IMG/VR virus record: IMGVR_UViG_3300028045_000008
Span: 1 to 64,000 of that record
DNA length: 64,000 bases
Direction: 5' to 3' (one strand)
DNA from: a virus
Numbering within the stretch: position 1 is the first letter of the stretch; every line of letters begins with the position of its first letter. Below the pieces are notes generated by a model that worked only from the letters and a program-made list of their open reading frames with translations, searched no databases and had not been told where the DNA came from. The translations under genes were made by a program, and so were the position numbers. Shown here one piece after another: positions 1 through 64,000 of this stretch.

Positions 1-2
1 GG

Positions 3-557
3 GTTTTTTCTGACGGAACCTTCTTGGATATAATCAGTGACTCACTTTTGTTGGATATTTCCGAACTTAATACCGAATTTGATGTTGAGAACTTCGAGAT
101 CGAGGTGTTCAAAGTGGAAAATAGCAAGCTACCAGGAACTAATAATCCAAATATAAGCACTCTAAATCAGCTTTTCTTCGAGAAAAGAGAAGAACAGGTG
201 CAAAACAATATTTTAATTTCAGATCGCCCAGATGATAAACTGATACCTACTGATCCAACATATGTGGAATACTACTTTGATGTGTTTTTAGATAACGAAA
301 TTGATGAAAACACAATTTGTGCTGCAATAAGCAATTTAAAATCAAATGGCATCTATGTCGACACCGATTTTGAGTGTCCTGAATCGCCATTTGTGGCCAC
401 CGCGATTAATCCTTATCTTGACCAGACAGATGCGACACTGGTTGTATGTAATGACGATGATATTGACAGCCCTCCCCGCGCCTCGATCGTTCAATCCGGA
501 GTATTCTCGACCGTACCAATTAAAGAATCCGATAATAGCGAGGGCGAAAATGACTAA
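3..557 (+). CDS. 5'-truncated hypothetical acidic protein (gene begins before the window)
   Basis: Frame of the 24..557 ORF is open back to the window start; no RBS before TTG at 24. Confidence 0.6.
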   Translation, partial: VFSDGTFLDIISDSLLLDISELNTEFDVENFEIEVFKVENSKLPGTNNPNISTLNQLFFEKREEQVQNNILISDRPDDKLIPTDPTYVEYYFDVFLDNEIDENTICAAISNLKSNGIYVDTDFECPESPFVATAINPYLDQTDATLVVCNDDDIDSPPRASIVQSGVFSTVPIKESDNSEGEND

Positions 558-586
558 AGACTATTTATACAATAAGGCGATGATAA

Positions 587-3500
587 ATGGCTATTAATGT
601 TAATACAAAAGATCTTTCTGGTAACATCCTTCCTACTGTTTATATATCGGAGATTGCTGTACGCACGGCAAAGATATCCAAGTTTAAACCTCAAGAAATT
701 GCTTCCGGCAACTTAAGATCCTCCGAAAAGACCAGCGTATCAAAAAAATCTATTCCTGGGAAACTTTTATCCACTGCAAATGTTAAGGTGACTGATACTC
801 CTAGTTCAAAATCTAGGCGCACATTCGATGGAAAGAGGAATACTTTGTCTGGATTGAGTGTGACGCTTTCTTTATCTATAAAGGATGTTGTCGAAAAAGA
901 TCAAGTTAGTACATGGCTCTTTAATAGTGATTTCACCAAATTCTTAAATATAAAAATAATACAAAGTACAGACCCCAGGCTAACAAAGAAGCTAGCCAAG
1001 GGAAATCTTAAGATTCTGAAAGACAGAAAGTTCAAAAGATATTATAAAGAAAAGATTTTATCAGTCCAGAAGGATAACTTAGAGAAAACCAGTAATAAAA
1101 CGGCGGATTTTGATCTAAAAGACTTTTCCAGTATCGTAACTGAGACCGGAGAGAGGGTATATGAGATCCCCTATGAAACCGAATTCACAATAAAGACGGC
1201 CAAGCCAAAGCATTTGGCATATTTCGCGTTCGTCTATGTTGACACGCGCCAGATGGCGAGATTTTATGGAATGGACTCAATCGGGATAAAATCGAAGCCC
1301 ATAAGAGGCCTCATGTCCGCAGAAGGAGTTATAAATAGGGGAGAGGTAAATACGAATACTTTTGTATTTTATTTGACAGAAACAAATCAAATCTGGGCCG
1401 GCCCAAAGCACAAAAGTGGTGGCAAATGGATGACTGGCAAGAGAGGCGATCCTCTCACCAAAGAACTGAGAAAAGAAGAAGTGACAAACAAAAAGATAAA
1501 TGATTATAGAGAAGTCAATGAGCTACAAAAAAATGATTTGATATTGAAAGCTGCTCTGAGGCAGGTCCAGAGGCTACAAAAAACTCAGTTAAACCGTGAT
1601 CGGGTCTCCTACGATGCTCCTGATTCATATATCTCAGCAGGGATAGTTTCTCCAAAACCAAGCGGAGAGGTTAATTTATTGTTTCATGTAGATATAAGAA
1701 AGCTAGTCAGAACTCAAAGCGCCTTTGGGAATATATTTGATCTAACTTCAAACAAAAGGGCGAAGGAAGAAATATATTTGTTATCAAATATCAAGACGAT
1801 GAAGATCCTGCGCCGCCGCGTTAAAAATGTCGAAGCGATTAATAGGCTCGGAACCACGGTATACTCAAATATCTTCGATTCATCTAGGGAGATAATAAAA
1901 ACCATAGTATATTCCGCTGATGAAGAGGGCGCACTAAAGAAGCGGCAAAGTGATCACGGTGGAATTCGTGAAATAGGAAATGTAGCGTTCTCTTCTGGCG
2001 TTCGAACCTTTACTGTAACTGATGACAGCATTTCTGATGTGACCGATGGAACATATCAATACGGCGTTTATATGGAGGTTGAAGATGGGACTGTTAAATT
2101 CTTAAATAAGCAGTTATCTAGAATGATTTCTGCCAACGATAGGCTGCGATTATATTATACTGACGCTTTAAATCCGAGATATTTAAAAGAAGACGGGAAG
2201 TTCAAGGATATATTTGCAAAAAGATACAAGAACTTGGCCAGATCATCGAACCAGATCGTTCCATGGGTTAGGGCAATCGCGACGTTCATCGATGTATATT
2301 CCTCCATCACAAACTTAAAACAATCCCCAAAAAAGCTAGCCAAAAAACTCAATTCGATGACGAACGCGGAGACTGGCAGTGCCACTGGGATATCAGCCCT
2401 GATAGCCTTGATGGATGAGGTAACTAATAAACTGGATGCAACTCTGGGAACAAAAAAGAGCCCAAGACAGTCGTCCTATCTAACATCAAAGAAGCAGGGC
2501 TCGCAACAATACAAAGTCTCGGTCATGACAATCGATAAATACTTCAGAGATCTTCATGATAGTGATATGATAAAGAATGTGGGCTTGGATTTTGTCGGAC
2601 GCCCCGGTATCGAGGATGTAGGAGTGAAAGCTCTTCTGGTAGATGATTTTTTTGGAAGAATCAAAGAGGAAAACTCGATATACTGGAAAGAAAGCGACAT
2701 TTCCACGGTTGGAAACAAGCTATCTTTAGAATTCCAGGATACTGTAAAGGTACCCAGCGATAAAAGGGAGTTGTTTAACTTATCAGAGACGGAGATGACC
2801 TTTCTCACCCCTTCTACGATCAGGGGTGGCAGTTATGCTATCGATCGCCTGAATGTCGGAAAATCAAATTGGGATTCTAGAAAGTATAGTGCTATGGCAA
2901 GCAACTTAGTAGCCACAAAGAGTGGAAACTTTATCAATAAAAATCAGAAAATTAACCCGACAAAGTTGGAAACCGAGAAAAACATAAAAGATTCTCCAAA
3001 TAATGGTTTAAGGAGTCAAGTTCAGAACAATTCTATGTCCAGTATCCTGGCACAGATGGGGGTGACGATTGTAGACCCTTCAGAGGTCGACCGCCGCAAG
3101 ACCCCACCAGTATCTATTCCAGTATCGGTACCGCCTCCGGGCGGAAAGCCCCCGACTTCTCTAGCCGGCGCCCAGAATAAGGGCGCCTCTCTGGACTTTA
3201 CCGTGAATACTAAGCCAGTTGGCCAGTCCGCACTTCAGTCTTTGACTGATTGTGATGGCAATCCAATACCATCAAACGCTATTTTCGATGATAGTGACCC
3301 CGCTGTGTATGTTACGAGCGAGGATGCTGATGTCGAAGTGGAGAGAATTGCGAGAAGAAAAAGAAAAGATAATAAAAAGATTCTTGATGAGACGAAGGCG
3401 GCTCTAGGGAATGTTTTTGCGAACAGAGCCGCCGCCACAGGCGCTATAAATCGACAGAGGTCACAAAGAAAATCTTTACAACGAAAAAAGAGAGTAAAAA

Positions 3501-4615
3501 CCTCATCTGTTTCTGATTATGAACTGGGTGGAATTAGGAATTTGGTTGACAATATCAGAAAATCTCCATTAAAGAAGGGTGATTTTGAGAAGATTCCAAA
3601 CCAAATAAGATCCCTAATGTTTTCGGAAAGCGATCAAGTAAACAATAATTTTCTAGATATGGAACAAGATCCAATGAGAAGCCCAGAAACATCTCAGATG
3701 ATGAGGTATAACTTCGATACTTTTGGAAAAATAGAAGCATTCATAGGATTCACTAAGGACTCTGAAGGTAATAACATTATTAATAAGCCAAAATTCGTCC
3801 CCCTGAAAAAGCGCCTTCTAGATCGCGCAAAATCGGGCGTTATTCTGTGCAGAATACAAAATTATGAGAATAAACAACTCAAGATAGGCCAAAATAGCGC
3901 CTTGAACATGAGGATTTATGATAACTGCTTCTTGATGTCGACCAAACAACTCTCATTGTTGCTCGTAAAGAAGAGAAAAATAGAAACAAAGATAAAAATA
4001 GCAAGAAAAAGAGAAGAGATCGATGCCGCCAAGAGAAAAGCGGCACTCGCAGCCTCTATGGCCGCGTCAAACAAACAAGAAATAAAAGAAACATCATTTA
4101 TAGATGATGAAATCGAGATAGTTTTGGTTGAGGAAGTCAAAAAAGGTGGCGAAACGGTCGCCGAATTCGAGATTGACGCTGCTACTGCTTCCGGTGTCCT
4201 AAGAGATAAAGAAAAAAAGAAGAAAAGAGTGAAAAAAATATCAAAAGGCGATGGATCAGTTACAATTGAGGTTGAAGCGGACATTGTCGAGGCAGATATT
4301 GAAAATCTAGTTGACTCCATCTCTGATCCGGACCTGGTTGATACAGTTCGTGGAGATTTTTCCGATTCTGGGTCCTCAAAGGAAGATAGTCAGCAAAACT
4401 CACTCGGTAATCTATTTTCTTCCAACAAAGAAGAAAAAGAAGAGGAAAAAGATACATTAACTTTGGGCGATATCGCAGGCCCCTCAATCGAGGAACAGAT
4501 CTTACAAGATTTGGATAAATCCGAACTACTACCAAGCATTGGTGACTATTCTGAATCAATAGTCGTAGAAGAGGAAGAAGCCGAAGAGCCGTTCTCTTTT
4601 GGTTTTTTAAAATAA
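587..4615 (+). CDS. Large hypothetical protein (1342 aa), probably virion-associated; basic body, acidic C-terminus
   Basis: Long ORF; CTATTTA motif at 561; no recognisable family motif. Confidence 0.6.
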   Translation: MAINVNTKDLSGNILPTVYISEIAVRTAKISKFKPQEIASGNLRSSEKTSVSKKSIPGKLLSTANVKVTDTPSSKSRRTFDGKRNTLSGLSVTLSLSIKDVVEKDQVSTWLFNSDFTKFLNIKIIQSTDPRLTKKLAKGNLKILKDRKFKRYYKEKILSVQKDNLEKTSNKTADFDLKDFSSIVTETGERVYEIPYETEFTIKTAKPKHLAYFAFVYVDTRQMARFYGMDSIGIKSKPIRGLMSAEGVINRGEVNTNTFVFYLTETNQIWAGPKHKSGGKWMTGKRGDPLTKELRKEEVTNKKINDYREVNELQKNDLILKAALRQVQRLQKTQLNRDRVSYDAPDSYISAGIVSPKPSGEVNLLFHVDIRKLVRTQSAFGNIFDLTSNKRAKEEIYLLSNIKTMKILRRRVKNVEAINRLGTTVYSNIFDSSREIIKTIVYSADEEGALKKRQSDHGGIREIGNVAFSSGVRTFTVTDDSISDVTDGTYQYGVYMEVEDGTVKFLNKQLSRMISANDRLRLYYTDALNPRYLKEDGKFKDIFAKRYKNLARSSNQIVPWVRAIATFIDVYSSITNLKQSPKKLAKKLNSMTNAETGSATGISALIALMDEVTNKLDATLGTKKSPRQSSYLTSKKQGSQQYKVSVMTIDKYFRDLHDSDMIKNVGLDFVGRPGIEDVGVKALLVDDFFGRIKEENSIYWKESDISTVGNKLSLEFQDTVKVPSDKRELFNLSETEMTFLTPSTIRGGSYAIDRLNVGKSNWDSRKYSAMASNLVATKSGNFINKNQKINPTKLETEKNIKDSPNNGLRSQVQNNSMSSILAQMGVTIVDPSEVDRRKTPPVSIPVSVPPPGGKPPTSLAGAQNKGASLDFTVNTKPVGQSALQSLTDCDGNPIPSNAIFDDSDPAVYVTSEDADVEVERIARRKRKDNKKILDETKAALGNVFANRAAATGAINRQRSQRKSLQRKKRVKTSSVSDYELGGIRNLVDNIRKSPLKKGDFEKIPNQIRSLMFSESDQVNNNFLDMEQDPMRSPETSQMMRYNFDTFGKIEAFIGFTKDSEGNNIINKPKFVPLKKRLLDRAKSGVILCRIQNYENKQLKIGQNSALNMRIYDNCFLMSTKQLSLLLVKKRKIETKIKIARKREEIDAAKRKAALAASMAASNKQEIKETSFIDDEIEIVLVEEVKKGGETVAEFEIDAATASGVLRDKEKKKKRVKKISKGDGSVTIEVEADIVEADIENLVDSISDPDLVDTVRGDFSDSGSSKEDSQQNSLGNLFSSNKEEKEEEKDTLTLGDIAGPSIEEQILQDLDKSELLPSIGDYSESIVVEEEEAEEPFSFGFLK

Positions 4616-4642
4616 GCAGACATCTCTGAGGAAATAAATAAT

Positions 4643-7348
4643 ATGTCAAATTCCAAGAAAAATATATACATACTCACCGCAAATCAAGCCTCCTCAAGGG
4701 ATAAATTTAGGGAAGCCACGGGGAATTACTGGACAGTAATAGGAGAAGTTCCAGAATATGGAGATATGACATCGAGGATTGCCAAAATAGGCCCCGATCG
4801 TATAAGAGAGAAAAACAAGCCCAATACTGTGAAGAAAGACAAACTTTTAAGGATCATTCCAAGGAATCAGTATGTTGAGAAAACAAAAAATGCACCATTT
4901 TATGAAATAATCCATGAATTTGAGATATATTCTGATAAAGACATTTATGGGAATATCGATTCGTGGTCCCAATTCGTTAAAGACAACGTGAAGGTTGGAA
5001 AAAGATTCCAAGATTATTCAATCGAGATACATAATCCACTATCCGAGAACGAATTAGAGGGACAGAACTATAGCCCCTCTGCTATATTCGAAAAAGTCAA
5101 TTTTGATTACAACTATTATTCAGATATATACGAAGTCACCACAAACAATGCCAGATCTAAAGAAAATATCTTACCAAACCTGTATTTCTTTGCAGAAAGT
5201 CAAGATAACGAAGAAATGAACGAGGCTTTCGAAGCAATCACTGCTGGTGGCGCTCTTTCCGAGAATGATATCAAGGGTTTACGCCAATCAAGGCTCGAAT
5301 TCGCAAAACCATCATTTTTTGACGATTTCGGAAAAGCACAACGAGGAATTCCATCTAGCAAAAAGAAGAAGATGACAGAGAAGGCATCTAATATTATTTT
5401 CGAAACCAAAAGTGAAGAATTGCTCAAAAAGGCAGAGAGTATGTATTCTCTTTTCCCCATGGGTGTTGATATCCAGTTTATGTCGGATTTTATGAATGAG
5501 TTCACAGAGATTTTAGAGGATTCTAAACTGAGTACGTCGCTTTTGAGATATCTTTCAGAAATACCAAAGGAGCCATCCACTCCAGAATCAAAAAGGTTCT
5601 CGATTAAAAACTTGAGAATGAAGAGGTATTTCGAAAAAATAGGAAACCCACAGAACAGGAACCCTAAAGTTGAGATGGACTTCGAAAACATAACGGCGAA
5701 GGCGATCGATTTATTTTCTTGGTGGCAGAAAGTCTCCAAAGGAATAAAAACGAAGAAAGGGAAGACAACGGTCCTTGGGGATAAAGAGAAGGAGGGGATG
5801 TCAAAATTCGAGAGATTTTTATATTTGATGATCTTTTCTGGAAAACTCCAAACCATGATAAAGAAACACCAGAGAACTTATTTGGATATATCGGATGGCG
5901 ATCTTTCATATTCTGAGACATTTTGTTATAAAATAGAAAAATCACTAGAAAACGGCGCCCCCATACAAACTGTATGGCTCCCAAATACGAACGAGATAGA
6001 TCTCATAAGATATATTGACACACAAGTGAAATATAACAAGACATATAAATATAAGGTCACTGCTTATCAGATCGTAATGGGATCGGAGTATGAATACAAC
6101 AATCTACAATTTCCAGAAGAGTACAATGTCACTCCAAAGCGGAAAAAGAGGACAAAGCAGATTTCAAAGCCAGATGGGTCTGTGACTCTCGAAGTAGAGG
6201 CAGACATCACGCCTGCCGAAATAGAGATACCCTCCAATCTTCTATCTGGAGATCCTCAATCATCGTCACCCCTGGCGGCAAACACAAAACAGGTGAATCT
6301 GTCAAAAATCCCAGCACCTGGGGCCCAGAGCGTCCTCATAGACACCGGCGATTCAGACTTTGCTCAAAGAAAGTTCGAAGTCATGGTACCGTCACCAGAT
6401 GATACAGAAGTTTTTGGATTGAGTGATAAAAATAAATTTAATACAAAATATGCTAATAAACTATTCGTTCTGGCTGAAAAGAGGGAGAAAGTCAATGATG
6501 ATAAATACTTTAGAGCGACCATGGAAGTCCACGTCCGCCCGTCAATCAAGATAGTAGAACTTCCGTTTTTCGAGATCACTGGCAGAGTAATAGATGACCC
6601 TCCAGTACCTCCTCATGTGAATATTATTCCTTATCGTGGAATAAACAACAAGCTTTTGATAAATTTAAGTTCCAATGTTGGGAGGTATGATCTGCCTCCA
6701 ATATCATTTACTGGCGCAGAGCGTGAAATAGTAAGCGAGATTCGAGCAGCAAAGAGGCTCCCACCAGATAGTAATATAACATATAGCACAGATGATCCGG
6801 TTTCCTCATTCGAAGTATACCGGCTGTCGACACCGCCACAAACAATAGAAGACTTCGCTGGAAACCTCAGATCGGTATTAGAGACTGACATAGACGCGGC
6901 AACTGCACAAAAAGCATCCTCCGCATCAATTAAAGACTCTTTAACTCCGAACATGGATTATTATTACACTTTTAGATCAATCGACATACATGGAAAAAAA
7001 TCAAATCCAACAGAAGTATTTAGAGTTAAGATCATCGATAACGATGGTGCGGTGTATTCTATCATTGAGCATTATCAGATGAAAAAAAATAAACCACAAA
7101 AGCCAACAAAAAGAGGTAAAAAACTACTTAATATTGTTCCAAGATTTACTCAAACGTTAATTAACGAGAATAAGTCTAAAATGGGAGATGGATCTAGCGC
7201 ATTTAACGTGAAAAACGTAGTTTTGGGTCAGGAAGACCAGCCTTTATTTGGCGAAGGATTTAAAGTTAGACTCACTTCTATGAAGACAGGAAAGAAGATA
7301 GATATCAATATTAATTTTGATGTGGAGCTTGAGCAAAGACAAAAATAA
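4643..7348 (+). CDS. Large hypothetical protein (901 aa), probably virion-associated, possible FN3-like segments
   Basis: Long ORF with GAGGA RBS; YIDTQVKYNKTYKYKVTAY and LTPNMDYYYTFRSID resemble FN3 strands. Confidence 0.55.
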   Translation: MSNSKKNIYILTANQASSRDKFREATGNYWTVIGEVPEYGDMTSRIAKIGPDRIREKNKPNTVKKDKLLRIIPRNQYVEKTKNAPFYEIIHEFEIYSDKDIYGNIDSWSQFVKDNVKVGKRFQDYSIEIHNPLSENELEGQNYSPSAIFEKVNFDYNYYSDIYEVTTNNARSKENILPNLYFFAESQDNEEMNEAFEAITAGGALSENDIKGLRQSRLEFAKPSFFDDFGKAQRGIPSSKKKKMTEKASNIIFETKSEELLKKAESMYSLFPMGVDIQFMSDFMNEFTEILEDSKLSTSLLRYLSEIPKEPSTPESKRFSIKNLRMKRYFEKIGNPQNRNPKVEMDFENITAKAIDLFSWWQKVSKGIKTKKGKTTVLGDKEKEGMSKFERFLYLMIFSGKLQTMIKKHQRTYLDISDGDLSYSETFCYKIEKSLENGAPIQTVWLPNTNEIDLIRYIDTQVKYNKTYKYKVTAYQIVMGSEYEYNNLQFPEEYNVTPKRKKRTKQISKPDGSVTLEVEADITPAEIEIPSNLLSGDPQSSSPLAANTKQVNLSKIPAPGAQSVLIDTGDSDFAQRKFEVMVPSPDDTEVFGLSDKNKFNTKYANKLFVLAEKREKVNDDKYFRATMEVHVRPSIKIVELPFFEITGRVIDDPPVPPHVNIIPYRGINNKLLINLSSNVGRYDLPPISFTGAEREIVSEIRAAKRLPPDSNITYSTDDPVSSFEVYRLSTPPQTIEDFAGNLRSVLETDIDAATAQKASSASIKDSLTPNMDYYYTFRSIDIHGKKSNPTEVFRVKIIDNDGAVYSIIEHYQMKKNKPQKPTKRGKKLLNIVPRFTQTLINENKSKMGDGSSAFNVKNVVLGQEDQPLFGEGFKVRLTSMKTGKKIDININFDVELEQRQK

Positions 7349-7404
7349 AATAATTCTACAACTAGTTAAATTAAATACTAATTATAGAGTAAGGAAGGAA
7401 AAGA

Positions 7405-8346
7405 ATGGCTTTTTTAGATAACAGTGGAGACATAATCCTAGATGCGGTTTTAACCGACACAGGTCGCGCGCGCCTAGCAAAAGGCGACGGTACCTTTAAG
7501 ATTGCGAAGTTTGCCTTCGGAGACGATGAGATAAACTATAACAATTATGACAAAAATAATCCCAGTGGATCAGCTTATTATGATTTGCAAATATTGCAGA
7601 CGCCCGTATTGGAGGCTTTTACCAACAATACAGCTATGCTAAACTCAAAATTAATATCTATCCCTAGAACAAATCTCATTTATTTGCCAGATATAATCTT
7701 GAATGAGGTATATGGCGGCGGAGGATCTTCTACGGCCTCTCCCACCGCCATGAATGAAGATGCGAATGCATTTTACGTCGCCGTCGACGACGAAACTTTG
7801 ACCGAACTGGCCTCTGTTTCTGGAGTAGTAAACGGTGTTGATGGCTCTGGTGGGACCTATGTCCGCACAGATCAGGGATTGGACACAGATGAAGTGTCTC
7901 CCAAGAGAGAACTGGACGCGGACTTAGTCGAGACTCAGTATCTGATCGAAATGGATACTCGCTTGGGGGAAATTCTATCTATAGACGGAAATACTCTGGC
8001 ATCTATCTCATTCATCGACGATGATCAAATCGCAAGCTATTACTTGTCTCTCGGTACCGACTTGAAATTTGTTGGAGAAATAACGAACGACAAGCCGATT
8101 AGCGATGGCGCCCCTGGGCAAGTCATTCGCGGACCCCGAGGCACAAAGATGGAATTTAAAATCCAAGCAAGCCTAGATTTGAACACTAGCACCTTCTTAT
8201 TCACCCAGTTAGGTTCTACTGTTTCGATAGATACAGGTGGTGCCTCTCCGGTGAGCTTCAACTATATTGACTCGAATATTCGCGTGACTGGTGTTACGAC
8301 AGGAAACCGGATCGACATCCCAGTCAGATTCGTGAAATTAGCATAA
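7405..8346 (+). CDS. Putative virion structural protein (baseplate/tail-fibre attachment-like)
   Basis: N-terminal LTDTGRARLA...FAFGD resembles tail-collar fibre N-termini; CTAATTA motif at 7378. Confidence 0.5.
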   Translation: MAFLDNSGDIILDAVLTDTGRARLAKGDGTFKIAKFAFGDDEINYNNYDKNNPSGSAYYDLQILQTPVLEAFTNNTAMLNSKLISIPRTNLIYLPDIILNEVYGGGGSSTASPTAMNEDANAFYVAVDDETLTELASVSGVVNGVDGSGGTYVRTDQGLDTDEVSPKRELDADLVETQYLIEMDTRLGEILSIDGNTLASISFIDDDQIASYYLSLGTDLKFVGEITNDKPISDGAPGQVIRGPRGTKMEFKIQASLDLNTSTFLFTQLGSTVSIDTGGASPVSFNYIDSNIRVTGVTTGNRIDIPVRFVKLA

Positions 8347-8356
8347 GGAAAATAAA

Positions 8357-9319
8357 ATGGCAACAGTATTTAAAAATTTATTAAGCAACGACGTGGCGAC
8401 CACGAGAACGCTCCTGAACGAGGCGATTCCGATTACTGGTTCCATTGTGTCTGGAACATATATGGACGCAAATATTAAAAATTATGCACACGAAATGTTC
8501 CAAAGTGTTTATGACTATCCTTATTTGTCTTCCTCAGCAAATCACATCTTCGACATTTCCTATGGATATACGACAGGCTCCTCTTCTGATGTTCAGCATG
8601 AAAAGAAGATGAATATCTACAATCAGATGGCGCAAGTTTTGGTTGGATATAGTCCAGCCGGAAATATCAGAAAATTTGATCAAGATGGCAGTTTTACTGG
8701 CGGAACCAAACATAAGGATTGTGTATTTATCAACTATTCGAGATTGCTTGTCAAAGACGAGATCAAGAAAGGATCCTACACACTAACTGTTAATAGTGGA
8801 TCATCACAGATCACCCTAGCTGATCATGGTGCCCAGAATGATTACAGAGTTAACTCTCCCACAGGAGAGTATGGAATCCTGTATACATCTTCGTTAGCAT
8901 CGCCAGGTACCGGAGTCGGCCTTGTTTATTATCAGGCTGGTGTGGCTGTCATCACGGCATCGTCCGATATCTTCGAAAGCGGATCTAGCTATGCTGCGAC
9001 TTTCAATATTACCGGCGCCGCAGACGATGTCAGAAGGGTTTGGGAAAATAATGAGTTGAATAATACTACAGAATTGAACTCAACAATCTACTTTTGTAGA
9101 GCCAACAACAACGAGTTTAACTACTCTTCCAACCAGACATATTTGCAAGATAGTAAAATTGTGACGAAGAACGTATCTTCAGACCCATCTGTTGCTTATA
9201 TTACTACGGTTGGCCTTTATTCCGCAGACAATGAGCTTCTAGCAGTTGCGAAATTGAGTGAACCACTCAGAAAGGATCAAACTAACGAGCTTACGCTGCG
9301 AGTTCGCTTAGATTACTAG
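8357..9319 (+). CDS. Putative virion structural protein
   Basis: C-terminal ITTVGLYSADNELLAVAKLSEP..K motif typical of phage tail-collar/baseplate proteins. Confidence 0.55.
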   Translation: MATVFKNLLSNDVATTRTLLNEAIPITGSIVSGTYMDANIKNYAHEMFQSVYDYPYLSSSANHIFDISYGYTTGSSSDVQHEKKMNIYNQMAQVLVGYSPAGNIRKFDQDGSFTGGTKHKDCVFINYSRLLVKDEIKKGSYTLTVNSGSSQITLADHGAQNDYRVNSPTGEYGILYTSSLASPGTGVGLVYYQAGVAVITASSDIFESGSSYAATFNITGAADDVRRVWENNELNNTTELNSTIYFCRANNNEFNYSSNQTYLQDSKIVTKNVSSDPSVAYITTVGLYSADNELLAVAKLSEPLRKDQTNELTLRVRLDY

Positions 9320-9328
9320 AAAAATGAT

Positions 9329-10489
9329 ATGGCATTCAAGAAATTTAATGAAAATGATGTTTTCTATAACAGGATAAAAACATATCCAGATAATCATTTT
9401 GCCATATATGATGGGAAAGTCTATCGCCAGAGGGAGACAGAGATCTCTGGAGCCTTTGTGTCTAGTACACCGAACACTCCAACCGGCTTTGTTTCTCTAT
9501 ACGAGATGAATGTCGACAGGGCCGCTGATAGCACCGGGTTGATTTATCCGTTTGTTGTAAAGAATGGGACTTTGTCCAATTTTAATACAATATCGACCTC
9601 TGAATTTGGCTCCTTTTCTTATGGCGACACGATCAGTGGTTCATACCCCCTTACTGCTTCAATAAGCAGAGAATACTTTCAGCTTGGACAGTCCCGGCGC
9701 CACGTTGATGCTTTGTACAACACTTTAAATTATTACAATTATGTGAGCAAGCACTATGCGTTTAGCTCCAGCTTGGGAAACAAAGCTACCCAAGAACTGA
9801 ATTTGATTTCTATTCCTTCGATATTCTACGGATCTTCGATAAAGAAAGGATCAGTCGACCTAAAATATTATATTTCGGGATCTCTTATAGGTCAGGCAAG
9901 GGATATAAATAAAAATGGCGAGTTGATTCAGGTTGGGCCATCCGGAAGTGTTGGCTCTGGGTCTGTTGCTGGTGTTGTTCTATATACGGAGGGTTTCCTG
10001 GTCCTAACCGGCAGTTGGGATCTAGACCCCACCCCCAGGAGGTACCTCGGTGATCCAACAAATTTATCTTCCTCCTCTTGGCTTTTTTATGGGGTCGGAA
10101 CCAACGATAGTATTGGATCTGGCTGGATTCCGTTTGTCAATTATGAAATGGATTTTCAAGGAACAAACTATGTCCCAACGATTACTATGCTCGCTCACGC
10201 CCCAAAGGGCACCATGAACCACTCAAACAACCCGACTTACGTGAGGTATGGACAATCGCAAACTAATAACTCTTCCTCTAACTGGTTTATTGAGCCAGAA
10301 TTGGCGATAAAGAATACTACAGAGTCTCCGTATACGAATACAGAAGCACCATTTGAAAAAACGACTTACATTTCAAAAGTAGGCATATACGATGAAAACA
10401 GAAACCTCATTGGGATAGCTACCGTTTCAAAACCAGTGAAAAAAACAGAAAATAGGGATTACACCTTCAAACTAAAAATGGATTTTTAA
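9329..10489 (+). CDS. Putative virion structural protein, paralogous to upstream gene
   Basis: C-terminal ISKVGIYDENRNLIGIATVSKP..K; shared N.S.N.TY motif. Confidence 0.55.
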   Translation: MAFKKFNENDVFYNRIKTYPDNHFAIYDGKVYRQRETEISGAFVSSTPNTPTGFVSLYEMNVDRAADSTGLIYPFVVKNGTLSNFNTISTSEFGSFSYGDTISGSYPLTASISREYFQLGQSRRHVDALYNTLNYYNYVSKHYAFSSSLGNKATQELNLISIPSIFYGSSIKKGSVDLKYYISGSLIGQARDINKNGELIQVGPSGSVGSGSVAGVVLYTEGFLVLTGSWDLDPTPRRYLGDPTNLSSSSWLFYGVGTNDSIGSGWIPFVNYEMDFQGTNYVPTITMLAHAPKGTMNHSNNPTYVRYGQSQTNNSSSNWFIEPELAIKNTTESPYTNTEAPFEKTTYISKVGIYDENRNLIGIATVSKPVKKTENRDYTFKLKMDF

Positions 10490-11007
10490 TGATCTTAGGT
10501 CTTGATATCAGTACAAGTATCACGGGTATATGTGTGCTTGATGAAAATCGCGAAATAGTATTTAATGATTATGTTGATACTAGAAAACTTAAATGCTTTT
10601 TTGACAAAACTGAGAAAGTAAGGGATACACTTAGGGAACTATCAAAAGTGTATCCGATAGAACACATCTACGTGGAGCAATCACTCCAGTCTTTCCGTAG
10701 CGGATTTTCTTCTGCTAAGACTTTGTCCACCCTGTCTCGCTTCAACGGCGTAGTATCCTGGCTATGTTATGAAATTTGGAAAGTAAAGCCAGAATATGTA
10801 GCAGCCATTTCTGCAAGAAAGCTCTGTGGGATAAAGATTCCCAGGGGCGAGAAAGCAAAGGAGGTTGTTATTAAATATCTCCTTGACAACGAAGCATCTT
10901 TTGTGGTAGAATATACAAGACATGGGAACGTTAAGCAGCACTATTATGATATGGCAGATTCGATTGTCATAGCGAGAGCGGCTTCAAAAATAATGCTTGA
11001 CAAATAG
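10489..11007 (+). CDS. RuvC-like Holliday junction resolvase
   Basis: ILGLDIS, HIYVEQ and DMADS acidic motifs of the RuvC/RNase H fold. Confidence 0.75.
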   Translation: MILGLDISTSITGICVLDENREIVFNDYVDTRKLKCFFDKTEKVRDTLRELSKVYPIEHIYVEQSLQSFRSGFSSAKTLSTLSRFNGVVSWLCYEIWKVKPEYVAAISARKLCGIKIPRGEKAKEVVIKYLLDNEASFVVEYTRHGNVKQHYYDMADSIVIARAASKIMLDK

Positions 11008-11025
11008 TTCATCCAATGTTATACT
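10997..11025 (+). promoter_or_regulatory. sigma70-type promoter (extended -10) for primase
   Basis: TTGACA 10997-11002, 17 bp, TGnTATACT ending 11025; ATG follows after 6 nt. Confidence 0.75.
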
Positions 11026-11031
11026 ATAAAC

Positions 11032-11967
11032 ATGCAAGAAAAGTTATCGATAATAATAGACATACTCGGCACATTTCAGAGATCAAGTAGCGAATACTTA
11101 TTTAAATGCCCGTACTGCAAAGATAATAAACACAAATTCTCAGTCAATATAGAGAAGAATGTCTATAAATGTTGGCTTTGTGACGCCCGCGGCCGAAATC
11201 TTGGCCGGCTAGTAAAGAGATTCGGCACCTTTGCCGCAGAGGAGACATGGAAGGAGATTTCGGGAGACCGCCTTGATCTGAACGAATTCGATAACATGTT
11301 CGATGACCCCGCCAAAGAGATCCCGCAGGAAAAGATAATAGAAATGCCAGAATCTTTTAAGACGCTGACTTCGGATAGCCTGGATAGAACAGCGATAAAG
11401 GCCATGAACTACCTATTGTCCCGCGGCGTAAATCGATCAGATATACTGAGATGGAAGATCGGGTACTGCACGAAAGGAAAATATAAAAACAGAATTGTTA
11501 TACCGTCATTTAATGCCTCTGGCGACCTCAACTACTTTATTGCACGCTCCTATGTGGACGGTTACATCAGATATATGAATCCTCCAGCCCCGAAGGATAT
11601 TATTTTTAACGAATTATACGTCGACTTTGAAAAAGAGGTGGTCCTAGTTGAAGGCCTGTTCGACGCCATCAATACAGAAAACTCCATTCCAATCCTGGGC
11701 TCTTCCATAAGGGAGGGATCTAGATTGTTCAGAAAAATAATAAAGAAAGACACCCCCATTTTATTGGCATTAGATCCAGACGCTAAAAGTAAGTCACGCG
11801 CAATCAAAAGATTGCTATTAAGATACGGCATAGAGGTTAGAGAAGTGAAATATATCGATGAAAGGGACATCGGAGAGATGTCAAAAGAAGAAGTAATGAA
11901 ATTAAGCATCAATGCGCCAGTTGTAGGAGATTACGATAATCTCTTGTCGGCCATAACTGCAATTTAG
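11032..11967 (+). CDS. DNA primase (Zn finger + TOPRIM)
   Basis: CPYC..H and CWLC zinc-binding domain; RIVIP; VEGLFDA and LDPD TOPRIM motifs. Confidence 0.85.
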   Translation: MQEKLSIIIDILGTFQRSSSEYLFKCPYCKDNKHKFSVNIEKNVYKCWLCDARGRNLGRLVKRFGTFAAEETWKEISGDRLDLNEFDNMFDDPAKEIPQEKIIEMPESFKTLTSDSLDRTAIKAMNYLLSRGVNRSDILRWKIGYCTKGKYKNRIVIPSFNASGDLNYFIARSYVDGYIRYMNPPAPKDIIFNELYVDFEKEVVLVEGLFDAINTENSIPILGSSIREGSRLFRKIIKKDTPILLALDPDAKSKSRAIKRLLLRYGIEVREVKYIDERDIGEMSKEEVMKLSINAPVVGDYDNLLSAITAI

Positions 11968-11977
11968 GAGAAGTATT

Positions 11978-14900
11978 TTGAAGTTTGCACATATAGCAGA
12001 TACCCATATTAAAAATTTAAAGTATCATCACGAGTATAAGATCATATTCCAGAAAATATATGACTCTATTCGTGCAGAACAGGTTGATTACATTGTTCAT
12101 TGCGGCGATATTGCACACACTAAGACACAAATAAGTCCAGAATTTGTGGAGTTGTGCGCCGATTTTTTTAGAAATCTATCTTCTATAGCTCCAACCTATA
12201 TTATCCTGGGTAATCACGATGGAAACCTTCGCAACAGCAGTCGTCAGGACGCCTTAACACCCATTGTGGAAGCTCTGAACGATCCAAACATACATTTGCT
12301 TAAAAACTCTGGAGAAGTGCCTCTGAAGGGGAATATAACGCTAAATGTTTTGTCGGTTTTTGATGAGTCCGGCTGGGTGAAGCCATCGGATAAGGATAGA
12401 ATAAATATAGCCCTTTACCATGGGTCAGTATCTGGTGTAGTGACGGATACGGGCTGGGTAATGACTCACGGAGATCATCCTATCGAAATATTCGAAGAAT
12501 TTGATTACGCATTCTTAGGAGACATTCACAAGACTGATCAATCGATCGACATGCATGGAAAAATGAGGTACCCTGGGTCAACCATCCAGCAGAATCACGG
12601 AGAAACAGATGACAAAGGTTTCTTACTGTGGGAAATTCAAAACAAGGATGATTTTACTTGTCGACACATCGAAATCAAAAACCCCCGCCCATTTGTAACG
12701 ATTGAACTGACTCCAAAGGGGAAGATGCCAAAAGGCCTAAAAATACCTGAAAAAAGCCGGCTCCGCTTGGTTTCAAAAAATAATCTTCCACTGGATGTTA
12801 TGCGCAAAGCGACGGATGTGGCAAAAAGAAGATTCAGGCCCGAAAGTGTCACTTTCACTAATAGGGCCGCAGGCAGCAGGGGGAATGTAGAGGATATAAC
12901 AAATGGCTTAGAAGCAGAAGACCTCCGAAATATCAAAATTCAGGAATCGTTAATTAAAGAATATTTGAAAGATTATGAGCCAGATGGCGCCCTGATGAAA
13001 AGGATTTTGGACTTAAATCTAAAATATAACAAATTGGCGGAAGAGGGCGAAGAGGTTTCCAGGAATATTAACTGGAGTCTTAGAAAATTAGAGTTCGACA
13101 ACCTCTTTAACTACGGAGAGGGAAATTCTATTGATTTTGACAAGCTTGAGGGTATCGTAGGCATATTCGGAAAGAACTTTTCTGGAAAATCAAGTATCAT
13201 AGACTCTCTGTTATATACTATATTTAATTCTACCTCAAAGAACGATAGAAAGACCGTAAATATAATTAATCAGAATGAAGAGTCTGCCGAAGGTCAGGTG
13301 CATATAACAGTAGGAGATAAGGATTATTGTATTGCTAGGAGTTCTGAGAAGTGGACAAAGAATTTAAAGGGCGAGCAGACCATCGAAGCTAAGACTAATG
13401 TGACTTTCACCTCAATAGATGGTGAAACAGGCGCATGTGAAAATCTTAACGGCGAGAGTAGAACGAAGACGGATAAAAATATAAGAAAGATGTTTGGAAC
13501 TTTGGATGATTTCTTGCATTCATCTATGGCTAGCCAACTAGACTCCCTCGCTTTTATCAAGGAGGGGTCAACAAAAAGAAAAGAAATCTTAGCTAAGTTT
13601 TTAGACTTGAAGTTCTTCGAAGCAAAGTTCAAATTGGCTAAAGAGGATGCATCAAACACCAGGGGCGCCCTCAAGAAGCTGGAAAATAAGGACTTTGAAG
13701 AAGAAATTTCATTGGCCAAAGAAGAACTGGAAAAGAGCAACAATGATTTGAATGGAGTTAAGAAAGCGGTCGATAGATACAAGACAACCATTTCAGAACT
13801 CGAAAAAGAAATGTCTGAAGTCGGTGAAAAAATAAAGTCAGTACCCGCAGAGATAATCGATATTGCAAAAGTCCGCAAAGAACTGAGAGACAAAAAGAGA
13901 CAGATGGTCTCCATTAAGGATAAGAGCGATGAACACACCAAAAAAAGAGAGGATTATCGATATGATTACGAACAAATAGCGTGTTTTTTGAAGGAGTTCG
14001 ACGAAGAAGCCCTATACGGAAAACAGGAGAAGGTTGACGAATTCAAAGTGGCCATCGCGAACCTTGACGAATCTCTGTTTAGGGAGGAAAAAGATTTACA
14101 AGATAACCAAAAGAGAGTGCAACTGTTGAGTGGAATCCCATGTGGAACTTCTTTTCCGAAGTGCAAATTCATCCGAGATGCGTATGCATCAAAGGCCACT
14201 ATTCCAGTCAATCAGGGTAACTTGAGTGATTTAAATAAGCAGAAAGAGGATATAAGTTCGCAAATGAGCGACCTCGACCCATCTCTTATTGCTCTTCAAA
14301 TTGAGAAATATTGTGAAATTATCGATCGAAAGAACGAGCTTTCAAATTTGATAATGAACTGTAATCTAAATATCGAAAATAGTGCCTCCGCCATCGAGAA
14401 TCTTGTACTGCAAGTCGACAAGTTAGAGTCTAAAATTTCAACTTATGAATCAAATCGAGAGGCTATCGAAAATCTTGAGAAGCTTGTTGGGCGACAAGAG
14501 GAAATAAAATTTAAAAATGAATCATTAAGAGTAAAATTAACAGCATTCAACGATAAAATGATGGGGCTATATAAGCTGGTCGGATCTTTAGAACAAAAGC
14601 TGCAAAACGTTACACTTCAGCGGGAGGAATATTTAGATTTACGAGAGGAATATTCGGCCTACGACCTTTATATGAGAAGCATGCACTCGAATGGAATTGC
14701 CTTTGACGTTATCCGTAAAAAACTACCAGTAATCAATGAGGAGATCGCTAAAATTTTGGCAAATATCGTAGATTTTGAGGTATTTTTTGAAGATAATGAT
14801 AAGAGATTGGATATCTTCATCAAACATCCATCATATGATCCTCGCCCGCTAGAAATGGGTTCAGGCGCCGAAAAGACAATCTCTGCAATGGCTATCCGAT

Positions 14901-15130
14901 TAGCCTTGCTGAGTGTTTCTAGTCTTCCGAAGTCAGACATCTTTATACTTGATGAGCCAGGAACTGCCCTAGACGAGGAAAATATGCAAGGATTTATAGA
15001 TATCCTTGAAATAATTCGATCTTATTTTAAAACAGTGTTGCTGATCTCACACCTTGATAGTTTAAAAGATTGTGTGGATATGCAAATTACGATTGACAAG
15101 GGAAAAAAGTACGCTAGAGTGAGAGAGTGA
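11978..15130 (+). CDS. Fused Mre11/SbcD nuclease - Rad50/SbcC ATPase (T4 gp47+gp46-like)
   Basis: ADTH, GDIAH, GNHD and GDIH phosphoesterase motifs; Walker A GKNFSGKS; long coiled coil with central Cys pair; SGAEK signature; Walker B FILDEP; ISH. Confidence 0.9.
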   Translation: MKFAHIADTHIKNLKYHHEYKIIFQKIYDSIRAEQVDYIVHCGDIAHTKTQISPEFVELCADFFRNLSSIAPTYIILGNHDGNLRNSSRQDALTPIVEALNDPNIHLLKNSGEVPLKGNITLNVLSVFDESGWVKPSDKDRINIALYHGSVSGVVTDTGWVMTHGDHPIEIFEEFDYAFLGDIHKTDQSIDMHGKMRYPGSTIQQNHGETDDKGFLLWEIQNKDDFTCRHIEIKNPRPFVTIELTPKGKMPKGLKIPEKSRLRLVSKNNLPLDVMRKATDVAKRRFRPESVTFTNRAAGSRGNVEDITNGLEAEDLRNIKIQESLIKEYLKDYEPDGALMKRILDLNLKYNKLAEEGEEVSRNINWSLRKLEFDNLFNYGEGNSIDFDKLEGIVGIFGKNFSGKSSIIDSLLYTIFNSTSKNDRKTVNIINQNEESAEGQVHITVGDKDYCIARSSEKWTKNLKGEQTIEAKTNVTFTSIDGETGACENLNGESRTKTDKNIRKMFGTLDDFLHSSMASQLDSLAFIKEGSTKRKEILAKFLDLKFFEAKFKLAKEDASNTRGALKKLENKDFEEEISLAKEELEKSNNDLNGVKKAVDRYKTTISELEKEMSEVGEKIKSVPAEIIDIAKVRKELRDKKRQMVSIKDKSDEHTKKREDYRYDYEQIACFLKEFDEEALYGKQEKVDEFKVAIANLDESLFREEKDLQDNQKRVQLLSGIPCGTSFPKCKFIRDAYASKATIPVNQGNLSDLNKQKEDISSQMSDLDPSLIALQIEKYCEIIDRKNELSNLIMNCNLNIENSASAIENLVLQVDKLESKISTYESNREAIENLEKLVGRQEEIKFKNESLRVKLTAFNDKMMGLYKLVGSLEQKLQNVTLQREEYLDLREEYSAYDLYMRSMHSNGIAFDVIRKKLPVINEEIAKILANIVDFEVFFEDNDKRLDIFIKHPSYDPRPLEMGSGAEKTISAMAIRLALLSVSSLPKSDIFILDEPGTALDEENMQGFIDILEIIRSYFKTVLLISHLDSLKDCVDMQITIDKGKKYARVRE

Positions 15131-15188
15131 CTATTTACAATTAAGAAAGACGCGCGTTTTTTTAATACAGATGGGGAGAGAATAAAAC

Positions 15189-16430
15189 ATGACCTTAACA
15201 GACGGACTAATCGCAAAATATGACTTCGACTCGGATCTTACTGATGACGTGGGATCTTATGATCTTACTGCATTCGCCGGCGCTATTGTTGACGGAGGCA
15301 AATTAAATCTTCCCTCTACCGCCGGCGGAGTCTATCCGAACAGCAGGATCCCAACCGGAGATCAATTTACCCTTTCTTTGTGGTTCGAAGATCTAAAAGA
15401 TCGCTCACAAGCACAAAGTGGGTGGATGATGTTCGACGGCACTGGGGTTGGATCTTCGGCGGGTAATTCGGGCTACAGCGTCAATCACTATCTCGCTGCC
15501 ATTTGGACTAATGACGAGTTAGGTGCGTACTATACACCCGGTAACGGCGGCACTTGGACCGGCTCAGGCTACTCAATGACGAGTATTAGCCACTCTGGAC
15601 GCCATCATTTTGTCATAGTATACGATAATGGCGCCTTAACTTATTATATCGATGGGCAGCAGGCCGGAAATACAATTCAATACCCAAATAATGCTGGAGA
15701 AATCCAAGTTTTCGGATCTTGGTCCTCCACTAATTATGCACCGGCCGATTCTTTAGACGAAATCCGTGTTTACAACAGGGTGATTTCTTCTGCCGAACTG
15801 TCTGAACTTTATACTGGCATTGCGCCAACACCGGCAGGAACCAAATACGATATTGATAATAACCCAGAAATAATTTCTTCCAGCGTTCCAACCGGAGCAA
15901 TGGGGATAGAAAAAACATCTGGCGACAATGGAATCTTTGTTTATTCCCAAAAGCCATACACACTTTGGCTCAAAGATTCTTTGGGCACCTGGAGTGTTCA
16001 TCAAACTTTTACATCGGAAAATCTCGTAAATGGCTCGTCTTTTAGGTGGGGAGTGGATCAGGCAGCTTATTTTCAAACATCTGAATCACCTCATGACATA
16101 TATGTATACACCCGCCAGGGCGCATTGTTGATCGATTCGACTCCTACTGACGGGAATAACGTGATTGATGCCCTCGTATTGGATGATACCTCGACTTTGA
16201 GTATCCTTGGGTCGTCCGCCGCGGCTACAACTGAATCCGTTCACACTATTTCGTCCGGCTCTCCTGTGACTATCGCAGACGGCTGTGATGCCTCTGTTGT
16301 TATCAAAGAAATCGACCCGATTACTGGCGTGGAAACGGTAAGAAGCGACTTCACGATCGAAAAGAACGTGGTAGTAACCGCCCCCGTAGGAACAGATGCG
16401 ACGAACATTAAGGTCGAGATTACTAAATAG
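15189..16430 (+). CDS. LamG/concanavalin-like domain protein, probable virion accessory
   Basis: GLIAKYDFD, FTLSLW, HHFVIVYD..LTYYIDG, LDEIRVYNRVIS..E LamG pattern. Confidence 0.75.
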   Translation: MTLTDGLIAKYDFDSDLTDDVGSYDLTAFAGAIVDGGKLNLPSTAGGVYPNSRIPTGDQFTLSLWFEDLKDRSQAQSGWMMFDGTGVGSSAGNSGYSVNHYLAAIWTNDELGAYYTPGNGGTWTGSGYSMTSISHSGRHHFVIVYDNGALTYYIDGQQAGNTIQYPNNAGEIQVFGSWSSTNYAPADSLDEIRVYNRVISSAELSELYTGIAPTPAGTKYDIDNNPEIISSSVPTGAMGIEKTSGDNGIFVYSQKPYTLWLKDSLGTWSVHQTFTSENLVNGSSFRWGVDQAAYFQTSESPHDIYVYTRQGALLIDSTPTDGNNVIDALVLDDTSTLSILGSSAAATTESVHTISSGSPVTIADGCDASVVIKEIDPITGVETVRSDFTIEKNVVVTAPVGTDATNIKVEITK

Positions 16431-16435
16431 GAGAA

Positions 16436-16639
16436 TTGATGACAATGACACAAATGGCAAAAGGCACCTTAGATAAACTTTTAGAAAAGATTGTCTCAAG
16501 AAAACTATTGGTGTGGGGCACCGCAACAGCGTTGCTCTTCACTTCTAATCTTGAGAGTGAACACTGGCTTTATCTTAGTGCATTATACATTGGCGGACAA
16601 TCTGTAATCGATGCAATAGTTAAATTTAAGAGTGCTTAA
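16436..16639 (+). CDS. Putative holin (small two-TM protein)
   Basis: SRKLLVW then two hydrophobic segments, YIGGQSVID; AGGAG RBS. Confidence 0.5.
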   Translation: MMTMTQMAKGTLDKLLEKIVSRKLLVWGTATALLFTSNLESEHWLYLSALYIGGQSVIDAIVKFKSA

Positions 16640-17040
16640 TGATTAATATAAATTTTGGTGATGTTTTTAGATATTTAGCAGAATTTTTGTCAAAGAACTG
16701 GCAAGCTATAGGTCTTGTGGTCGTGGTTTGTCTATTTTTCTTGACAAAAAATGATTATGCTGCCTTGAAGAATTCGATGGACGTGATGAGCGTGAGCTAT
16801 CAAGAGCAAATATCTGCCCTAGAAGCCCTCCATGCCAAGGAAATAGCAGCCCGAGAAGAAGCAATTGCTGCTTATGAGCGTGAACTAGTTGAATTGACGA
16901 GAAAATATGAGGAAGAAATAAAAAATCTTCAAAGAAATAAAGAGGAGGATATCGAAGAATATATCCGAGACTTTGCGCTGCAGCCAGAAAAACTAGCAAG
17001 AGAGATAGAAGAACAATTTGGATTTGAATATGTTGAATAA
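16639..17040 (+). CDS. Membrane-anchored coiled-coil protein (i-spanin-like)
   Basis: N-terminal TM (AIGLVVVVCLFFL) followed by a charged coiled coil. Confidence 0.4.
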   Translation: MININFGDVFRYLAEFLSKNWQAIGLVVVVCLFFLTKNDYAALKNSMDVMSVSYQEQISALEALHAKEIAAREEAIAAYERELVELTRKYEEEIKNLQRNKEEDIEEYIRDFALQPEKLAREIEEQFGFEYVE

Positions 17041-17464
17041 AATAATATTTTTGGTACTCTTTGCAACTTCTGTGAACACAGCCTCAGCAGGAGAGGGTAA
17101 ATTCACATTTGTCCAGGAAGATGAACCATCTCCGTTCGTCGGCACTTTGTTCGATCCAGAGGCAACAGCCAGATTGTTGGCAAATAATAAATTTTTGAAA
17201 GAAGAATATGATTTAAAGCTCGGATTTGAACTCTCAAAGCAAGAAAGAGAATTTAACTTGAAACTAGACCAGCTTCAAATAACCCTGGATACCCAGAAAG
17301 AGAGGTACGAGACGACTTTGGAGTTGAAAAACACAGAAATCGAACAATTAAATAAGATTATTGCGAAAAAACCTGGATCAAATGCTATGATCTGGGGAAT
17401 AATCGGTGGTTTTGTGGCCGGCGCCGCCTCCACTGTCGCGATTGTACATGCGGTGAACAAATGA
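17030..17464 (+). CDS. Signal-peptide coiled-coil protein with C-terminal TM (spanin-like?)
   Basis: MLNKIIFLVLFA..ASA signal peptide, coiled coil, WGIIGGFVAGAASTVAIV TM; start at ATG 17030 preferred over 17018. Confidence 0.4.
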   Translation: MLNKIIFLVLFATSVNTASAGEGKFTFVQEDEPSPFVGTLFDPEATARLLANNKFLKEEYDLKLGFELSKQEREFNLKLDQLQITLDTQKERYETTLELKNTEIEQLNKIIAKKPGSNAMIWGIIGGFVAGAASTVAIVHAVNK

Positions 17465-17844
17465 AGAAAAGTTTAAATGATATTGCGAAGTATGAAGTCG
17501 CTATTTCCAAGAAATATGGAAAAGAAGCGATCAAGCACCCCCAAGCAGATTGGAACGATGAAAAAGAGAAGGAATATCAAAAACAGTCCAAAGCTCTCTA
17601 CGAGAAAGAGAAGGAAATTCGAGAAAAAACTGAAAAAATAGAAGTTGATGGATTTTTAATATCTAAAAAACTATTTACTAAAGATAGCAATCGAATTTGT
17701 CCGACATGTCATTCTTATTCTTTTGAGTTGAGAGACGACGTATACATGACAAAGTTTGATTGTTGTTTTAAATGCTACATTCAATGGGTAGAGGGCCGCG
17801 AAGAAAGATGGAAATCCGGATGGCGCCCAAAAGAGGAAAAATAA
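17461..17844 (+). CDS. Hypothetical Zn-binding protein
   Basis: CPTC and CCFKC motifs. Confidence 0.55.
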   Translation: MKKSLNDIAKYEVAISKKYGKEAIKHPQADWNDEKEKEYQKQSKALYEKEKEIREKTEKIEVDGFLISKKLFTKDSNRICPTCHSYSFELRDDVYMTKFDCCFKCYIQWVEGREERWKSGWRPKEEK

Positions 17845-18363
17845 ATGGCTACAACACTAGAAATTATTCAAGGAATTACACAAGCTGCAGCAAACGCATA
17901 TGACGGCGCCCATGACGAACGATTTGTCACCGGTGATCCTAAAAAGATCGGTCTTTCTCGTGAAGAAGGGTGTGCTATAACGGATTCGCGCGTTTCCGAC
18001 GGCTTCGGTGTAAAGATAATCGGAGATATGCTCCAAGTTAACTATGAAGCAAATGTCAGGCTGTCTGATGTGTATGCCAATGGATTCGAAGAGGAGTGTG
18101 AAAGACGCCTTGCAGCAATCGCAGATTTTCTAAAGAAGGAATACAAAGTTATTACCGGAAAATCCCTCAGTCTAAATCCCCAAGGCGAGGCAGTTTGCGT
18201 CGTTCAGAATACATCAAGAGTCAGAACGTTCGTGATGGCACACAAAATGTTTAAGATCGGCGGCATGAAATCTGTTGAGACTCTCGGCGAAGGTATAATC
18301 GACCCAATCGCAGTGAGATACCAGAAATTTTTGAATGAAGGCTCCTTCGACAAAAGTGAGTAG
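17845..18363 (+). CDS. Hypothetical protein upstream of terminase
   Basis: ORF with GAGGA RBS abutting terL. Confidence 0.55.
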   Translation: MATTLEIIQGITQAAANAYDGAHDERFVTGDPKKIGLSREEGCAITDSRVSDGFGVKIIGDMLQVNYEANVRLSDVYANGFEEECERRLAAIADFLKKEYKVITGKSLSLNPQGEAVCVVQNTSRVRTFVMAHKMFKIGGMKSVETLGEGIIDPIAVRYQKFLNEGSFDKSE

Positions 18364-19953
18364 ATGTCGTATACATTATCAAAGAAAGAGATAGTAGCAG
18401 AAATTTTAAAGTGTGGTAAAGACCCGGTTTATTTTACCAATAATTATGCAAGAATATCTCACCCACTCCAGGGCCTGATACCGTTCAAGACATATCCCTA
18501 CCAGACGGATTTGTTGTCGGACTTTAATGACTATCGCTTCAGCGTTATATTGAAGGCGCGCCAGTTGGGTATCTCTACTATAGTGGCCGCATATATTGTG
18601 TGGCTAATGCTATTTCATCGAGATAAGAACATCCTCGTAATGGCCACCAAGTTTGCAACTGCAGCAAACCTAGTAAAAAAGGTAAAAGCCATTCTAAAAA
18701 ATCTCCCTGAATGGATCGTTATATCTAATATTTCAATTGATAACAGAACTTCATTTGAGCTTTCAAACGGGTCTCAAATTAAAGCGGCATCCACTTCGGG
18801 TGATGCCGGCCGTTCTGAAGCACTGTCCCTTTTAGTACTCGACGAGGCCGCCCACATTGACAATCTGGGCGAGTTATGGGCCGGTTTGTATCCTACGATC
18901 TCTACTGGGGGTAGGTGTATAGCTTTGTCAACGCCAAACGGAGTTGGAAATTGGTTTCACAAGGTATATATTGAGGCAATAGAAACATCAAACGATTTTC
19001 ACCCTGTCAATCTTCCTTGGGATGTACATCCTGATCGAGATCAGGCTTGGTTTCAGAAAGAGACTAGGAATATGTCTCGCAGAGAGATAGCTCAAGAATT
19101 AGAGTGTAACTTTAATACTTCTGGGGAGAGTGTAATCCACCCTGATGATATTGCTTGGATAGAATCCTGTGTTTGCGATCCCAAATATAGGACCGGATTT
19201 GATAGGAACATGTGGATCTGGGAAGAATACCAGGCGGATTGCACCTATCTATTGGTGGCTGACGTAGCTAGGGGTGATGGTGCCGATTATTCAGTTTTTC
19301 ATATAATAAAATTGGAAACTATGGAAATTGTGGCAGAATACCAGGGAAAACCAAACCTTGACATGTACTCTACAATTCTGACTTCAGCCGGAAAAGAATA
19401 TGGTAATTGCTTGTTGGTGGTAGAGAATGTGGGAATCGGAATCTCTGTTTTGGAGAAATTGGCGGATCTACAGTACCCAAACTTATACTATTCCATAAAA
19501 GGCACACATGAGTATGTAGAATCGTACCAGGGGGAGACTAACAACTCCGCAGTTCCCGGTTTCACTACCTCCACGAAGACAAGACCCCTTATTATAGCAA
19601 AATTAGAAGAATTCATCAGAAACAAACTAATTAAAGTATATTCGGTTCGTTTTTCTAATGAATTACGAACTTTTATTTGGCATAATGGAAAGCCACAAGC
19701 AATGCGAGGATATAATGATGATTTAATCATGGCATTAGCAATCGCCTGTTGGGTAAGGGATACAGCACTAGGTGTCAACAAGAGAGAGATAGAATATAAG
19801 AAGGCGTGTTTGAGTTCGATAGTAAAAGTCGACACGAAAATAAACACAACAGTTCCAGGAATGGAAGGATATAAGAGAAAAGAAGTGTTTGAAGAAAAGA
19901 TGTTTAAAACAGCAGAAGAGTATAAGAAATATTCTTGGTTAATCAAAGGATAG
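18364..19953 (+). CDS. terL: Terminase large subunit (T4 gp17-like)
   Basis: Walker A KARQLGIS, Walker B LVLDE, STPNG coupling motif, nuclease ADVARG..DYS and DDLIMA. Confidence 0.95.
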   Translation: MSYTLSKKEIVAEILKCGKDPVYFTNNYARISHPLQGLIPFKTYPYQTDLLSDFNDYRFSVILKARQLGISTIVAAYIVWLMLFHRDKNILVMATKFATAANLVKKVKAILKNLPEWIVISNISIDNRTSFELSNGSQIKAASTSGDAGRSEALSLLVLDEAAHIDNLGELWAGLYPTISTGGRCIALSTPNGVGNWFHKVYIEAIETSNDFHPVNLPWDVHPDRDQAWFQKETRNMSRREIAQELECNFNTSGESVIHPDDIAWIESCVCDPKYRTGFDRNMWIWEEYQADCTYLLVADVARGDGADYSVFHIIKLETMEIVAEYQGKPNLDMYSTILTSAGKEYGNCLLVVENVGIGISVLEKLADLQYPNLYYSIKGTHEYVESYQGETNNSAVPGFTTSTKTRPLIIAKLEEFIRNKLIKVYSVRFSNELRTFIWHNGKPQAMRGYNDDLIMALAIACWVRDTALGVNKREIEYKKACLSSIVKVDTKINTTVPGMEGYKRKEVFEEKMFKTAEEYKKYSWLIKG

Positions 19954-19956
19954 ATA

Positions 19957-21891
19957 ATGGCCGATAAAACTAAAAATCCAAATAATCCACAATCAGAACT
20001 CTTTAGGAGATTGACGAGATTATTCTCTGGTCCGATCGTGAACTGGAGAACCCAAATGAATCGCAAGATTCGCAGGACGTCTCTGGATAAATATGCGACC
20101 CAATTTAAGTCGGCATCCGGCCAACAATTTAAGAAATCTGAATATAGTCCATTCGACATCATGCATTCGAAAATAATGGCGCAGCAAAATCGTGCCGAAC
20201 GCTATGTTGACTACGAACAGATGGAATATATGCCGGAAATAGCTTCTGCTTTGGATATATATGCTGATGAGATGACCACACACACGGCACTGACTCCAAT
20301 GTTATCAATTCAATGCTCGAACGAGGAAATAAAAGCGATTTTACGATCTCTCTATGATAATGTCCTCAACGTCAATCATAATCTGTTTGGTTGGTGCCGC
20401 TCGATGTGCAAATATGGCGATGTAATATTATATATGGATATTGACGAGAGACTCGGTGTCAAATCTGTTATACCGCTGCCACTTAGGGAAATCGAGAGGA
20501 TGGAGGGGGAGGATCCAACAAATCCAAACTACATTCAATATCAATGGAACGCCGGCGGCATGACTTTCGAGAACTGGCAAGTGGCACACTTTAGGATCCT
20601 GGGAAATGACAAGAATACTCCTTATGGTACCTCTGTTTTGGACGCCGGCCGCCGCATTTGGCGCCAATTGGTTCTGATGGAAGACGCTATGATGGCATAT
20701 CGCATCGTCCGATCATCAGAGCGGAGAGTTTTTTATATTGATGTTGGAAATATCGCCCCACAAGACGTTGAAAACTTTGTACAAAAAACAATAACATCGA
20801 TGAAGAGGAATCAGGTAGTCGATGCAAATACTGGCCGCGTCGACCTCCGCTATAATCCGCTATCTGTCGAGGAAGATTATTTCATACCGATAAGAGGGGG
20901 AGAATCATCAAAGATAGACACGCTTCAAGGCGGACAGTTCACTGGAGATATTGACGATGTAAAATATTTGAGAGACAAGATGTTTTCTGCCCTAAAGATA
21001 CCTTCCTCTTATTTATCGAGCGACTCTGATGCTGCTGTAGAAGATAAAAACACTCTGGCTCAGAAGGATATCCGCTTTGCGAGAACAATCCAGAGGCTCC
21101 AGCGCTCCGCTATCACGGAACTGGAAAAAATAGGTATTGTGCATTTATATACTTTGGGGTTTCGAGGTGACGACTTAGTTAGTTTCAGACTTAATCTCAA
21201 TAATCCTTCAAAAATCGCTGAATTGCAGGAACTGGAGCATTGGAAGACAAAATTTGATATCGCCGGCGGCGCCACAGAGAACTTCTTTAGTAGACGCTGG
21301 ATAGCTCAAAACATTTTTGATTTGTCAGATGAGGAATTCGTCAGAAATCAACGTGAAATGTTTCACGATAGGAAGTACGAAGCAGCCCTCGCAGCAGCAG
21401 CAGAAGAGGTTGCAGAAGAAGGCCTCGGAGCCTCCGGAGGCGGCGACCTTGATATGGGGGGAGAAGAAGAATTCGACCTCGGAGGAGAAGAAGAATTCGA
21501 CCTCGGAGGAGAAGAGCCAGCCGGCGAGGAAGCGGAGGAATCCCCTCTTCTGGACGCCCCGGCCAAGAGAAATGATCATGGCCAGAAATATTCTGAAAAA
21601 TCACTCAAATCATCATCAAGAGGGAAAAAATATGTAAATAAAAAGCTCCGAGGCGGCGACGGACGAAATGGCCGCCCACAGGCTTATAAGAGCATAGCTA
21701 TTCCCAGCCAGAGAGAGTTAATTCCTGGCATGATGGATATGATGAGCTTGTCTCGTGGTATTTACGAGAACGAGCGACCTAATTACGGAAACGAAGAGAG
21801 CATTTTACTGGAATCCACCTTGGCCGTGAAAAGGGTTATTATGGATTTACAACAAAATTCGGAGATTAAAATAAATGAAGATGAAACATAA
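19957..21891 (+). CDS. Portal protein (T4 gp20-like) with long acidic/basic C-terminal tail
   Basis: LMEDAMMAYRIVR..ERRVFYIDVGN, EDYFIP.RG, DDVKY..K..SALKIP. Confidence 0.93.
   Translation: MADKTKNPNNPQSELFRRLTRLFSGPIVNWRTQMNRKIRRTSLDKYATQFKSASGQQFKKSEYSPFDIMHSKIMAQQNRAERYVDYEQMEYMPEIASALDIYADEMTTHTALTPMLSIQCSNEEIKAILRSLYDNVLNVNHNLFGWCRSMCKYGDVILYMDIDERLGVKSVIPLPLREIERMEGEDPTNPNYIQYQWNAGGMTFENWQVAHFRILGNDKNTPYGTSVLDAGRRIWRQLVLMEDAMMAYRIVRSSERRVFYIDVGNIAPQDVENFVQKTITSMKRNQVVDANTGRVDLRYNPLSVEEDYFIPIRGGESSKIDTLQGGQFTGDIDDVKYLRDKMFSALKIPSSYLSSDSDAAVEDKNTLAQKDIRFARTIQRLQRSAITELEKIGIVHLYTLGFRGDDLVSFRLNLNNPSKIAELQELEHWKTKFDIAGGATENFFSRRWIAQNIFDLSDEEFVRNQREMFHDRKYEAALAAAAEEVAEEGLGASGGGDLDMGGEEEFDLGGEEEFDLGGEEPAGEEAEESPLLDAPAKRNDHGQKYSEKSLKSSSRGKKYVNKKLRGGDGRNGRPQAYKSIAIPSQRELIPGMMDMMSLSRGIYENERPNYGNEESILLESTLAVKRVIMDLQQNSEIKINEDET
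21457..21515 (+). repeat. 24-bp tandem repeat (about 2.5 copies; GGEEEFDL) in portal tail
   Basis: ggaggagaagaagaattcgacctc repeated. Confidence 0.9.
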
Positions 21892-22696
21892 TAAGAAGCG
21901 CAATACTGCCTTTATCTTTGACGCTCTAATAAGAGAGTTAACCAAGACAATTATTTCTAAGGATGAAAAAAAGAAAAAGGTTATCTTATCTCTCATAAAA
22001 GAAAACTTCCGCGGCAACGGCGTTCTTGCAAAAGACCTCGACCTCTATAAATCTATCCTTGAGACGAGGAAAGTGGACAAGAGGACAGCAGAAAAGATCA
22101 TCTTCGAGGCCAGAGTACAAAAGAGGGCTATAAATCATAAAGATTTGTTCAAAAAGCAATCAGAAGTGATCAATAAGATCAACAAGCTTGTGTCTCCAGA
22201 CGTCTTCGCAAATTTTATCCCAAACTATAAAGATATGGCAACAATCTTTCAGATCTTTCATCCAAAAACAAAAATGAGACAGCGAGTCCTGATGGAGAGC
22301 GACCTCATTAATAGGATGATCTCTGATGAAGAGAAGGAGAGGGAGTTGTTGAGGCCTATCGACAATCTGACATATAAGACTTTTGTCAAAAAATTCAATG
22401 AGAAATACGGATCATCCCTGTTGGAGTCACAAAAAGAACTCCTAAGAAGATATATCAGATCATTTGACGATAACGGCGTGGAACTAAAGATATTCTTAAA
22501 TGAAGAGATCCCCAGACTCAAAGAGGAGATGGAAGAGGCCGCAAATATAAAAGAGTTACAATCTGATAGCGAGATGCTCACTGGCGCCCAGAAGGTCTCC
22601 TCTATGCTTGAAAACATGGTAAAAAGACCAGTAGATAACGTTTTTATCCATGATATCTTGAAAATACAAAACTTAGTTAAGGAAATTAAAAGCTAA
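21875..22696 (+). CDS. Hypothetical protein in head cluster
   Basis: ORF overlapping portal end; KHNKKRNT N-terminus. Confidence 0.6.
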   Translation: MKMKHNKKRNTAFIFDALIRELTKTIISKDEKKKKVILSLIKENFRGNGVLAKDLDLYKSILETRKVDKRTAEKIIFEARVQKRAINHKDLFKKQSEVINKINKLVSPDVFANFIPNYKDMATIFQIFHPKTKMRQRVLMESDLINRMISDEEKERELLRPIDNLTYKTFVKKFNEKYGSSLLESQKELLRRYIRSFDDNGVELKIFLNEEIPRLKEEMEEAANIKELQSDSEMLTGAQKVSSMLENMVKRPVDNVFIHDILKIQNLVKEIKS

Positions 22697-23250
22697 TGGC
22701 ATCACTAACCGTCTACATGGGCTCAGAAGCCAATAAGAAGAGAATTACCCTAGAACTTAAAGCTAGAAAAACCTTGGATGGTAACATCTTGATATTCGAT
22801 CACCAGGAAATTGATATCGTCATCATGCCAAAGAAGAAAAAGGTGGTTGCATTTGCGAAAGATGATTTCTCAGATGCGGTTTATGAAGTCCAGAATAGGT
22901 TGTTTGATCATTTGAAAAGGCGAGGGATTATCTCTTACGACTCAATAAGGGGCGGAAGCGTATATGGCTCTTTTGAGGGGCTAATAGAAGAGTCTGCTGA
23001 TGCTAGTATCAATCCTATCGACTATACTCTTTATAATATACACACCTTCTTGAAAGAAGAGGCGCCATATTACAACTATCTTGAGGATTATGAAAAGATG
23101 CTCGATGATTATTATACGCAGCCTACGGACACCGACTCAACTGAACTCGGAGAGGTCCCCCAGGCCTCGGAGAAAGGCTCTTTGAAGCCTGGTTATAACT
23201 ATGAACCTTATTGGATGAGCTATATGCTTGAGGAAGATAAGGAAAAATAA
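22696..23250 (+). CDS. Hypothetical protein
   Basis: TAATG-coupled ORF. Confidence 0.6.
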   Translation: MASLTVYMGSEANKKRITLELKARKTLDGNILIFDHQEIDIVIMPKKKKVVAFAKDDFSDAVYEVQNRLFDHLKRRGIISYDSIRGGSVYGSFEGLIEESADASINPIDYTLYNIHTFLKEEAPYYNYLEDYEKMLDDYYTQPTDTDSTELGEVPQASEKGSLKPGYNYEPYWMSYMLEEDKEK

Positions 23251-23537
23251 TGAACCTCATATATTTTGTCTTGGCTAGCCATGGCCTGACACAATTGCTT
23301 TGTTATGCTAGAATCTTTGACAAAATTCGTCCTGAAGGTTACTTCTGGTGTTGTCCGATGTGTGTTGGGTTTTGGGTTGGTGTATTTTTATGTGGCATTA
23401 GCCCGTTAACTGAACTATTTACTTATGAACCAACTATCATGAACTTTTTAATTTGTGGTTGGGTGAGTTCTGGAACATCATATATCTTAAGTATGGTGTT
23501 TGGAGATGATGGCATAAACCTAAAAGAAAGGAGGTGA
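23250..23537 (+). CDS. Small membrane protein with CPMC.GFW motif (DUF1360-like)
   Basis: Three hydrophobic segments and CCPMCVGFW. Confidence 0.55.
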   Translation: MNLIYFVLASHGLTQLLCYARIFDKIRPEGYFWCCPMCVGFWVGVFLCGISPLTELFTYEPTIMNFLICGWVSSGTSYILSMVFGDDGINLKERR

Positions 23538-23539
23538 GT

Positions 23540-23593
23540 ATGTCTAAAAGATGGATGATTCGTGGAGTTCGTCGTTGCAAAAACGGATGTTGA
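23540..23593 (+). CDS. Candidate 17-aa micropeptide MSKRWMIRGVRRCKNGC
   Basis: AAGGAGGTGA immediately upstream of ATG; fills the gap before the protease gene. Confidence 0.45.
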   Translation: MSKRWMIRGVRRCKNGC

Positions 23594-23614
23594 CTGCGTT
23601 GAAAAGGATTTAAA

Positions 23615-24232
23615 ATGAGTAAAGTTTTATTAAGAGAATACTATGCCCTCTGTGATGGGGGTGTCTGCCAAGATCTTTTGACTGAGGCAGAGAAAATAGA
23701 TGTACAAAAGAATGGTGCAATGTATTTGACCGGCTTGATGCAGTGCGCCTCGAAACCAAACGGTAATATGAGGGTATATCCAGAGGATATCTTGGCAAGA
23801 GAGATAAAAGTTTATCAAAAGCTTGTCAAAGAAAATAGAGCTTTGGGAGAACTAGACCACCCAGATGATTCGGTCATCAATTTGAAGAATGCTTCTCATA
23901 TTGTTACCAATATTTGGATGGAAGGCCCCGAGGTCAAAGGCACTGTTAAGGTCCTGAATACCCCATCTGGACAGATTTTACGCTCTCTGGTAGAGGGTGG
24001 TTGTCAACTTGGCATATCATCGAGAGGTTTGGGCTCTGTTCGGGAAATGTCGGATGGGTGTGTGGCTGTCGAAGACGATTTCCAACTCATCTGCTTTGAT
24101 TTCGTTTCAGAGCCAAGCACACCAAATGCATTTATGAATTTGCAGGAAGGCAAAGAATATAAAGAACCAAACATTTTTACTAAAGCAGATAGAATCAACA
24201 GAGCTTTAAATAGCATCTTGGGAGATAAATAA
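23615..24232 (+). CDS. Prohead core protease (T4 gp21-like)
   Basis: NGNMRVYP, ALGELDHP, GISSRGLGS, DFVSEPSTPNA. Confidence 0.93.
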   Translation: MSKVLLREYYALCDGGVCQDLLTEAEKIDVQKNGAMYLTGLMQCASKPNGNMRVYPEDILAREIKVYQKLVKENRALGELDHPDDSVINLKNASHIVTNIWMEGPEVKGTVKVLNTPSGQILRSLVEGGCQLGISSRGLGSVREMSDGCVAVEDDFQLICFDFVSEPSTPNAFMNLQEGKEYKEPNIFTKADRINRALNSILGDK

Positions 24233-24233
24233 A

Positions 24234-24902
24234 ATGAGCAGAAATAAAAAATGGTCGAGCAATGATAAAAATCAACTGCTCGTTGAAAATTTTAGAAATT
24301 TTATGGAAGAGGGTGATTTTTCACCAGACGAAGATTTAAACGAGCGCTCTTGGGGTCAAATGGCCAAAGACGTTGTAAAGGGCGACTTTACTGGCAGCAA
24401 GCGAGAAGCTCAGACCCGAGAGACCGGAGAATATTGGCTTAAGGAAGTTGAAAAAAGGTTGCAACGCCCACATGATAATCTGAAGGGCGCCCTTGAAGAC
24501 ACACTTAAACACTCTTCGGTGAATACAGAACGCCTGCCTAAAGATCTCGAAGCACACGGCGCAAAAGACATAAAAGATTTAATCGATATTACAATCGGCT
24601 CGTATCGTCTTCAAAGCGCCGTGCGCGATCATAAAAGATGGGCCGATGGGATCATCGATGATAGTGAACGCGCTGAAGCTGCAAAGAAGAGACGAGCCCA
24701 GCGAGATTGGGATGCGACCGGTCGGGCGAAGCAGGACGCTCAAGATGCTAAAGATAGGTCGTACCACGCCCGAGGAGGTAAATCTCACAGTAGGAAGTAT
24801 GAACCAACTCGCGGCGACATTACACCCGGCAATAAGGATTACGGGGAAGAACGGCGCGCCACAACGGGAAGGTGGGACGAAGCGAAGAAGAGGAATAAGT
24901 GA
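24234..24902 (+). CDS. Hypothetical charged protein, possible internal head protein
   Basis: N-terminal LLVENFRNFMEE; position after the protease gene. Confidence 0.5.
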   Translation: MSRNKKWSSNDKNQLLVENFRNFMEEGDFSPDEDLNERSWGQMAKDVVKGDFTGSKREAQTRETGEYWLKEVEKRLQRPHDNLKGALEDTLKHSSVNTERLPKDLEAHGAKDIKDLIDITIGSYRLQSAVRDHKRWADGIIDDSERAEAAKKRRAQRDWDATGRAKQDAQDAKDRSYHARGGKSHSRKYEPTRGDITPGNKDYGEERRATTGRWDEAKKRNK

Positions 24903-25318
24903 AAAAGAACGAACTACAAAAAATCCTAAAACCCCTCATCAAACAATGTATCAAAGAAGTGATCTTTGAAGAGGGGGTTTTATCAAACTTAATTAAAGAG
25001 ATCGCAGTTGGTATTGGGTCCCAACAAACGATTGTCGAGACAAGACAAACTCCTCCACCAGATTTCTCAAGACAAAGGGTTGAACTTCAAGAAGAAGCCT
25101 CTGACGCCCTAAAAGAGAAAAAAAGAAGATTAGAAGAATCAATGGGCGCAGGATTTAACGGCATATTCGATAATGTGGATCCAATCTCAAGAGCCGGCTC
25201 CCCAGGTTCTTCCAACTCTCAAAGTCCACTATCCGCTTATGCACCGAACGATGCTGGTGTAGATATTAGTGGGATTATGGCAATTGCTGGCGGAAAAAAT
25301 TGGAAAAATATGATTTAG
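24899..25318 (+). CDS. Hypothetical protein
   Basis: GTG start with GAGG RBS; LKPLIKQCIKEVIFEE N-terminus. Confidence 0.55.
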   Translation: MKKNELQKILKPLIKQCIKEVIFEEGVLSNLIKEIAVGIGSQQTIVETRQTPPPDFSRQRVELQEEASDALKEKKRRLEESMGAGFNGIFDNVDPISRAGSPGSSNSQSPLSAYAPNDAGVDISGIMAIAGGKNWKNMI

Positions 25319-25360
25319 TTTCTTATTTAACTATTTATATAGGTAAAGTGAACTAAATAT

Positions 25361-28300
25361 ATGTCAAGATTTCGACCAAGTAGAAATTACGTTAGTGGCA
25401 AAGTTGTATTTGATGGCGGTCCCGTAGATATAAGCGGAGATCTTGTCGTCTCTGGATCGATAACTGCCAATGAGTATAACGTAAATGTTATTAACACAAA
25501 CGTTACGCACATCGACGCCGATGGTAATACAAAGTTTGGCGATACACCAGATGATACACACCAATTTACGGGCTCCGTGTTCATCAATGGCCCACTATCT
25601 GCCAGCAGTATCATAGGAGGCGGCGCAACAACGCCTGGCGCCCCCAACACATCGGTTCAATTCAATGATGCAGGCGCCTTTGCAGGCGATCCAGATTTTA
25701 CATGGGATAACACAGCGAATATCTTAACTGTAAGTGGTGATATCACAGCGTCTGTGAATATTTCCGGAGCCTTCTTCTATGGCGACGGATCTGGACTCAC
25801 CGGAGTTACAGCAACAGCATCCCCGGCCGGCACAAACGCGGAGATTCAATATAATGCTGATGGTGCCCTTGGAGCAGATGCAGATTTTACATGGAGTAGT
25901 GGAAGTAACGCTCTAAGTGTCAACGGCTCCATAACATCTTCCGTCATTCTGATCTCCTCTTCGGACCCAGGCCCGCTTTTGACAATTTGCGGAAATGATT
26001 TGCCTTGCCTGATGTCCGTCGATACTTCAAGTAGCGTCGACGGCGGCGCCAGAGTACTGATTGGGATTTCAAATGACGAGATTCTTCTTCCAACTGCGAC
26101 CGCCAAGCGAGGCGCTCTTCACATAGAACAGGAATCGACCTCCTCCGCCGCCATCACCTCAAACGGCATTTCGGTATATACTTACGCACAGGAAGAATAT
26201 GAATCTTCCATACGATTGCATACATGGGACCCGCAACCTGGTAACGCTTCAAGCCTGTCTTTCTATACGAACGAGGGCACTTTTCCAAACGGTGGAGGGG
26301 TGGCCACCGGCCAAGCCCTCGGAAGAATAAACTTTGGTGGATGGGATGGAAACCAGTCGGTTCTGGGGTACTATGTTCAGGCGAAAGCTGATGAAAATTG
26401 GACCTTTGGAACAAAAAATGGATCATATCTTCAATTCTTTTCAACACCGGAGGGGAGGGGCGCTTCCACAAATTTAAAAGAGAGAATAAGGATGACCGGC
26501 GAGGGACACCTGGTTGTCTTTCCATATTCCGCCTCCAATGACGACGCAGACCTGATACAGAATAATTTCCTCTCAAGTCCTGGATCCCCAGCACTACAAG
26601 TTTACGGGCCTACCCTTTTCGGAAGCTCTTCCGCAAACACGCACATTTTCACCGGCTCAGTCAATATAGCTGGCGATTTAACTGCCTCAGCAAACGTATC
26701 TGCAAGCTTCTTTCATGGTGATGGCTCCAATCTGACAAATTTACCAGCAGGCACACCAGCAGGATCAGATACACAAATACAATTTAACAACGCAGGTGCC
26801 TTTGGAGCCTCCGCCGATTTGACCTGGGACGGCACAAATCTGTCTTCTTCGACCATCGTCCCAAACGCCACGATAACATATGATTTGGGATCCGCAGATT
26901 TAAGCTGGAACACTCTGTATACCGATAGCGTTATCGGGGATTTGCAGGGAGCAATCTTATTCGACGCCGTTAACGACGAAGGTGATTCGATCTCCAAAGG
27001 TCAGGCGGTATATATTAATGGTATATCCGGACAGACACCAACTGTCGCACTCGCCGCTTGTGATGACCCGGCTAAGATGCCGGCATTTGGTCTCGCCGCC
27101 GCCAATGCCATTAATGGCGCCGCAGTCCAGATTGTTACTTTTGGTAGCTTGCAGAATATAAATTTGACAACATTATACGGACAGTCCTTCTCAGGGGGAG
27201 ACACTGCATATGTTCAAACCGGCTCTGGTGGGACTTCTGGAAGTCTAACTCCCTTTGTTCCCACAGGTTCGAGCCACTTGATACAGAATTTAGGAATAAT
27301 AGTCCGTAACGGCGGTGGCGGCGATGGTCAAATCAAAGTCGGCGGCGCCGGAAGAACAAACGCAACCCCAAATTTAGATAAAGGGTATTTGTTTGTAGGT
27401 AACGATTCAAATCAGTCAGTTCAAGATAATACATTATTTGTTTCATCTTCTGCCGGCAGAGTTGGTATCAACAATATAAATCCAACACATGCTTTGGCTG
27501 TCACTGGCGATATTAGCGCCTCAGTTAATGTTTCTGCTTCTGCCTTTTATGGCGATGGCTCAAATTTAACAAATGTCAACGCCTCTCTTTTGATCGGAAA
27601 GTCTCTCTTTGTTGATAGTGTCAATGGCGACGATGGTACTGGGGTAAGAGGAGACGAATCCCTCCCTTATTTGACTATCGACGCCGCAATTACAGACTCT
27701 TTATCTGGAGACGCCATTTATGTTGGCCCAGGCATATACCCAGAATCCGGCCTATCTTTGCCATCTGGCCGGTCCCTAATCGGATCCGCAGGATACACTC
27801 GAACTTCGCTTGGTATAACATCCTCTGCCACAGACATCCTCACAACAGTCGACGATACTTGGGTCGAGGGCTTCACCTTTAATATTCCGACTGGTTCTGG
27901 AAATGCAGGTATCAGATATACTGGGGCAGGCGGTACGATGCAGGCTTATTCGCTAGCTTACGCTGGCGATGGCGCAAGTGGCCTTGGAGATGGATTTGTA
28001 AAGACGGGCACAGGAAAGGTTATTGGATCAGAAGTCAGACTGACAATGGGTGGATTAAATTCTGTTGTGAGATCGGACCAGGGCGTCATGGCCTTTGAGT
28101 CAATCCACGTTCCCGTCGCCACCGGCGATATAGAGCATGTAGCCTTGGTTGAGGGATCCTCTCGCGCCCAACTTATTAATTTTAATGCTGGAAACTCAAA
28201 TGTTGTAAACACTATAACTGTAACAGGATCCGCAACCGCAATATGTCTAGCCGTGAATTGGTTCGATGTCCAAAACGGACTTAATATCCAGCAAGATGGA

Positions 28301-29734
28301 GTAAACGTTGAAATAAACGGCGGAAAGATCCAGCCATCTGCCTACTCTGTTACGATGAATAACTCCGAAACATTTACTAGTGCTTCAGTTATCTCTCTGA
28401 CTAACATCAATTCACATCCAGATTTTAACTTCCCACCTTCTGCTCTCAACGCCCAGTTCGAAGTGACGTTTGCAACCACAGAGAATACAGATCATTATGC
28501 CTCCGAGACTCTCTTTGGTACTGACTTTGCGGCGGGATTCCCAGAAAAGGGCTCTGCGATCTCTGTGGGCAATGGCCCATCTTATGCCACTGGAATGAAA
28601 GTATACACTAGCGACGGAACAGACACGACGACAACAACTGGGTCTCTGATCGACGTTACAATTTCGGCATCTTCCCACGCTGACACGCCGTTTACCTTTC
28701 AGGGCGGATCCGCGAATCATTGTATATATTTCGGCTCGACAAGGGTTGACGTAAACTCAGACCCACTCAAATATTATGGGATCAATGTTGATACATCCAT
28801 TGGTTCATTGACTGGTGCCTATGTATACGAGGTATGGGATGGTACCGAATGGGCCGATGTAGACTACCAATGTACCTCTGTAACGGAAGGATATAGATAT
28901 GCCAATAATCCTTTCATGAGAACAGACAATGATGAATTCATTAGGTTCGGCATCGAGCACCCAGACACCGTCTGGGCAACTTCTTCTATCGATGGCAACA
29001 ATGCATACTGGTCTCGCTGTAGAATCACTACCTCTGCCAGTTTGCCACAGTTCAGGAAGTGGTGGCTGACTCCAACACATTTATCTATAAGCGATAAAGG
29101 GGTTAGACAATCTCATGGTGAATCAATCTGGGAGGCAACGCTTGTCGGCGCCGGAAATATTTTTGGAGAGTCCGGTGGTGTCGTAACTGCCAACAATAAC
29201 GTCGGCTCTGGCGCCGCCCCAACCGGATGGACCCACCGGATGCCCAACTCGCTGCTGAATCAAGATGGAGATGCTATTTATACCCAATTTGCACTTCCTG
29301 CCGGAATTGATACATCGCTGCCGCTCAAGTTTAAAATTATTTACTCCCTAGATGATAGTGGCGCTTCTGTCCAGTTCCCATCTGGAACTCTGTCCGCCCT
29401 CCCACTTCAAGTTACTGGCATAGATGTCGCTGACCCAGACGGCGGAAAGATCCCAATACCAAGAATATTCGACAATACTGAGACTCTGACATCGAAAGTC
29501 GCGCCCATGGCCCTCACAGAGGGATTACAACCCGAAGGCGCCACTCTTGGCGATGATTTGAGCAATAGATTATTTTCTATTACTTATAAATATTTGTCGA
29601 TTGAAGAATACTATGAAGATGATATTATTGCAGTTCGGTTCGAACTAGAAGATGACGGGGATCCAGCCTACGATGTAGCTATATGGGCGGTTATCGTCGT
29701 GGGGCATAAATTCACAGAAGGGAAGCGACACTAA
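25361..29734 (+). CDS. Large tail fibre/spike-like protein (1457 aa), modular repeats plus probable beta-helix
   Basis: Three QFN..GAF..D.TW modules, three GD.TAS.N.S...F.GDGS.LT modules, [10 protein letters not shown]...PYLTI..AI...GD.IYV.PG.Y beta-helix cap. Confidence 0.75.
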
Positions 29735-30552
29735 TGGCAGGTAGTTTTAATTTATTATATAGTCAAGCGTTCTCCGCGACAGATACGATTGTTGTTAATC
29801 ATTCTCTCGATAGGTATCAGTTTGGTGTTATCATTTCTCTCGATGGATCCGCAGATAGTTCACAACTTATCTCTTCTATCCAGTTAGACTCAGGAGATCC
29901 GAGAAATTCCCTAACGATCACACTGACCTCTTCTCAGACCGGCCTTGTCAAGATCGTCGATACGGACTACTCGTGGGCAAACATGCCAACTCCAGAAGAG
30001 AGCGCAGGACTTCCAGATGTTATGATTTCCGGCTCAGCAGCCGCCGGGGATCTCACAGGGACGTATCCGAACCCAAGTTTATCTACCACCGCGGTAGCCG
30101 CAGGATCATACACCTCAGCGGATATTACTGTTGACGCCCAGGGCAGATTAACAGCGGCCTCAAACGGATCTGGTGGGGGGGCTTTCGGGCAAGACTACCA
30201 AACAGCGATTTCAACCGCAAGAAGTACGACAACTTCCGCAACATTTCAGACAAAAGTTACTTTGACAACACCATCGTTAACGGGGACATATAGAGTTGGC
30301 TGGACATCGGTTATAGATATGGATAATAATAAAAAGTCAGTTTTGGCAAGATTACAAAACACCACAGACGCCGCCACAATTGGGGCCGAACACAGTATGG
30401 AACCAAAAGACCCCACCGATAGGGTTATTGCTGGCGGCTTTGCAGAAGTTACATTTTCGGGAGCCTCTAAGACATTTGAAATACAATATTCCGCAACTGG
30501 AAATACAGCAGGAATTCAAGATGCGAGAATCGAGATTTGGAGGGTTAGTTAG
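29734..30552 (+). CDS. Fibre-associated structural protein
   Basis: [11 protein letters not shown] and [22 protein letters not shown] motifs common in phage fibres. Confidence 0.6.
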
Positions 30553-30653
30553 TGTCATTTCTTAATTATATGGCGCCAACTGCAGCCAGAAGTGGAACAT
30601 GCGTTAAAAATCATAAAGGTGCTACTATTTATAGTGTTCGGAGACAAAGTTAA

Positions 30654-31211
30654 ATGAATTATTTTTATTCCTTATCCACAGATTTTCCACAAGGTGTCAA
30701 TAGTGGAGAACTACATGTTGAAATAGGCGGCTCTATTAATATTAGTTCTCCAATAAACGGTATCACTATTTCTGGCGATACCGTGAAAATATCATTCGAT
30801 GAAGAGCTAACTTTGGGTGAGAAAAGCGATTTAGACAACATCATAACGACATACTCACCTCCGCCCGCAATCGATATAGTGAGAGAAGAGAAGCATTATG
30901 AAATCGATGAAAAAACTTATGAAATTATAGAAAAAGGCTTTCAATTTGATGGCAAATCTTTTGGGCTGGATATGAGATGTCAAATCGAGTGGGTTTATTT
31001 AAAGATGTTCGAAGCAGAACAGGTGTGGCCAGCAAGAATCAAGACCATGACTGGCGAAATTTACTATTTGCAGCAAGCTGATTTGCACAGTTTTGCACTA
31101 ACTGCGTTTAATAAGATAAGAGAAGTTTTTGATAACTCAATAACTTTAAAAGAGAGTGTTAACACATCCTCAACAGAAGAAGCAATTCTCAATATAGAAG
31201 ATACGAGATAA
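30654..31211 (+). CDS. Putative tail fibre assembly protein (DUF4376-like C-terminus)
   Basis: IEKGFQFDGKSF..D...Q...W.....T pattern; follows fibre genes. Confidence 0.45.
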   Translation: MNYFYSLSTDFPQGVNSGELHVEIGGSINISSPINGITISGDTVKISFDEELTLGEKSDLDNIITTYSPPPAIDIVREEKHYEIDEKTYEIIEKGFQFDGKSFGLDMRCQIEWVYLKMFEAEQVWPARIKTMTGEIYYLQQADLHSFALTAFNKIREVFDNSITLKESVNTSSTEEAILNIEDTR

Positions 31212-31222
31212 TTGGAGTAAAA

Positions 31223-31501
31223 ATGTCTAAATCTAAGCCTTCTAACCTAACGGAAAGACCAAGGGGCAAGCACGATAATGATTTGCGAATGATTCGCAGG
31301 TTTATGAAGAAAATAAAGAAATTCAGAATACTGGATGACTACAGGGAGACTTTGATATTCGAAAAGGACTCTACAAAAAAGAGAAAAGCCAGGAAAAGAA
31401 GAAAAAAGGTTCTCGATAAGTTGAGGGATGAATATCAGAAGTCGATGGAATTCAATGATGATCTACCTAAACTTCCAAAAGAGAGAAAAAGAAGAAGATA
31501 G
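31223..31501 (+). CDS. rpsU: Ribosomal protein bS21-like
   Basis: MIRRFMKKIKK..ILDDYRE...FEKDSTKKRKARKR matches the bS21 pattern (LRRFK.K....G.L.E.R....YEKPS..R). Confidence 0.6.
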   Translation: MSKSKPSNLTERPRGKHDNDLRMIRRFMKKIKKFRILDDYRETLIFEKDSTKKRKARKRRKKVLDKLRDEYQKSMEFNDDLPKLPKERKRRR

Positions 31502-31554
31502 AAATTTTAAAAACTATTTATATTATATAAGAGAAATAACGGGAGCTTGTATAA

Positions 31555-31947
31555 ATGAGCATATATCAATATAGGGCCGGATTGCAAAATGTGGGATCTT
31601 ACCAGGTGGGTGGGACCCCTTACTTGACAGGCGGAATCGTTTCGGACAATGAGGTTATGATTGAATTTCCGAATGTAACAAAGAACATCTTAGTTTCCAA
31701 TACTTCTGGGACTATTGGCCTTAGAGTCCACTTTAACTCCACTGGTTCCGGAAATGTAATCGGCGGCCACCACTATTTCACTCTTTCGAATAAAGGTGAT
31801 AACGTAACATTCAATCAAAAATGTAAACAAATATTCATATCCCTCGAAACCCCCGGCACCGATGGTTCTTACGAGTTAGTCGCAGACTTGACAGGTATCC
31901 TGCCAAAGGAAATGTTTCCTCTGACTGGGTCTGGATTGACTGATTAG
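31555..31947 (+). CDS. Hypothetical small beta-rich protein, probably virion-associated
   Basis: Own CTATTTA motif (31514) and GGAG RBS. Confidence 0.55.
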   Translation: MSIYQYRAGLQNVGSYQVGGTPYLTGGIVSDNEVMIEFPNVTKNILVSNTSGTIGLRVHFNSTGSGNVIGGHHYFTLSNKGDNVTFNQKCKQIFISLETPGTDGSYELVADLTGILPKEMFPLTGSGLTD

Positions 31948-32051
31948 AGAAAAATATATTTTATTTTTGTAAAACAAACTCTTTATAAAAAGGTCTTTTT
32001 AAGTTTTATAAGACTATTTATCTTTGAGGTAATTTTTTAAGGAGTTCACAG

Positions 32052-33032
32052 ATGTCTTCACTTTTGGAACAAGCTATAATAGACGCATCAGCATTAAAAG
32101 AGGCTGCTGTAAAAAACGCGGAAACGGCAATATTGAATAAATATTCAAATGATATCAAAGAGGCGGTTGAGAGCCTTTTGGAGCAGGAGGATGATTTCTC
32201 CGACGCTGCCATGGACACCGACACCGAGGCCGAAACGCCGGACATTAAATTGGCTGGCGCCCCACCGGAAGAGAATGTCGAGGAAGTCATTACTCTTGAC
32301 TTTGAAGAGTTAAAAGAGATGGCAGAGACTTTGGCAGAGAAGGATCAGGAACTGATCGGGAACGAATACCAGCATGCCGCTGCCGAAGAAGAGGCTACTA
32401 CGCTGCCCTCTCCGGAAGAGGACGTCGAGGCAGTTTCTGTTGACGTGGCTCTAGAAGAAGATATGGATTTATCGGCCCTGAGTGACATCTTGGAAGAATT
32501 AGTGGTTGATATCGATCCACGCAAATCAGGCTGGGCCGGCACCCCAGAAAGTATTATGGCGCACAACGAAGAGTTGGAACTAGCGCGCCTCTCGTCTACC
32601 GAGGCGCAAGAGAAGGCCGCCGCGTTGAAAGACGCTGTAGAGAGACTTTCTGAAGAAAAACAAACTTTAAAAAATAAAAACACAAAGATTATTGAAGCTT
32701 TTAAGGCTTTAAAAGAGAATTTTGATAAAGTAAATTTATCAAACGCAAGATTACTCTATACAAATCGCATTTTGACAAACGACTCCTTGAATGAGCGACA
32801 AAAACATAAAATTGTCGAAGCTTTGTCTACTGCTATTTCTATTGAGGAAGCAAAGGTTATTTTCGAGACTCTAGAATGCGCAGTGGGTAGTGTATCAGGT
32901 AAAGCGCGACCACAATCACTCCGCGAGACTATTGAACGACCTTCTGCCACTTTACCTAGAAGAGCACCAGCTAGAAATACAGAAACTCCAGTAATGGAAA
33001 GGATGAAAATTCTAGCAGGTATTAAAAATTAG
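32052..33032 (+). CDS. Prohead scaffolding/core protein (gp22-like role)
   Basis: Very acidic coiled-coil protein immediately upstream of MCP; C-terminal RMKILAGI. Confidence 0.7.
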   Translation: MSSLLEQAIIDASALKEAAVKNAETAILNKYSNDIKEAVESLLEQEDDFSDAAMDTDTEAETPDIKLAGAPPEENVEEVITLDFEELKEMAETLAEKDQELIGNEYQHAAAEEEATTLPSPEEDVEAVSVDVALEEDMDLSALSDILEELVVDIDPRKSGWAGTPESIMAHNEELELARLSSTEAQEKAAALKDAVERLSEEKQTLKNKNTKIIEAFKALKENFDKVNLSNARLLYTNRILTNDSLNERQKHKIVEALSTAISIEEAKVIFETLECAVGSVSGKARPQSLRETIERPSATLPRRAPARNTETPVMERMKILAGIKN

Positions 33033-33057
33033 ATAACAAATTAGGAGATAATAAAAA

Positions 33058-34764
33058 ATGTCTATTTTAAATAAATTAACTGAAGGTATCGTTCGACGCG
33101 ATCTTTCTAAAGAAGGTGCCGCTCTTCTCTCCAAGTGGGAAAAGACTGGTCTTCTTGAAGGGATTTCAAATGAGCGTGCCAAGCACGGAATGGCTTCGTT
33201 GCTTGAAAACCAAGCCAAAGAGCTTCTTCGTGAAGCATCCACAATGGCTGGCGCCGGCGGCGGTGACGTCGAAGGCTTCGCTTCTGTGGCTTTCCCAATT
33301 GTCCGCCGAGTATTCGGTGGATTGATCGCAAACGACCTCGTTTCGGTTCAACCTATGAGCCTCCCATCGGGACTCATTTTCTTCCTTGACTTCACTTATC
33401 ATAATAATCGCCTCGACACAGCGAGGAATACTTCGGTATACGGTGGTGGACAAGTTGCTTCGCAAATCACTGGCGGCGTTTCGCTCGCTGGAAACGAAGC
33501 AGAGCAGAGCTTTTACGCCCTGAACAACGGATACACAAGTCCGACTGGTACCGTAGGTGGCCTTTCTATTACAGCAGTTCTTTCTGGTGTTGTCGGTGAT
33601 CCAACTGCAGGTGACGATGTCGATCGCATTTGTCGTTTTGATCCCGATTTGGTAGGCGCCGCAGTAGCTATCGCACCCGTTACCTTGTCAGACCTGACGG
33701 ACGGCCAGTTAAACATCAAAGATTATGTAACAATCACTCTTAATCTTGATGGTACCATGAATCCTGACCAAGTACGTCGACTAACGCGAGATGTCAACGC
33801 AAATGATGTCGCTGCTGGCCTTACCGCCGGCGATCTTGTCCTTGTTTGTTCGACCGGACTGGGCGCAGGAGAAATTGCAAACTCTGTAACTTCCATAGAG
33901 TCCGCAAATTCCGCCTCTTTCGTAATCGATGACGCCTTCCAGGCAGCCGGTGCTATTGGTTCAGTTGAAGGTATCGACATTTGGGGCCTTGAGAACGAAG
34001 AGCGCATCCCAGAAATCGACATCAAGGTCGATTCCGTGGCTGTCACTGCGAAGACCAAGAAGCTCAAAGCTAAGTGGACGCCTGAACTGGCACAAGATCT
34101 GAATGCTTATCACAATCTCGATGCAGAGGTTGAGTTGACCAGTATTCTGTCTGAGCACATCGCTCTTGAAATCGACCAAGAAATCTTGGAAGACCTCATC
34201 AAGGGTGCTACTGCTGAAACCCTCCACTGGTCCAGGTTTCCTGGAAAATTCGTGAATCGCCAAACCGGCGCCGCCTTGGATTCCATAACTAACGGTTTCC
34301 CAGACTTCACCGGCAACGTTAGCGAATGGTACGAGACCCTCGTTGAAACTATTAACGACGTCTCCGCACAGATCCACAGAAAGACTCTTCGTGGTGGCGC
34401 TAACTTCATCGTTGTTTCACCTGAAGTTGCAAACCTCCTCGAATTCACTGCTGGATTCCGCGGCTCTGTCACTCACGATGATGATCGTGGGCAAGTTGGA
34501 GCAGTTAGAGTTGGCTCTTTGAGCAAGAAGTTTGACGTGTATGTCGATCCTTACTTCCCGAGAAACGTTGTTCTCGCTGGTCGCAAGGGTTCTTCGTTCC
34601 TCGAAAGTGGATACGTTTACGCTCCTTATGTGCCTCTCCAAATGACTCCTACCATCTTTGGTACCGAGGATTTCGTGCCGCGCAAAGGCGTCATGACTCG
34701 TTACGCTAAGAAGATGGTTCGTCCTGATATGTATGGACTTGTCATTGTTCAAGATCTCGCATAA
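33058..34764 (+). CDS. Major capsid protein (T4 gp23-like)
   Basis: VQPM..PSGLIF, KLKAKWTPELAQDL.AYH.LDAE.EL..IL..EI..EI, YAPYVPL, GVMTRY. Confidence 0.95.
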   Translation: MSILNKLTEGIVRRDLSKEGAALLSKWEKTGLLEGISNERAKHGMASLLENQAKELLREASTMAGAGGGDVEGFASVAFPIVRRVFGGLIANDLVSVQPMSLPSGLIFFLDFTYHNNRLDTARNTSVYGGGQVASQITGGVSLAGNEAEQSFYALNNGYTSPTGTVGGLSITAVLSGVVGDPTAGDDVDRICRFDPDLVGAAVAIAPVTLSDLTDGQLNIKDYVTITLNLDGTMNPDQVRRLTRDVNANDVAAGLTAGDLVLVCSTGLGAGEIANSVTSIESANSASFVIDDAFQAAGAIGSVEGIDIWGLENEERIPEIDIKVDSVAVTAKTKKLKAKWTPELAQDLNAYHNLDAEVELTSILSEHIALEIDQEILEDLIKGATAETLHWSRFPGKFVNRQTGAALDSITNGFPDFTGNVSEWYETLVETINDVSAQIHRKTLRGGANFIVVSPEVANLLEFTAGFRGSVTHDDDRGQVGAVRVGSLSKKFDVYVDPYFPRNVVLAGRKGSSFLESGYVYAPYVPLQMTPTIFGTEDFVPRKGVMTRYAKKMVRPDMYGLVIVQDLA

Positions 34765-34796
34765 TAGCTAAATAGCTGAAAATAAGAGAATTTAAT

Positions 34797-34828
34797 GCCC
34801 TCCCACTTTTTGTGGGGGGGTTTTGTTT
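34797..34828 (+). terminator. Rho-independent terminator after MCP
   Basis: ccctcccac/gtggggggg hairpin followed by ttttgttt. Confidence 0.75.
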
Positions 34829-34863
34829 ATGTGGAAACTACTTAGTCTAGGAGGCCCCCGAAC

Positions 34864-36132
34864 ATGGCATTACCAACTTTAACACCGGCAAGTCAGATGA
34901 GCAAGGCTATCTTACCACCGACTGGCAATGTGGATGATGTCTCTGTCGCAGTGCCTTACGGCATGTATAATAGCTCCCCCGGTTTTCTATCTGGCGCCGC
35001 AACCCAGGTGGCTTATACCTATAAGAAGCTGGGAGGAGATGTTCTCGATATCGAGCTTAAATCTGCTAATGTCTATGCGAATTACGAAGACGCGGTTCTT
35101 GAGTATAGTTACTTGGTCAATCTTCACCAAACAAAAAACATCCTTTCTGATGTCCTTGGTCAGGCAACTGGAACATTTGATCACAATGGCGAATCTCTAA
35201 CTGGGCCCGAAAATGTAAATTTAAAGTATCCACGCGTTATGTTCGAGTATGCACGCCGCGTCGGCGATGGAATATCTTTTGAAGCAAATGTTGGTGGAAC
35301 TATCCCTATTTACTCCGCTTCTTTTAAACTGGAGCAGGATAGGCAAGACTATGACTTGCAAGCCATAATATCATCTTCCGCCGCGACCGGAGTGGGAGCA
35401 ACCGGAGATCCGGTACCGTATGCCGGCATTGTGGGGGATAAAAGAGTTATCGTAAAGAAGGTTTACTATAAGACGCCTCACGCCATGTGGAGATTCTTTG
35501 GGTATTTCGGAGGACTAAACGTGGTTGGCAATATGAACTACTATGGGCAGTTTACTGATGATTCCTCATTTGAACTGATCCCGACTTGGCAAAACAAGCT
35601 CCAAGCTATGGCTTTCGAGGATAATCTGTGGACAAGGTTATCTCACTATTCTTATGAACTGAGAGATAATAAGCTAAGAATATACCCCGTACCTCAGTTG
35701 CTGAGTACTTATTTATATATGTGGGTTGAATTTTCCGTCATTCCAAATAGTTGGGATGAGCCCAGCAACTACAAATCTGGGACTGATGGAATAAACAACT
35801 TAAATACTATCCCTTTTGATAATCTGCCGTATGAGAATATTAACGCCATTGGAAAGCAGTGGATTCGAAGATTCGCACTCGCTTTGTCCAAGGAAACTCT
35901 TGGTCAGATTAGGGGAAAGTTTCAGACTATTCCCATTCCAGGGGAATCTGTAACTCTTAATGCCTCTGATTTACTATCTCAGGCAAAAGATGAGCAGGAT
36001 AAGCTGAGAACAGAATTGAAAGAGATTATGGACCAGTTAACTTATGTAGAGGTGGCCAAGAGTGATGCAGATAAGGTTGAGTCCGTTGGGAAGATATTTA
36101 AAACTATTCCAAAACTTATTTATCAAGGATAA
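34864..36132 (+). CDS. Neck/head-tail adaptor (T4 gp13-like)
   Basis: KLGGDVLDIEL N-terminal and WIRRFALAL.KE.LG..RGKF...PG..VTLN C-terminal motifs. Confidence 0.75.
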   Translation: MALPTLTPASQMSKAILPPTGNVDDVSVAVPYGMYNSSPGFLSGAATQVAYTYKKLGGDVLDIELKSANVYANYEDAVLEYSYLVNLHQTKNILSDVLGQATGTFDHNGESLTGPENVNLKYPRVMFEYARRVGDGISFEANVGGTIPIYSASFKLEQDRQDYDLQAIISSSAATGVGATGDPVPYAGIVGDKRVIVKKVYYKTPHAMWRFFGYFGGLNVVGNMNYYGQFTDDSSFELIPTWQNKLQAMAFEDNLWTRLSHYSYELRDNKLRIYPVPQLLSTYLYMWVEFSVIPNSWDEPSNYKSGTDGINNLNTIPFDNLPYENINAIGKQWIRRFALALSKETLGQIRGKFQTIPIPGESVTLNASDLLSQAKDEQDKLRTELKEIMDQLTYVEVAKSDADKVESVGKIFKTIPKLIYQG

Positions 36133-36135
36133 ACT

Positions 36136-37011
36136 ATGAGCAGCGAAAAAGAAAAGTTCCAAGGTTTTCGTCCCTATTTCAAAGAAGAAATACTAGATGA
36201 CAAGCCAGTTCCGCTGAAGGACATCTCGCTGATGCCATCAACTGTAGAGACCATAGATTTGGCTCTTTACGACTGGGTGAACGAAGAAATGGATCTATAC
36301 TGCACAACTAACGAGGGATGGAAAAAAGTGCCAATAATCTGGTCAATGCCAGAACGAGCATATCAGACAAAAAACGATAAAGACCTTAGAAATTCTAATA
36401 ACATCTTCACTTTTCCAGTAATATCAATTGAAAGGACTTCGCTTATAAAAGATCCTGCGATGAAGGGTGTCGCATGGGCCCACCTACCGCAATACAACGA
36501 TCCTAGAGGGGGCGCCATCGAAGTTTCTAGGAGAATCCAGCAAGATAAGACATCCAACTTCGCAAACGCTACGTCACAGAGAAGATTCAAGCAGCAGAAT
36601 TTCCCACTCAATAACAAGAAGGTGGTTTACGAAACTATCACTATGCCAATCCCGACATATGTTGTAGCGACTTATTCTATGGTTATCAGTACTGAATATC
36701 AGCAGCAGATGAACGAGATATTTACTCCATTTCTTACAACTACAGGCCAAATCAATAATTTTTTCATTCACCGTGATGGTCACAAATTTGAAGGGTTCAT
36801 TCAGAATGATCCCGCACTAGATAACACTTTATCAAATCTGGCTGAAGAAGAGAGGAAGTTCAAGACCACTATCGATTTGAAGATACTGGGATACCTGCTG
36901 AGCGCTGGAAAGAATGACGAGCGCCCTAAAGTCACTATTAGGGAGAATGCTGTCGAAGTTAAGATGCCCAGAGAGAGGGTTATATTCGGTGATAAGAAGG
37001 AATATAAATAA
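36136..37011 (+). CDS. Tail terminator/completion protein (gp15-like)
   Basis: KVPIIW..PER, FPVISIER; neck-cluster position. Confidence 0.55.
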   Translation: MSSEKEKFQGFRPYFKEEILDDKPVPLKDISLMPSTVETIDLALYDWVNEEMDLYCTTNEGWKKVPIIWSMPERAYQTKNDKDLRNSNNIFTFPVISIERTSLIKDPAMKGVAWAHLPQYNDPRGGAIEVSRRIQQDKTSNFANATSQRRFKQQNFPLNNKKVVYETITMPIPTYVVATYSMVISTEYQQQMNEIFTPFLTTTGQINNFFIHRDGHKFEGFIQNDPALDNTLSNLAEEERKFKTTIDLKILGYLLSAGKNDERPKVTIRENAVEVKMPRERVIFGDKKEYK

Positions 37012-37835
37012 TGGCTGATGACAATAAATGGAGCAAGCCATCAAATCCGCCACCACCGCTTTTTCTTGGAGAGAACGAGAGAAACTTAGTTAAGCAGGTT
37101 AATGATGAGTTAATCGAGCGTGTCATTGGCCAAGCCATTACTTATCTCCCTGTTTCTATGGAAAGAACAAATTTCCACCCACTATATGGTGAAGCAATTG
37201 AAAAGAGTTTCATGCCTCCAGTTAGGGTGTATGCCCTTGTAGAATTTGAGGGAATCACCACCACCACGGATCACTACGGCCTAGATAAGGAGTATCCCAT
37301 AACGGTAAGATTTCACGAGAGGAGACTCCACGAAGATCAGGATCTCTATGTCAGAGAAGGGGATTATGTTCAGTACGGAACATCATTTTTTGAAATTGTG
37401 TCTCTCAAGGAAGATCGTCAGCTTTTCGGACAGGTAGACCATCTTTTCCAGATTGAGGCCAAATGTATAAAAACGAGAAAAGGCCTGATAGACCTGAATG
37501 TTCTTCCATCTGACACCATCGCCGCTATCCTTGAGTCGTCCGAAACATCATCTGAGTCCGAGGAATCTGGTGGATCTGGTGGATCTTCGATCGCCAGGAT
37601 ATGTTATGTCAACGACGCCACGGTGGATATAGCACCGGATACGTCTCTCAACGGCTTTCTGGGAGTGGGAGAGCTATCTACAGTCACCGCCGCAGTATAT
37701 GAGAACGGCATGAGACAAAAGCTAACAGGACTCCCGGCTACCGGAGACTATTATATCGATGATGGCGAATTATATAGCATCGTGGAGATTGAGGAAGGAC
37801 AACGTGTCTTAGTGGAGGTTTTAACTTTAGTATGA
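37011..37835 (+). CDS. Neck/head-closure protein (gp14-like) with extra C-terminal domain
   Basis: G..ITYLP....N..LYGE and REGDYV..G..FFEI motifs; Ser/Gly linker then extra domain. Confidence 0.6.
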   Translation: MADDNKWSKPSNPPPPLFLGENERNLVKQVNDELIERVIGQAITYLPVSMERTNFHPLYGEAIEKSFMPPVRVYALVEFEGITTTTDHYGLDKEYPITVRFHERRLHEDQDLYVREGDYVQYGTSFFEIVSLKEDRQLFGQVDHLFQIEAKCIKTRKGLIDLNVLPSDTIAAILESSETSSESEESGGSGGSSIARICYVNDATVDIAPDTSLNGFLGVGELSTVTAAVYENGMRQKLTGLPATGDYYIDDGELYSIVEIEEGQRVLVEVLTLV

Positions 37836-39034
37836 GTACATTTCGCGAGCATAAATCAGTTGCTGACCGCTCTGCTGCAGACCGTAAGCGCCATAAAAGA
37901 AAGATCGAGAAAGCCCTTAAAGAAGGCATCAAGGACGTGGTTGCAGACGAGTCGATTATCGGACAGGACGGAAAAAAGAAAGTAAAAATCCCCGTTAAAG
38001 GAATTAAAGAGTATCAATTCATTTACGGAGAAAACAAGAGTAATAAAAAAGCAGCTTCAGCGGGAGATAAACAGGTAAAAAAAGGGCAAATACTAAGAAA
38101 AAAGCCACAGAAAGGAAAGGGATCTGGAAAGAAGGCGAGTAATGAGCCCGGCGAGGAATACTATGAAGTAGAGATAACGTTGGACGAACTCGCAGAGTAT
38201 TTATTCGAAAACCTAAATTTGCCAGACCTACAAAAAAAGAAATTTAGATTTATCAAGGACAAAAAGCTTAGAAGAAAAGGGTACCGAAAGAAGGGGATCC
38301 GAACGAGACTCTCTAAGAAAGAAACGATAAAAAGAAAAATAAGAAGAAAGAAGCGTGCCATCGCAAGCGGAACTTTTGATCCGAATGGGGAAGAGAGATT
38401 CCCATTTCACCAGGATGACCTAAAATATAAACATATGAAGGAAAAGGACGTTGAAAGCAGTTCTGCTGTAGTCTTTTTCTTGATGGATGTATCAGGCTCT
38501 ATGGATAAACAGAAAAAGTACCTGGCTCGAAGCTTCTACTTCCTGTTATATCAATTTTTGCGGTACAGATATGAGAATATAGAAGTGGTCTTCATATCCC
38601 ACTCAACTGATGCCAAAGAAGTCAGCGAATCAGAGTTTTTTGAAAGAGCAACCTCCGGAGGCACCCTGATGTCTTCTGCTCTTGAGATGGAGAAGGAAAT
38701 TATAGAAAAGAGATATCACCCATCGTCGTGGAACATTTACACCTTTTATTGTGGTGATGGCGAAAACTGGTCGATAGATAACAAGAAATCACTAGACCTC
38801 ATAAAGAGTCTGTCTGAAATTAATCAGATGTTCTGCTATGCTGAGATCAATCCATTTCTGGCTCACGGATCAGATAACGATACATATTTCGCATTCAATA
38901 GTTCTCTGGATCCAAGCAGTATGTGGACTCGTCTGGCCCCACTTGAGAGTGAGGGGATAAAGAGAGTGAAGATCGCCGAGTCTAAGGACATTTGGCCTTC
39001 TTTTAATAAAATATTTGGAGGAGACCTCCCATGA
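37832..39034 (+). CDS. yeaH: YeaH/YhbH family (DUF444) vWA-domain protein
   Basis: D..RH..KI..ALK, PF...DLKY, AVVFFLMDVSGSM MIDAS, SGGT..SSAL, WNIY.F..GDGEN. Confidence 0.92.
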   Translation: MSTFREHKSVADRSAADRKRHKRKIEKALKEGIKDVVADESIIGQDGKKKVKIPVKGIKEYQFIYGENKSNKKAASAGDKQVKKGQILRKKPQKGKGSGKKASNEPGEEYYEVEITLDELAEYLFENLNLPDLQKKKFRFIKDKKLRRKGYRKKGIRTRLSKKETIKRKIRRKKRAIASGTFDPNGEERFPFHQDDLKYKHMKEKDVESSSAVVFFLMDVSGSMDKQKKYLARSFYFLLYQFLRYRYENIEVVFISHSTDAKEVSESEFFERATSGGTLMSSALEMEKEIIEKRYHPSSWNIYTFYCGDGENWSIDNKKSLDLIKSLSEINQMFCYAEINPFLAHGSDNDTYFAFNSSLDPSSMWTRLAPLESEGIKRVKIAESKDIWPSFNKIFGGDLP

Positions 39035-40335
39035 AAGACTGGACCATAAAAGAGTTACAAAGATATGACAAGGAAATCTGTAAAATTGCAGAAGAAAAAT
39101 ATGCCCTCGATTGGTTTCCTATAGAATATGAGATTCTAGATTATCATGAGATGCTGGGCGCCATGGCCTACAGTGGCTTGCCAACTCACTATCGTCACTG
39201 GTCATTCGGAAAAAACTTTGAAAGAACTTCTACTCGATACAATCTTGGAATGGAGGGCTTACCCTATGAGATGATCATAAACAGTAATCCAAGCATAGCC
39301 TATCTGATGCTTGAGAATCCAATGAGCATCCATCTGCTGACTATGGCTCACTGTGTTGGTCATTCTGATTTTTTTAAAAATAATCGCATGTTCAAAGAGA
39401 CAGATCCATCAAATATTATATCTAGGTTTAAATCTGCCTCAAAAAGAGTAAGAGATTATATAGAGGATCCCAGCATTGGAATCGATAGAGTGGAGGCGAT
39501 CTTAGACGCTTGCCACTCCATACAGTACCAAGTACCAAGAATTCCAGGCATTGTGAGAAGCCCAGCTAGCTCGAAAGAGGATAAAAACAACGAAGACAAT
39601 AAAAATTTGATTGGCGATTTGTTCCGTTTCGAAAATATTGAAGACTACAACTTGCTTGGTTTTATAAAAAACAATTCTCGCAATCTTGAAGACTGGCAAA
39701 GAGATCTGGTGGGGATGGTAGAGAGAAGGTCCTCGTACTTCATACCACAGGCTAGGACAAAGATTATGAATGAGGGCTGGGCTGTGATGATTCATGAAAA
39801 AATAATGAATGATCTAAACTTGCCGGACAAATATCAAATAGCCTTTTTGAAATCACACAACCAGGTCGTCCGTCCAATGTTGGGTAGGATCAATCCTTAT
39901 CATCTTGGCTACAACATGTTTAAGAAGATAGAGAGGGATCACGGATTCGAAGAGTGCAAGCTGGTTCGCGAGATTCATGACGATGAAGCGTTCATAAGAA
40001 AGTACTTGGATGAGGAAATGTGTAAAGAATTGAATCTCTTTAGCTACTCTTACAATAAGCCAGGTAGAAAATACGCAATTAATGACATTTCTGACAAAGA
40101 AGGGTGGAAAAGCGTGAGGGACGCCCTAATTAGTAATGTGGGACTTAACAGCGTCCCAGTTGTGCGCGTTGATAAATTTAATAAAAAAATGAATATTTTA
40201 TATCTAAAGCATGAACATGATGGTCGCGACTTGGAGATTAGCTACGCAAACAAAGTGTACGATCACATTAAATTTTTGTGGGATGATGATATAATATTTA
40301 CTTCCATTCTGGAAGGTGAACTATGGGAATTTTAA
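39031..40335 (+). CDS. spoVR: SpoVR/YcgB family protein
   Basis: G.PTHY.HWSFGK, YEMIINSNPSIAYL, AH..GHSDFFKNN, TKIMNEGWA, NPYHLG, HEHDGRDL. Confidence 0.93.
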   Translation: MKDWTIKELQRYDKEICKIAEEKYALDWFPIEYEILDYHEMLGAMAYSGLPTHYRHWSFGKNFERTSTRYNLGMEGLPYEMIINSNPSIAYLMLENPMSIHLLTMAHCVGHSDFFKNNRMFKETDPSNIISRFKSASKRVRDYIEDPSIGIDRVEAILDACHSIQYQVPRIPGIVRSPASSKEDKNNEDNKNLIGDLFRFENIEDYNLLGFIKNNSRNLEDWQRDLVGMVERRSSYFIPQARTKIMNEGWAVMIHEKIMNDLNLPDKYQIAFLKSHNQVVRPMLGRINPYHLGYNMFKKIERDHGFEECKLVREIHDDEAFIRKYLDEEMCKELNLFSYSYNKPGRKYAINDISDKEGWKSVRDALISNVGLNSVPVVRVDKFNKKMNILYLKHEHDGRDLEISYANKVYDHIKFLWDDDIIFTSILEGELWEF

Positions 40336-40336
40336 A

Positions 40337-42271
40337 ATGACAAAAACAAATGAATTTTTAGAGATTATTGAGAAGAAGAATAAAGAAAAGAACAAAAGCA
40401 AGTTTTCTGGGACCTTTTCGGAATATTTGAAGCTCGTTGAGGAGGATGGAACCATTTCCATACTAGCTCACAAAAGGCTCTATGAGACCATTAAAGCGGA
40501 AGGCGTGACTAGGATGTCTCCAGAAGACGGCCGATGCGCAAACCTATTCAATGGTGAAAAAATAAGAACTTATGATTATTTTCAATCAAAATTCTTTGGC
40601 ATGGAAAGATCTTTGGCAAAAATTATGAGATATCTACATTCTGCAGCCATGAGGGGAGAGGAGAGCAAGCAAGTTCTTCTTCTGCTAGGCCCAGTCGGCG
40701 CCGGAAAGTCAGCACTCATCGAACACGTTAAACGCGCCCTAGAGTCCGCAGGCTCCTTTTATCAGATCGCAGGCTGTCCCATCCAGGAAGAGCCGCTACA
40801 CTTGATACCGAGAAGTCTCCGAGCAGAATTTAAAGATCTTTATGGTGTCAACGTCGAGGGGGATTTGTGTCCGGTTTGTCGACACAACCTGTTGAACGAA
40901 TATGGCGGAGATTATCTAAGTATGCCCGTAATCGAATCCACCTTCTCTGTGAGGGGTCGCCGCGGCGTAGGCGTTGTTCCTCCCATGGACGCGAACACCC
41001 AAGATACCAGTATCCTGATTGGATCAGAGGATATCTCTAAATTGGATTTGTACCCAGAGGATGATCCCAGGGCCCTGAGTCTAAACGGCGCATTCAATGT
41101 CGGAAATCGTGGTATTGTAGAATTTGTGGAGGTGTTTAAAAATGAAATAGAGTTCCTTCACACTATGATTACGGCAACTCAAGAAAAATCCGTCCCATCA
41201 CCAGGTAAAGGCGCCATGATTTATTTTGACGGTGTAATCCTGGCCCATTGTAACGAAGCTGAGTGGAATAAGTTCAAGTCAGAAAATACAAATGAGGCAA
41301 TTCTTGATAGAATTGTCAGAGTTAACGTTCCTTATTGTCTTGAAATCGGTGAAGAGCAGAAGATATATCAAAAAATGCTTGATGAATCTGATTTCGATGC
41401 ACATATCGCCCCACACACCCTAGAGATAGCGGCAATGTTCGCTGTTTTGTCGCGTCTAAAGATATCTAACAAGGTTGACTCTATTACAAAGATGAAGATT
41501 TATAATGGAGAGGAGATCGTTGAGAAGGGATATATCAAAAAAATAGATATTAACGATCTAAGGGAAGAAGCGAGAGACGAAGGTATGACTGGACTTTCAA
41601 CTAGATTTATCATGAAGTCTATTGATGCCGCTTTAGCCGATTCAGATAAAAACATGGTCACCCCGATATCAATTCGTGATGCGCTCGTGAAACAGGTCAA
41701 GGAGCAGGTAGTTGTCGATGACTTGAGAGAGAAATATCTATCGTTTCTCCAAAAAGAGCTTCACGATGAGTACTTGAGAATACTGGAAAAAGAAATAACA
41801 AAAGCATTTGTTTCAGCATATTCGGAACAGGCAGAATCCCTTTTCGACAATTATCTTGATCATGCGGAGGCATATGTTAACGCAACTAAGGTAAAAGACA
41901 ACGTCACTGGAGAAGAGATGTCTGCAGATGAAGACTTCCTTTCCTCAATCGAAGAACAAATAGGAATCGTTGGATCAGCCAAAGACAACTTCAGGGCAGA
42001 TATCACTGCTTATATGTTCGCAAAACTGAGAAGAAAGGAAAAAATTGACTGGAGAGCTTATGGTCCACTCAAGGAAGCAATCGAAAGTAAGCTGCTGGAT
42101 TCAGTGAGAGATATCTCCAGAATTGTAACCAAGTCGAAATCCAGAGACAATAAACAGAAAAAGAAATATAATGAAATGGTTAAAGTGTTAATCGAGGATC
42201 ACGGATATAACGAAGATTCCGCAAACGAGATTATTAAATATGCCTCAAATAACCTTTGGCGCGATAGCTAA
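40337..42271 (+). CDS. prkA: PrkA/YeaG family AAA+ ATPase / Ser kinase
   Basis: FFGME, Walker A GPVGAGKS, CP.QEEPL, LCPVC, NRGIVEFVE.FK, NEAEW, EAILDRI, EGMTG.STR; ATG 40337 preferred over 40316. Confidence 0.93.
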   Translation: MTKTNEFLEIIEKKNKEKNKSKFSGTFSEYLKLVEEDGTISILAHKRLYETIKAEGVTRMSPEDGRCANLFNGEKIRTYDYFQSKFFGMERSLAKIMRYLHSAAMRGEESKQVLLLLGPVGAGKSALIEHVKRALESAGSFYQIAGCPIQEEPLHLIPRSLRAEFKDLYGVNVEGDLCPVCRHNLLNEYGGDYLSMPVIESTFSVRGRRGVGVVPPMDANTQDTSILIGSEDISKLDLYPEDDPRALSLNGAFNVGNRGIVEFVEVFKNEIEFLHTMITATQEKSVPSPGKGAMIYFDGVILAHCNEAEWNKFKSENTNEAILDRIVRVNVPYCLEIGEEQKIYQKMLDESDFDAHIAPHTLEIAAMFAVLSRLKISNKVDSITKMKIYNGEEIVEKGYIKKIDINDLREEARDEGMTGLSTRFIMKSIDAALADSDKNMVTPISIRDALVKQVKEQVVVDDLREKYLSFLQKELHDEYLRILEKEITKAFVSAYSEQAESLFDNYLDHAEAYVNATKVKDNVTGEEMSADEDFLSSIEEQIGIVGSAKDNFRADITAYMFAKLRRKEKIDWRAYGPLKEAIESKLLDSVRDISRIVTKSKSRDNKQKKKYNEMVKVLIEDHGYNEDSANEIIKYASNNLWRDS

Positions 42272-42298
42272 AATATATTAAAAAATAACATTTAAATT

Positions 42299-42333
42299 AA
42301 GCCCCTTATTTCATTTAGAAAAGGGGCTTCTTT
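42299..42333 (+). terminator. Putative Rho-independent terminator after prkA
   Basis: aagcccctt/aaggggctt inverted repeat then ctttt-rich tract. Confidence 0.65.
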
Positions 42334-42468
42334 ATGTCTTTTCGTGTAGTGACCTCCTATCTACGGGCGAATGAGTGTGCCTGGCATACTTGTTCTTGGT
42401 TTTTTTAAACTTTTGGTTTATCAAAACCAACATATTTCAATTTCAAACATTGAGGAGGAAATAACAAT

Positions 42469-44964
42469 ATGGCTTTTAATTTAAACAGTTTCCAGCAATG
42501 GAAAACTTATATGTCCTCATGGGGTAGTCCTGTGAATTTAGATCACATTTACGACTATGCTGGATATATCTATGGCGGAAGCAACTTAGATGTTGACGAA
42601 GCTTCAATCCCATCTTCGTGGCTTGGTACGGCTGGAGACAGACGCTACCCTGCCGCTGACACTCTTGAAATGGGAATCACTGGTACTGCCTATGACGGCA
42701 GCGCCTATGATAAAGTAATCAAGTATACTTGGGCTGGTTTGACCGTTAATGGTGGTGGAAACAATGACATATTTATCACGCCGTCCCACATCAAAGATGC
42801 AGGCGGCGCGTATGTCGCGACATCGGCAGATGAGCAGGCAATGTATCGTATTCGTATCTCGAACGGACCAACTTATGCAATGCTAACTATAGAACCAAAT
42901 TTCCCATCGACCGGACCACAGCCTGGGCCGTTCTCTCCGGGAACCGCGGTTTCTATCAATACTATGGTATTTGATGCTGATAATTATGACGCTCTTGCCA
43001 ATAGCGGTCAAGCTCATAATTATGTCAGTGATTATACAGGCGGCCCACAAACCATTTCAGTTGTCAAAATAACTGAAAGTGGCGAAGATGCAACTCTTGC
43101 TGGCCAGGATGTCGGCGACACTCTTTCTGTATACGGCAGCGCAGGCTGGCTCGCTACTCCTAGTGGTCAAACTCGGAAATATCAGTGGAATCTTGATGGA
43201 GTCGCAGTAGCCGGCGTAACCGGAACCTCGTACACTACAGATACTGCTGGAACCGTCACTGTGACTGTTAGCGATGACGAATTCGTCACCTCTTCGACTT
43301 CAGACGGCGTCTCAGTAAATGCTGGCGCTCAAGGAGCGTTCGTCTTAGATGAAGACTTTGAGTCAACCGATGTAGGATCTCTTCCTAGCGGCTTTACCAC
43401 CTCTGGCGATGCCGGATGGGAAGTTGTGGCTAACGGAGGAGCCTATGAAGGAACCAAGCATCTAATATCTCAGGATATCGACGATTCCCAGGCTTCCGTT
43501 TTGGTATATTCTCTGACTATCACTGAGGCTGCGGTCTTGAACTTCTGGTGGAATGTTTCCTCAGAAGCTAACTATGATAAACTGCATTTCTATGTAGATG
43601 GTGCCGAAGAAGGATCCGGCATCTCAGGAGCACCTGGCTGGGCTAAAGTGACATACACTTTTAACGCGGCAGGAACTTATGAACTAAAGTGGTCCTACAC
43701 AAAAGATAGTTCGGCAGATGGCGGGGATGACCTCGGTATGCTGGACAAAATCACAGTACAAAACATTAATGAAGACACAACAGGAGGAAACATTATGTCT
43801 AAAACTAGAATTAACATTCGTCAGGTCGACCTGGAATTAGCAGGCGGCGCTGAAGAATATGAAACAATGGCAGAGGCAGTTGCCGCTGAGGGCGCAGCCC
43901 TTTACGGTAAACTGGTCCCTGCAAAATTTGACCCAAAATACATGGGTGTTAGCTTGAGCGTGGTAGATTTTAAAGCCGCAGCATCTGGCTATACGATTGT
44001 AAACAGGGATGCCCTTGACGACGTTCGAACAACGCTCGAAGGCGCAGATACAACTCTTCAGTCGAACATCGATGCTGAAGCTGCACGCGCATTGGCAGCA
44101 GAAGCTGCCCTTCAGGGTAACATCGATGCTGAAGCAGCAGCCCGCACAACAGCAGATACAACTCTTCAGTCGAACATCGATGCTGAAGCTGCACGCGCAT
44201 TGGCAGCAGAAGCTGCCCTTCAGGGTAACATCGATACTGTTGACGCTCGCGTCACCGCGATCCTCTCGGGTTCATCCGACGGCCTCGACACATTTATCGA
44301 AGTTGTCGCAGCCTATGAGGCTGCTGATGGTAGTCTTGAGACTTCCATCACCAACCTGTCGACCGTAGCAGCAGACGATCGCGCAGCAATCCGCTCCGAG
44401 TTTGAAGCAGCAGATACAGCCCTCCAGGGTAACATCGACGCACTAGGGGCGTATGCTGGTGTTGAAATTCTCTCCGCTTCTGACGACCGTGCATTAATCC
44501 GCACTGAATTCGCAGCAGCAGATGTAGTTCTTCAGAATCAAATCACCTCGAACGATACTGATATCGCTACTAACGCAGCAGATATTTCTTCTGAAGCTGC
44601 ACGCGCATTGGCAGCAGAAGCTGCCCTTTCCGCCAGTGTTACCACTGAGCAGACTAGAGCATTGACAGCAGAAGCTGCCCTCACCACTGATGTCAGTGAG
44701 CTAAACGCTGATATACTTGCCCTATACGGAAGACACTTCAGAGCTAGCTCTGTCGTAGGTTCCGATGGCACTTATGAGGTTGCCCTAGGCGACCTCGCAG
44801 ACGAAGGTTCATTGCAGGTATTTGTCAACGGTATACTTATGGTAACCACTGTTGATTATACTGTGTCCTCCGCCGCCGGCGTTATGACCGTCAGTGTCTT
44901 GGGCTGTGAAACAGGTGATGATGTCACTGTCATGGGCCAAAAGCAGGTCTCTCTCACATCGTAA
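42469..44964 (+). CDS. Virion fibre/decoration protein: N-terminal adhesin-like beta domains plus C-terminal coiled-coil stalk
   Basis: Strong GAGGAGG RBS; Ig-like and W.VSSE..YD.L.F.VDG (MAM-like) domains; 18-aa periodic Ala-rich coiled coil. Confidence 0.7.
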   Translation: MAFNLNSFQQWKTYMSSWGSPVNLDHIYDYAGYIYGGSNLDVDEASIPSSWLGTAGDRRYPAADTLEMGITGTAYDGSAYDKVIKYTWAGLTVNGGGNNDIFITPSHIKDAGGAYVATSADEQAMYRIRISNGPTYAMLTIEPNFPSTGPQPGPFSPGTAVSINTMVFDADNYDALANSGQAHNYVSDYTGGPQTISVVKITESGEDATLAGQDVGDTLSVYGSAGWLATPSGQTRKYQWNLDGVAVAGVTGTSYTTDTAGTVTVTVSDDEFVTSSTSDGVSVNAGAQGAFVLDEDFESTDVGSLPSGFTTSGDAGWEVVANGGAYEGTKHLISQDIDDSQASVLVYSLTITEAAVLNFWWNVSSEANYDKLHFYVDGAEEGSGISGAPGWAKVTYTFNAAGTYELKWSYTKDSSADGGDDLGMLDKITVQNINEDTTGGNIMSKTRINIRQVDLELAGGAEEYETMAEAVAAEGAALYGKLVPAKFDPKYMGVSLSVVDFKAAASGYTIVNRDALDDVRTTLEGADTTLQSNIDAEAARALAAEAALQGNIDAEAAARTTADTTLQSNIDAEAARALAAEAALQGNIDTVDARVTAILSGSSDGLDTFIEVVAAYEAADGSLETSITNLSTVAADDRAAIRSEFEAADTALQGNIDALGAYAGVEILSASDDRALIRTEFAAADVVLQNQITSNDTDIATNAADISSEAARALAAEAALSASVTTEQTRALTAEAALTTDVSELNADILALYGRHFRASSVVGSDGTYEVALGDLADEGSLQVFVNGILMVTTVDYTVSSAAGVMTVSVLGCETGDDVTVMGQKQVSLTS
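44044..44235 (+). repeat. 84-bp exact direct repeat, 108-bp period, in coiled-coil coding region
   Basis: 44044-44127 identical to 44152-44235; partial third copy near 44591-44628. Confidence 0.9.
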
Positions 44965-45011
44965 TAGCTTAAACTATTAAAGCGATATTCCAATCTTATT
45001 GAAATATTGCC

Positions 45012-45047
45012 GGGCTCTCCCATTAATTTGGGAGGGCCCTTTTTTTT
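45012..45047 (+). terminator. Rho-independent terminator
   Basis: gggctctccca/tgggagggccc hairpin plus T8. Confidence 0.85.
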
Positions 45048-45089
45048 AAACTACTTAAGAACGAACAATGAAAAGGGGGATCGAAAGAT

Positions 45090-45467
45090 ATGTTCGAAAA
45101 GATAAAGAGTTTTTTTACCACTAACAGCAACGCGAAGTCAGAAGTCGAAGAAGCCCTACAAGAAGAAATCCATGAGGCCCCACCAGAACCACCAAACACT
45201 TTGGAGATCCCATGGGAAGATGTAACACCGCTAAAGAACATTGACAATGCCAGGAAAAAGCTTCATGATAAAATTAAAGATATTCTATACAATGCAAAGA
45301 TGACAGAGGCCAAGGCTTTCCAGACTTTAGATCTTTATCGAGAGATTGAAAAAGAAAAGCTGAAAGAACTACATGAGAAATACAACATCCCATCAGATGG
45401 AAGTTACGACCTGGAATTGCCGGCGATAACCGGAAAGCAAGGATATTTCAAAAAAAGGAATAAGTAG
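45090..45467 (+). CDS. Hypothetical protein
   Basis: ORF with CTACTTA motif (45051) and RBS. Confidence 0.55.
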   Translation: MFEKIKSFFTTNSNAKSEVEEALQEEIHEAPPEPPNTLEIPWEDVTPLKNIDNARKKLHDKIKDILYNAKMTEAKAFQTLDLYREIEKEKLKELHEKYNIPSDGSYDLELPAITGKQGYFKKRNK

Positions 45468-45557
45468 TCCTATTCTGGAATATTTAATATGACTTTGAAA
45501 AAAGAATAAACTATTTATAGTATAACAGGATTTTATTCCCCGTAGGAGAAATTTTAA

Positions 45558-48425
45558 ATGTCAGTCAAAAAGTTCAAATTTGTATCGCCCGGCGTATTTT
45601 TAAGCGAAGTTGACAACTCGCAATTACCGGCAGCAGAACGAGAAATCGGCCCACTTGTCGTTGGTCGTACCCAATTTGGCCCAGCCATGAGACCAGTCAC
45701 CGTTCAATCGTTTTCTGAATATGTCGAGACTTTTGGTAATCCGGTACCAGGCGGCGCCGGAGGAGATGTGTGGAGAGATGGGAACCAGCAGGGCCCAACA
45801 TATGCTGCATATGCAGCCCAAGCATATCTGAAGTCTGATGTCGGACCAGTGACAATGATTCGCCTTTTGGGAAGTCAAAATCCAGAGTTTCTTGGAAGTC
45901 CGGTGGCAGCAAACCGCGCATCCGCTGGGTGGGCAACGGAAGGGACAATTTCTCCCGGTAACGACGGTGGGGCCTACGCCCTGGTTGTCTGCAATAGCTC
46001 CTCATCTCCAGCAGGAGTGGCTCAAGATGCTGTCGTCGCGGCAATCTGGTACATGGACAGTGGTTCTATCTCTCTTAGCGGAACACTCGCCGGCCCAGCC
46101 GGCGCCACTGGACAGACAGGGTCATACGCCTTGTTCAAAAACAATGGCTCCTCCTTCAACCCAGAATACACAGCTATAATAAAAGACTCTCTTGGGAATG
46201 TGGTTCACAAAACAGCATTTAATGCTGATCCCGATTCCGCTAAGTATATCAGAAATGTCTTCAATACGAATCCTCAGTTAGTGAACTCTGACGTAGTGGA
46301 CACTACGGTTTTTAATCGCGGTGAAAATCTGTATTGGCTCGGAGAAACTTTCGAGAATACCATGGCAAAGCTCGTTTTGGGCGGAGACATAACAAACCCA
46401 GACGCAATGATTGTAGCCCTCGGAAACGCTGCTGGAACCGTCAGTAGATCTGATATGAAGCAGAATTATCAAGAAGCAGCCACCGGCTGGTTCATCTCGC
46501 AAGATCTAACTTCAGATGCCGCATCTTACGTCGCTTCCAACCAGAACAATCTGTTTAGAATTGTCGCTAGAGACGCTGGAGAGAACGCCCAGAACACTTT
46601 AAAAATATCAGTACAGAATATCAAACCATCTACCAGCTTACTGGATCAATATGGTACTTTCGATGTTGTGGTGAGAAGAGCAAACGACACAGACAACGTT
46701 GTTAAATACGTCGAGAGATATACAAATCTATCTTTGAATCCTTCATCTGAAAACTACATCGGAGTTAAAATTGGTGATAAATATACCATTTATGACGATG
46801 ACCAAAAGAGACTTAGAGAATATGGACAGTACGACAATCAATCGAAATACATTCGAGTAGAAATTAGAGATGATGTTGCCACTGGCCTGACTGATCCAAA
46901 AGCTCTACCATTCGGAGTCAGAGGACCAAAGGTCCCAGCAACAGTAACTATCGAGTCCGGTTCCGTGTCTATCACCACTCCAGGCGATGCAGATTCTATA
47001 TTGGTCACCGGCTCAGTGGCTGCTGACACGAAGGCTTCCCCTACATCGATGTATGACGCAGGCGGATACGCACAACACACATGCTCCATTCAGTGGCCAG
47101 CAGTGACTCTCCGCCTCTCAGCTTCTGACGGCGGCCTTGGAAACCCAACTGACGCATTTTTCGGCGCGCAGTCATCAACCCAGCTTTCCGTCAATGACAA
47201 TCTTAACTTTGATCCAGGCTGGGGAGATCTTCTGAGATCATTTCCTACCGCCCTTGAGGGAACTCTTGTAGATTCGTGGGTATTCTCCCTGGATGAAGTT
47301 GTCACTTCTGGTTCAGCGACAGCCTTCTGGAAAGACGGCTCAAGAGCATCGCTTGATTCGGCCACTGCACAGGGGGATTATACTTCTATTTTGACAGATG
47401 GTTATGACAGCTTTACGGCCCCCCTTTACGATGGGTTTGACGGCCTCAATATCAAGGAGATCGAACCATTTAGAAACAGTGCCATGGGAGCCACTGATAA
47501 CGAGTACTCCAACTACGCATTTAACGCAATTCAACAAGCTCTCAACAGTATTTCCGACCCAGAAGTTGTAGAGTATAATCTACTCGCAGTACCTGGGCTG
47601 ACTAACACAAAATTGACGCAACATATGATAAACATTTGCGAAGACAGAGCAGACGCTCTCGCAGTCGTCGACCTCGAAGATGTGTATGCTCCTTTTACAG
47701 AGAATACTAAGGCATTTCAGGAAAGAGTTAGTACCCCGAATGACGCAGTGAACGCACTTAGACTGAGGCAAATTGATTCTTCTTACGCATGTACCTATTT
47801 CCCATGGGTCCAGGTCCGAGATACTATCGCCTCTAGATTACTCTGGGTCCCGCCTTCCGTAATAGGACTTGGCGTCATGGCGAACTCCGAGGCCAAATCA
47901 GAGGTATGGTTTGCACCTGCAGGATTTAATCGTGGAGGTCTTACAGAGGGCTCTGCCGGATTACCAGTCGCAGGCCTGACATATAAGCTGACCTCGAAAG
48001 ACAGGGATCTTCTTTATGATGCGAGTGTTAATCCAATCGCCTCATTCCCATCGGAAGGCATTGTCGTTTTCGGACAAAAAACTATGCAGGTTAAGAGATC
48101 AGCACTCGATCGAATTAACGTGAGAAGGTTGATGATCTTCATTAAGAAACAGGTATCCAGAATATCTTCTGGCCTCTTGTTTGATCAGAACGTTAGCGTG
48201 ACTTGGGAGAGGTTCCTAAATCAGGTTAATCCGCTGCTGTCAAGTATCCAGTCGAGATTGGGATTGACCGAATTTAAGGTTGTTCTCGATGAGACGACCA
48301 CTACTCCGGACTTGGTAGATCAGAACATCATGTATGCTAAGATATTCTTGAAGCCTGCAAGAGCTATTGAGTTTATCGCAGTTGATTTTGTGATTACGAG
48401 ATCTGGCGCATCTTTTGATGACTAA
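45558..48425 (+). CDS. Tail sheath protein (gp18-like), 955 aa with insertions
   Basis: SPGVFLSEVD, F...FG, WFAPAGFNRG, FGQKT, RINVRRL, P..AIEFI. Confidence 0.95.
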   Translation: MSVKKFKFVSPGVFLSEVDNSQLPAAEREIGPLVVGRTQFGPAMRPVTVQSFSEYVETFGNPVPGGAGGDVWRDGNQQGPTYAAYAAQAYLKSDVGPVTMIRLLGSQNPEFLGSPVAANRASAGWATEGTISPGNDGGAYALVVCNSSSSPAGVAQDAVVAAIWYMDSGSISLSGTLAGPAGATGQTGSYALFKNNGSSFNPEYTAIIKDSLGNVVHKTAFNADPDSAKYIRNVFNTNPQLVNSDVVDTTVFNRGENLYWLGETFENTMAKLVLGGDITNPDAMIVALGNAAGTVSRSDMKQNYQEAATGWFISQDLTSDAASYVASNQNNLFRIVARDAGENAQNTLKISVQNIKPSTSLLDQYGTFDVVVRRANDTDNVVKYVERYTNLSLNPSSENYIGVKIGDKYTIYDDDQKRLREYGQYDNQSKYIRVEIRDDVATGLTDPKALPFGVRGPKVPATVTIESGSVSITTPGDADSILVTGSVAADTKASPTSMYDAGGYAQHTCSIQWPAVTLRLSASDGGLGNPTDAFFGAQSSTQLSVNDNLNFDPGWGDLLRSFPTALEGTLVDSWVFSLDEVVTSGSATAFWKDGSRASLDSATAQGDYTSILTDGYDSFTAPLYDGFDGLNIKEIEPFRNSAMGATDNEYSNYAFNAIQQALNSISDPEVVEYNLLAVPGLTNTKLTQHMINICEDRADALAVVDLEDVYAPFTENTKAFQERVSTPNDAVNALRLRQIDSSYACTYFPWVQVRDTIASRLLWVPPSVIGLGVMANSEAKSEVWFAPAGFNRGGLTEGSAGLPVAGLTYKLTSKDRDLLYDASVNPIASFPSEGIVVFGQKTMQVKRSALDRINVRRLMIFIKKQVSRISSGLLFDQNVSVTWERFLNQVNPLLSSIQSRLGLTEFKVVLDETTTTPDLVDQNIMYAKIFLKPARAIEFIAVDFVITRSGASFDD

Positions 48426-48479
48426 AAGAAAACTAACAACTATTTAAGAATATACAGCACATAAGGAGTATTTTAAAAT

Positions 48480-49064
48480 ATGGCATTCTGGACAGACGCT
48501 CAAAATAAAGATCCAAAAAGAGCATTTAGATTTATGGTTCAAATCGGCGGCATGGAAAATGGCGCTACTTGGTATGCGAAGGCAGTACAGAAACCATCGA
48601 TAAAGGTTGAAGAGGCTGATCACACTTTTCTAAACCACAAGTTCTATTATCCTGGCAGAACAAGCTGGGAGGCTATAGAAATTACTCTGGTTGATCCGGT
48701 CAGTCCGGACGCTGCAGCAAATACTGCGGCAATTATTCGTGCCTCTGGATATACTCCACCCAAAGATGTTAATGATGTGACAACTATGTCTAAAGCGTCT
48801 GCGGTCAAGGCACTCAATGGAGTAGTCATTAAGCAGATAGATTCAGTTGGCGAAACTCTTGAAAAGTGGACTCTTTGGAATGCTTTTCTCACAGGCGTTA
48901 CCTATGGCGATTTAAGTTACAATGAAGAGGGCCTTACCGAGATAAAAATGACAGTACGTTTTGATTGGGCTGTGCTTGAGACTCTTAATGAATCAAAAAC
49001 GGGACAAACCACACCATCCGGCGCCCCCGCCGATGGAAAAACATTCTTTAAACCAGGAAGCTGA
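48480..49064 (+). CDS. Tail tube protein (gp19-like)
   Basis: DPKR.FRF, YYPGR..W..I.IT..D, E.W.L.NAF...V.YGDL.Y, ..RFDW. Confidence 0.85.
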   Translation: MAFWTDAQNKDPKRAFRFMVQIGGMENGATWYAKAVQKPSIKVEEADHTFLNHKFYYPGRTSWEAIEITLVDPVSPDAAANTAAIIRASGYTPPKDVNDVTTMSKASAVKALNGVVIKQIDSVGETLEKWTLWNAFLTGVTYGDLSYNEEGLTEIKMTVRFDWAVLETLNESKTGQTTPSGAPADGKTFFKPGS

Positions 49065-49089
49065 TAAATAATTTTAAGAGAGGTGTATA

Positions 49090-49947
49090 TTGGCTAGAAA
49101 TAAAGACCGATTAGGTCTTGGAAAGGACGTGGAGAGTAATGATCCTATCTCCCCTTCCGCAGCAATGAATTCGGATGGCCCGCTCATATTCGAGACCCCA
49201 TCTGAATTCGTCGAACTACCGACAAAGGGTCGATTTTATCCACAAAATCATCCACTTCATAACCAGGAGCATGTCGAAATAAAGCACATGACCGCAAGAG
49301 AGGAGGACATTCTGTCTTCTAGATCTCTCTTGAAAAAGGGTGTTGCTCTAGACAGGTTTGTTCAGAGTGTTTTGAAAGATAAGAGGATAAAAGTAGAAGA
49401 TCTCTATATTGGAGATAGAAACGCTATACTCATAGCCGCCAGGGTTACTGGTTATGGCGAGGAGTATGCAACGCAGATCACATGCCCTTCTTGCATCAGT
49501 GTCGAGAAACATTCCTTTGATTTGGACCAGAGAGTCTTGACAGAGGGTGCTATCGCCGAGGATTCTGATGCAGAATTTACAGACACAGGGACTGTGACGA
49601 CGAGATTGCCTATATTCAAGGTTAAAGTTGAACTTCGACTTCTGACCGTGAAAGAAGAGAATTATTTGAGTCGCTTGACAAATAATAAAAAAGACAAGAA
49701 TCTTCCCGATACGAAATTAACTGATATGTTGAAAATGATCATTGTATCTGTTGAGGGGAAAGAAGATTCAGCCACAATTGCTTCTCTAGTGGATAACCTT
49801 CCCGCTAGAGATTCTAAACACTTGAGAGATATCTATACCAAAGCTATCCCAAATGTTAGCATGAGACAGAGATTTGAATGCTCCTCATGTTCTTACGAAG
49901 GTGAAACGGAGGTTCCGCTTAATGCGGAGTTCTTTTGGCCTAAGTAA
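49090..49947 (+). CDS. Tail assembly chaperone / baseplate hub assembly protein (gp26-like)
   Basis: VELPTKG.FY, MTAREEDIL, GDRNAIL..AR..GYG, CPSC and CSSC, FFWP end. Confidence 0.7.
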   Translation: MARNKDRLGLGKDVESNDPISPSAAMNSDGPLIFETPSEFVELPTKGRFYPQNHPLHNQEHVEIKHMTAREEDILSSRSLLKKGVALDRFVQSVLKDKRIKVEDLYIGDRNAILIAARVTGYGEEYATQITCPSCISVEKHSFDLDQRVLTEGAIAEDSDAEFTDTGTVTTRLPIFKVKVELRLLTVKEENYLSRLTNNKKDKNLPDTKLTDMLKMIIVSVEGKEDSATIASLVDNLPARDSKHLRDIYTKAIPNVSMRQRFECSSCSYEGETEVPLNAEFFWPK

Positions 49948-50119
49948 TGAATACATAGAGAGCGTATATGAGGAAATCTTCACTCTAAAATACCATGGTG
50001 CTTGGTCATTTTATGAAGCTTATAGTTTGCCGATTCAGATAAGACGTTGGTTCTTGAATCGCCTGGTTAAGCAATTTGAAATGGAAAAGCAGCAGATGGA
50101 GAGTTCTTCAAAGAAATAG
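49922..50119 (+). CDS. Overlapping +1-frame ORF: second tail chaperone segment
   Basis: EEIF.L.YHG.WS..E.Y.LP...RRWF pattern; overlaps the chaperone 3' end. Confidence 0.55.
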   Translation: MRSSFGLSNEYIESVYEEIFTLKYHGAWSFYEAYSLPIQIRRWFLNRLVKQFEMEKQQMESSSKK

Positions 50120-50150
50120 GGGCCGAATTTTTACTTTTCGGCTTTTATTT
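50120..50150 (+). terminator. Putative terminator
   Basis: ggccgaa/ttcggct hairpin plus ttttattt. Confidence 0.5.
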
Positions 50151-50172
50151 TATCAAATAACTATTTAATACA

Positions 50173-50547
50173 GTGGAGGGGTTTGTCTTGAACAATATTC
50201 TAAACGAAGATCAAATTGTTAAAATTAAAATAGATTTTGACGAACTTAGAAAGAATGAGATAAATGAGAGTTTTTTGGCCATGTTCGCCGGAACCATAAA
50301 GAGTATGATGAAATATATATTCGCGACCGGCCCAGGTAGTCATGTTCCTAAAGATTTTTTCGAATTCAAGGGCAGGAGAGGAGACATTAGTTCTTTTGCG
50401 CGCACCCTTGGCAACGAGAAGAAGTACTTAGAGGCGTTCAAGAAAAATGGCCTAGACCATCCAGAAACTTATAGATCAAAGAGCGTATTAGATAAATCCA
50501 TAAAGAATTTCGAGAAGAGCACGGGCTTAAAGTGGCCCTATAAATAA
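50173..50547 (+). CDS. Hypothetical protein (start may be TTG 50188)
   Basis: ORF between chaperone and tape measure; GGAGG at the annotated start suggests a downstream start. Confidence 0.55.
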   Translation: MEGFVLNNILNEDQIVKIKIDFDELRKNEINESFLAMFAGTIKSMMKYIFATGPGSHVPKDFFEFKGRRGDISSFARTLGNEKKYLEAFKKNGLDHPETYRSKSVLDKSIKNFEKSTGLKWPYK

Positions 50548-50563
50548 GGGGGTGTTTAGATAA

Positions 50564-52795
50564 GTGAGTAGTGAATCCGACATACCCGATGCCGCCACGA
50601 CGATGACCCTGCTGGAGTACATCGCCGCCCAAGAGCAGATAATACAAAACTCTAACGATATACGGAAGCGCCAAGAAGCCTTTTATGCAGCCGAGGAGGC
50701 CCGCCTGAAGTTACAGGGCAAGTCAATTTCTATGGAGGCTGACGCGCTCAAGAACCGGCAGGCCGCGGCCGATGCCTGGGATCAGACCTTCGAGAACATG
50801 CTGGGTGTCAGCGATAAGTGGAAATCTTCCATGATAGGGAAGCTCATGCAACCCGGTGGTCTAAATGGTTTCGTCGATAGTCTTCAACGGACATTCACCG
50901 CCAGCAATCTTGCCGTATCTTCTTTGACAAAAGCCGTTGAGATAACAGCCGCACTGGTCGGAGCGAGCTTCGCTCTAGCAAAAATGCAAGACGATACTCT
51001 GGTGGCTTTCAATAAATCCACTGGCGCCGCCAGGCTTTATGGAGACGAGCTACTTAATCTAGAATCTAGTATGAATCACCATGGTGTGAGCCTAGAGATT
51101 GCTAGCGAATCTTATGGGTCCATGGTCAAGAATGTGAAAGGCCTCAAAAATATGTCAGCCGCTTCGCGAACAGACCTCGCAGAAACAACTGCTGTTCTAG
51201 ATAAGTTTGGCGTGTCTGCCGACACTACAACCCAGAACTTTGAATTTCTAACCGCAGCCATGGGCTTTTCTGCTTCAGAAGCAAATGACTTCTCAAGAGA
51301 AATGTTTTTACTTGCTCAAGAGATAGGTATGCCCCCCGCAGAAATGGCCCAGGGCCTTCAAGAGGCCGCACCAGCCATGGCCAAATTTGGATCCCAGAGT
51401 GATGAAATGTACAAGAAGCTCGCAGTGAATGCACGCGCAGCAAACATGGAAGTTAGTCAGTTATTGGGTATCGTTGAGAAATTCGATACTTTTGAGGGCG
51501 CAGCCCAATCAGTCGGGCAACTCAACGCAATACTTGGTGGTCCATTTTTGAACTCTATGGAGATGGTCCAGACTACGGATCCGGTAGAGAGAATGAAGCT
51601 TCTTAGTGACGCCGCAAACCAGGCAGGCGCAAGTTTTGACGACATGGGATACTATGAGAGAATCGCACTCACTGAGGCGATGGGCCTAAAAGATGTATCA
51701 GAACTGGCTTTAGTTATGGCAGGGGGATTTGACGAGACGGTTCCTGCCATAAAGCAATCACAAGCAGAATTGGCAGCAATCGCAAAGCAATCAGCCGACT
51801 TCAACACTTTGTCGGAAGAGATGACTCAACTGATGAGAATGTTTGCCACAAGCTTATTGACGTGGGTTATCCCGTCTATTAAGTGGCTAGCCCAGAAACT
51901 CCAGGATCTCAATCAATTTTTCGGTGGATATTTAATGCCAGCCCTAGGTCTCCTCGCCGCCGCATTTTTCCTCGTCGCCAGCGCCGTTTTCGCACTTATC
52001 GCTCTCGCCGGCCTCGCCTTACCCATCCTCGGCGGAATCGCCGCAACAACGGGCGCCACGGCACCTGCCGCCGGCGCCGCTGCCGCCGGCATAACAACAT
52101 TCGCCACGGCACTTGCTGCAGCCACGCCGGTAATCGCGACCGCCGGCGCCGCCCTCGGGAGCTTTGTTCCGGTCATCTTGGCCATTGGGGCAAGTATTTT
52201 TATGGTGGGAGCCGGTATCATGGCCGTTGGAGCCGGCATCATGTTGGCCCTCGGCGGAGTCGCCGAGGTGATAGGGGCAGTCCTTGGCGGAGTCGTCACG
52301 CTCCTAAGAAATTTGGATCCCACTACAATATTTCAAAAAGTCTCCGCGCTGAATAGCCTATCTGCCTCATTCTCTACTTTAGTGCTCTCTGCCGCCGCCA
52401 CTCCGTCCGCTTTGTGGCCACTGATCAACGCCCTAAACGCTATCGAGGGTGATAACTTAATCCCGGTGGCAGATATGTTTAGTAGCATTAACTCAATTCT
52501 CGATAAAGACCTAGAAGGTCTGATGAAAGTGGAACAAGCAATCGCCAATATAGCCACTTCCATAAATTCAATCGATAGCACGGAAAAAGTATTCGCAGTA
52601 AAACAACTGATTGATTCTGTCAACGCAGCTACATCCAGAGACACCACTCCAGGCCCCGCGTCAACATCACAGGATCTCCCACCCCACACGGCAGCAGCCC
52701 TCAATAGGCCGATTCAGATCTCTCTAAACGTTGCCGGCAGAGAGTGGATAAGCCTGCAGACAGAAACTTTAGATAAGCTGCTAAACCAATATTAA
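50564..52795 (+). CDS. Tape measure protein
   Basis: Ala/Met-rich helical protein with a long hydrophobic segment; follows tube and chaperone. Confidence 0.75.
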   Translation: MSSESDIPDAATTMTLLEYIAAQEQIIQNSNDIRKRQEAFYAAEEARLKLQGKSISMEADALKNRQAAADAWDQTFENMLGVSDKWKSSMIGKLMQPGGLNGFVDSLQRTFTASNLAVSSLTKAVEITAALVGASFALAKMQDDTLVAFNKSTGAARLYGDELLNLESSMNHHGVSLEIASESYGSMVKNVKGLKNMSAASRTDLAETTAVLDKFGVSADTTTQNFEFLTAAMGFSASEANDFSREMFLLAQEIGMPPAEMAQGLQEAAPAMAKFGSQSDEMYKKLAVNARAANMEVSQLLGIVEKFDTFEGAAQSVGQLNAILGGPFLNSMEMVQTTDPVERMKLLSDAANQAGASFDDMGYYERIALTEAMGLKDVSELALVMAGGFDETVPAIKQSQAELAAIAKQSADFNTLSEEMTQLMRMFATSLLTWVIPSIKWLAQKLQDLNQFFGGYLMPALGLLAAAFFLVASAVFALIALAGLALPILGGIAATTGATAPAAGAAAAGITTFATALAAATPVIATAGAALGSFVPVILAIGASIFMVGAGIMAVGAGIMLALGGVAEVIGAVLGGVVTLLRNLDPTTIFQKVSALNSLSASFSTLVLSAAATPSALWPLINALNAIEGDNLIPVADMFSSINSILDKDLEGLMKVEQAIANIATSINSIDSTEKVFAVKQLIDSVNAATSRDTTPGPASTSQDLPPHTAAALNRPIQISLNVAGREWISLQTETLDKLLNQY

Positions 52796-52861
52796 GATAT
52801 TTAATGGCTGCATCTTTTTAGTTGACACTCTATTTAATAAACAGAAGGAATACATTTTGTA

Positions 52862-53809
52862 ATGGCTAATTTTGGAAAAAATAGAAAAGATTTAACTTTT
52901 CAAGATCCGAGTGATTTATACGCAAATCAAAAAGAACTATTTATTGAGTTTGAATATATCTTTGGAAACCCAGAAACCAACAAGGTCGCCTTCAAAGCGT
53001 TTATAACAAACTATTCGGATGACTTTGTGTCCGAGTGGAATCCTGAAGCCGTATATGGGCGCCCCGACCCAATTCAGACCTTCTCGCATACCACGAGAAA
53101 GATCCAGATCGATTGGAAAGTCCCATCTGCAGATCTTGTAGAGGCCAGAGAGAATATGGCCAAGGCATCTCAAATGATGAGATTTCTTTATCCCACATAC
53201 ACTGACGCCGGAAACGCCTCCACTATCCACAAGCCGCCTTTGTTGCGCTTTAAATTTGTCAATTTGGCAAAAAAGAATAATTCACAAGGGCTCTTGGGAA
53301 GGCCAGGTGGGTTCTCCTTTAAGCCGGATATGGAAGAGGGCTGGTGGGACGCAGATTTCAATTTGGGATCATCTGGCATGACTAACCTGTTATATCCCAA
53401 GTTACTGACCTTTAGTTGCACCTTTGAAGTGCTTCACGAGCATCACCTAGGTTGGCACGATGGAAACTGGGAGGTTATCCCGGCCATACCATTCGTGTTG
53501 GATACGGAGAGGGATTCTTTTCCGTTTTTATCAACAGCTACCAGCGCAAACACCATCCTCGGCCTGAATACAGCAGAGGAAAAATTGAAAGAGTTTACAG
53601 ACAATTACGAAGATGCAGATGTTCTCGGCCTCCCTCCAGAAGATTCGACTGTTCGAGCCCAAGAAGAAGACTCATCATCGATTTCTGATGAGGCAAAAGC
53701 GGCAAAAAGCGCAGGACCAGAGACTTTGCCGACCAACTTAACTCCTGAAATAACTGAAGAACAGATGGCCCTTGAAAACGAATTCTTTGACCCCCAATCT
53801 ATCTCGTAG
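52862..53809 (+). CDS. Baseplate tube-initiator-like protein
   Basis: W....VYGR.DPI..F..T.R.I...W and PPLLRF tube-fold pattern. Confidence 0.55.
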   Translation: MANFGKNRKDLTFQDPSDLYANQKELFIEFEYIFGNPETNKVAFKAFITNYSDDFVSEWNPEAVYGRPDPIQTFSHTTRKIQIDWKVPSADLVEARENMAKASQMMRFLYPTYTDAGNASTIHKPPLLRFKFVNLAKKNNSQGLLGRPGGFSFKPDMEEGWWDADFNLGSSGMTNLLYPKLLTFSCTFEVLHEHHLGWHDGNWEVIPAIPFVLDTERDSFPFLSTATSANTILGLNTAEEKLKEFTDNYEDADVLGLPPEDSTVRAQEEDSSSISDEAKAAKSAGPETLPTNLTPEITEEQMALENEFFDPQSIS

Positions 53810-53820
53810 GAAAATATAGT

Positions 53821-54171
53821 ATGTCTAATAGAAATAACAACAGAGTAATCAGAACCAATGGCGCCCAGATTTATAAAGAGAAACTGAAAAAGAAGGGCTT
53901 AAAAAAAGTCCAACAATATACAACTCCAATTTTTAATGAACTGACAGCAAAGAAAAGAGGTTCTCTAGAAAGAGTGAGGCATATATGGACTCGCGGAGAT
54001 CGCTTGTATAAGCTGGCTTCGAAACACTACGGAGATCCAGAATTGTGGTGGCTCATCGCCTGGTATAATCAAAAGCCAACTGAAAGTCATTTTAAGCTTG
54101 GTCAAACTGTCCTGATACCACTTCCCCTCGAAGATATTTTGGGATATTATTATCAAAGCGAAGTGAGATAG
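53821..54171 (+). CDS. LysM-containing baseplate wedge protein (gp53/P2 X-like)
   Basis: GDRLYKLASKHYGDPELWWLIAWYN...GQTVLIP. Confidence 0.75.
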   Translation: MSNRNNNRVIRTNGAQIYKEKLKKKGLKKVQQYTTPIFNELTAKKRGSLERVRHIWTRGDRLYKLASKHYGDPELWWLIAWYNQKPTESHFKLGQTVLIPLPLEDILGYYYQSEVR

Positions 54172-54174
54172 GGA

Positions 54175-57100
54175 ATGGGACACTATCTTAATTTGCTGGA
54201 TGAGCTACCTGCAGAATCGCCCAGCGGGTGGGCCGCTGGAGCAGTAGGTAAAGCTGCAATTAGATCTTTGATAGAAGGCGATCTTTGGTATACATATGCC
54301 AAAGCCTCCCTAGGCTCTGTCGGTGGCATACAAACAGGTGGAGGCACGCACGGGGGGAGCACGAAAGAGAACCAGGGCTTCTTAATAGACGTTGCGAAAG
54401 CTATAGCGAAAGATTTGATAATAACAAAGACCTCAGATCTTCAAGCAGAATGGGATATGTTTATGGCCGGCACCCAAACTTTCAAGGAGTTCTATAGAAA
54501 TACAAACATATCACTCGACGCCCTCACCGATGCCTCCAGCTTGGATGACTCTGATAAAATTCGGAGAAATAATCCGGATACTTTGGCAGTAGATTTTTTA
54601 GCATACAATCTCATTAATAGCTCTACTTTCGCTAGCATAATATCCGCAGCAAAACTGGCTCGGAAACTCGGATACTTCAGCGGCGCCGGCATCGACGAAG
54701 TCTTCTACGATGCCAAGGCCCGCGCCTCCGCCCTCCTTGAAATGATCGGCGTAAAAGATGAGCAAGACTTACAAGCTTTAGAGGAAAGATTCAAGCAATC
54801 ACAACAATCAGCATCAGAAGCTAAAGCAGCATCAAAAGAAGATATAGAGAAGACAGAACAAGATATCAAAATTCACATGCAAGCCCTATTGGCTTCTTCT
54901 TTGGTAGAACTCTCAAAATTTAATAAAAATAATCGATCGTTAATGATGCCTCGATATTCAAAAACATATCTGCTCGACGGCCCTCCCTCTGAACTGGTGA
55001 ACAAATTAACATATGTACCAGGCTCAGAGAGCTTTATTAACTTGACAGTACCGGAAGCCTCCTCTTTGGTTCCGATGATAAAGCTTTGGAAAGTTCGATA
55101 TAACTCAAAAGGCGCTCTTGATCCTGATTTACCAGCAATCCCGTTAATCTTTAAAACTTTTACTGATACTGATTCCGATTTTATATCCGGTCATGGCGCC
55201 GGAAGGTCCGGTGTTGGAATAAAGTCTTTTGATTGGCAATATAACGGGACAAACCCAGCAACCGTAAAAAACGATATAACAGCCAAACTCGTATTATATT
55301 TTCAGAATTTCAATGATCTCTTGAAGGAACAAGAAGGCGGTTTTAAGTATGTTGATTTGCTGATTAGAAGCAGCCCAACAAGTGTAGAGGACAAAGAAAA
55401 GCCAATAGAGGACCAGAATGAAACAGACTGCCCAGAGAACGAGTCAACCACTGAAGGCGATTCTAAACATTACGAAATAAAGGCTACAGTCGGCTGGGCC
55501 CCAAACGTGCAATACGTTGAAGAGCATGGCAATCCTGACCTGGCAACTAGCATAAGAAATCAACAAGTGAGCTTGTTCCTGACACTAGTCGAGCACGAGT
55601 TTAAGATTACTCAACAGGGCACTTTTGAACTCACAATTGATTATCGAGGAAGAATAGACGGTATTATGATGGATAAACGAGCAGATGTCATTTTGGACGG
55701 AGAAGTTCGAAAGCAAATGTCTAAGCTGACCAAAGATCTCAAAGAGGCAGAATCAAATTGTTTCAAAGACGAAATAGGAGAAATAAAGGAGAGGATAGAG
55801 GATGTGAAAACAAGGGCGAAATTTGAATCACATACTAAAATATTCCAAGACCTGTTAGTCACCGGCCGCCTTTATTATGCTAAAATTAGCACAGACGATT
55901 GGGACGCTGCAGGCCAAAAAATAATAAATCTTAAGAAAGTCGACATTGGAATTCCAGCCGACGGCTCGACTGATCTGAAAGTACTGTATAAGGCATCTGA
56001 TGATATTCTGAACAAAGAGATGCAAATTGCTTTTGGCGACCGCCCAGATGTCATCGAGGGTGGTTGCGGTACCTCATACCAGAGTACTGCCGCCCTTGCA
56101 GCCTGGTACCTTGGAAACGTTGCTACCGCAGCCCATGCTGACAACGCCCTTACTTGGTGGAACCCGGTCGCCCATCTCGCTTCCGAGGGATTCCAATTCG
56201 CCGGCATAATCAACGAGGAGCCTGCCGCCTGGGAGCTATCCCAAGAAGATTCCGATTGGTGGAAATGCTTCAAGTTACAATATAATACCACAACTGGTCA
56301 GGAGCAACCCGAAGAAAAACCACTAGCCATCAAGCCCGTAGAATTTAAGCTTGGTCAACTTGGCGAGACATATGGTCTCCGCGAAGAAGACGGCTCTAAG
56401 ATTATCCCCTATTTCTTTCTTGGGGATTTGATAGACATTGCAGCCAGAAAGGCCCTCGGAGGCGAAAACTCGACAACAGATGAGAGTGAGGATGCCGCAG
56501 ATTTTCACCCAAATCGAGTTCAGAATCTGCAGATAATATTGGGATGTTTGGAGATAGCCCCTTATAGCGACCAAGATAGCTGGGAATATATTAATATTGG
56601 AGACATTCCAGTATGCCTCCCCTACTTCAGAGATTGGTGGGCGCGCCATACTACAAAGTCTTCAAAAAACAGTTACCCCCTAATTCAATTCATTCGAGAT
56701 TGTCTCAAAGATTTCGCGATGGAAGCTTTGGGCGATGATCTTTTCGATGGCCAGCGCTCTCAAAAGCTCATGATAAGGGACGCATCTATTAGTGTCCCGG
56801 CAAAACCAGGCGGAGGCAATCCGATAGAGGATCGGATCAACAAGGGGCTCGATAATGCAAACGAAAGGCGCCTGCTCAAAGCATCTAGGTTGGATCTAAA
56901 CAAGATAGATAACACTAGTCCGATGCAGGCTGTTAACCCGACCAACTTAACTCCAAATGACATGTATTTCTATAAGGTATTTTATTTGGTGAATGATTCC
57001 CCAGATTATCTAAATGGAAATAAACAAGAGGATTCAAAAAAGGGTATACAGCACATAGTCATGGGTTCTAGATCTGGGCTTCTAAAGGAAGCTAGTTTTT

Positions 57101-57537
57101 CAAGGTCGACCTCTCCCGGCCTCCGAGAACAGAGAGTGATAGAAGAGTCAGAATTTAATCCGCTGTCTCACCTGGCAGACGTTTATAATATAAGTGCCAG
57201 GATGATAGGAAATACTATGTTCTTTCCAGGCCAATATATTTACTTAAACCCAATCGGCTTCGGCACCAAACTTGGCAACCCTGCGGACCCCGGCTCTCCA
57301 TCTCGTGCGATGGGCCTGGGAGGTTATCACTTGGTAACGCAAGTTTCTAGCTTCATAGATGAGGGAAAATTCGAAACAACCGTCGAAGCTCTATGGGAGA
57401 CAAGTGGTGGCCCTTGCGCCCGCAGAAACGACAGAGGGCAAAAGACAGAAAAAGGGAATTGTTCCAGCGATGCTTCAAATACGGCTCTCTCTAGTCCGAC
57501 ACCCTCCCCCGAAAGCAATATAGAACTTCCAGAATAA
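54175..57537 (+). CDS. Large baseplate hub-like protein (gp27-like C-terminus)
   Basis: MIGNTMFFPGQYIYL...GGYHLVTQVSS....FETTVEA; follows the LysM gene. Confidence 0.55.
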   Translation: MGHYLNLLDELPAESPSGWAAGAVGKAAIRSLIEGDLWYTYAKASLGSVGGIQTGGGTHGGSTKENQGFLIDVAKAIAKDLIITKTSDLQAEWDMFMAGTQTFKEFYRNTNISLDALTDASSLDDSDKIRRNNPDTLAVDFLAYNLINSSTFASIISAAKLARKLGYFSGAGIDEVFYDAKARASALLEMIGVKDEQDLQALEERFKQSQQSASEAKAASKEDIEKTEQDIKIHMQALLASSLVELSKFNKNNRSLMMPRYSKTYLLDGPPSELVNKLTYVPGSESFINLTVPEASSLVPMIKLWKVRYNSKGALDPDLPAIPLIFKTFTDTDSDFISGHGAGRSGVGIKSFDWQYNGTNPATVKNDITAKLVLYFQNFNDLLKEQEGGFKYVDLLIRSSPTSVEDKEKPIEDQNETDCPENESTTEGDSKHYEIKATVGWAPNVQYVEEHGNPDLATSIRNQQVSLFLTLVEHEFKITQQGTFELTIDYRGRIDGIMMDKRADVILDGEVRKQMSKLTKDLKEAESNCFKDEIGEIKERIEDVKTRAKFESHTKIFQDLLVTGRLYYAKISTDDWDAAGQKIINLKKVDIGIPADGSTDLKVLYKASDDILNKEMQIAFGDRPDVIEGGCGTSYQSTAALAAWYLGNVATAAHADNALTWWNPVAHLASEGFQFAGIINEEPAAWELSQEDSDWWKCFKLQYNTTTGQEQPEEKPLAIKPVEFKLGQLGETYGLREEDGSKIIPYFFLGDLIDIAARKALGGENSTTDESEDAADFHPNRVQNLQIILGCLEIAPYSDQDSWEYINIGDIPVCLPYFRDWWARHTTKSSKNSYPLIQFIRDCLKDFAMEALGDDLFDGQRSQKLMIRDASISVPAKPGGGNPIEDRINKGLDNANERRLLKASRLDLNKIDNTSPMQAVNPTNLTPNDMYFYKVFYLVNDSPDYLNGNKQEDSKKGIQHIVMGSRSGLLKEASFSRSTSPGLREQRVIEESEFNPLSHLADVYNISARMIGNTMFFPGQYIYLNPIGFGTKLGNPADPGSPSRAMGLGGYHLVTQVSSFIDEGKFETTVEALWETSGGPCARRNDRGQKTEKGNCSSDASNTALSSPTPSPESNIELPE

Positions 57538-57552
57538 AGGGCAATAATAGAA

Positions 57553-58839
57553 ATGGCTAACAATTTTTTAATCAATAATGATATTTTTTTCGGAAAGAAT
57601 GATTTAGATTCACAAGATCACTTTTATTCTAGAATGGCTTATTCTGTTTATGCTTTCCGGGATCACGAAGAGATGAAGAAGAAGGGGGTGATTAGAGATT
57701 TCTGGTTTGCAGAGAATATGCTATATGGAAAGATAAACGCATCGTTTTTCGCTATTGAGCCTCGCCATGAGAGATTGGTACCCATTCCGGGAACTGATGA
57801 TCAATTTACTTTCCCTTTTATTATCTCTGCGTATGGGGAGTTCGAAAAAGAGATCAGGAATGCCATTTTATCTGGAAAAATCGGAAGCATGCCGTTTTTG
57901 AGAAAACTTAAAGTTCACAAATCAACAGAATCAATAAATCGACTATACTCTAACTTAGCTACCATCATAACATCCAGAATGGTCAGGTTCTTAACTCAAA
58001 CTAGAAGGTCAGATAAAATATTTAGCTTTGAGGACTTTATGCTACATTTCGAAGACTTTGTTCTGGAATTCAGCCTAAATAATATCGTAACAAAATCTTC
58101 TTTTGTGATGTCTAATGACGTCGGCCTCCCACATACTGGCCTGTCACTTGAACTCGCCGACGCGGATTATGCATCTGATTTCGAAAAAATCGAGAACTTC
58201 ATAGATGATCCAGAATATGCATATTACCTCAAGGTAGCCGAAAAATATGGATTTTATGTGGATAAGAACGTGCCCTGGCGCCTTGTTGCTAATCTATCAT
58301 CACGACCCATGCAACTCTTCATAGAAGAGACTGGCGCGCCTAGCGACCTACAGTCGCTGCTTACCGCTAACTTTAGAAAAGCCTATATGAATGACCTAGG
58401 ACTTCTGAAATTCTCGGCATATAACGCTTATAGTACCATAGTTTCATCGCGCCCGAATGTCTCGAAGTCTTTTCAAGAAGGCGGAAAGCTCTTCACTTCA
58501 TTTAAAAAAAGAATGCCTGTGACTCCTGATGAAGTCGACATTCTATATCCAGATGAGAAGTGGCTTCAACTATACATCAAGGTCAAGAACAATGAAAAGA
58601 AATTAAATTTTAATGAGCCTGAGATCAAGAGAATAACAAAAAATTCAATTAGTTTAAAGAATTTGCTTGACACGAGGGAAGCAATGGGCTATATTAATAG
58701 AGTATTTCGAGATATTCCGTCACTAGAAGGATCCTTTAATGATTTGCAAAATAAGAATTTCTTTAAGGGAATCAAGGACCGCCCATTCTCGGATTATAGA
58801 AATTTCCTAACTAAGACAGCTAAAATAAAAAAGAGGTAG
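57553..58839 (+). CDS. Hypothetical protein
   Basis: 428-aa ORF; YGFYVDKNVPWRLVANL, no family recognised. Confidence 0.6.
   Translation: MANNFLINNDIFFGKNDLDSQDHFYSRMAYSVYAFRDHEEMKKKGVIRDFWFAENMLYGKINASFFAIEPRHERLVPIPGTDDQFTFPFIISAYGEFEKEIRNAILSGKIGSMPFLRKLKVHKSTESINRLYSNLATIITSRMVRFLTQTRRSDKIFSFEDFMLHFEDFVLEFSLNNIVTKSSFVMSNDVGLPHTGLSLELADADYASDFEKIENFIDDPEYAYYLKVAEKYGFYVDKNVPWRLVANLSSRPMQLFIEETGAPSDLQSLLTANFRKAYMNDLGLLKFSAYNAYSTIVSSRPNVSKSFQEGGKLFTSFKKRMPVTPDEVDILYPDEKWLQLYIKVKNNEKKLNFNEPEIKRITKNSISLKNLLDTREAMGYINRVFRDIPSLEGSFNDLQNKNFFKGIKDRPFSDYRNFLTKTAKIKKR
58667..58695 (+). promoter_or_regulatory. sigma70-type promoter inside upstream CDS, facing the polA-like gene
   Basis: TTGACA-17bp-TATATT. 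Confidence 0.6.
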
Positions 58840-58841
58840 TA

Positions 58842-60032
58842 TTGCTTTTCCAGACGCTTGACGATAAAAGAGAGTGCGTTGGTATATATTGTGATGGCGC
58901 TCTTTCGTTTGATATTTCTATCTTGGCCGGCCTGACTCACACCTGGTCATACTCTAGTTTCCTCTCTGGCCATGAAGTGGAATATGCCAAGATATACTGT
59001 GGGGGATTATCATTGCGAGAAGCGTGTCCAACCCACCTAACAGAGCGCTGGGAGCGTGTTGAGGAAAAGCTCAAAGCTTTGCTCAAATCTTTTCATACGG
59101 CCCGTGTATCGCTCAATGAGAACTGTTTTTTTGACTTAGTGCCTAAAAGGTTTCTTTTAGAAATGTGCTATGTGAAGGATATGATCTGTAAGCATGTTTT
59201 TGAAAACTATGAGAAGCCAGCGAACTATGAGCATACACTCTCTCTGATCAAAAATATTGAAGACATTAAGTACAGGAAATTGAATATAAATCCCAAAAAC
59301 CTGTCATTCTATAAGTCAAAGCACAGGAAGTTCTCACGAAAACTGAGAGAGATAGGGCCTTATTGCAAATTCAATATTAATGGCACTAAGACAGGCCGCC
59401 TGACAACTACTGCAGCTAGCTTCCCAATCTTGACTCTGGATAAGGAGTTTCGCTGCGTAATCGAGCCCTCGAATGATTACTTTGTCGAACTTGACTTCAA
59501 TGCAGCAGAGTTGAGAACACTCTTGGCGCTCCAGGGAAAACCCCAGCCAGTTGAAGATATCCACGAATGGAATATTAGAAATGTCTTCCGCGGCGCCGGC
59601 ACCAGGAATGAGGCCAAGAAGAGGATTTTTGCTTGGCTATATAATCCTAAGAGTCATGATCGTATGTGCGAGAAGATATACGATCGAAACACTGTGGTAC
59701 AAAAGTACTTCACCCAGGGCCAAGTGAGAACCTTTTTTAACAAAGTAATTCCTTCGGAAGAGAGAACAGCCCTGAACTACATCATTCAGAGCACATGTGC
59801 CGAGAATGTTTTGAGACAAATGGCGAAAGTATCTAATTATTTAGTAGGGATGGACTCACACCTGGCTTTTCCAGTACACGATTCAGTGGTTTTAGACATG
59901 ACAAAGGAAGATTTAAGAAGACTTCCTGAGATTATAGAGATATTTTCGAACACAGAGTTGGGAAAGTTTAAAGTTAATGTGAGTCATGGCCCAAATTTTG
60001 GCAAACTAGTAAACATGGAGGTTCAGCTTTGA
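58842..60032 (+). CDS. Short family A DNA polymerase-like protein without recognisable exonuclease motifs
   Basis: TKTGRL, motif A DFNAAELR, motif B R.EAK..IF..LY, ALNYIIQS, motif C VHDS. Confidence 0.8.
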   Translation: MLFQTLDDKRECVGIYCDGALSFDISILAGLTHTWSYSSFLSGHEVEYAKIYCGGLSLREACPTHLTERWERVEEKLKALLKSFHTARVSLNENCFFDLVPKRFLLEMCYVKDMICKHVFENYEKPANYEHTLSLIKNIEDIKYRKLNINPKNLSFYKSKHRKFSRKLREIGPYCKFNINGTKTGRLTTTAASFPILTLDKEFRCVIEPSNDYFVELDFNAAELRTLLALQGKPQPVEDIHEWNIRNVFRGAGTRNEAKKRIFAWLYNPKSHDRMCEKIYDRNTVVQKYFTQGQVRTFFNKVIPSEERTALNYIIQSTCAENVLRQMAKVSNYLVGMDSHLAFPVHDSVVLDMTKEDLRRLPEIIEIFSNTELGKFKVNVSHGPNFGKLVNMEVQL

Positions 60033-60868
60033 ATATTATAGGCCTGGGTTCCGCAGGAGTTAAGATTGCGGATTGTTTTGGAAAATATCCTCAATATGAT
60101 ATCTATAAGATCGATGTGGGCCTGGAGGGAGAGCGCTGTTATGCACTTCCTGAGTGCGATTCAGCCGAAGAGTATGAAACCGTCAAACTCCCGAGGATAA
60201 AGACCTTCTTCAAGGGACTCAAGGGCGAGGCGCTTGTCATCATTGGCGGGTCTGGAAAGGTATCGTGTGCCTCACTTCGAATTCTTGAAAATATCAGGAG
60301 CCTGTCAATCTCGATTATGTATATAAAGCCAGACATGTCCCTGTTGGGTGGTACTCCGCTGCTCCGCGAGAAGGTTGTATTCGGGGTACTCCAGGAATAC
60401 GCGAGATCCGGAGTTTTTGAGAAGATGTATCTTATATCAAACGAAGCACTGGATGAAATTATCGACGGCGCGCCAATTATCGGATATCACGATAAGCTGA
60501 ACGAGGTATTGGTACCAGCATTCCATATGATAAAGGTCTTTGATAATACAGACCCCGTGATTGGAAAGATTGAGAAGTCAAAGATAACACATCGAATTAC
60601 TACCATCGGCATATACGATGCAGCCAAGAATAAGGAAAAAAAGTTTTTTTCGCTTGACAATGTGAGAGAAAAATGCTATATTTATGGTATCAATGAAGAA
60701 AAACTTAAGAATGATGGTAAATTGTTTAAAAAAATAATGAGTCAAATAAAGTCAAAATCGGAAGAAAATGTTAAGGTATCTTATGCCATTTATTCTACTG
60801 ATTATGATTACGATATCGCATATGTCATCGAAAGGACTCCATGCATTCAAAATAAAAATAACGAATAA
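60029..60868 (+). CDS. Divergent tubulin/FtsZ-like protein
   Basis: IIGLGSAGVKIAD N-terminal loop, degenerate GGSG signature, ISNEAL. Confidence 0.6.
   Translation: MNIIGLGSAGVKIADCFGKYPQYDIYKIDVGLEGERCYALPECDSAEEYETVKLPRIKTFFKGLKGEALVIIGGSGKVSCASLRILENIRSLSISIMYIKPDMSLLGGTPLLREKVVFGVLQEYARSGVFEKMYLISNEALDEIIDGAPIIGYHDKLNEVLVPAFHMIKVFDNTDPVIGKIEKSKITHRITTIGIYDAAKNKEKKFFSLDNVREKCYIYGINEEKLKNDGKLFKKIMSQIKSKSEENVKVSYAIYSTDYDYDIAYVIERTPCIQNKNNE
60654..60682 (+). promoter_or_regulatory. sigma70-type promoter (extended -10) inside tubulin-like CDS
   Basis: TTGACA-17bp-TATATT with TG at the extended position. Confidence 0.6.
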
Positions 60869-60883
60869 AGTTTCAGAAAGTCC

Positions 60884-60912
60884 TTGACAATCTGGGGAGG
60901 TTATGTTATATT
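60884..60912 (+). promoter_or_regulatory. sigma70-type promoter (extended -10) upstream of SSB
   Basis: TTGACA-17bp-TATATT with TG at the extended position. Confidence 0.75.
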
Positions 60913-61022
60913 AGTATTACAATGATGGCAGTATTGCTGTCATTATCTTAAACAAAATTAGCAGAATAAGAGATTTGTTATTCTGACTTTAGCCAATCGG
61001 CAAACTACTAGGAGAAAAATAA

Positions 61023-61814
61023 ATGGGATTAGATTTAACAAAAATTCAAGCACGGCTTGATAACGTAAAGAGCAACGGCAAAGCCGGAGGTTCCTTCTGG
61101 CGCCCACAGGATGGTCAGCAGGTTATCCGTATCGTTCCGACTTCGGACGGTGACCCTTTCAAGGATTATTGGTTTCACTATAACCTCGGCCCAGAGCAAC
61201 GCGGTGGATTGATATGTCCGAAGAAAAATCATGGAGATGATTGCCCTATCTGTGACTTCAAGGATCAGCTTTGGAAGGAATATAATAGCACGCAAGACAC
61301 AGACACTCTTAAGTTGGCCAAGGATATGACACCTCGACAACGCTTCTTCTCTCCAGTAATGGTCCGAGGGGAAGAGTCTGGTGGAATTCGAATCTGGGGA
61401 TATGGCAAAGAAGCTTACACCTCGTTGTTGAATCTGGTTCTAAATCCCGAATACGGAGATATCACTGACGTCGACGCAGGGACAGATCTGACTTTGACGT
61501 ATGGCAAGCCTCCTGGCGCTAACTTCCCAAAGACAACTTTGACACCTCGGCGCCGCACTTCTCCGCTTTGTGATGAAGCTGTTGGCGGCGATGAAGAGTG
61601 CTCACGCCTGCTGGAGAATATTCCAAACTTCGACAATCTCTTTCCGACCAAGTCCTTAGAGGAGGTTCAAGAGGCCCTCGATTCCTTCATGGCTTCGCTT
61701 GGAGACTCCGCCGACCCTGTCGCCGGAATTGATCTAACAGACTCGGAAGCTTATAAACCAGCCTCTAGTTCAACTGAAGTTTTGTCAGCTTTCAACGAGC
61801 TAACAGGAAATTAA
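61023..61814 (+). CDS. Single-stranded DNA-binding protein (T4 gp32-like)
   Basis: FWRP..G...IRIVP, H...C...CPIC zinc site, W.YGK, D...G.D..L; acidic C-terminus. Confidence 0.8.
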   Translation: MGLDLTKIQARLDNVKSNGKAGGSFWRPQDGQQVIRIVPTSDGDPFKDYWFHYNLGPEQRGGLICPKKNHGDDCPICDFKDQLWKEYNSTQDTDTLKLAKDMTPRQRFFSPVMVRGEESGGIRIWGYGKEAYTSLLNLVLNPEYGDITDVDAGTDLTLTYGKPPGANFPKTTLTPRRRTSPLCDEAVGGDEECSRLLENIPNFDNLFPTKSLEEVQEALDSFMASLGDSADPVAGIDLTDSEAYKPASSSTEVLSAFNELTGN

Positions 61815-61876
61815 AAACATGCCGCAGGGAGGCACGGGTTTACAGGTGCCTCAAACTTAAAAAATAAAGGATTATT

Positions 61877-62320
61877 ATGTCGACAGTAAAAAATGGTGAT
61901 CACGTTTTGGTTAATTACCGCGGGACACTTGAAGATGGAGCAGAATTTGATAACTCATATACTCGCGGAGAGCCCTTGGCAGTCAAAGTGGGAGATGAAA
62001 GGTTGATCGCCGGCTTTAGCAACGCTATTGTAGGTATGTCAATCGGAGAGAAGAAAGAGGCGCTGCTAGCCCCAGAAGATGCCTATGGCCCACCCAACCC
62101 CGCCGCAGTGACACACATCGATCGTTCTGCGTTCCCGGAAGATTTGGAACTACAAGTTGGTATGCCAATCCCACTATCGAATGCAGAAGGCTCAACGGCA
62201 GTCGGACATGTAACTCAAATTAATGAGCAAGCTATTACGGTCGACTTGAACCACCCCCTTGCAGGAAAGAGCCTATTGTTTGAAATTGAACTGGTCGAGA
62301 TCACAGAAGAAGGAACATAG
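61877..62320 (+). CDS. FKBP-type peptidyl-prolyl isomerase with insert-in-flap domain (SlyD/SlpA-like)
   Basis: Y.GTLEDG.EFD.S, LIAGF, PEDAYG, DLNHPLAGK.L.FEIE. Confidence 0.9.
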   Translation: MSTVKNGDHVLVNYRGTLEDGAEFDNSYTRGEPLAVKVGDERLIAGFSNAIVGMSIGEKKEALLAPEDAYGPPNPAAVTHIDRSAFPEDLELQVGMPIPLSNAEGSTAVGHVTQINEQAITVDLNHPLAGKSLLFEIELVEITEEGT

Positions 62321-63439
62321 ATGGCTAAAAAAACAACATCACCTGGTAAGCTATCTCTGGGAGATATGCAGAAGATTATCAATAAAAAGGCGGGAATGAA
62401 CGTTGCCCATAACCTGAAGGAAAAGAATCCGACAGAAGTTACGCAATGGATTCCGACGGGATCTCGTTGGCTTGATTCTATTATTTGTCGAGGAAAGCTT
62501 TCCGGAATTCCGGTGGGCAAGGTTACGGAAATCGCCGGCCTTGAAGCGACTGGGAAGTCATATATGGCCGCTCAGATCGCAGCAAACGCCCAAAAGATGG
62601 GAGTGGATGTTGTTTATTTTGATTCGGAATCGGCCATTGACCCAACCTTCCTTGAGAACACCGGATGCGATCTCGACAAGTTACTTTATGTTCAAGCAAC
62701 CTCTGTCGAGTTCGTTCTGGAAACCATGGAGGAGCTTCTTGGTTCAGACAACCAGATCCTCTTTATCTGGGATTCTCTGGCATTGACTCCCGCAATTTCC
62801 GACGTCGAGGGGGATTTCAACCCTCAGTCATCTATGGCGATGAAAGCTCGTATTTTAGCGAAAGGTATGTCGAAGTTGACACTAGCAATCGCAAACACTA
62901 AATCGACTTTCCTAGTCCTAAATCAGCTAAAGACAAATATTACCCGCTCTCCCAGCGAGGCTATGACTACCCCGTATGTTACTCCCGGCGGAAAAGCCAT
63001 GATTTATGCGTATTCTTTACGCATCTGGCTCACCGGTCGCAAGGCAAAAGCTAGTTTCGTCTTGGATGATAATGGATTCCGCATTGGGTCAGAAGTCAAA
63101 GTAAAGCTTGAGAAGTCAAGGTTCGGAACACAGGGTCGACGCTGCAACTTTCGAATTTTATGGGGAGGAGATCAGGTCAGCATCCAAGATGATGAGTCCC
63201 TTTTTGAGGCCGTCAAGGGCTCTGACAACATCAAGCAATCCGGCGCCTGGTTTACAATGGTTTTCGACGACGGATCGACTGAAAAGTTCCAAGCCTCAAA
63301 GTGGGCCGACAAGATGCAGGACGATAAATTTCGACAAAGAGTATATCAGATCATCGATGAAGAGATCATTTATAAATTTGATAATCGGCAAGGAAAAGCA
63401 GAAGATTTTTACGAAAATGAAGAGACTATAGAGATTTAA
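62321..63439 (+). CDS. recA: RecA/UvsX recombinase
   Basis: IPTGS..LD, G.EATGKS Walker A, DSE, WDS, NQL, TPGGKA, GAWF. Confidence 0.9.
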   Translation: MAKKTTSPGKLSLGDMQKIINKKAGMNVAHNLKEKNPTEVTQWIPTGSRWLDSIICRGKLSGIPVGKVTEIAGLEATGKSYMAAQIAANAQKMGVDVVYFDSESAIDPTFLENTGCDLDKLLYVQATSVEFVLETMEELLGSDNQILFIWDSLALTPAISDVEGDFNPQSSMAMKARILAKGMSKLTLAIANTKSTFLVLNQLKTNITRSPSEAMTTPYVTPGGKAMIYAYSLRIWLTGRKAKASFVLDDNGFRIGSEVKVKLEKSRFGTQGRRCNFRILWGGDQVSIQDDESLFEAVKGSDNIKQSGAWFTMVFDDGSTEKFQASKWADKMQDDKFRQRVYQIIDEEIIYKFDNRQGKAEDFYENEETIEI

Positions 63440-63464
63440 CATAACCTAAAAGTAGGAGAGAGAG

Positions 63465-63770
63465 ATGAAACAATTATTTAAAATCGCCTTACTGGCAATG
63501 GCAATCGTTTTGCCACTCGATGAAGCAGCCGCCTGTGATAGGTGCGAATCGACTAAGGTGTGGGTAGACGCCTACCGAGATAGTCATGGTCACTATCATG
63601 AAGCTCACTGGAAGATCGTCGAACTATGCCGACCACCAGCACCGCCCGTTCGCCCCCGTGTAATCGTCCGAGTACCAGTGGTAACATTCCACACTAGCCG
63701 CTCTCATCATCGCCATGTCCAGACACGGTCGCACCACGCACCAACTCGCCATCATCACCACCGACGCTAG
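63465..63770 (+). CDS. Secreted small protein with WV...HW motif and His/Arg-rich tail
   Basis: Signal peptide ending AAA; WVDAY....G.YHEAHW; His-rich C-terminus; AGGAG RBS. Confidence 0.6.
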   Translation: MKQLFKIALLAMAIVLPLDEAAACDRCESTKVWVDAYRDSHGHYHEAHWKIVELCRPPAPPVRPRVIVRVPVVTFHTSRSHHRHVQTRSHHAPTRHHHHRR

Positions 63771-63823
63771 CTAAACTTGCTCACCAATTTGTCCTTTGAC
63801 TTGCCAGTTGACTATATTATAGT

Positions 63824-64000
63824 ATGGCAAGTCACAAGAACAAGTTAAAGCATCACAAGCTACTATTCGAATTGAAGTTTCTTTATGCAGATTTGGAATA
63901 CCATACTGCTGCCTTACAAGATGCGGGGAATAACTTCCAGAAGGAAGTGATGAGTAGGATGACAAATCCTTCACCAACCCCACCAGCTTCAAGTGCCCCA
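63824..64000 (+). CDS. 3'-truncated hypothetical protein (MASHKNKLKHHKLLFELKFLYADLEYH...)
   Basis: Open from ATG 63824 to the window end, on the same strand as all other genes. Confidence 0.55.
   Translation, partial: MASHKNKLKHHKLLFELKFLYADLEYHTAALQDAGNNFQKEVMSRMTNPSPTPPASSAP

Follow-up and report, generated by a model that had tools for sequence, protein, structure and literature searches.

A conserved YeaH-SpoVR-PrkA cassette in uncultured marine T4-like phages, possibly encoding a protein-turnover machine

Background

The families PrkA/YeaG (SpdA), YeaH/YhbH and SpoVR/YcgB form a cellular module that is encoded by one operon in most bacteria, by yeaGH and ycgB in E. coli, and by prkA-yhbH and spoVR in B. 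subtilis. The genes yeaG, yeaH and ycgB are mutual best cofitness partners in six bacteria, and Price et al. placed their products in one conserved signalling pathway with phenotypes varying by species (bioRxiv 10.1101/072470). In October 2026, YeaG (SpdA) was shown to be needed for bulk starvation-induced proteolysis in E. coli: deletion of yeaG abolishes the starvation-induced bulk breakdown of cytoplasmic proteins, which proceeds at merely a few percent of protein per hour (PMC13684143).

Purified B. anthracis PrkA showed no protease activity, the weak protease activity reported for B. subtilis PrkA may stem from a contaminant, and PrkA has been compared with clade III AAA+ proteins, YME1 among them (PMC13001217). 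In the B. subtilis protein, both ATP binding and function depend on the Walker A lysine K108 (PMC9512850). In Bacillus, prkA mutants have pleiotropic regulatory effects; the kinase activity of PrkA could not be reproduced, and its C-terminal P-loop is degenerate (PMC9512850, PMC13001217).

Phage copies have been annotated since 2006. The record of Thermus phage phiYS40 bears the annotations 'SpoVR' and 'serine kinase', and both are listed for the Ralstonia jumbo phage RsoM2USA (PMC8504454). A complete trio, in the permuted order YeaH-SpoVR-PrkA, lies near head and packaging genes in the Thermus phages phiYS40, TMA, phiLo, MN1, Lalka8, Lalka27a and Lalka27b. PrkA, YeaH and SpoVR are likewise phage-borne, in the canonical cellular order, in RsoM2USA and in the huge uncultured phages LR745206, LR756511 and LR756504. 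The initial annotation of the locus described here knew of no characterised phage version; this holds for function and fails for the record, given phiYS40, RsoM2USA and the three PHROG families that already match the trio proteins. The marine trio is a well-documented example of a phage-borne trio, and no new kind of system.

Results

Genomic setting

The window, that is, the whole stretch of DNA analysed, comprises the initial 64 kb of an IMG/VR virus record of 114,371 bp with an estimated completeness of 63%. In its ORF list, the YeaH, SpoVR and PrkA genes are three neighbouring ORFs, all on the + strand, at 37832-42271. The relevant features are as follows.

18364: large terminase (Pfam/PHROG)
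19957: portal (Pfam/PHROG)
23615: prohead protease (Pfam/PHROG)
33058-34764: gp23-type capsid protein (Pfam/PHROG)
34797-34821, + strand: strong terminator-like hairpin 3' of the capsid gene, 10-pair stem with 7 G-C pairs, then a T-rich tail
34838-34844, + strand: CTACTTA box, one base off the recurrent CTATTTA, 26 nt ahead of the first gene of the putative operon
34864-36132, + strand: neck-region protein, 422 aa, first gene of the putative operon; weak PHROG match to head-tail adaptor Ad2 (E 3e-11, C-terminal 90 aa only)
36136-37011, + strand: conserved virion-module protein, 291 aa; no Pfam or PHROG match
37011-37835, + strand: 274-aa protein whose N-terminal 161 aa match the relatives' 164-aa neck-module gene; its stop overlaps the YeaH start (ATGA)
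37832-39034, + strand: YeaH/YhbH (DUF444), 400 aa; Pfam PF04285 (E 5.1e-111, 372.1 bits, above the gathering score) and phrog_19072 (E 1.3e-96)
39031-40335, + strand: SpoVR/YcgB, 434 aa; Pfam PF04293 (E 1.1e-117, 393.6 bits, above the gathering score)
40337-42271, + strand: PrkA/YeaG (SpdA), 644 aa from ATG, other start GTG 40316 (651 aa); AAA+ ATPase domain and PrkA C-terminal domain
about 42300-42329 and 42369-42395, + strand: two hairpins past the PrkA stop, with a T run after the second, which is also in the terminator scan
42469-44964, + strand: 831-aa ORF between PrkA and sheath, outside the module; no Pfam match
45558-48425, + strand: tail sheath, first of the tail module; phrog_23 (E 2.3e-64) and Pfam sheath domains
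48480: tail tube (Pfam/PHROG)
49090: baseplate hub (Pfam/PHROG)

All the marks of a T4-like (gp23-type) myovirus are present: gp23-family capsid protein, portal, large terminase, prohead protease, contractile sheath and tube. The trio had been placed between phage neck and tail genes, and the capsid and neck genes upstream and the sheath gene downstream agree with this. The 422-aa neck-region protein has 342 relatives in IMG/VR, and the gene of the 291-aa protein directly precedes the sheath gene in relatives that lack the trio. In the 274-aa protein, the C-terminal 110 aa or so form a fast-evolving extension (30-52% identity within the subclade, against 74-86% for the N-terminal part), which was not found in the examined loci where the trio is placed elsewhere. 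The interval from PrkA to sheath varies among relatives, being as short as about 0.15 kb in L007 and as long as about 9.5 kb in L025.

The same phage genome also encodes a GroEL-like chaperonin, a trypsin-like peptidase, and a MoxR-like AAA protein with a DUF2201 metallopeptidase/VWA protein; we count these genes as the same theme, favouring the protein-turnover reading discussed below.

Integrity of the three genes

The initial annotation reported three intact adjacent ORFs with diagnostic motifs. Its coordinates and every motif that it quoted were recovered, and the PrkA start was refined: ATG 40337 is more likely than GTG 40316, because close homologues are nearly all 644-647 aa long and this ATG lies one base past the SpoVR stop. 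The two PrkA domains match AAA_PrkA (PF08298, E 4e-142, 473.9 bits) and the PrkA C-domain (PF06798, E 1.2e-78, 264.8 bits), each against a gathering cut-off of 25 bits, and together the matches span residues 33-642. The sequence also matches the solved structure 9xip (E 6e-97). It contains GPVGAGKS (Walker A, with K124) and NRGIVEFVE, and the Walker A residues G118, P119, G121, K124 and S125 are invariant in nine diverse sequences.

YeaH consists of a basic N-terminal part followed by a vWA domain, in which FFLMDVSGSMD is found and the MIDAS is complete (D219-x-S221-x-S223, T278 and D309, invariant in 41 phage and cellular sequences). In SpoVR, the motifs HWSFGK, GHSDFFKNN and TKIMNEGWA were found, along with an additional weak SpoVR_C match in Pfam; H56, H107, H111, E248, H255 and H276 are invariant across 40 sequences. 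Protein lengths and domain content are those of the cellular module.

Phylogeny and selection

Trees had been suggested as a way to look for a phage-specific clade. The marine phage PrkAs do form a single clade (FastTree support 100, IQ-TREE SH-aLRT 100), on a separate branch of 0.25-0.32, apart from every cellular sequence. Their identity to the PrkAs of Bacillota, Pseudomonadota, Binatia and Bdellovibrionota is 54-62%, and the persistence of such identity suggests that the biochemistry of PrkA is unchanged in the phage copies. The Thermus phage PrkAs are only 31-34% identical to the marine ones and lie on a separate deep branch, and phiYS40, unlike the marine phages, has an additional 617-aa ORF between SpoVR and PrkA. 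Since an AU test rejects a single clade of Thermus and marine phages (delta lnL 67.4, p 0.0057), the gene order that they share was apparently reached independently, by convergence. The trios of RsoM2USA, LR745206, LR756511 and LR756504, at about 30-33% identity and on separate branches, look like independent captures.

All three trio genes are under strong purifying selection, with dN/dS values of 0.047 for YeaH, 0.048 for SpoVR and 0.030 for PrkA. When ten neighbouring genes are compared with those of L200, the nearest relative, the lowest dN is that of PrkA (0.048, compared to 0.096 for the capsid protein). The proposal that the phage keeps a whole three-part module is thus upheld by full-length genes, intact motifs and strong purifying selection.

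Cassette structure and location

A search of viral collections for co-occurrence and gene order, also suggested beforehand, found the trio in the order YeaH-SpoVR-PrkA in every one of the 80 related IMG/VR contigs examined, always adjacent and on one strand. The order had been called permuted, and so it is: in each of the 71 complete loci from the nearest cellular sequences, the order is PrkA-YeaH-SpoVR. This order is customary for the module and not required, because E. coli divides the module into yeaGH and ycgB (bioRxiv 10.1101/072470). In 57 of 76 loci, the YeaH and SpoVR frames share 4 or 1 nt, the commonest gap from SpoVR to PrkA is 1 nt, and the divergence of the three genes co-varies (rho 0.87-0.90). 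The three genes are inherited jointly as one tightly packed cassette, with frames overlapping or abutting, and this cassette is present across a large clade of uncultured marine T4-like phages with its order fixed. Source samples of the clade include Tara Oceans.

The site between neck and sheath is peculiar to the subclade of the window. In the clade majority, the trio sits among non-structural genes; it is absent from this site in 55 relatives having the same capsid-neck-sheath module, and PrkA is absent from five longer related contigs, up to 78% complete. In G001, a relative that was mis-binned, separate contigs bear the trio and the structural genes. We infer that the cassette was relocated from an accessory region into the neck/tail junction.

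The initial annotation had named two outcomes that would speak against a genuine phage cassette. One was a chimeric join with host DNA; more than 20 independent contigs, drawn from different samples, have the same layout with flanking phage genes. The other was near-identity to one bacterial operon, together with a lack of copies in related phages and relaxed selection; such a lack and such selection are contradicted by the 80 of 80 contigs and the dN/dS range of 0.03-0.05. The G+C content of the cassette (0.40-0.41) is unremarkable against the window.

Predicted fold of SpoVR

The structure model of SpoVR (pLDDT 83.5, pTM 0.83) has a predicted fold that resembles zincins, whose fold combines a mixed sheet with an active-site helix and a glutamate helix. 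In a wide VIA-align search, almost all of the top 50 or so matches were zincin metallopeptidases, with Z from 11.6 to 6.4 over 170-200 aligned residues at an rmsd of about 4 A, although such Z values can arise for helical proteins, for which even 11.6 is middling; a Foldseek search with the model found nothing. H107-x3-H111 lies on one helix of the model and N247-E248-G-W-A on another (helix 244-261), where N247, E248, G249, W and A251 are invariant. NEGWA may be comparable to the NEGFA-type motif of M1 peptidases, in which the Glu is the third metal ligand, on a following helix. The catalytic glutamate of HExxH is absent from SpoVR: the motif reads H107-[V/C]-x-G-H111, with V at position 108 in 21 and C in 19 of the 40 sequences, and the histidines retain their i, i+4 spacing. 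If confirmed, the zincin-like fold would name a candidate hydrolytic subunit.

Transcription signals

The hairpin at 34797-34821 appears to mark the upstream boundary of the operon that bears the trio, and CTACTTA at 34838-34844 is a candidate late-promoter element. The related CTATTTA occurs 19 times (10.9 expected), 15 times on the + strand, where 11 copies lie at most 60 nt upstream of ORF starts; none was found within 36136-42271. The hairpins at 42300-42395 are the likely operon end. Given the terminator that follows the capsid gene, the promoter-like box ahead of the operon, the lack of such a box inside it and the hairpins downstream of PrkA, the cassette is probably transcribed late, as the distal half of an operon at 34864-42271, this timing being read from sequence signals only.

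Discussion

The marine trio shares its families with the cellular module, and the genes always stay together. It differs in being encoded by a lytic-type T4-like phage, in its order, in its overlapping or abutting frames and separate clade, and apparently in being placed on a late phage operon, not under RpoS, NtrC or sporulation sigma control.

Our best explanation, held tentatively and at somewhat less than an even chance, is that the trio is a phage-adapted, self-contained, ATP-driven protein-turnover machine, similar to YeaG/SpdA proteolysis in E. coli, which is expressed late and recycles host protein. Jointly, the three proteins would unfold and turn over proteins at the expense of ATP: PrkA would form the ring of an AAA+ motor, YeaH would use its vWA/MIDAS domain as a coupling subunit or adaptor, and SpoVR would be a zincin-like partner that depends on metal and may carry out the hydrolysis. 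In the long late phase of infection, bulk host cytoplasmic protein would be degraded or remodelled by the machine, and where hosts are poor in nutrients this turnover would feed virion synthesis with amino acids and energy, in the way that YeaG-dependent starvation proteolysis serves E. coli. The analogy draws on the yeaG deletion phenotype (PMC13684143), on the cofitness of the three genes (bioRxiv 10.1101/072470) and on the need of B. subtilis PrkA for its Walker A lysine (PMC9512850). The initial idea of a control of host dormancy or starvation can be sharpened by the requirement for YeaG/SpdA in bulk starvation-induced proteolysis of E. coli (PMC13684143). Against the explanation stand the lack of protease activity in purified B. 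anthracis PrkA (PMC13001217), the missing HExxH glutamate of SpoVR and its middling fold match. The nutrient-limitation argument is circumstantial, drawing on Tara Oceans sources, and a rate of proteolysis like that of E. coli may be too slow for phage use, unless the latent period is long.

Signalling to the host is the strongest competitor, though we consider it unlikely. The trio would then be a regulatory switch, working on a few specific targets in a kinase-like manner or by AAA+ remodelling, and would drive the host into a stationary or dormant programme, or keep it out of one, without bulk proteolysis. The pathway reading of Price et al. with its species-dependent phenotypes (bioRxiv 10.1101/072470), the pleiotropy of prkA mutants in Bacillus (PMC9512850, PMC13001217) and the lack of protease activity in pure PrkA (PMC13001217) all point this way; the failure to reproduce the kinase activity and the degenerate P-loop (PMC9512850, PMC13001217) do not. 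Moreover, a host-specific target is ill-suited to a cassette that is mobile among diverse phages and whose PrkA is 54-62% identical to those of many phyla, and the inferred late expression leaves scant time for reprogramming.

A bolder version of protein turnover, which we regard as rather improbable, would make the trio a three-piece ATP-dependent metalloprotease. PrkA would form the unfoldase ring, YeaH would serve as vWA/MIDAS coupler, and hydrolysis would fall to SpoVR as an atypical zincin-like enzyme (HxxGH...NEGWA) whose general base is non-canonical. Big marine phages would express a copy of their own late in infection and so turn the host proteome into amino acids and energy for virion synthesis. 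The likeness of the trio to the FtsH/YME1-type AAA+ zinc metalloproteases is a works-like analogy only, of an AAA+ motor with a zincin-fold partner, given the match of the SpoVR model to zincins. In the trio, motor and zincin-like part are separate proteins, a vWA protein is added, and SpoVR has H-[VC]-x-G-H, not HExxH; with neither a sequence relationship nor a membrane anchor, the trio is no member of that group. If true, the metalloprotease reading would give starvation-induced proteolysis, and the degradation of host DNA by phages, a viral counterpart at the level of host protein. The order YeaH-SpoVR-PrkA, at which marine and Thermus phages arrived independently, would then answer to a need of expression or assembly that is specific to phages.

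Pairs of AAA+ and vWA proteins of the MoxR type are known to act as assembly chaperones, and the initial annotation had offered such a role as its alternative. In virion assembly or maturation, the AAA+/vWA pair would help to build or load the head-neck-tail junction; in a variant of this reading, the proteins would be packaged and ejected. Location in the window, inside a neck operon between capsid and sheath, is in keeping with this, as are the Thermus phages, where the trio lies between portal/minor head genes and the large terminase (Lalka27b) or near the terminase (phiYS40). The role is disfavoured, however, because the site is subclade-specific, the trio is missing there from 55 relatives that share the capsid-neck-sheath genes, and PrkA is missing from five contigs. 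With the trio among non-structural genes in most clade members, on a different contig from the structural genes in G001, and with its proteins far closer to cellular homologues than virion proteins are among these phages, we think an assembly function quite improbable.

Equally doubtful is a targeted counter-defence or takeover of the host, in which the machine would remove particular host proteins rather than bulk protein, for example regulators, ribosome hibernation factors or factors of host defence. Where AAA+ machines work with adaptors, their clients are often defined, and YeaH may be an adaptor of this kind; genes for host interaction also typically show the patchy accessory distribution seen here. 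No defence or anti-defence gene is linked to the trio, however, and instead of diversifying selection we see dN/dS values of 0.03-0.05, the adaptor-like YeaH being as constrained as the other two.

Finally, a mis-assembled join of host and phage, or a recent single capture in decay, is refuted as far as sequence evidence reaches and can be virtually dismissed, for although some clade members were binned in bacterial MAGs, the same junctions recur in more than 20 independent contigs, the clade is monophyletic and distinct from cellular sequences, the genes are under strong purifying selection, the G+C content is unremarkable, and the MAG contig concerned (G001:C25) has phage-like gene content, the same MAG holding a related terminase, capsid and sheath.

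Conclusions

Because a whole clade of ocean phages keeps the trio together, intact and more constrained than their own capsid protein, the locus shows what appears to be a portable, self-sufficient unit, able to work without host-specific regulation. The phage trios are compact, co-evolved sets for reconstitution and structure work, and the cultured phages that bear them (Thermus, Ralstonia) put the turnover idea within experimental reach. Our analysis suggests that large phages may drive the bulk recycling of host protein. Such recycling would constitute a new auxiliary class of function with a bearing on marine nutrient flow.

Genomic setting of the trio

The window covers the first 64 kb of an IMG/VR record of 114,371 bp, whose completeness is estimated at 63%. 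Nearly all window genes are carried by the + strand, and no tRNAs were found within the 64-kb window. The trio formed by YeaH, SpoVR and PrkA lies between the neck-region genes and the sheath gene:

18364, large terminase
19957, portal
23615, prohead protease
25361-29734, 1457-aa ORF between the prohead protease and capsid genes, no Pfam or PHROG match
33058-34764, gp23-family capsid protein
34864, ORF with a weak head-tail adaptor match (the 'neck protein')
37832-39034, + strand, DUF444/YeaH (E = 5.1e-111)
39031-40335, + strand, SpoVR (E = 1.1e-117)
40316-42271, + strand, AAA_PrkA and PrkA C-domain (E = 4e-142 and 1.2e-78)
42272-45557, PrkA-to-sheath interval, 831-aa and 125-aa ORFs with no assigned function
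45558, tail sheath
48480, tail tube
49090, baseplate hub
50564, tape-measure-like ORF

These domain matches confirm the three ORFs proposed in the initial annotation, and each of the YeaH, SpoVR and PrkA motifs quoted there was found. For PrkA, the ATG at 40337 is the more likely start, since the resulting 644 aa match nearly all close homologues. In YeaH, the MIDAS is complete and the N-terminal half is very basic. The G+C content of the trio is unremarkable compared to the window. The 1457-aa ORF is kept in close relatives, with 68% identity in the contig L200.

Gene order and phylogeny

A pattern scan of IMG/VR yielded 166 contigs with a PrkA relative, the best 80 of which were 62 to 84% identical to the window; relatives P0001-P0005 are 92 to 97% identical, and L200 92%. 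Many more relatives, all uncultured and many of them from Tara Oceans, were found among 5.8 billion proteins, while a megablast of the cassette against GenBank phages, a set from which near relatives may have been left out, gave zero matches. The three genes are contiguous and ordered YeaH-SpoVR-PrkA at all 80 loci (best 80 of 166 contigs). Spacing and identity were analyzed where the genes are complete (76 loci). In 57 of these, the YeaH and SpoVR frames overlap by 4 or 1 nt, the most frequent gap between SpoVR and PrkA is 1 nt, and the identities of the three proteins to those of the window co-vary (rho 0.87 to 0.90). Given this shared order, tight spacing and co-variation, the trio behaves as one cassette. 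The only large gap among the 76 cassettes is found in L063 (7966-10067), where about 0.7 kb of extra DNA separates SpoVR from PrkA.

On the cellular side, 185,579 species genomes were scanned by alignment, and at least 597 PrkA relatives were returned. The best 80 of them (54 to 62% identical) belong to Bacillota, Pseudomonadota, Binatia, Myxococcota, Bdellovibrionota and others, and all 80 loci have the order PrkA-YeaH-SpoVR, 71 being complete and 9 cut by contig ends. The order in the window is thus permuted, as first noted, relative to a canonical order seen in 71/71 complete cellular loci.

PrkA trees group the window with the IMG/VR sequences and with two contigs from metagenome-assembled genomes (MAGs) in a single clade (FastTree support 100, branch 0.25; IQ-TREE SH-aLRT 100, branch 0.32). 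Its placement as sister to a Bacillota group is weak (support 86 and 76). The permuted-order MAG contigs nest within the viral clade. One of them, contig C25 of the 'Halobacteriovorax' bin G001, resembles phage DNA in its genes and encodes PhoH-PIN, a tubulin-like gene, NUDIX, a phosphomannomutase and a trypsin-like peptidase; another contig of this bin carries a related terminase (51% identical), a gp23 capsid gene and sheath genes. From this content, C25 is very probably mis-binned phage DNA. Two neighboring sheath-like ORFs of 1187 and 1056 aa are present at G001:C13:35548-41596, on a contig of this MAG that belongs to a related phage. The other MAG, G002 (Bdellovibrionota), has two trios: one in canonical order (L111, contig C5), whose PrkA is 58% identical to that of the window, and one in permuted order (L108, contig C9), 64% identical and inside the viral clade. 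Terminase, capsid and sheath genes were sought in G002 and none was found; contig C9 could be a phage-to-cell transfer or a mis-binned phage contig. Because bins containing clade members are assigned to unrelated phyla, these assignments are probably binning artefacts.

Selection on the three genes

Median dN/dS values among close viral pairs (Nei-Gojobori) were 0.047 for YeaH, 0.048 for SpoVR and 0.030 for PrkA. Relaxed selection on the trio is excluded, and the proposal of an intact module that is kept by the phage holds. The nearest relative compared, L200, is a 193-kb contig with a layout identical to that of the window. Between the two, synonymous sites of the trio are saturated; dN was 0.105 for YeaH, 0.078 for SpoVR and 0.048 for PrkA, the latter being the lowest among ten genes compared (capsid protein, 0.096).

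Position between neck and sheath genes

Only in the window's subclade does the trio occupy the neck/sheath site (about 26 loci of the best 80, as well as L200-L204, L207, L208, L211 and L213). In other clade members, the flanks of the trio match non-structural genes located at 87 to 107 kb in the whole record (G000), namely a GroEL-like chaperonin, a cupin, a phosphomannomutase, a nucleotidyltransferase and a MoxR-like AAA with a DUF2201 metallopeptidase/VWA protein. When the neck protein was used as query, 342 relatives were obtained. At 55 of the 79 newly fetched loci, the neck protein is followed by a 164-aa gene, a 296-aa gene and the sheath, with no trio, including in relatives whose neck protein is 75 to 77% identical. 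In the window's subclade, the homologues of the two small genes are in swapped order, and the C-terminal 110 aa or so of the 274-aa ORF (window 37494-37835) form a fast-evolving extension that runs into the YeaH start; it is 30 to 52% identical within the subclade and is not present in the 164-aa homologue of trio-less relatives. Swap and extension look like a junction left by insertion of the cassette, of which the extension may be a scar. PrkA was sought in five related contigs and none was found, but these are 25 to 78% complete, and partial contigs cannot prove absence. Finally, the PrkA-to-sheath interval is hypervariable, with lengths of about 0.15 to 9.5 kb in relatives (L007, L025, L027 and L034 among them). 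Taken together, these arrangements speak for an accessory cassette that landed at a plastic module boundary, and against a part in virion assembly.

Several other genes were observed in the accessory region of the record, beyond the window. A GroEL-type chaperonin of 522 aa (Cpn60_TCP1, E = 1e-63) is found at 87304-88872 of G000 (L085:305-1873), and has relatives close to the trio in L069, L072 and L087. A second AAA+/vWA pair, at 104339-107004 (L085:17340-19999), consists of a MoxR-like AAA_5 ATPase and, after it, a DUF2201 protein with a putative metallopeptidase domain and a VWA-like domain; this pair lies 6 to 9 kb from the trio in L039, L044, L051 and L057. The same region encodes a small cupin (L085:6535-6876), a trypsin-like peptidase (7736-8542) and a eukaryote-type phosphomannomutase (9834-10580), families that are also found beside the trio in G001:C25.

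Candidate signals for late expression

A strong terminator-like hairpin (34797-34821) is located 3' of the capsid gene, and two hairpins lie 3' of PrkA. Between these, the ORF at 37011-37835 overlaps the start of YeaH (ATGA), YeaH overlaps SpoVR, and one base separates the SpoVR stop from the PrkA start. The box CTATTTA is present in 19 copies in the window (10.9 expected), 15 of them on the + strand, of which 11 precede ORF starts by at most 60 nt. A variant that differs by one base lies 26 nt upstream of the 34864 gene, and there is no copy between 36136 and 42271. We infer that the trio would constitute the distal half of a late operon, 34864-42271. In its extended form, (aa)CTATTTA(ta), the box is a candidate late-promoter element; it is found on the + strand 12 to 58 nt before many virion gene starts (for example at 561, 15131, 25331, 30625 and 31514; further sites at 32014, 45511, 48440, 50161 and 52830), and reads as the T4 late box in reverse complement. 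The T4 late promoter TATAAATA itself was considered for the trio and rejected: it has 13 copies (3.2 expected), yet mostly on the minus strand, and the only + strand copy in the vicinity of the trio borders on the 37011 start codon, at too short a distance to serve that gene. CTATTTA on the + strand fits better as a candidate.

A predicted zincin-like fold for SpoVR

The window SpoVR was modeled from a 40-sequence alignment (pLDDT 83.5, pTM 0.83). A Foldseek search of the PDB with this model gave nothing at E < 0.001, and a PDB sequence search gave no match for SpoVR or for YeaH. An exhaustive VIA-align search returned, for residues 1 to about 340, almost only zincin metallopeptidases, with Z scores of 11.6 to 6.4, which are middling for a helical protein; these included M1 aminopeptidases, leukotriene A4 hydrolase, oligoendopeptidase F, M32 carboxypeptidases, thermolysin, lugdulysin and collagenases. 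In the model, the invariant H107 and H111, four residues apart, are on helix 98-117, and the invariant N247-E248-G-W-A is on helix 244-261. We take this layout to resemble the gluzincin HExxH...NEGFA. Where the catalytic glutamate would be expected, 40/40 sequences have V or C. From these matches and the placement of the His and Glu residues on the helices, the predicted structure of SpoVR appears zincin-like, and any metallopeptidase activity is putative. No relationship was detected by hhalign between the SpoVR alignment and the DUF2201_N metallopeptidase-like protein of G000 (probability 0.07), and no link between SpoVR/YcgB and zincins appeared among the literature matches listed.

Possible function

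In six bacteria, yeaG, yeaH and ycgB are mutual best cofitness partners (bioRxiv 10.1101/072470). YeaG, renamed SpdA, is needed for a largely non-specific, starvation-induced breakdown of cytoplasmic proteins that supplies amino acids and ATP; YeaH and YcgB were outside the scope of that study (PMC13684143). PrkA of B. subtilis uses its Walker A lysine to bind ATP and to hydrolyze it, and slow degradation of casein was reported (PMC9512850); PrkA of B. anthracis, when highly purified, shows no protease activity and resembles a clade III AAA+ protein (PMC13001217). From these observations, the motor is probably PrkA.

The reading that we tentatively favor, at somewhat less than even probability, is that YeaH, SpoVR and PrkA would form a self-contained ATP-driven machine for protein turnover or remodeling, which the phage would express late and which would recycle host cytoplasmic protein for virion synthesis. 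A specific signaling role for the trio is a less likely, though still plausible, alternative. A role in virion assembly, or packaging in the particle, appears improbable: the trio has an accessory distribution and its neck/sheath site appears to be secondary. Targeted removal of host factors is given a similarly small chance, and an artefact is highly unlikely. The earlier interpretation, a remodeling or signaling machine controlling host starvation state or acting as an assembly chaperone, is thus partly supported: a whole, intact trio is kept under purifying selection, but its assembly branch is disfavored.

Trios in other phages

Phages in GenBank that encode a PrkA homologue, about 30 to 34% identical to that of the window, can be split into three groups. 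The permuted order of the window is shared by Thermus phages phiYS40, TMA, phiLo, MN1 and Lalka, whereas the canonical one is found in Ralstonia phage RsoM2USA and in three huge uncultured phages. Enterobacter phage LAU1 (L199, MN688132.1 1-3308) has only yeaG-yeaH, beside tail fiber genes; as the pair is at the start of the record, it is most likely the host flank of a prophage and was not retained as a phage trio. The Thermus phage PrkAs branch far from the marine clade, and an AU test rejected a single clade for all permuted-order sequences (delta lnL 67.4, p = 0.0057), with the reservation that branches are long and the group was chosen post hoc from the tree. From the branching and this rejection, the permuted order seems to have at least two origins in phages.

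The initial annotation knew of no characterized phage version. Our literature searches found no paper that studies phage copies of the trio, nor any that combines PrkA, 'auxiliary metabolic' and virus, and the trio is absent from the text of the Lalka phage paper. The copies themselves, however, are already annotated: phiYS40 carries 'SpoVR' and 'serine kinase', the RsoM2USA paper names both, filed under replication and signaling (PMC8504454), and three PHROG families exist (phrog_19072, phrog_35217 and phrog_22605). The window thus provides a well-supported case, in a large clade of marine phages, of a trio that had already been recorded in phages. What is added here is a permuted order fixed throughout this clade, compared to a uniform cellular order, and apparently convergent with that of Thermus phages; indications that its place in the virion module is secondary; strong constraint on all three genes; and, for SpoVR, a predicted zincin-like fold without the canonical glutamate.
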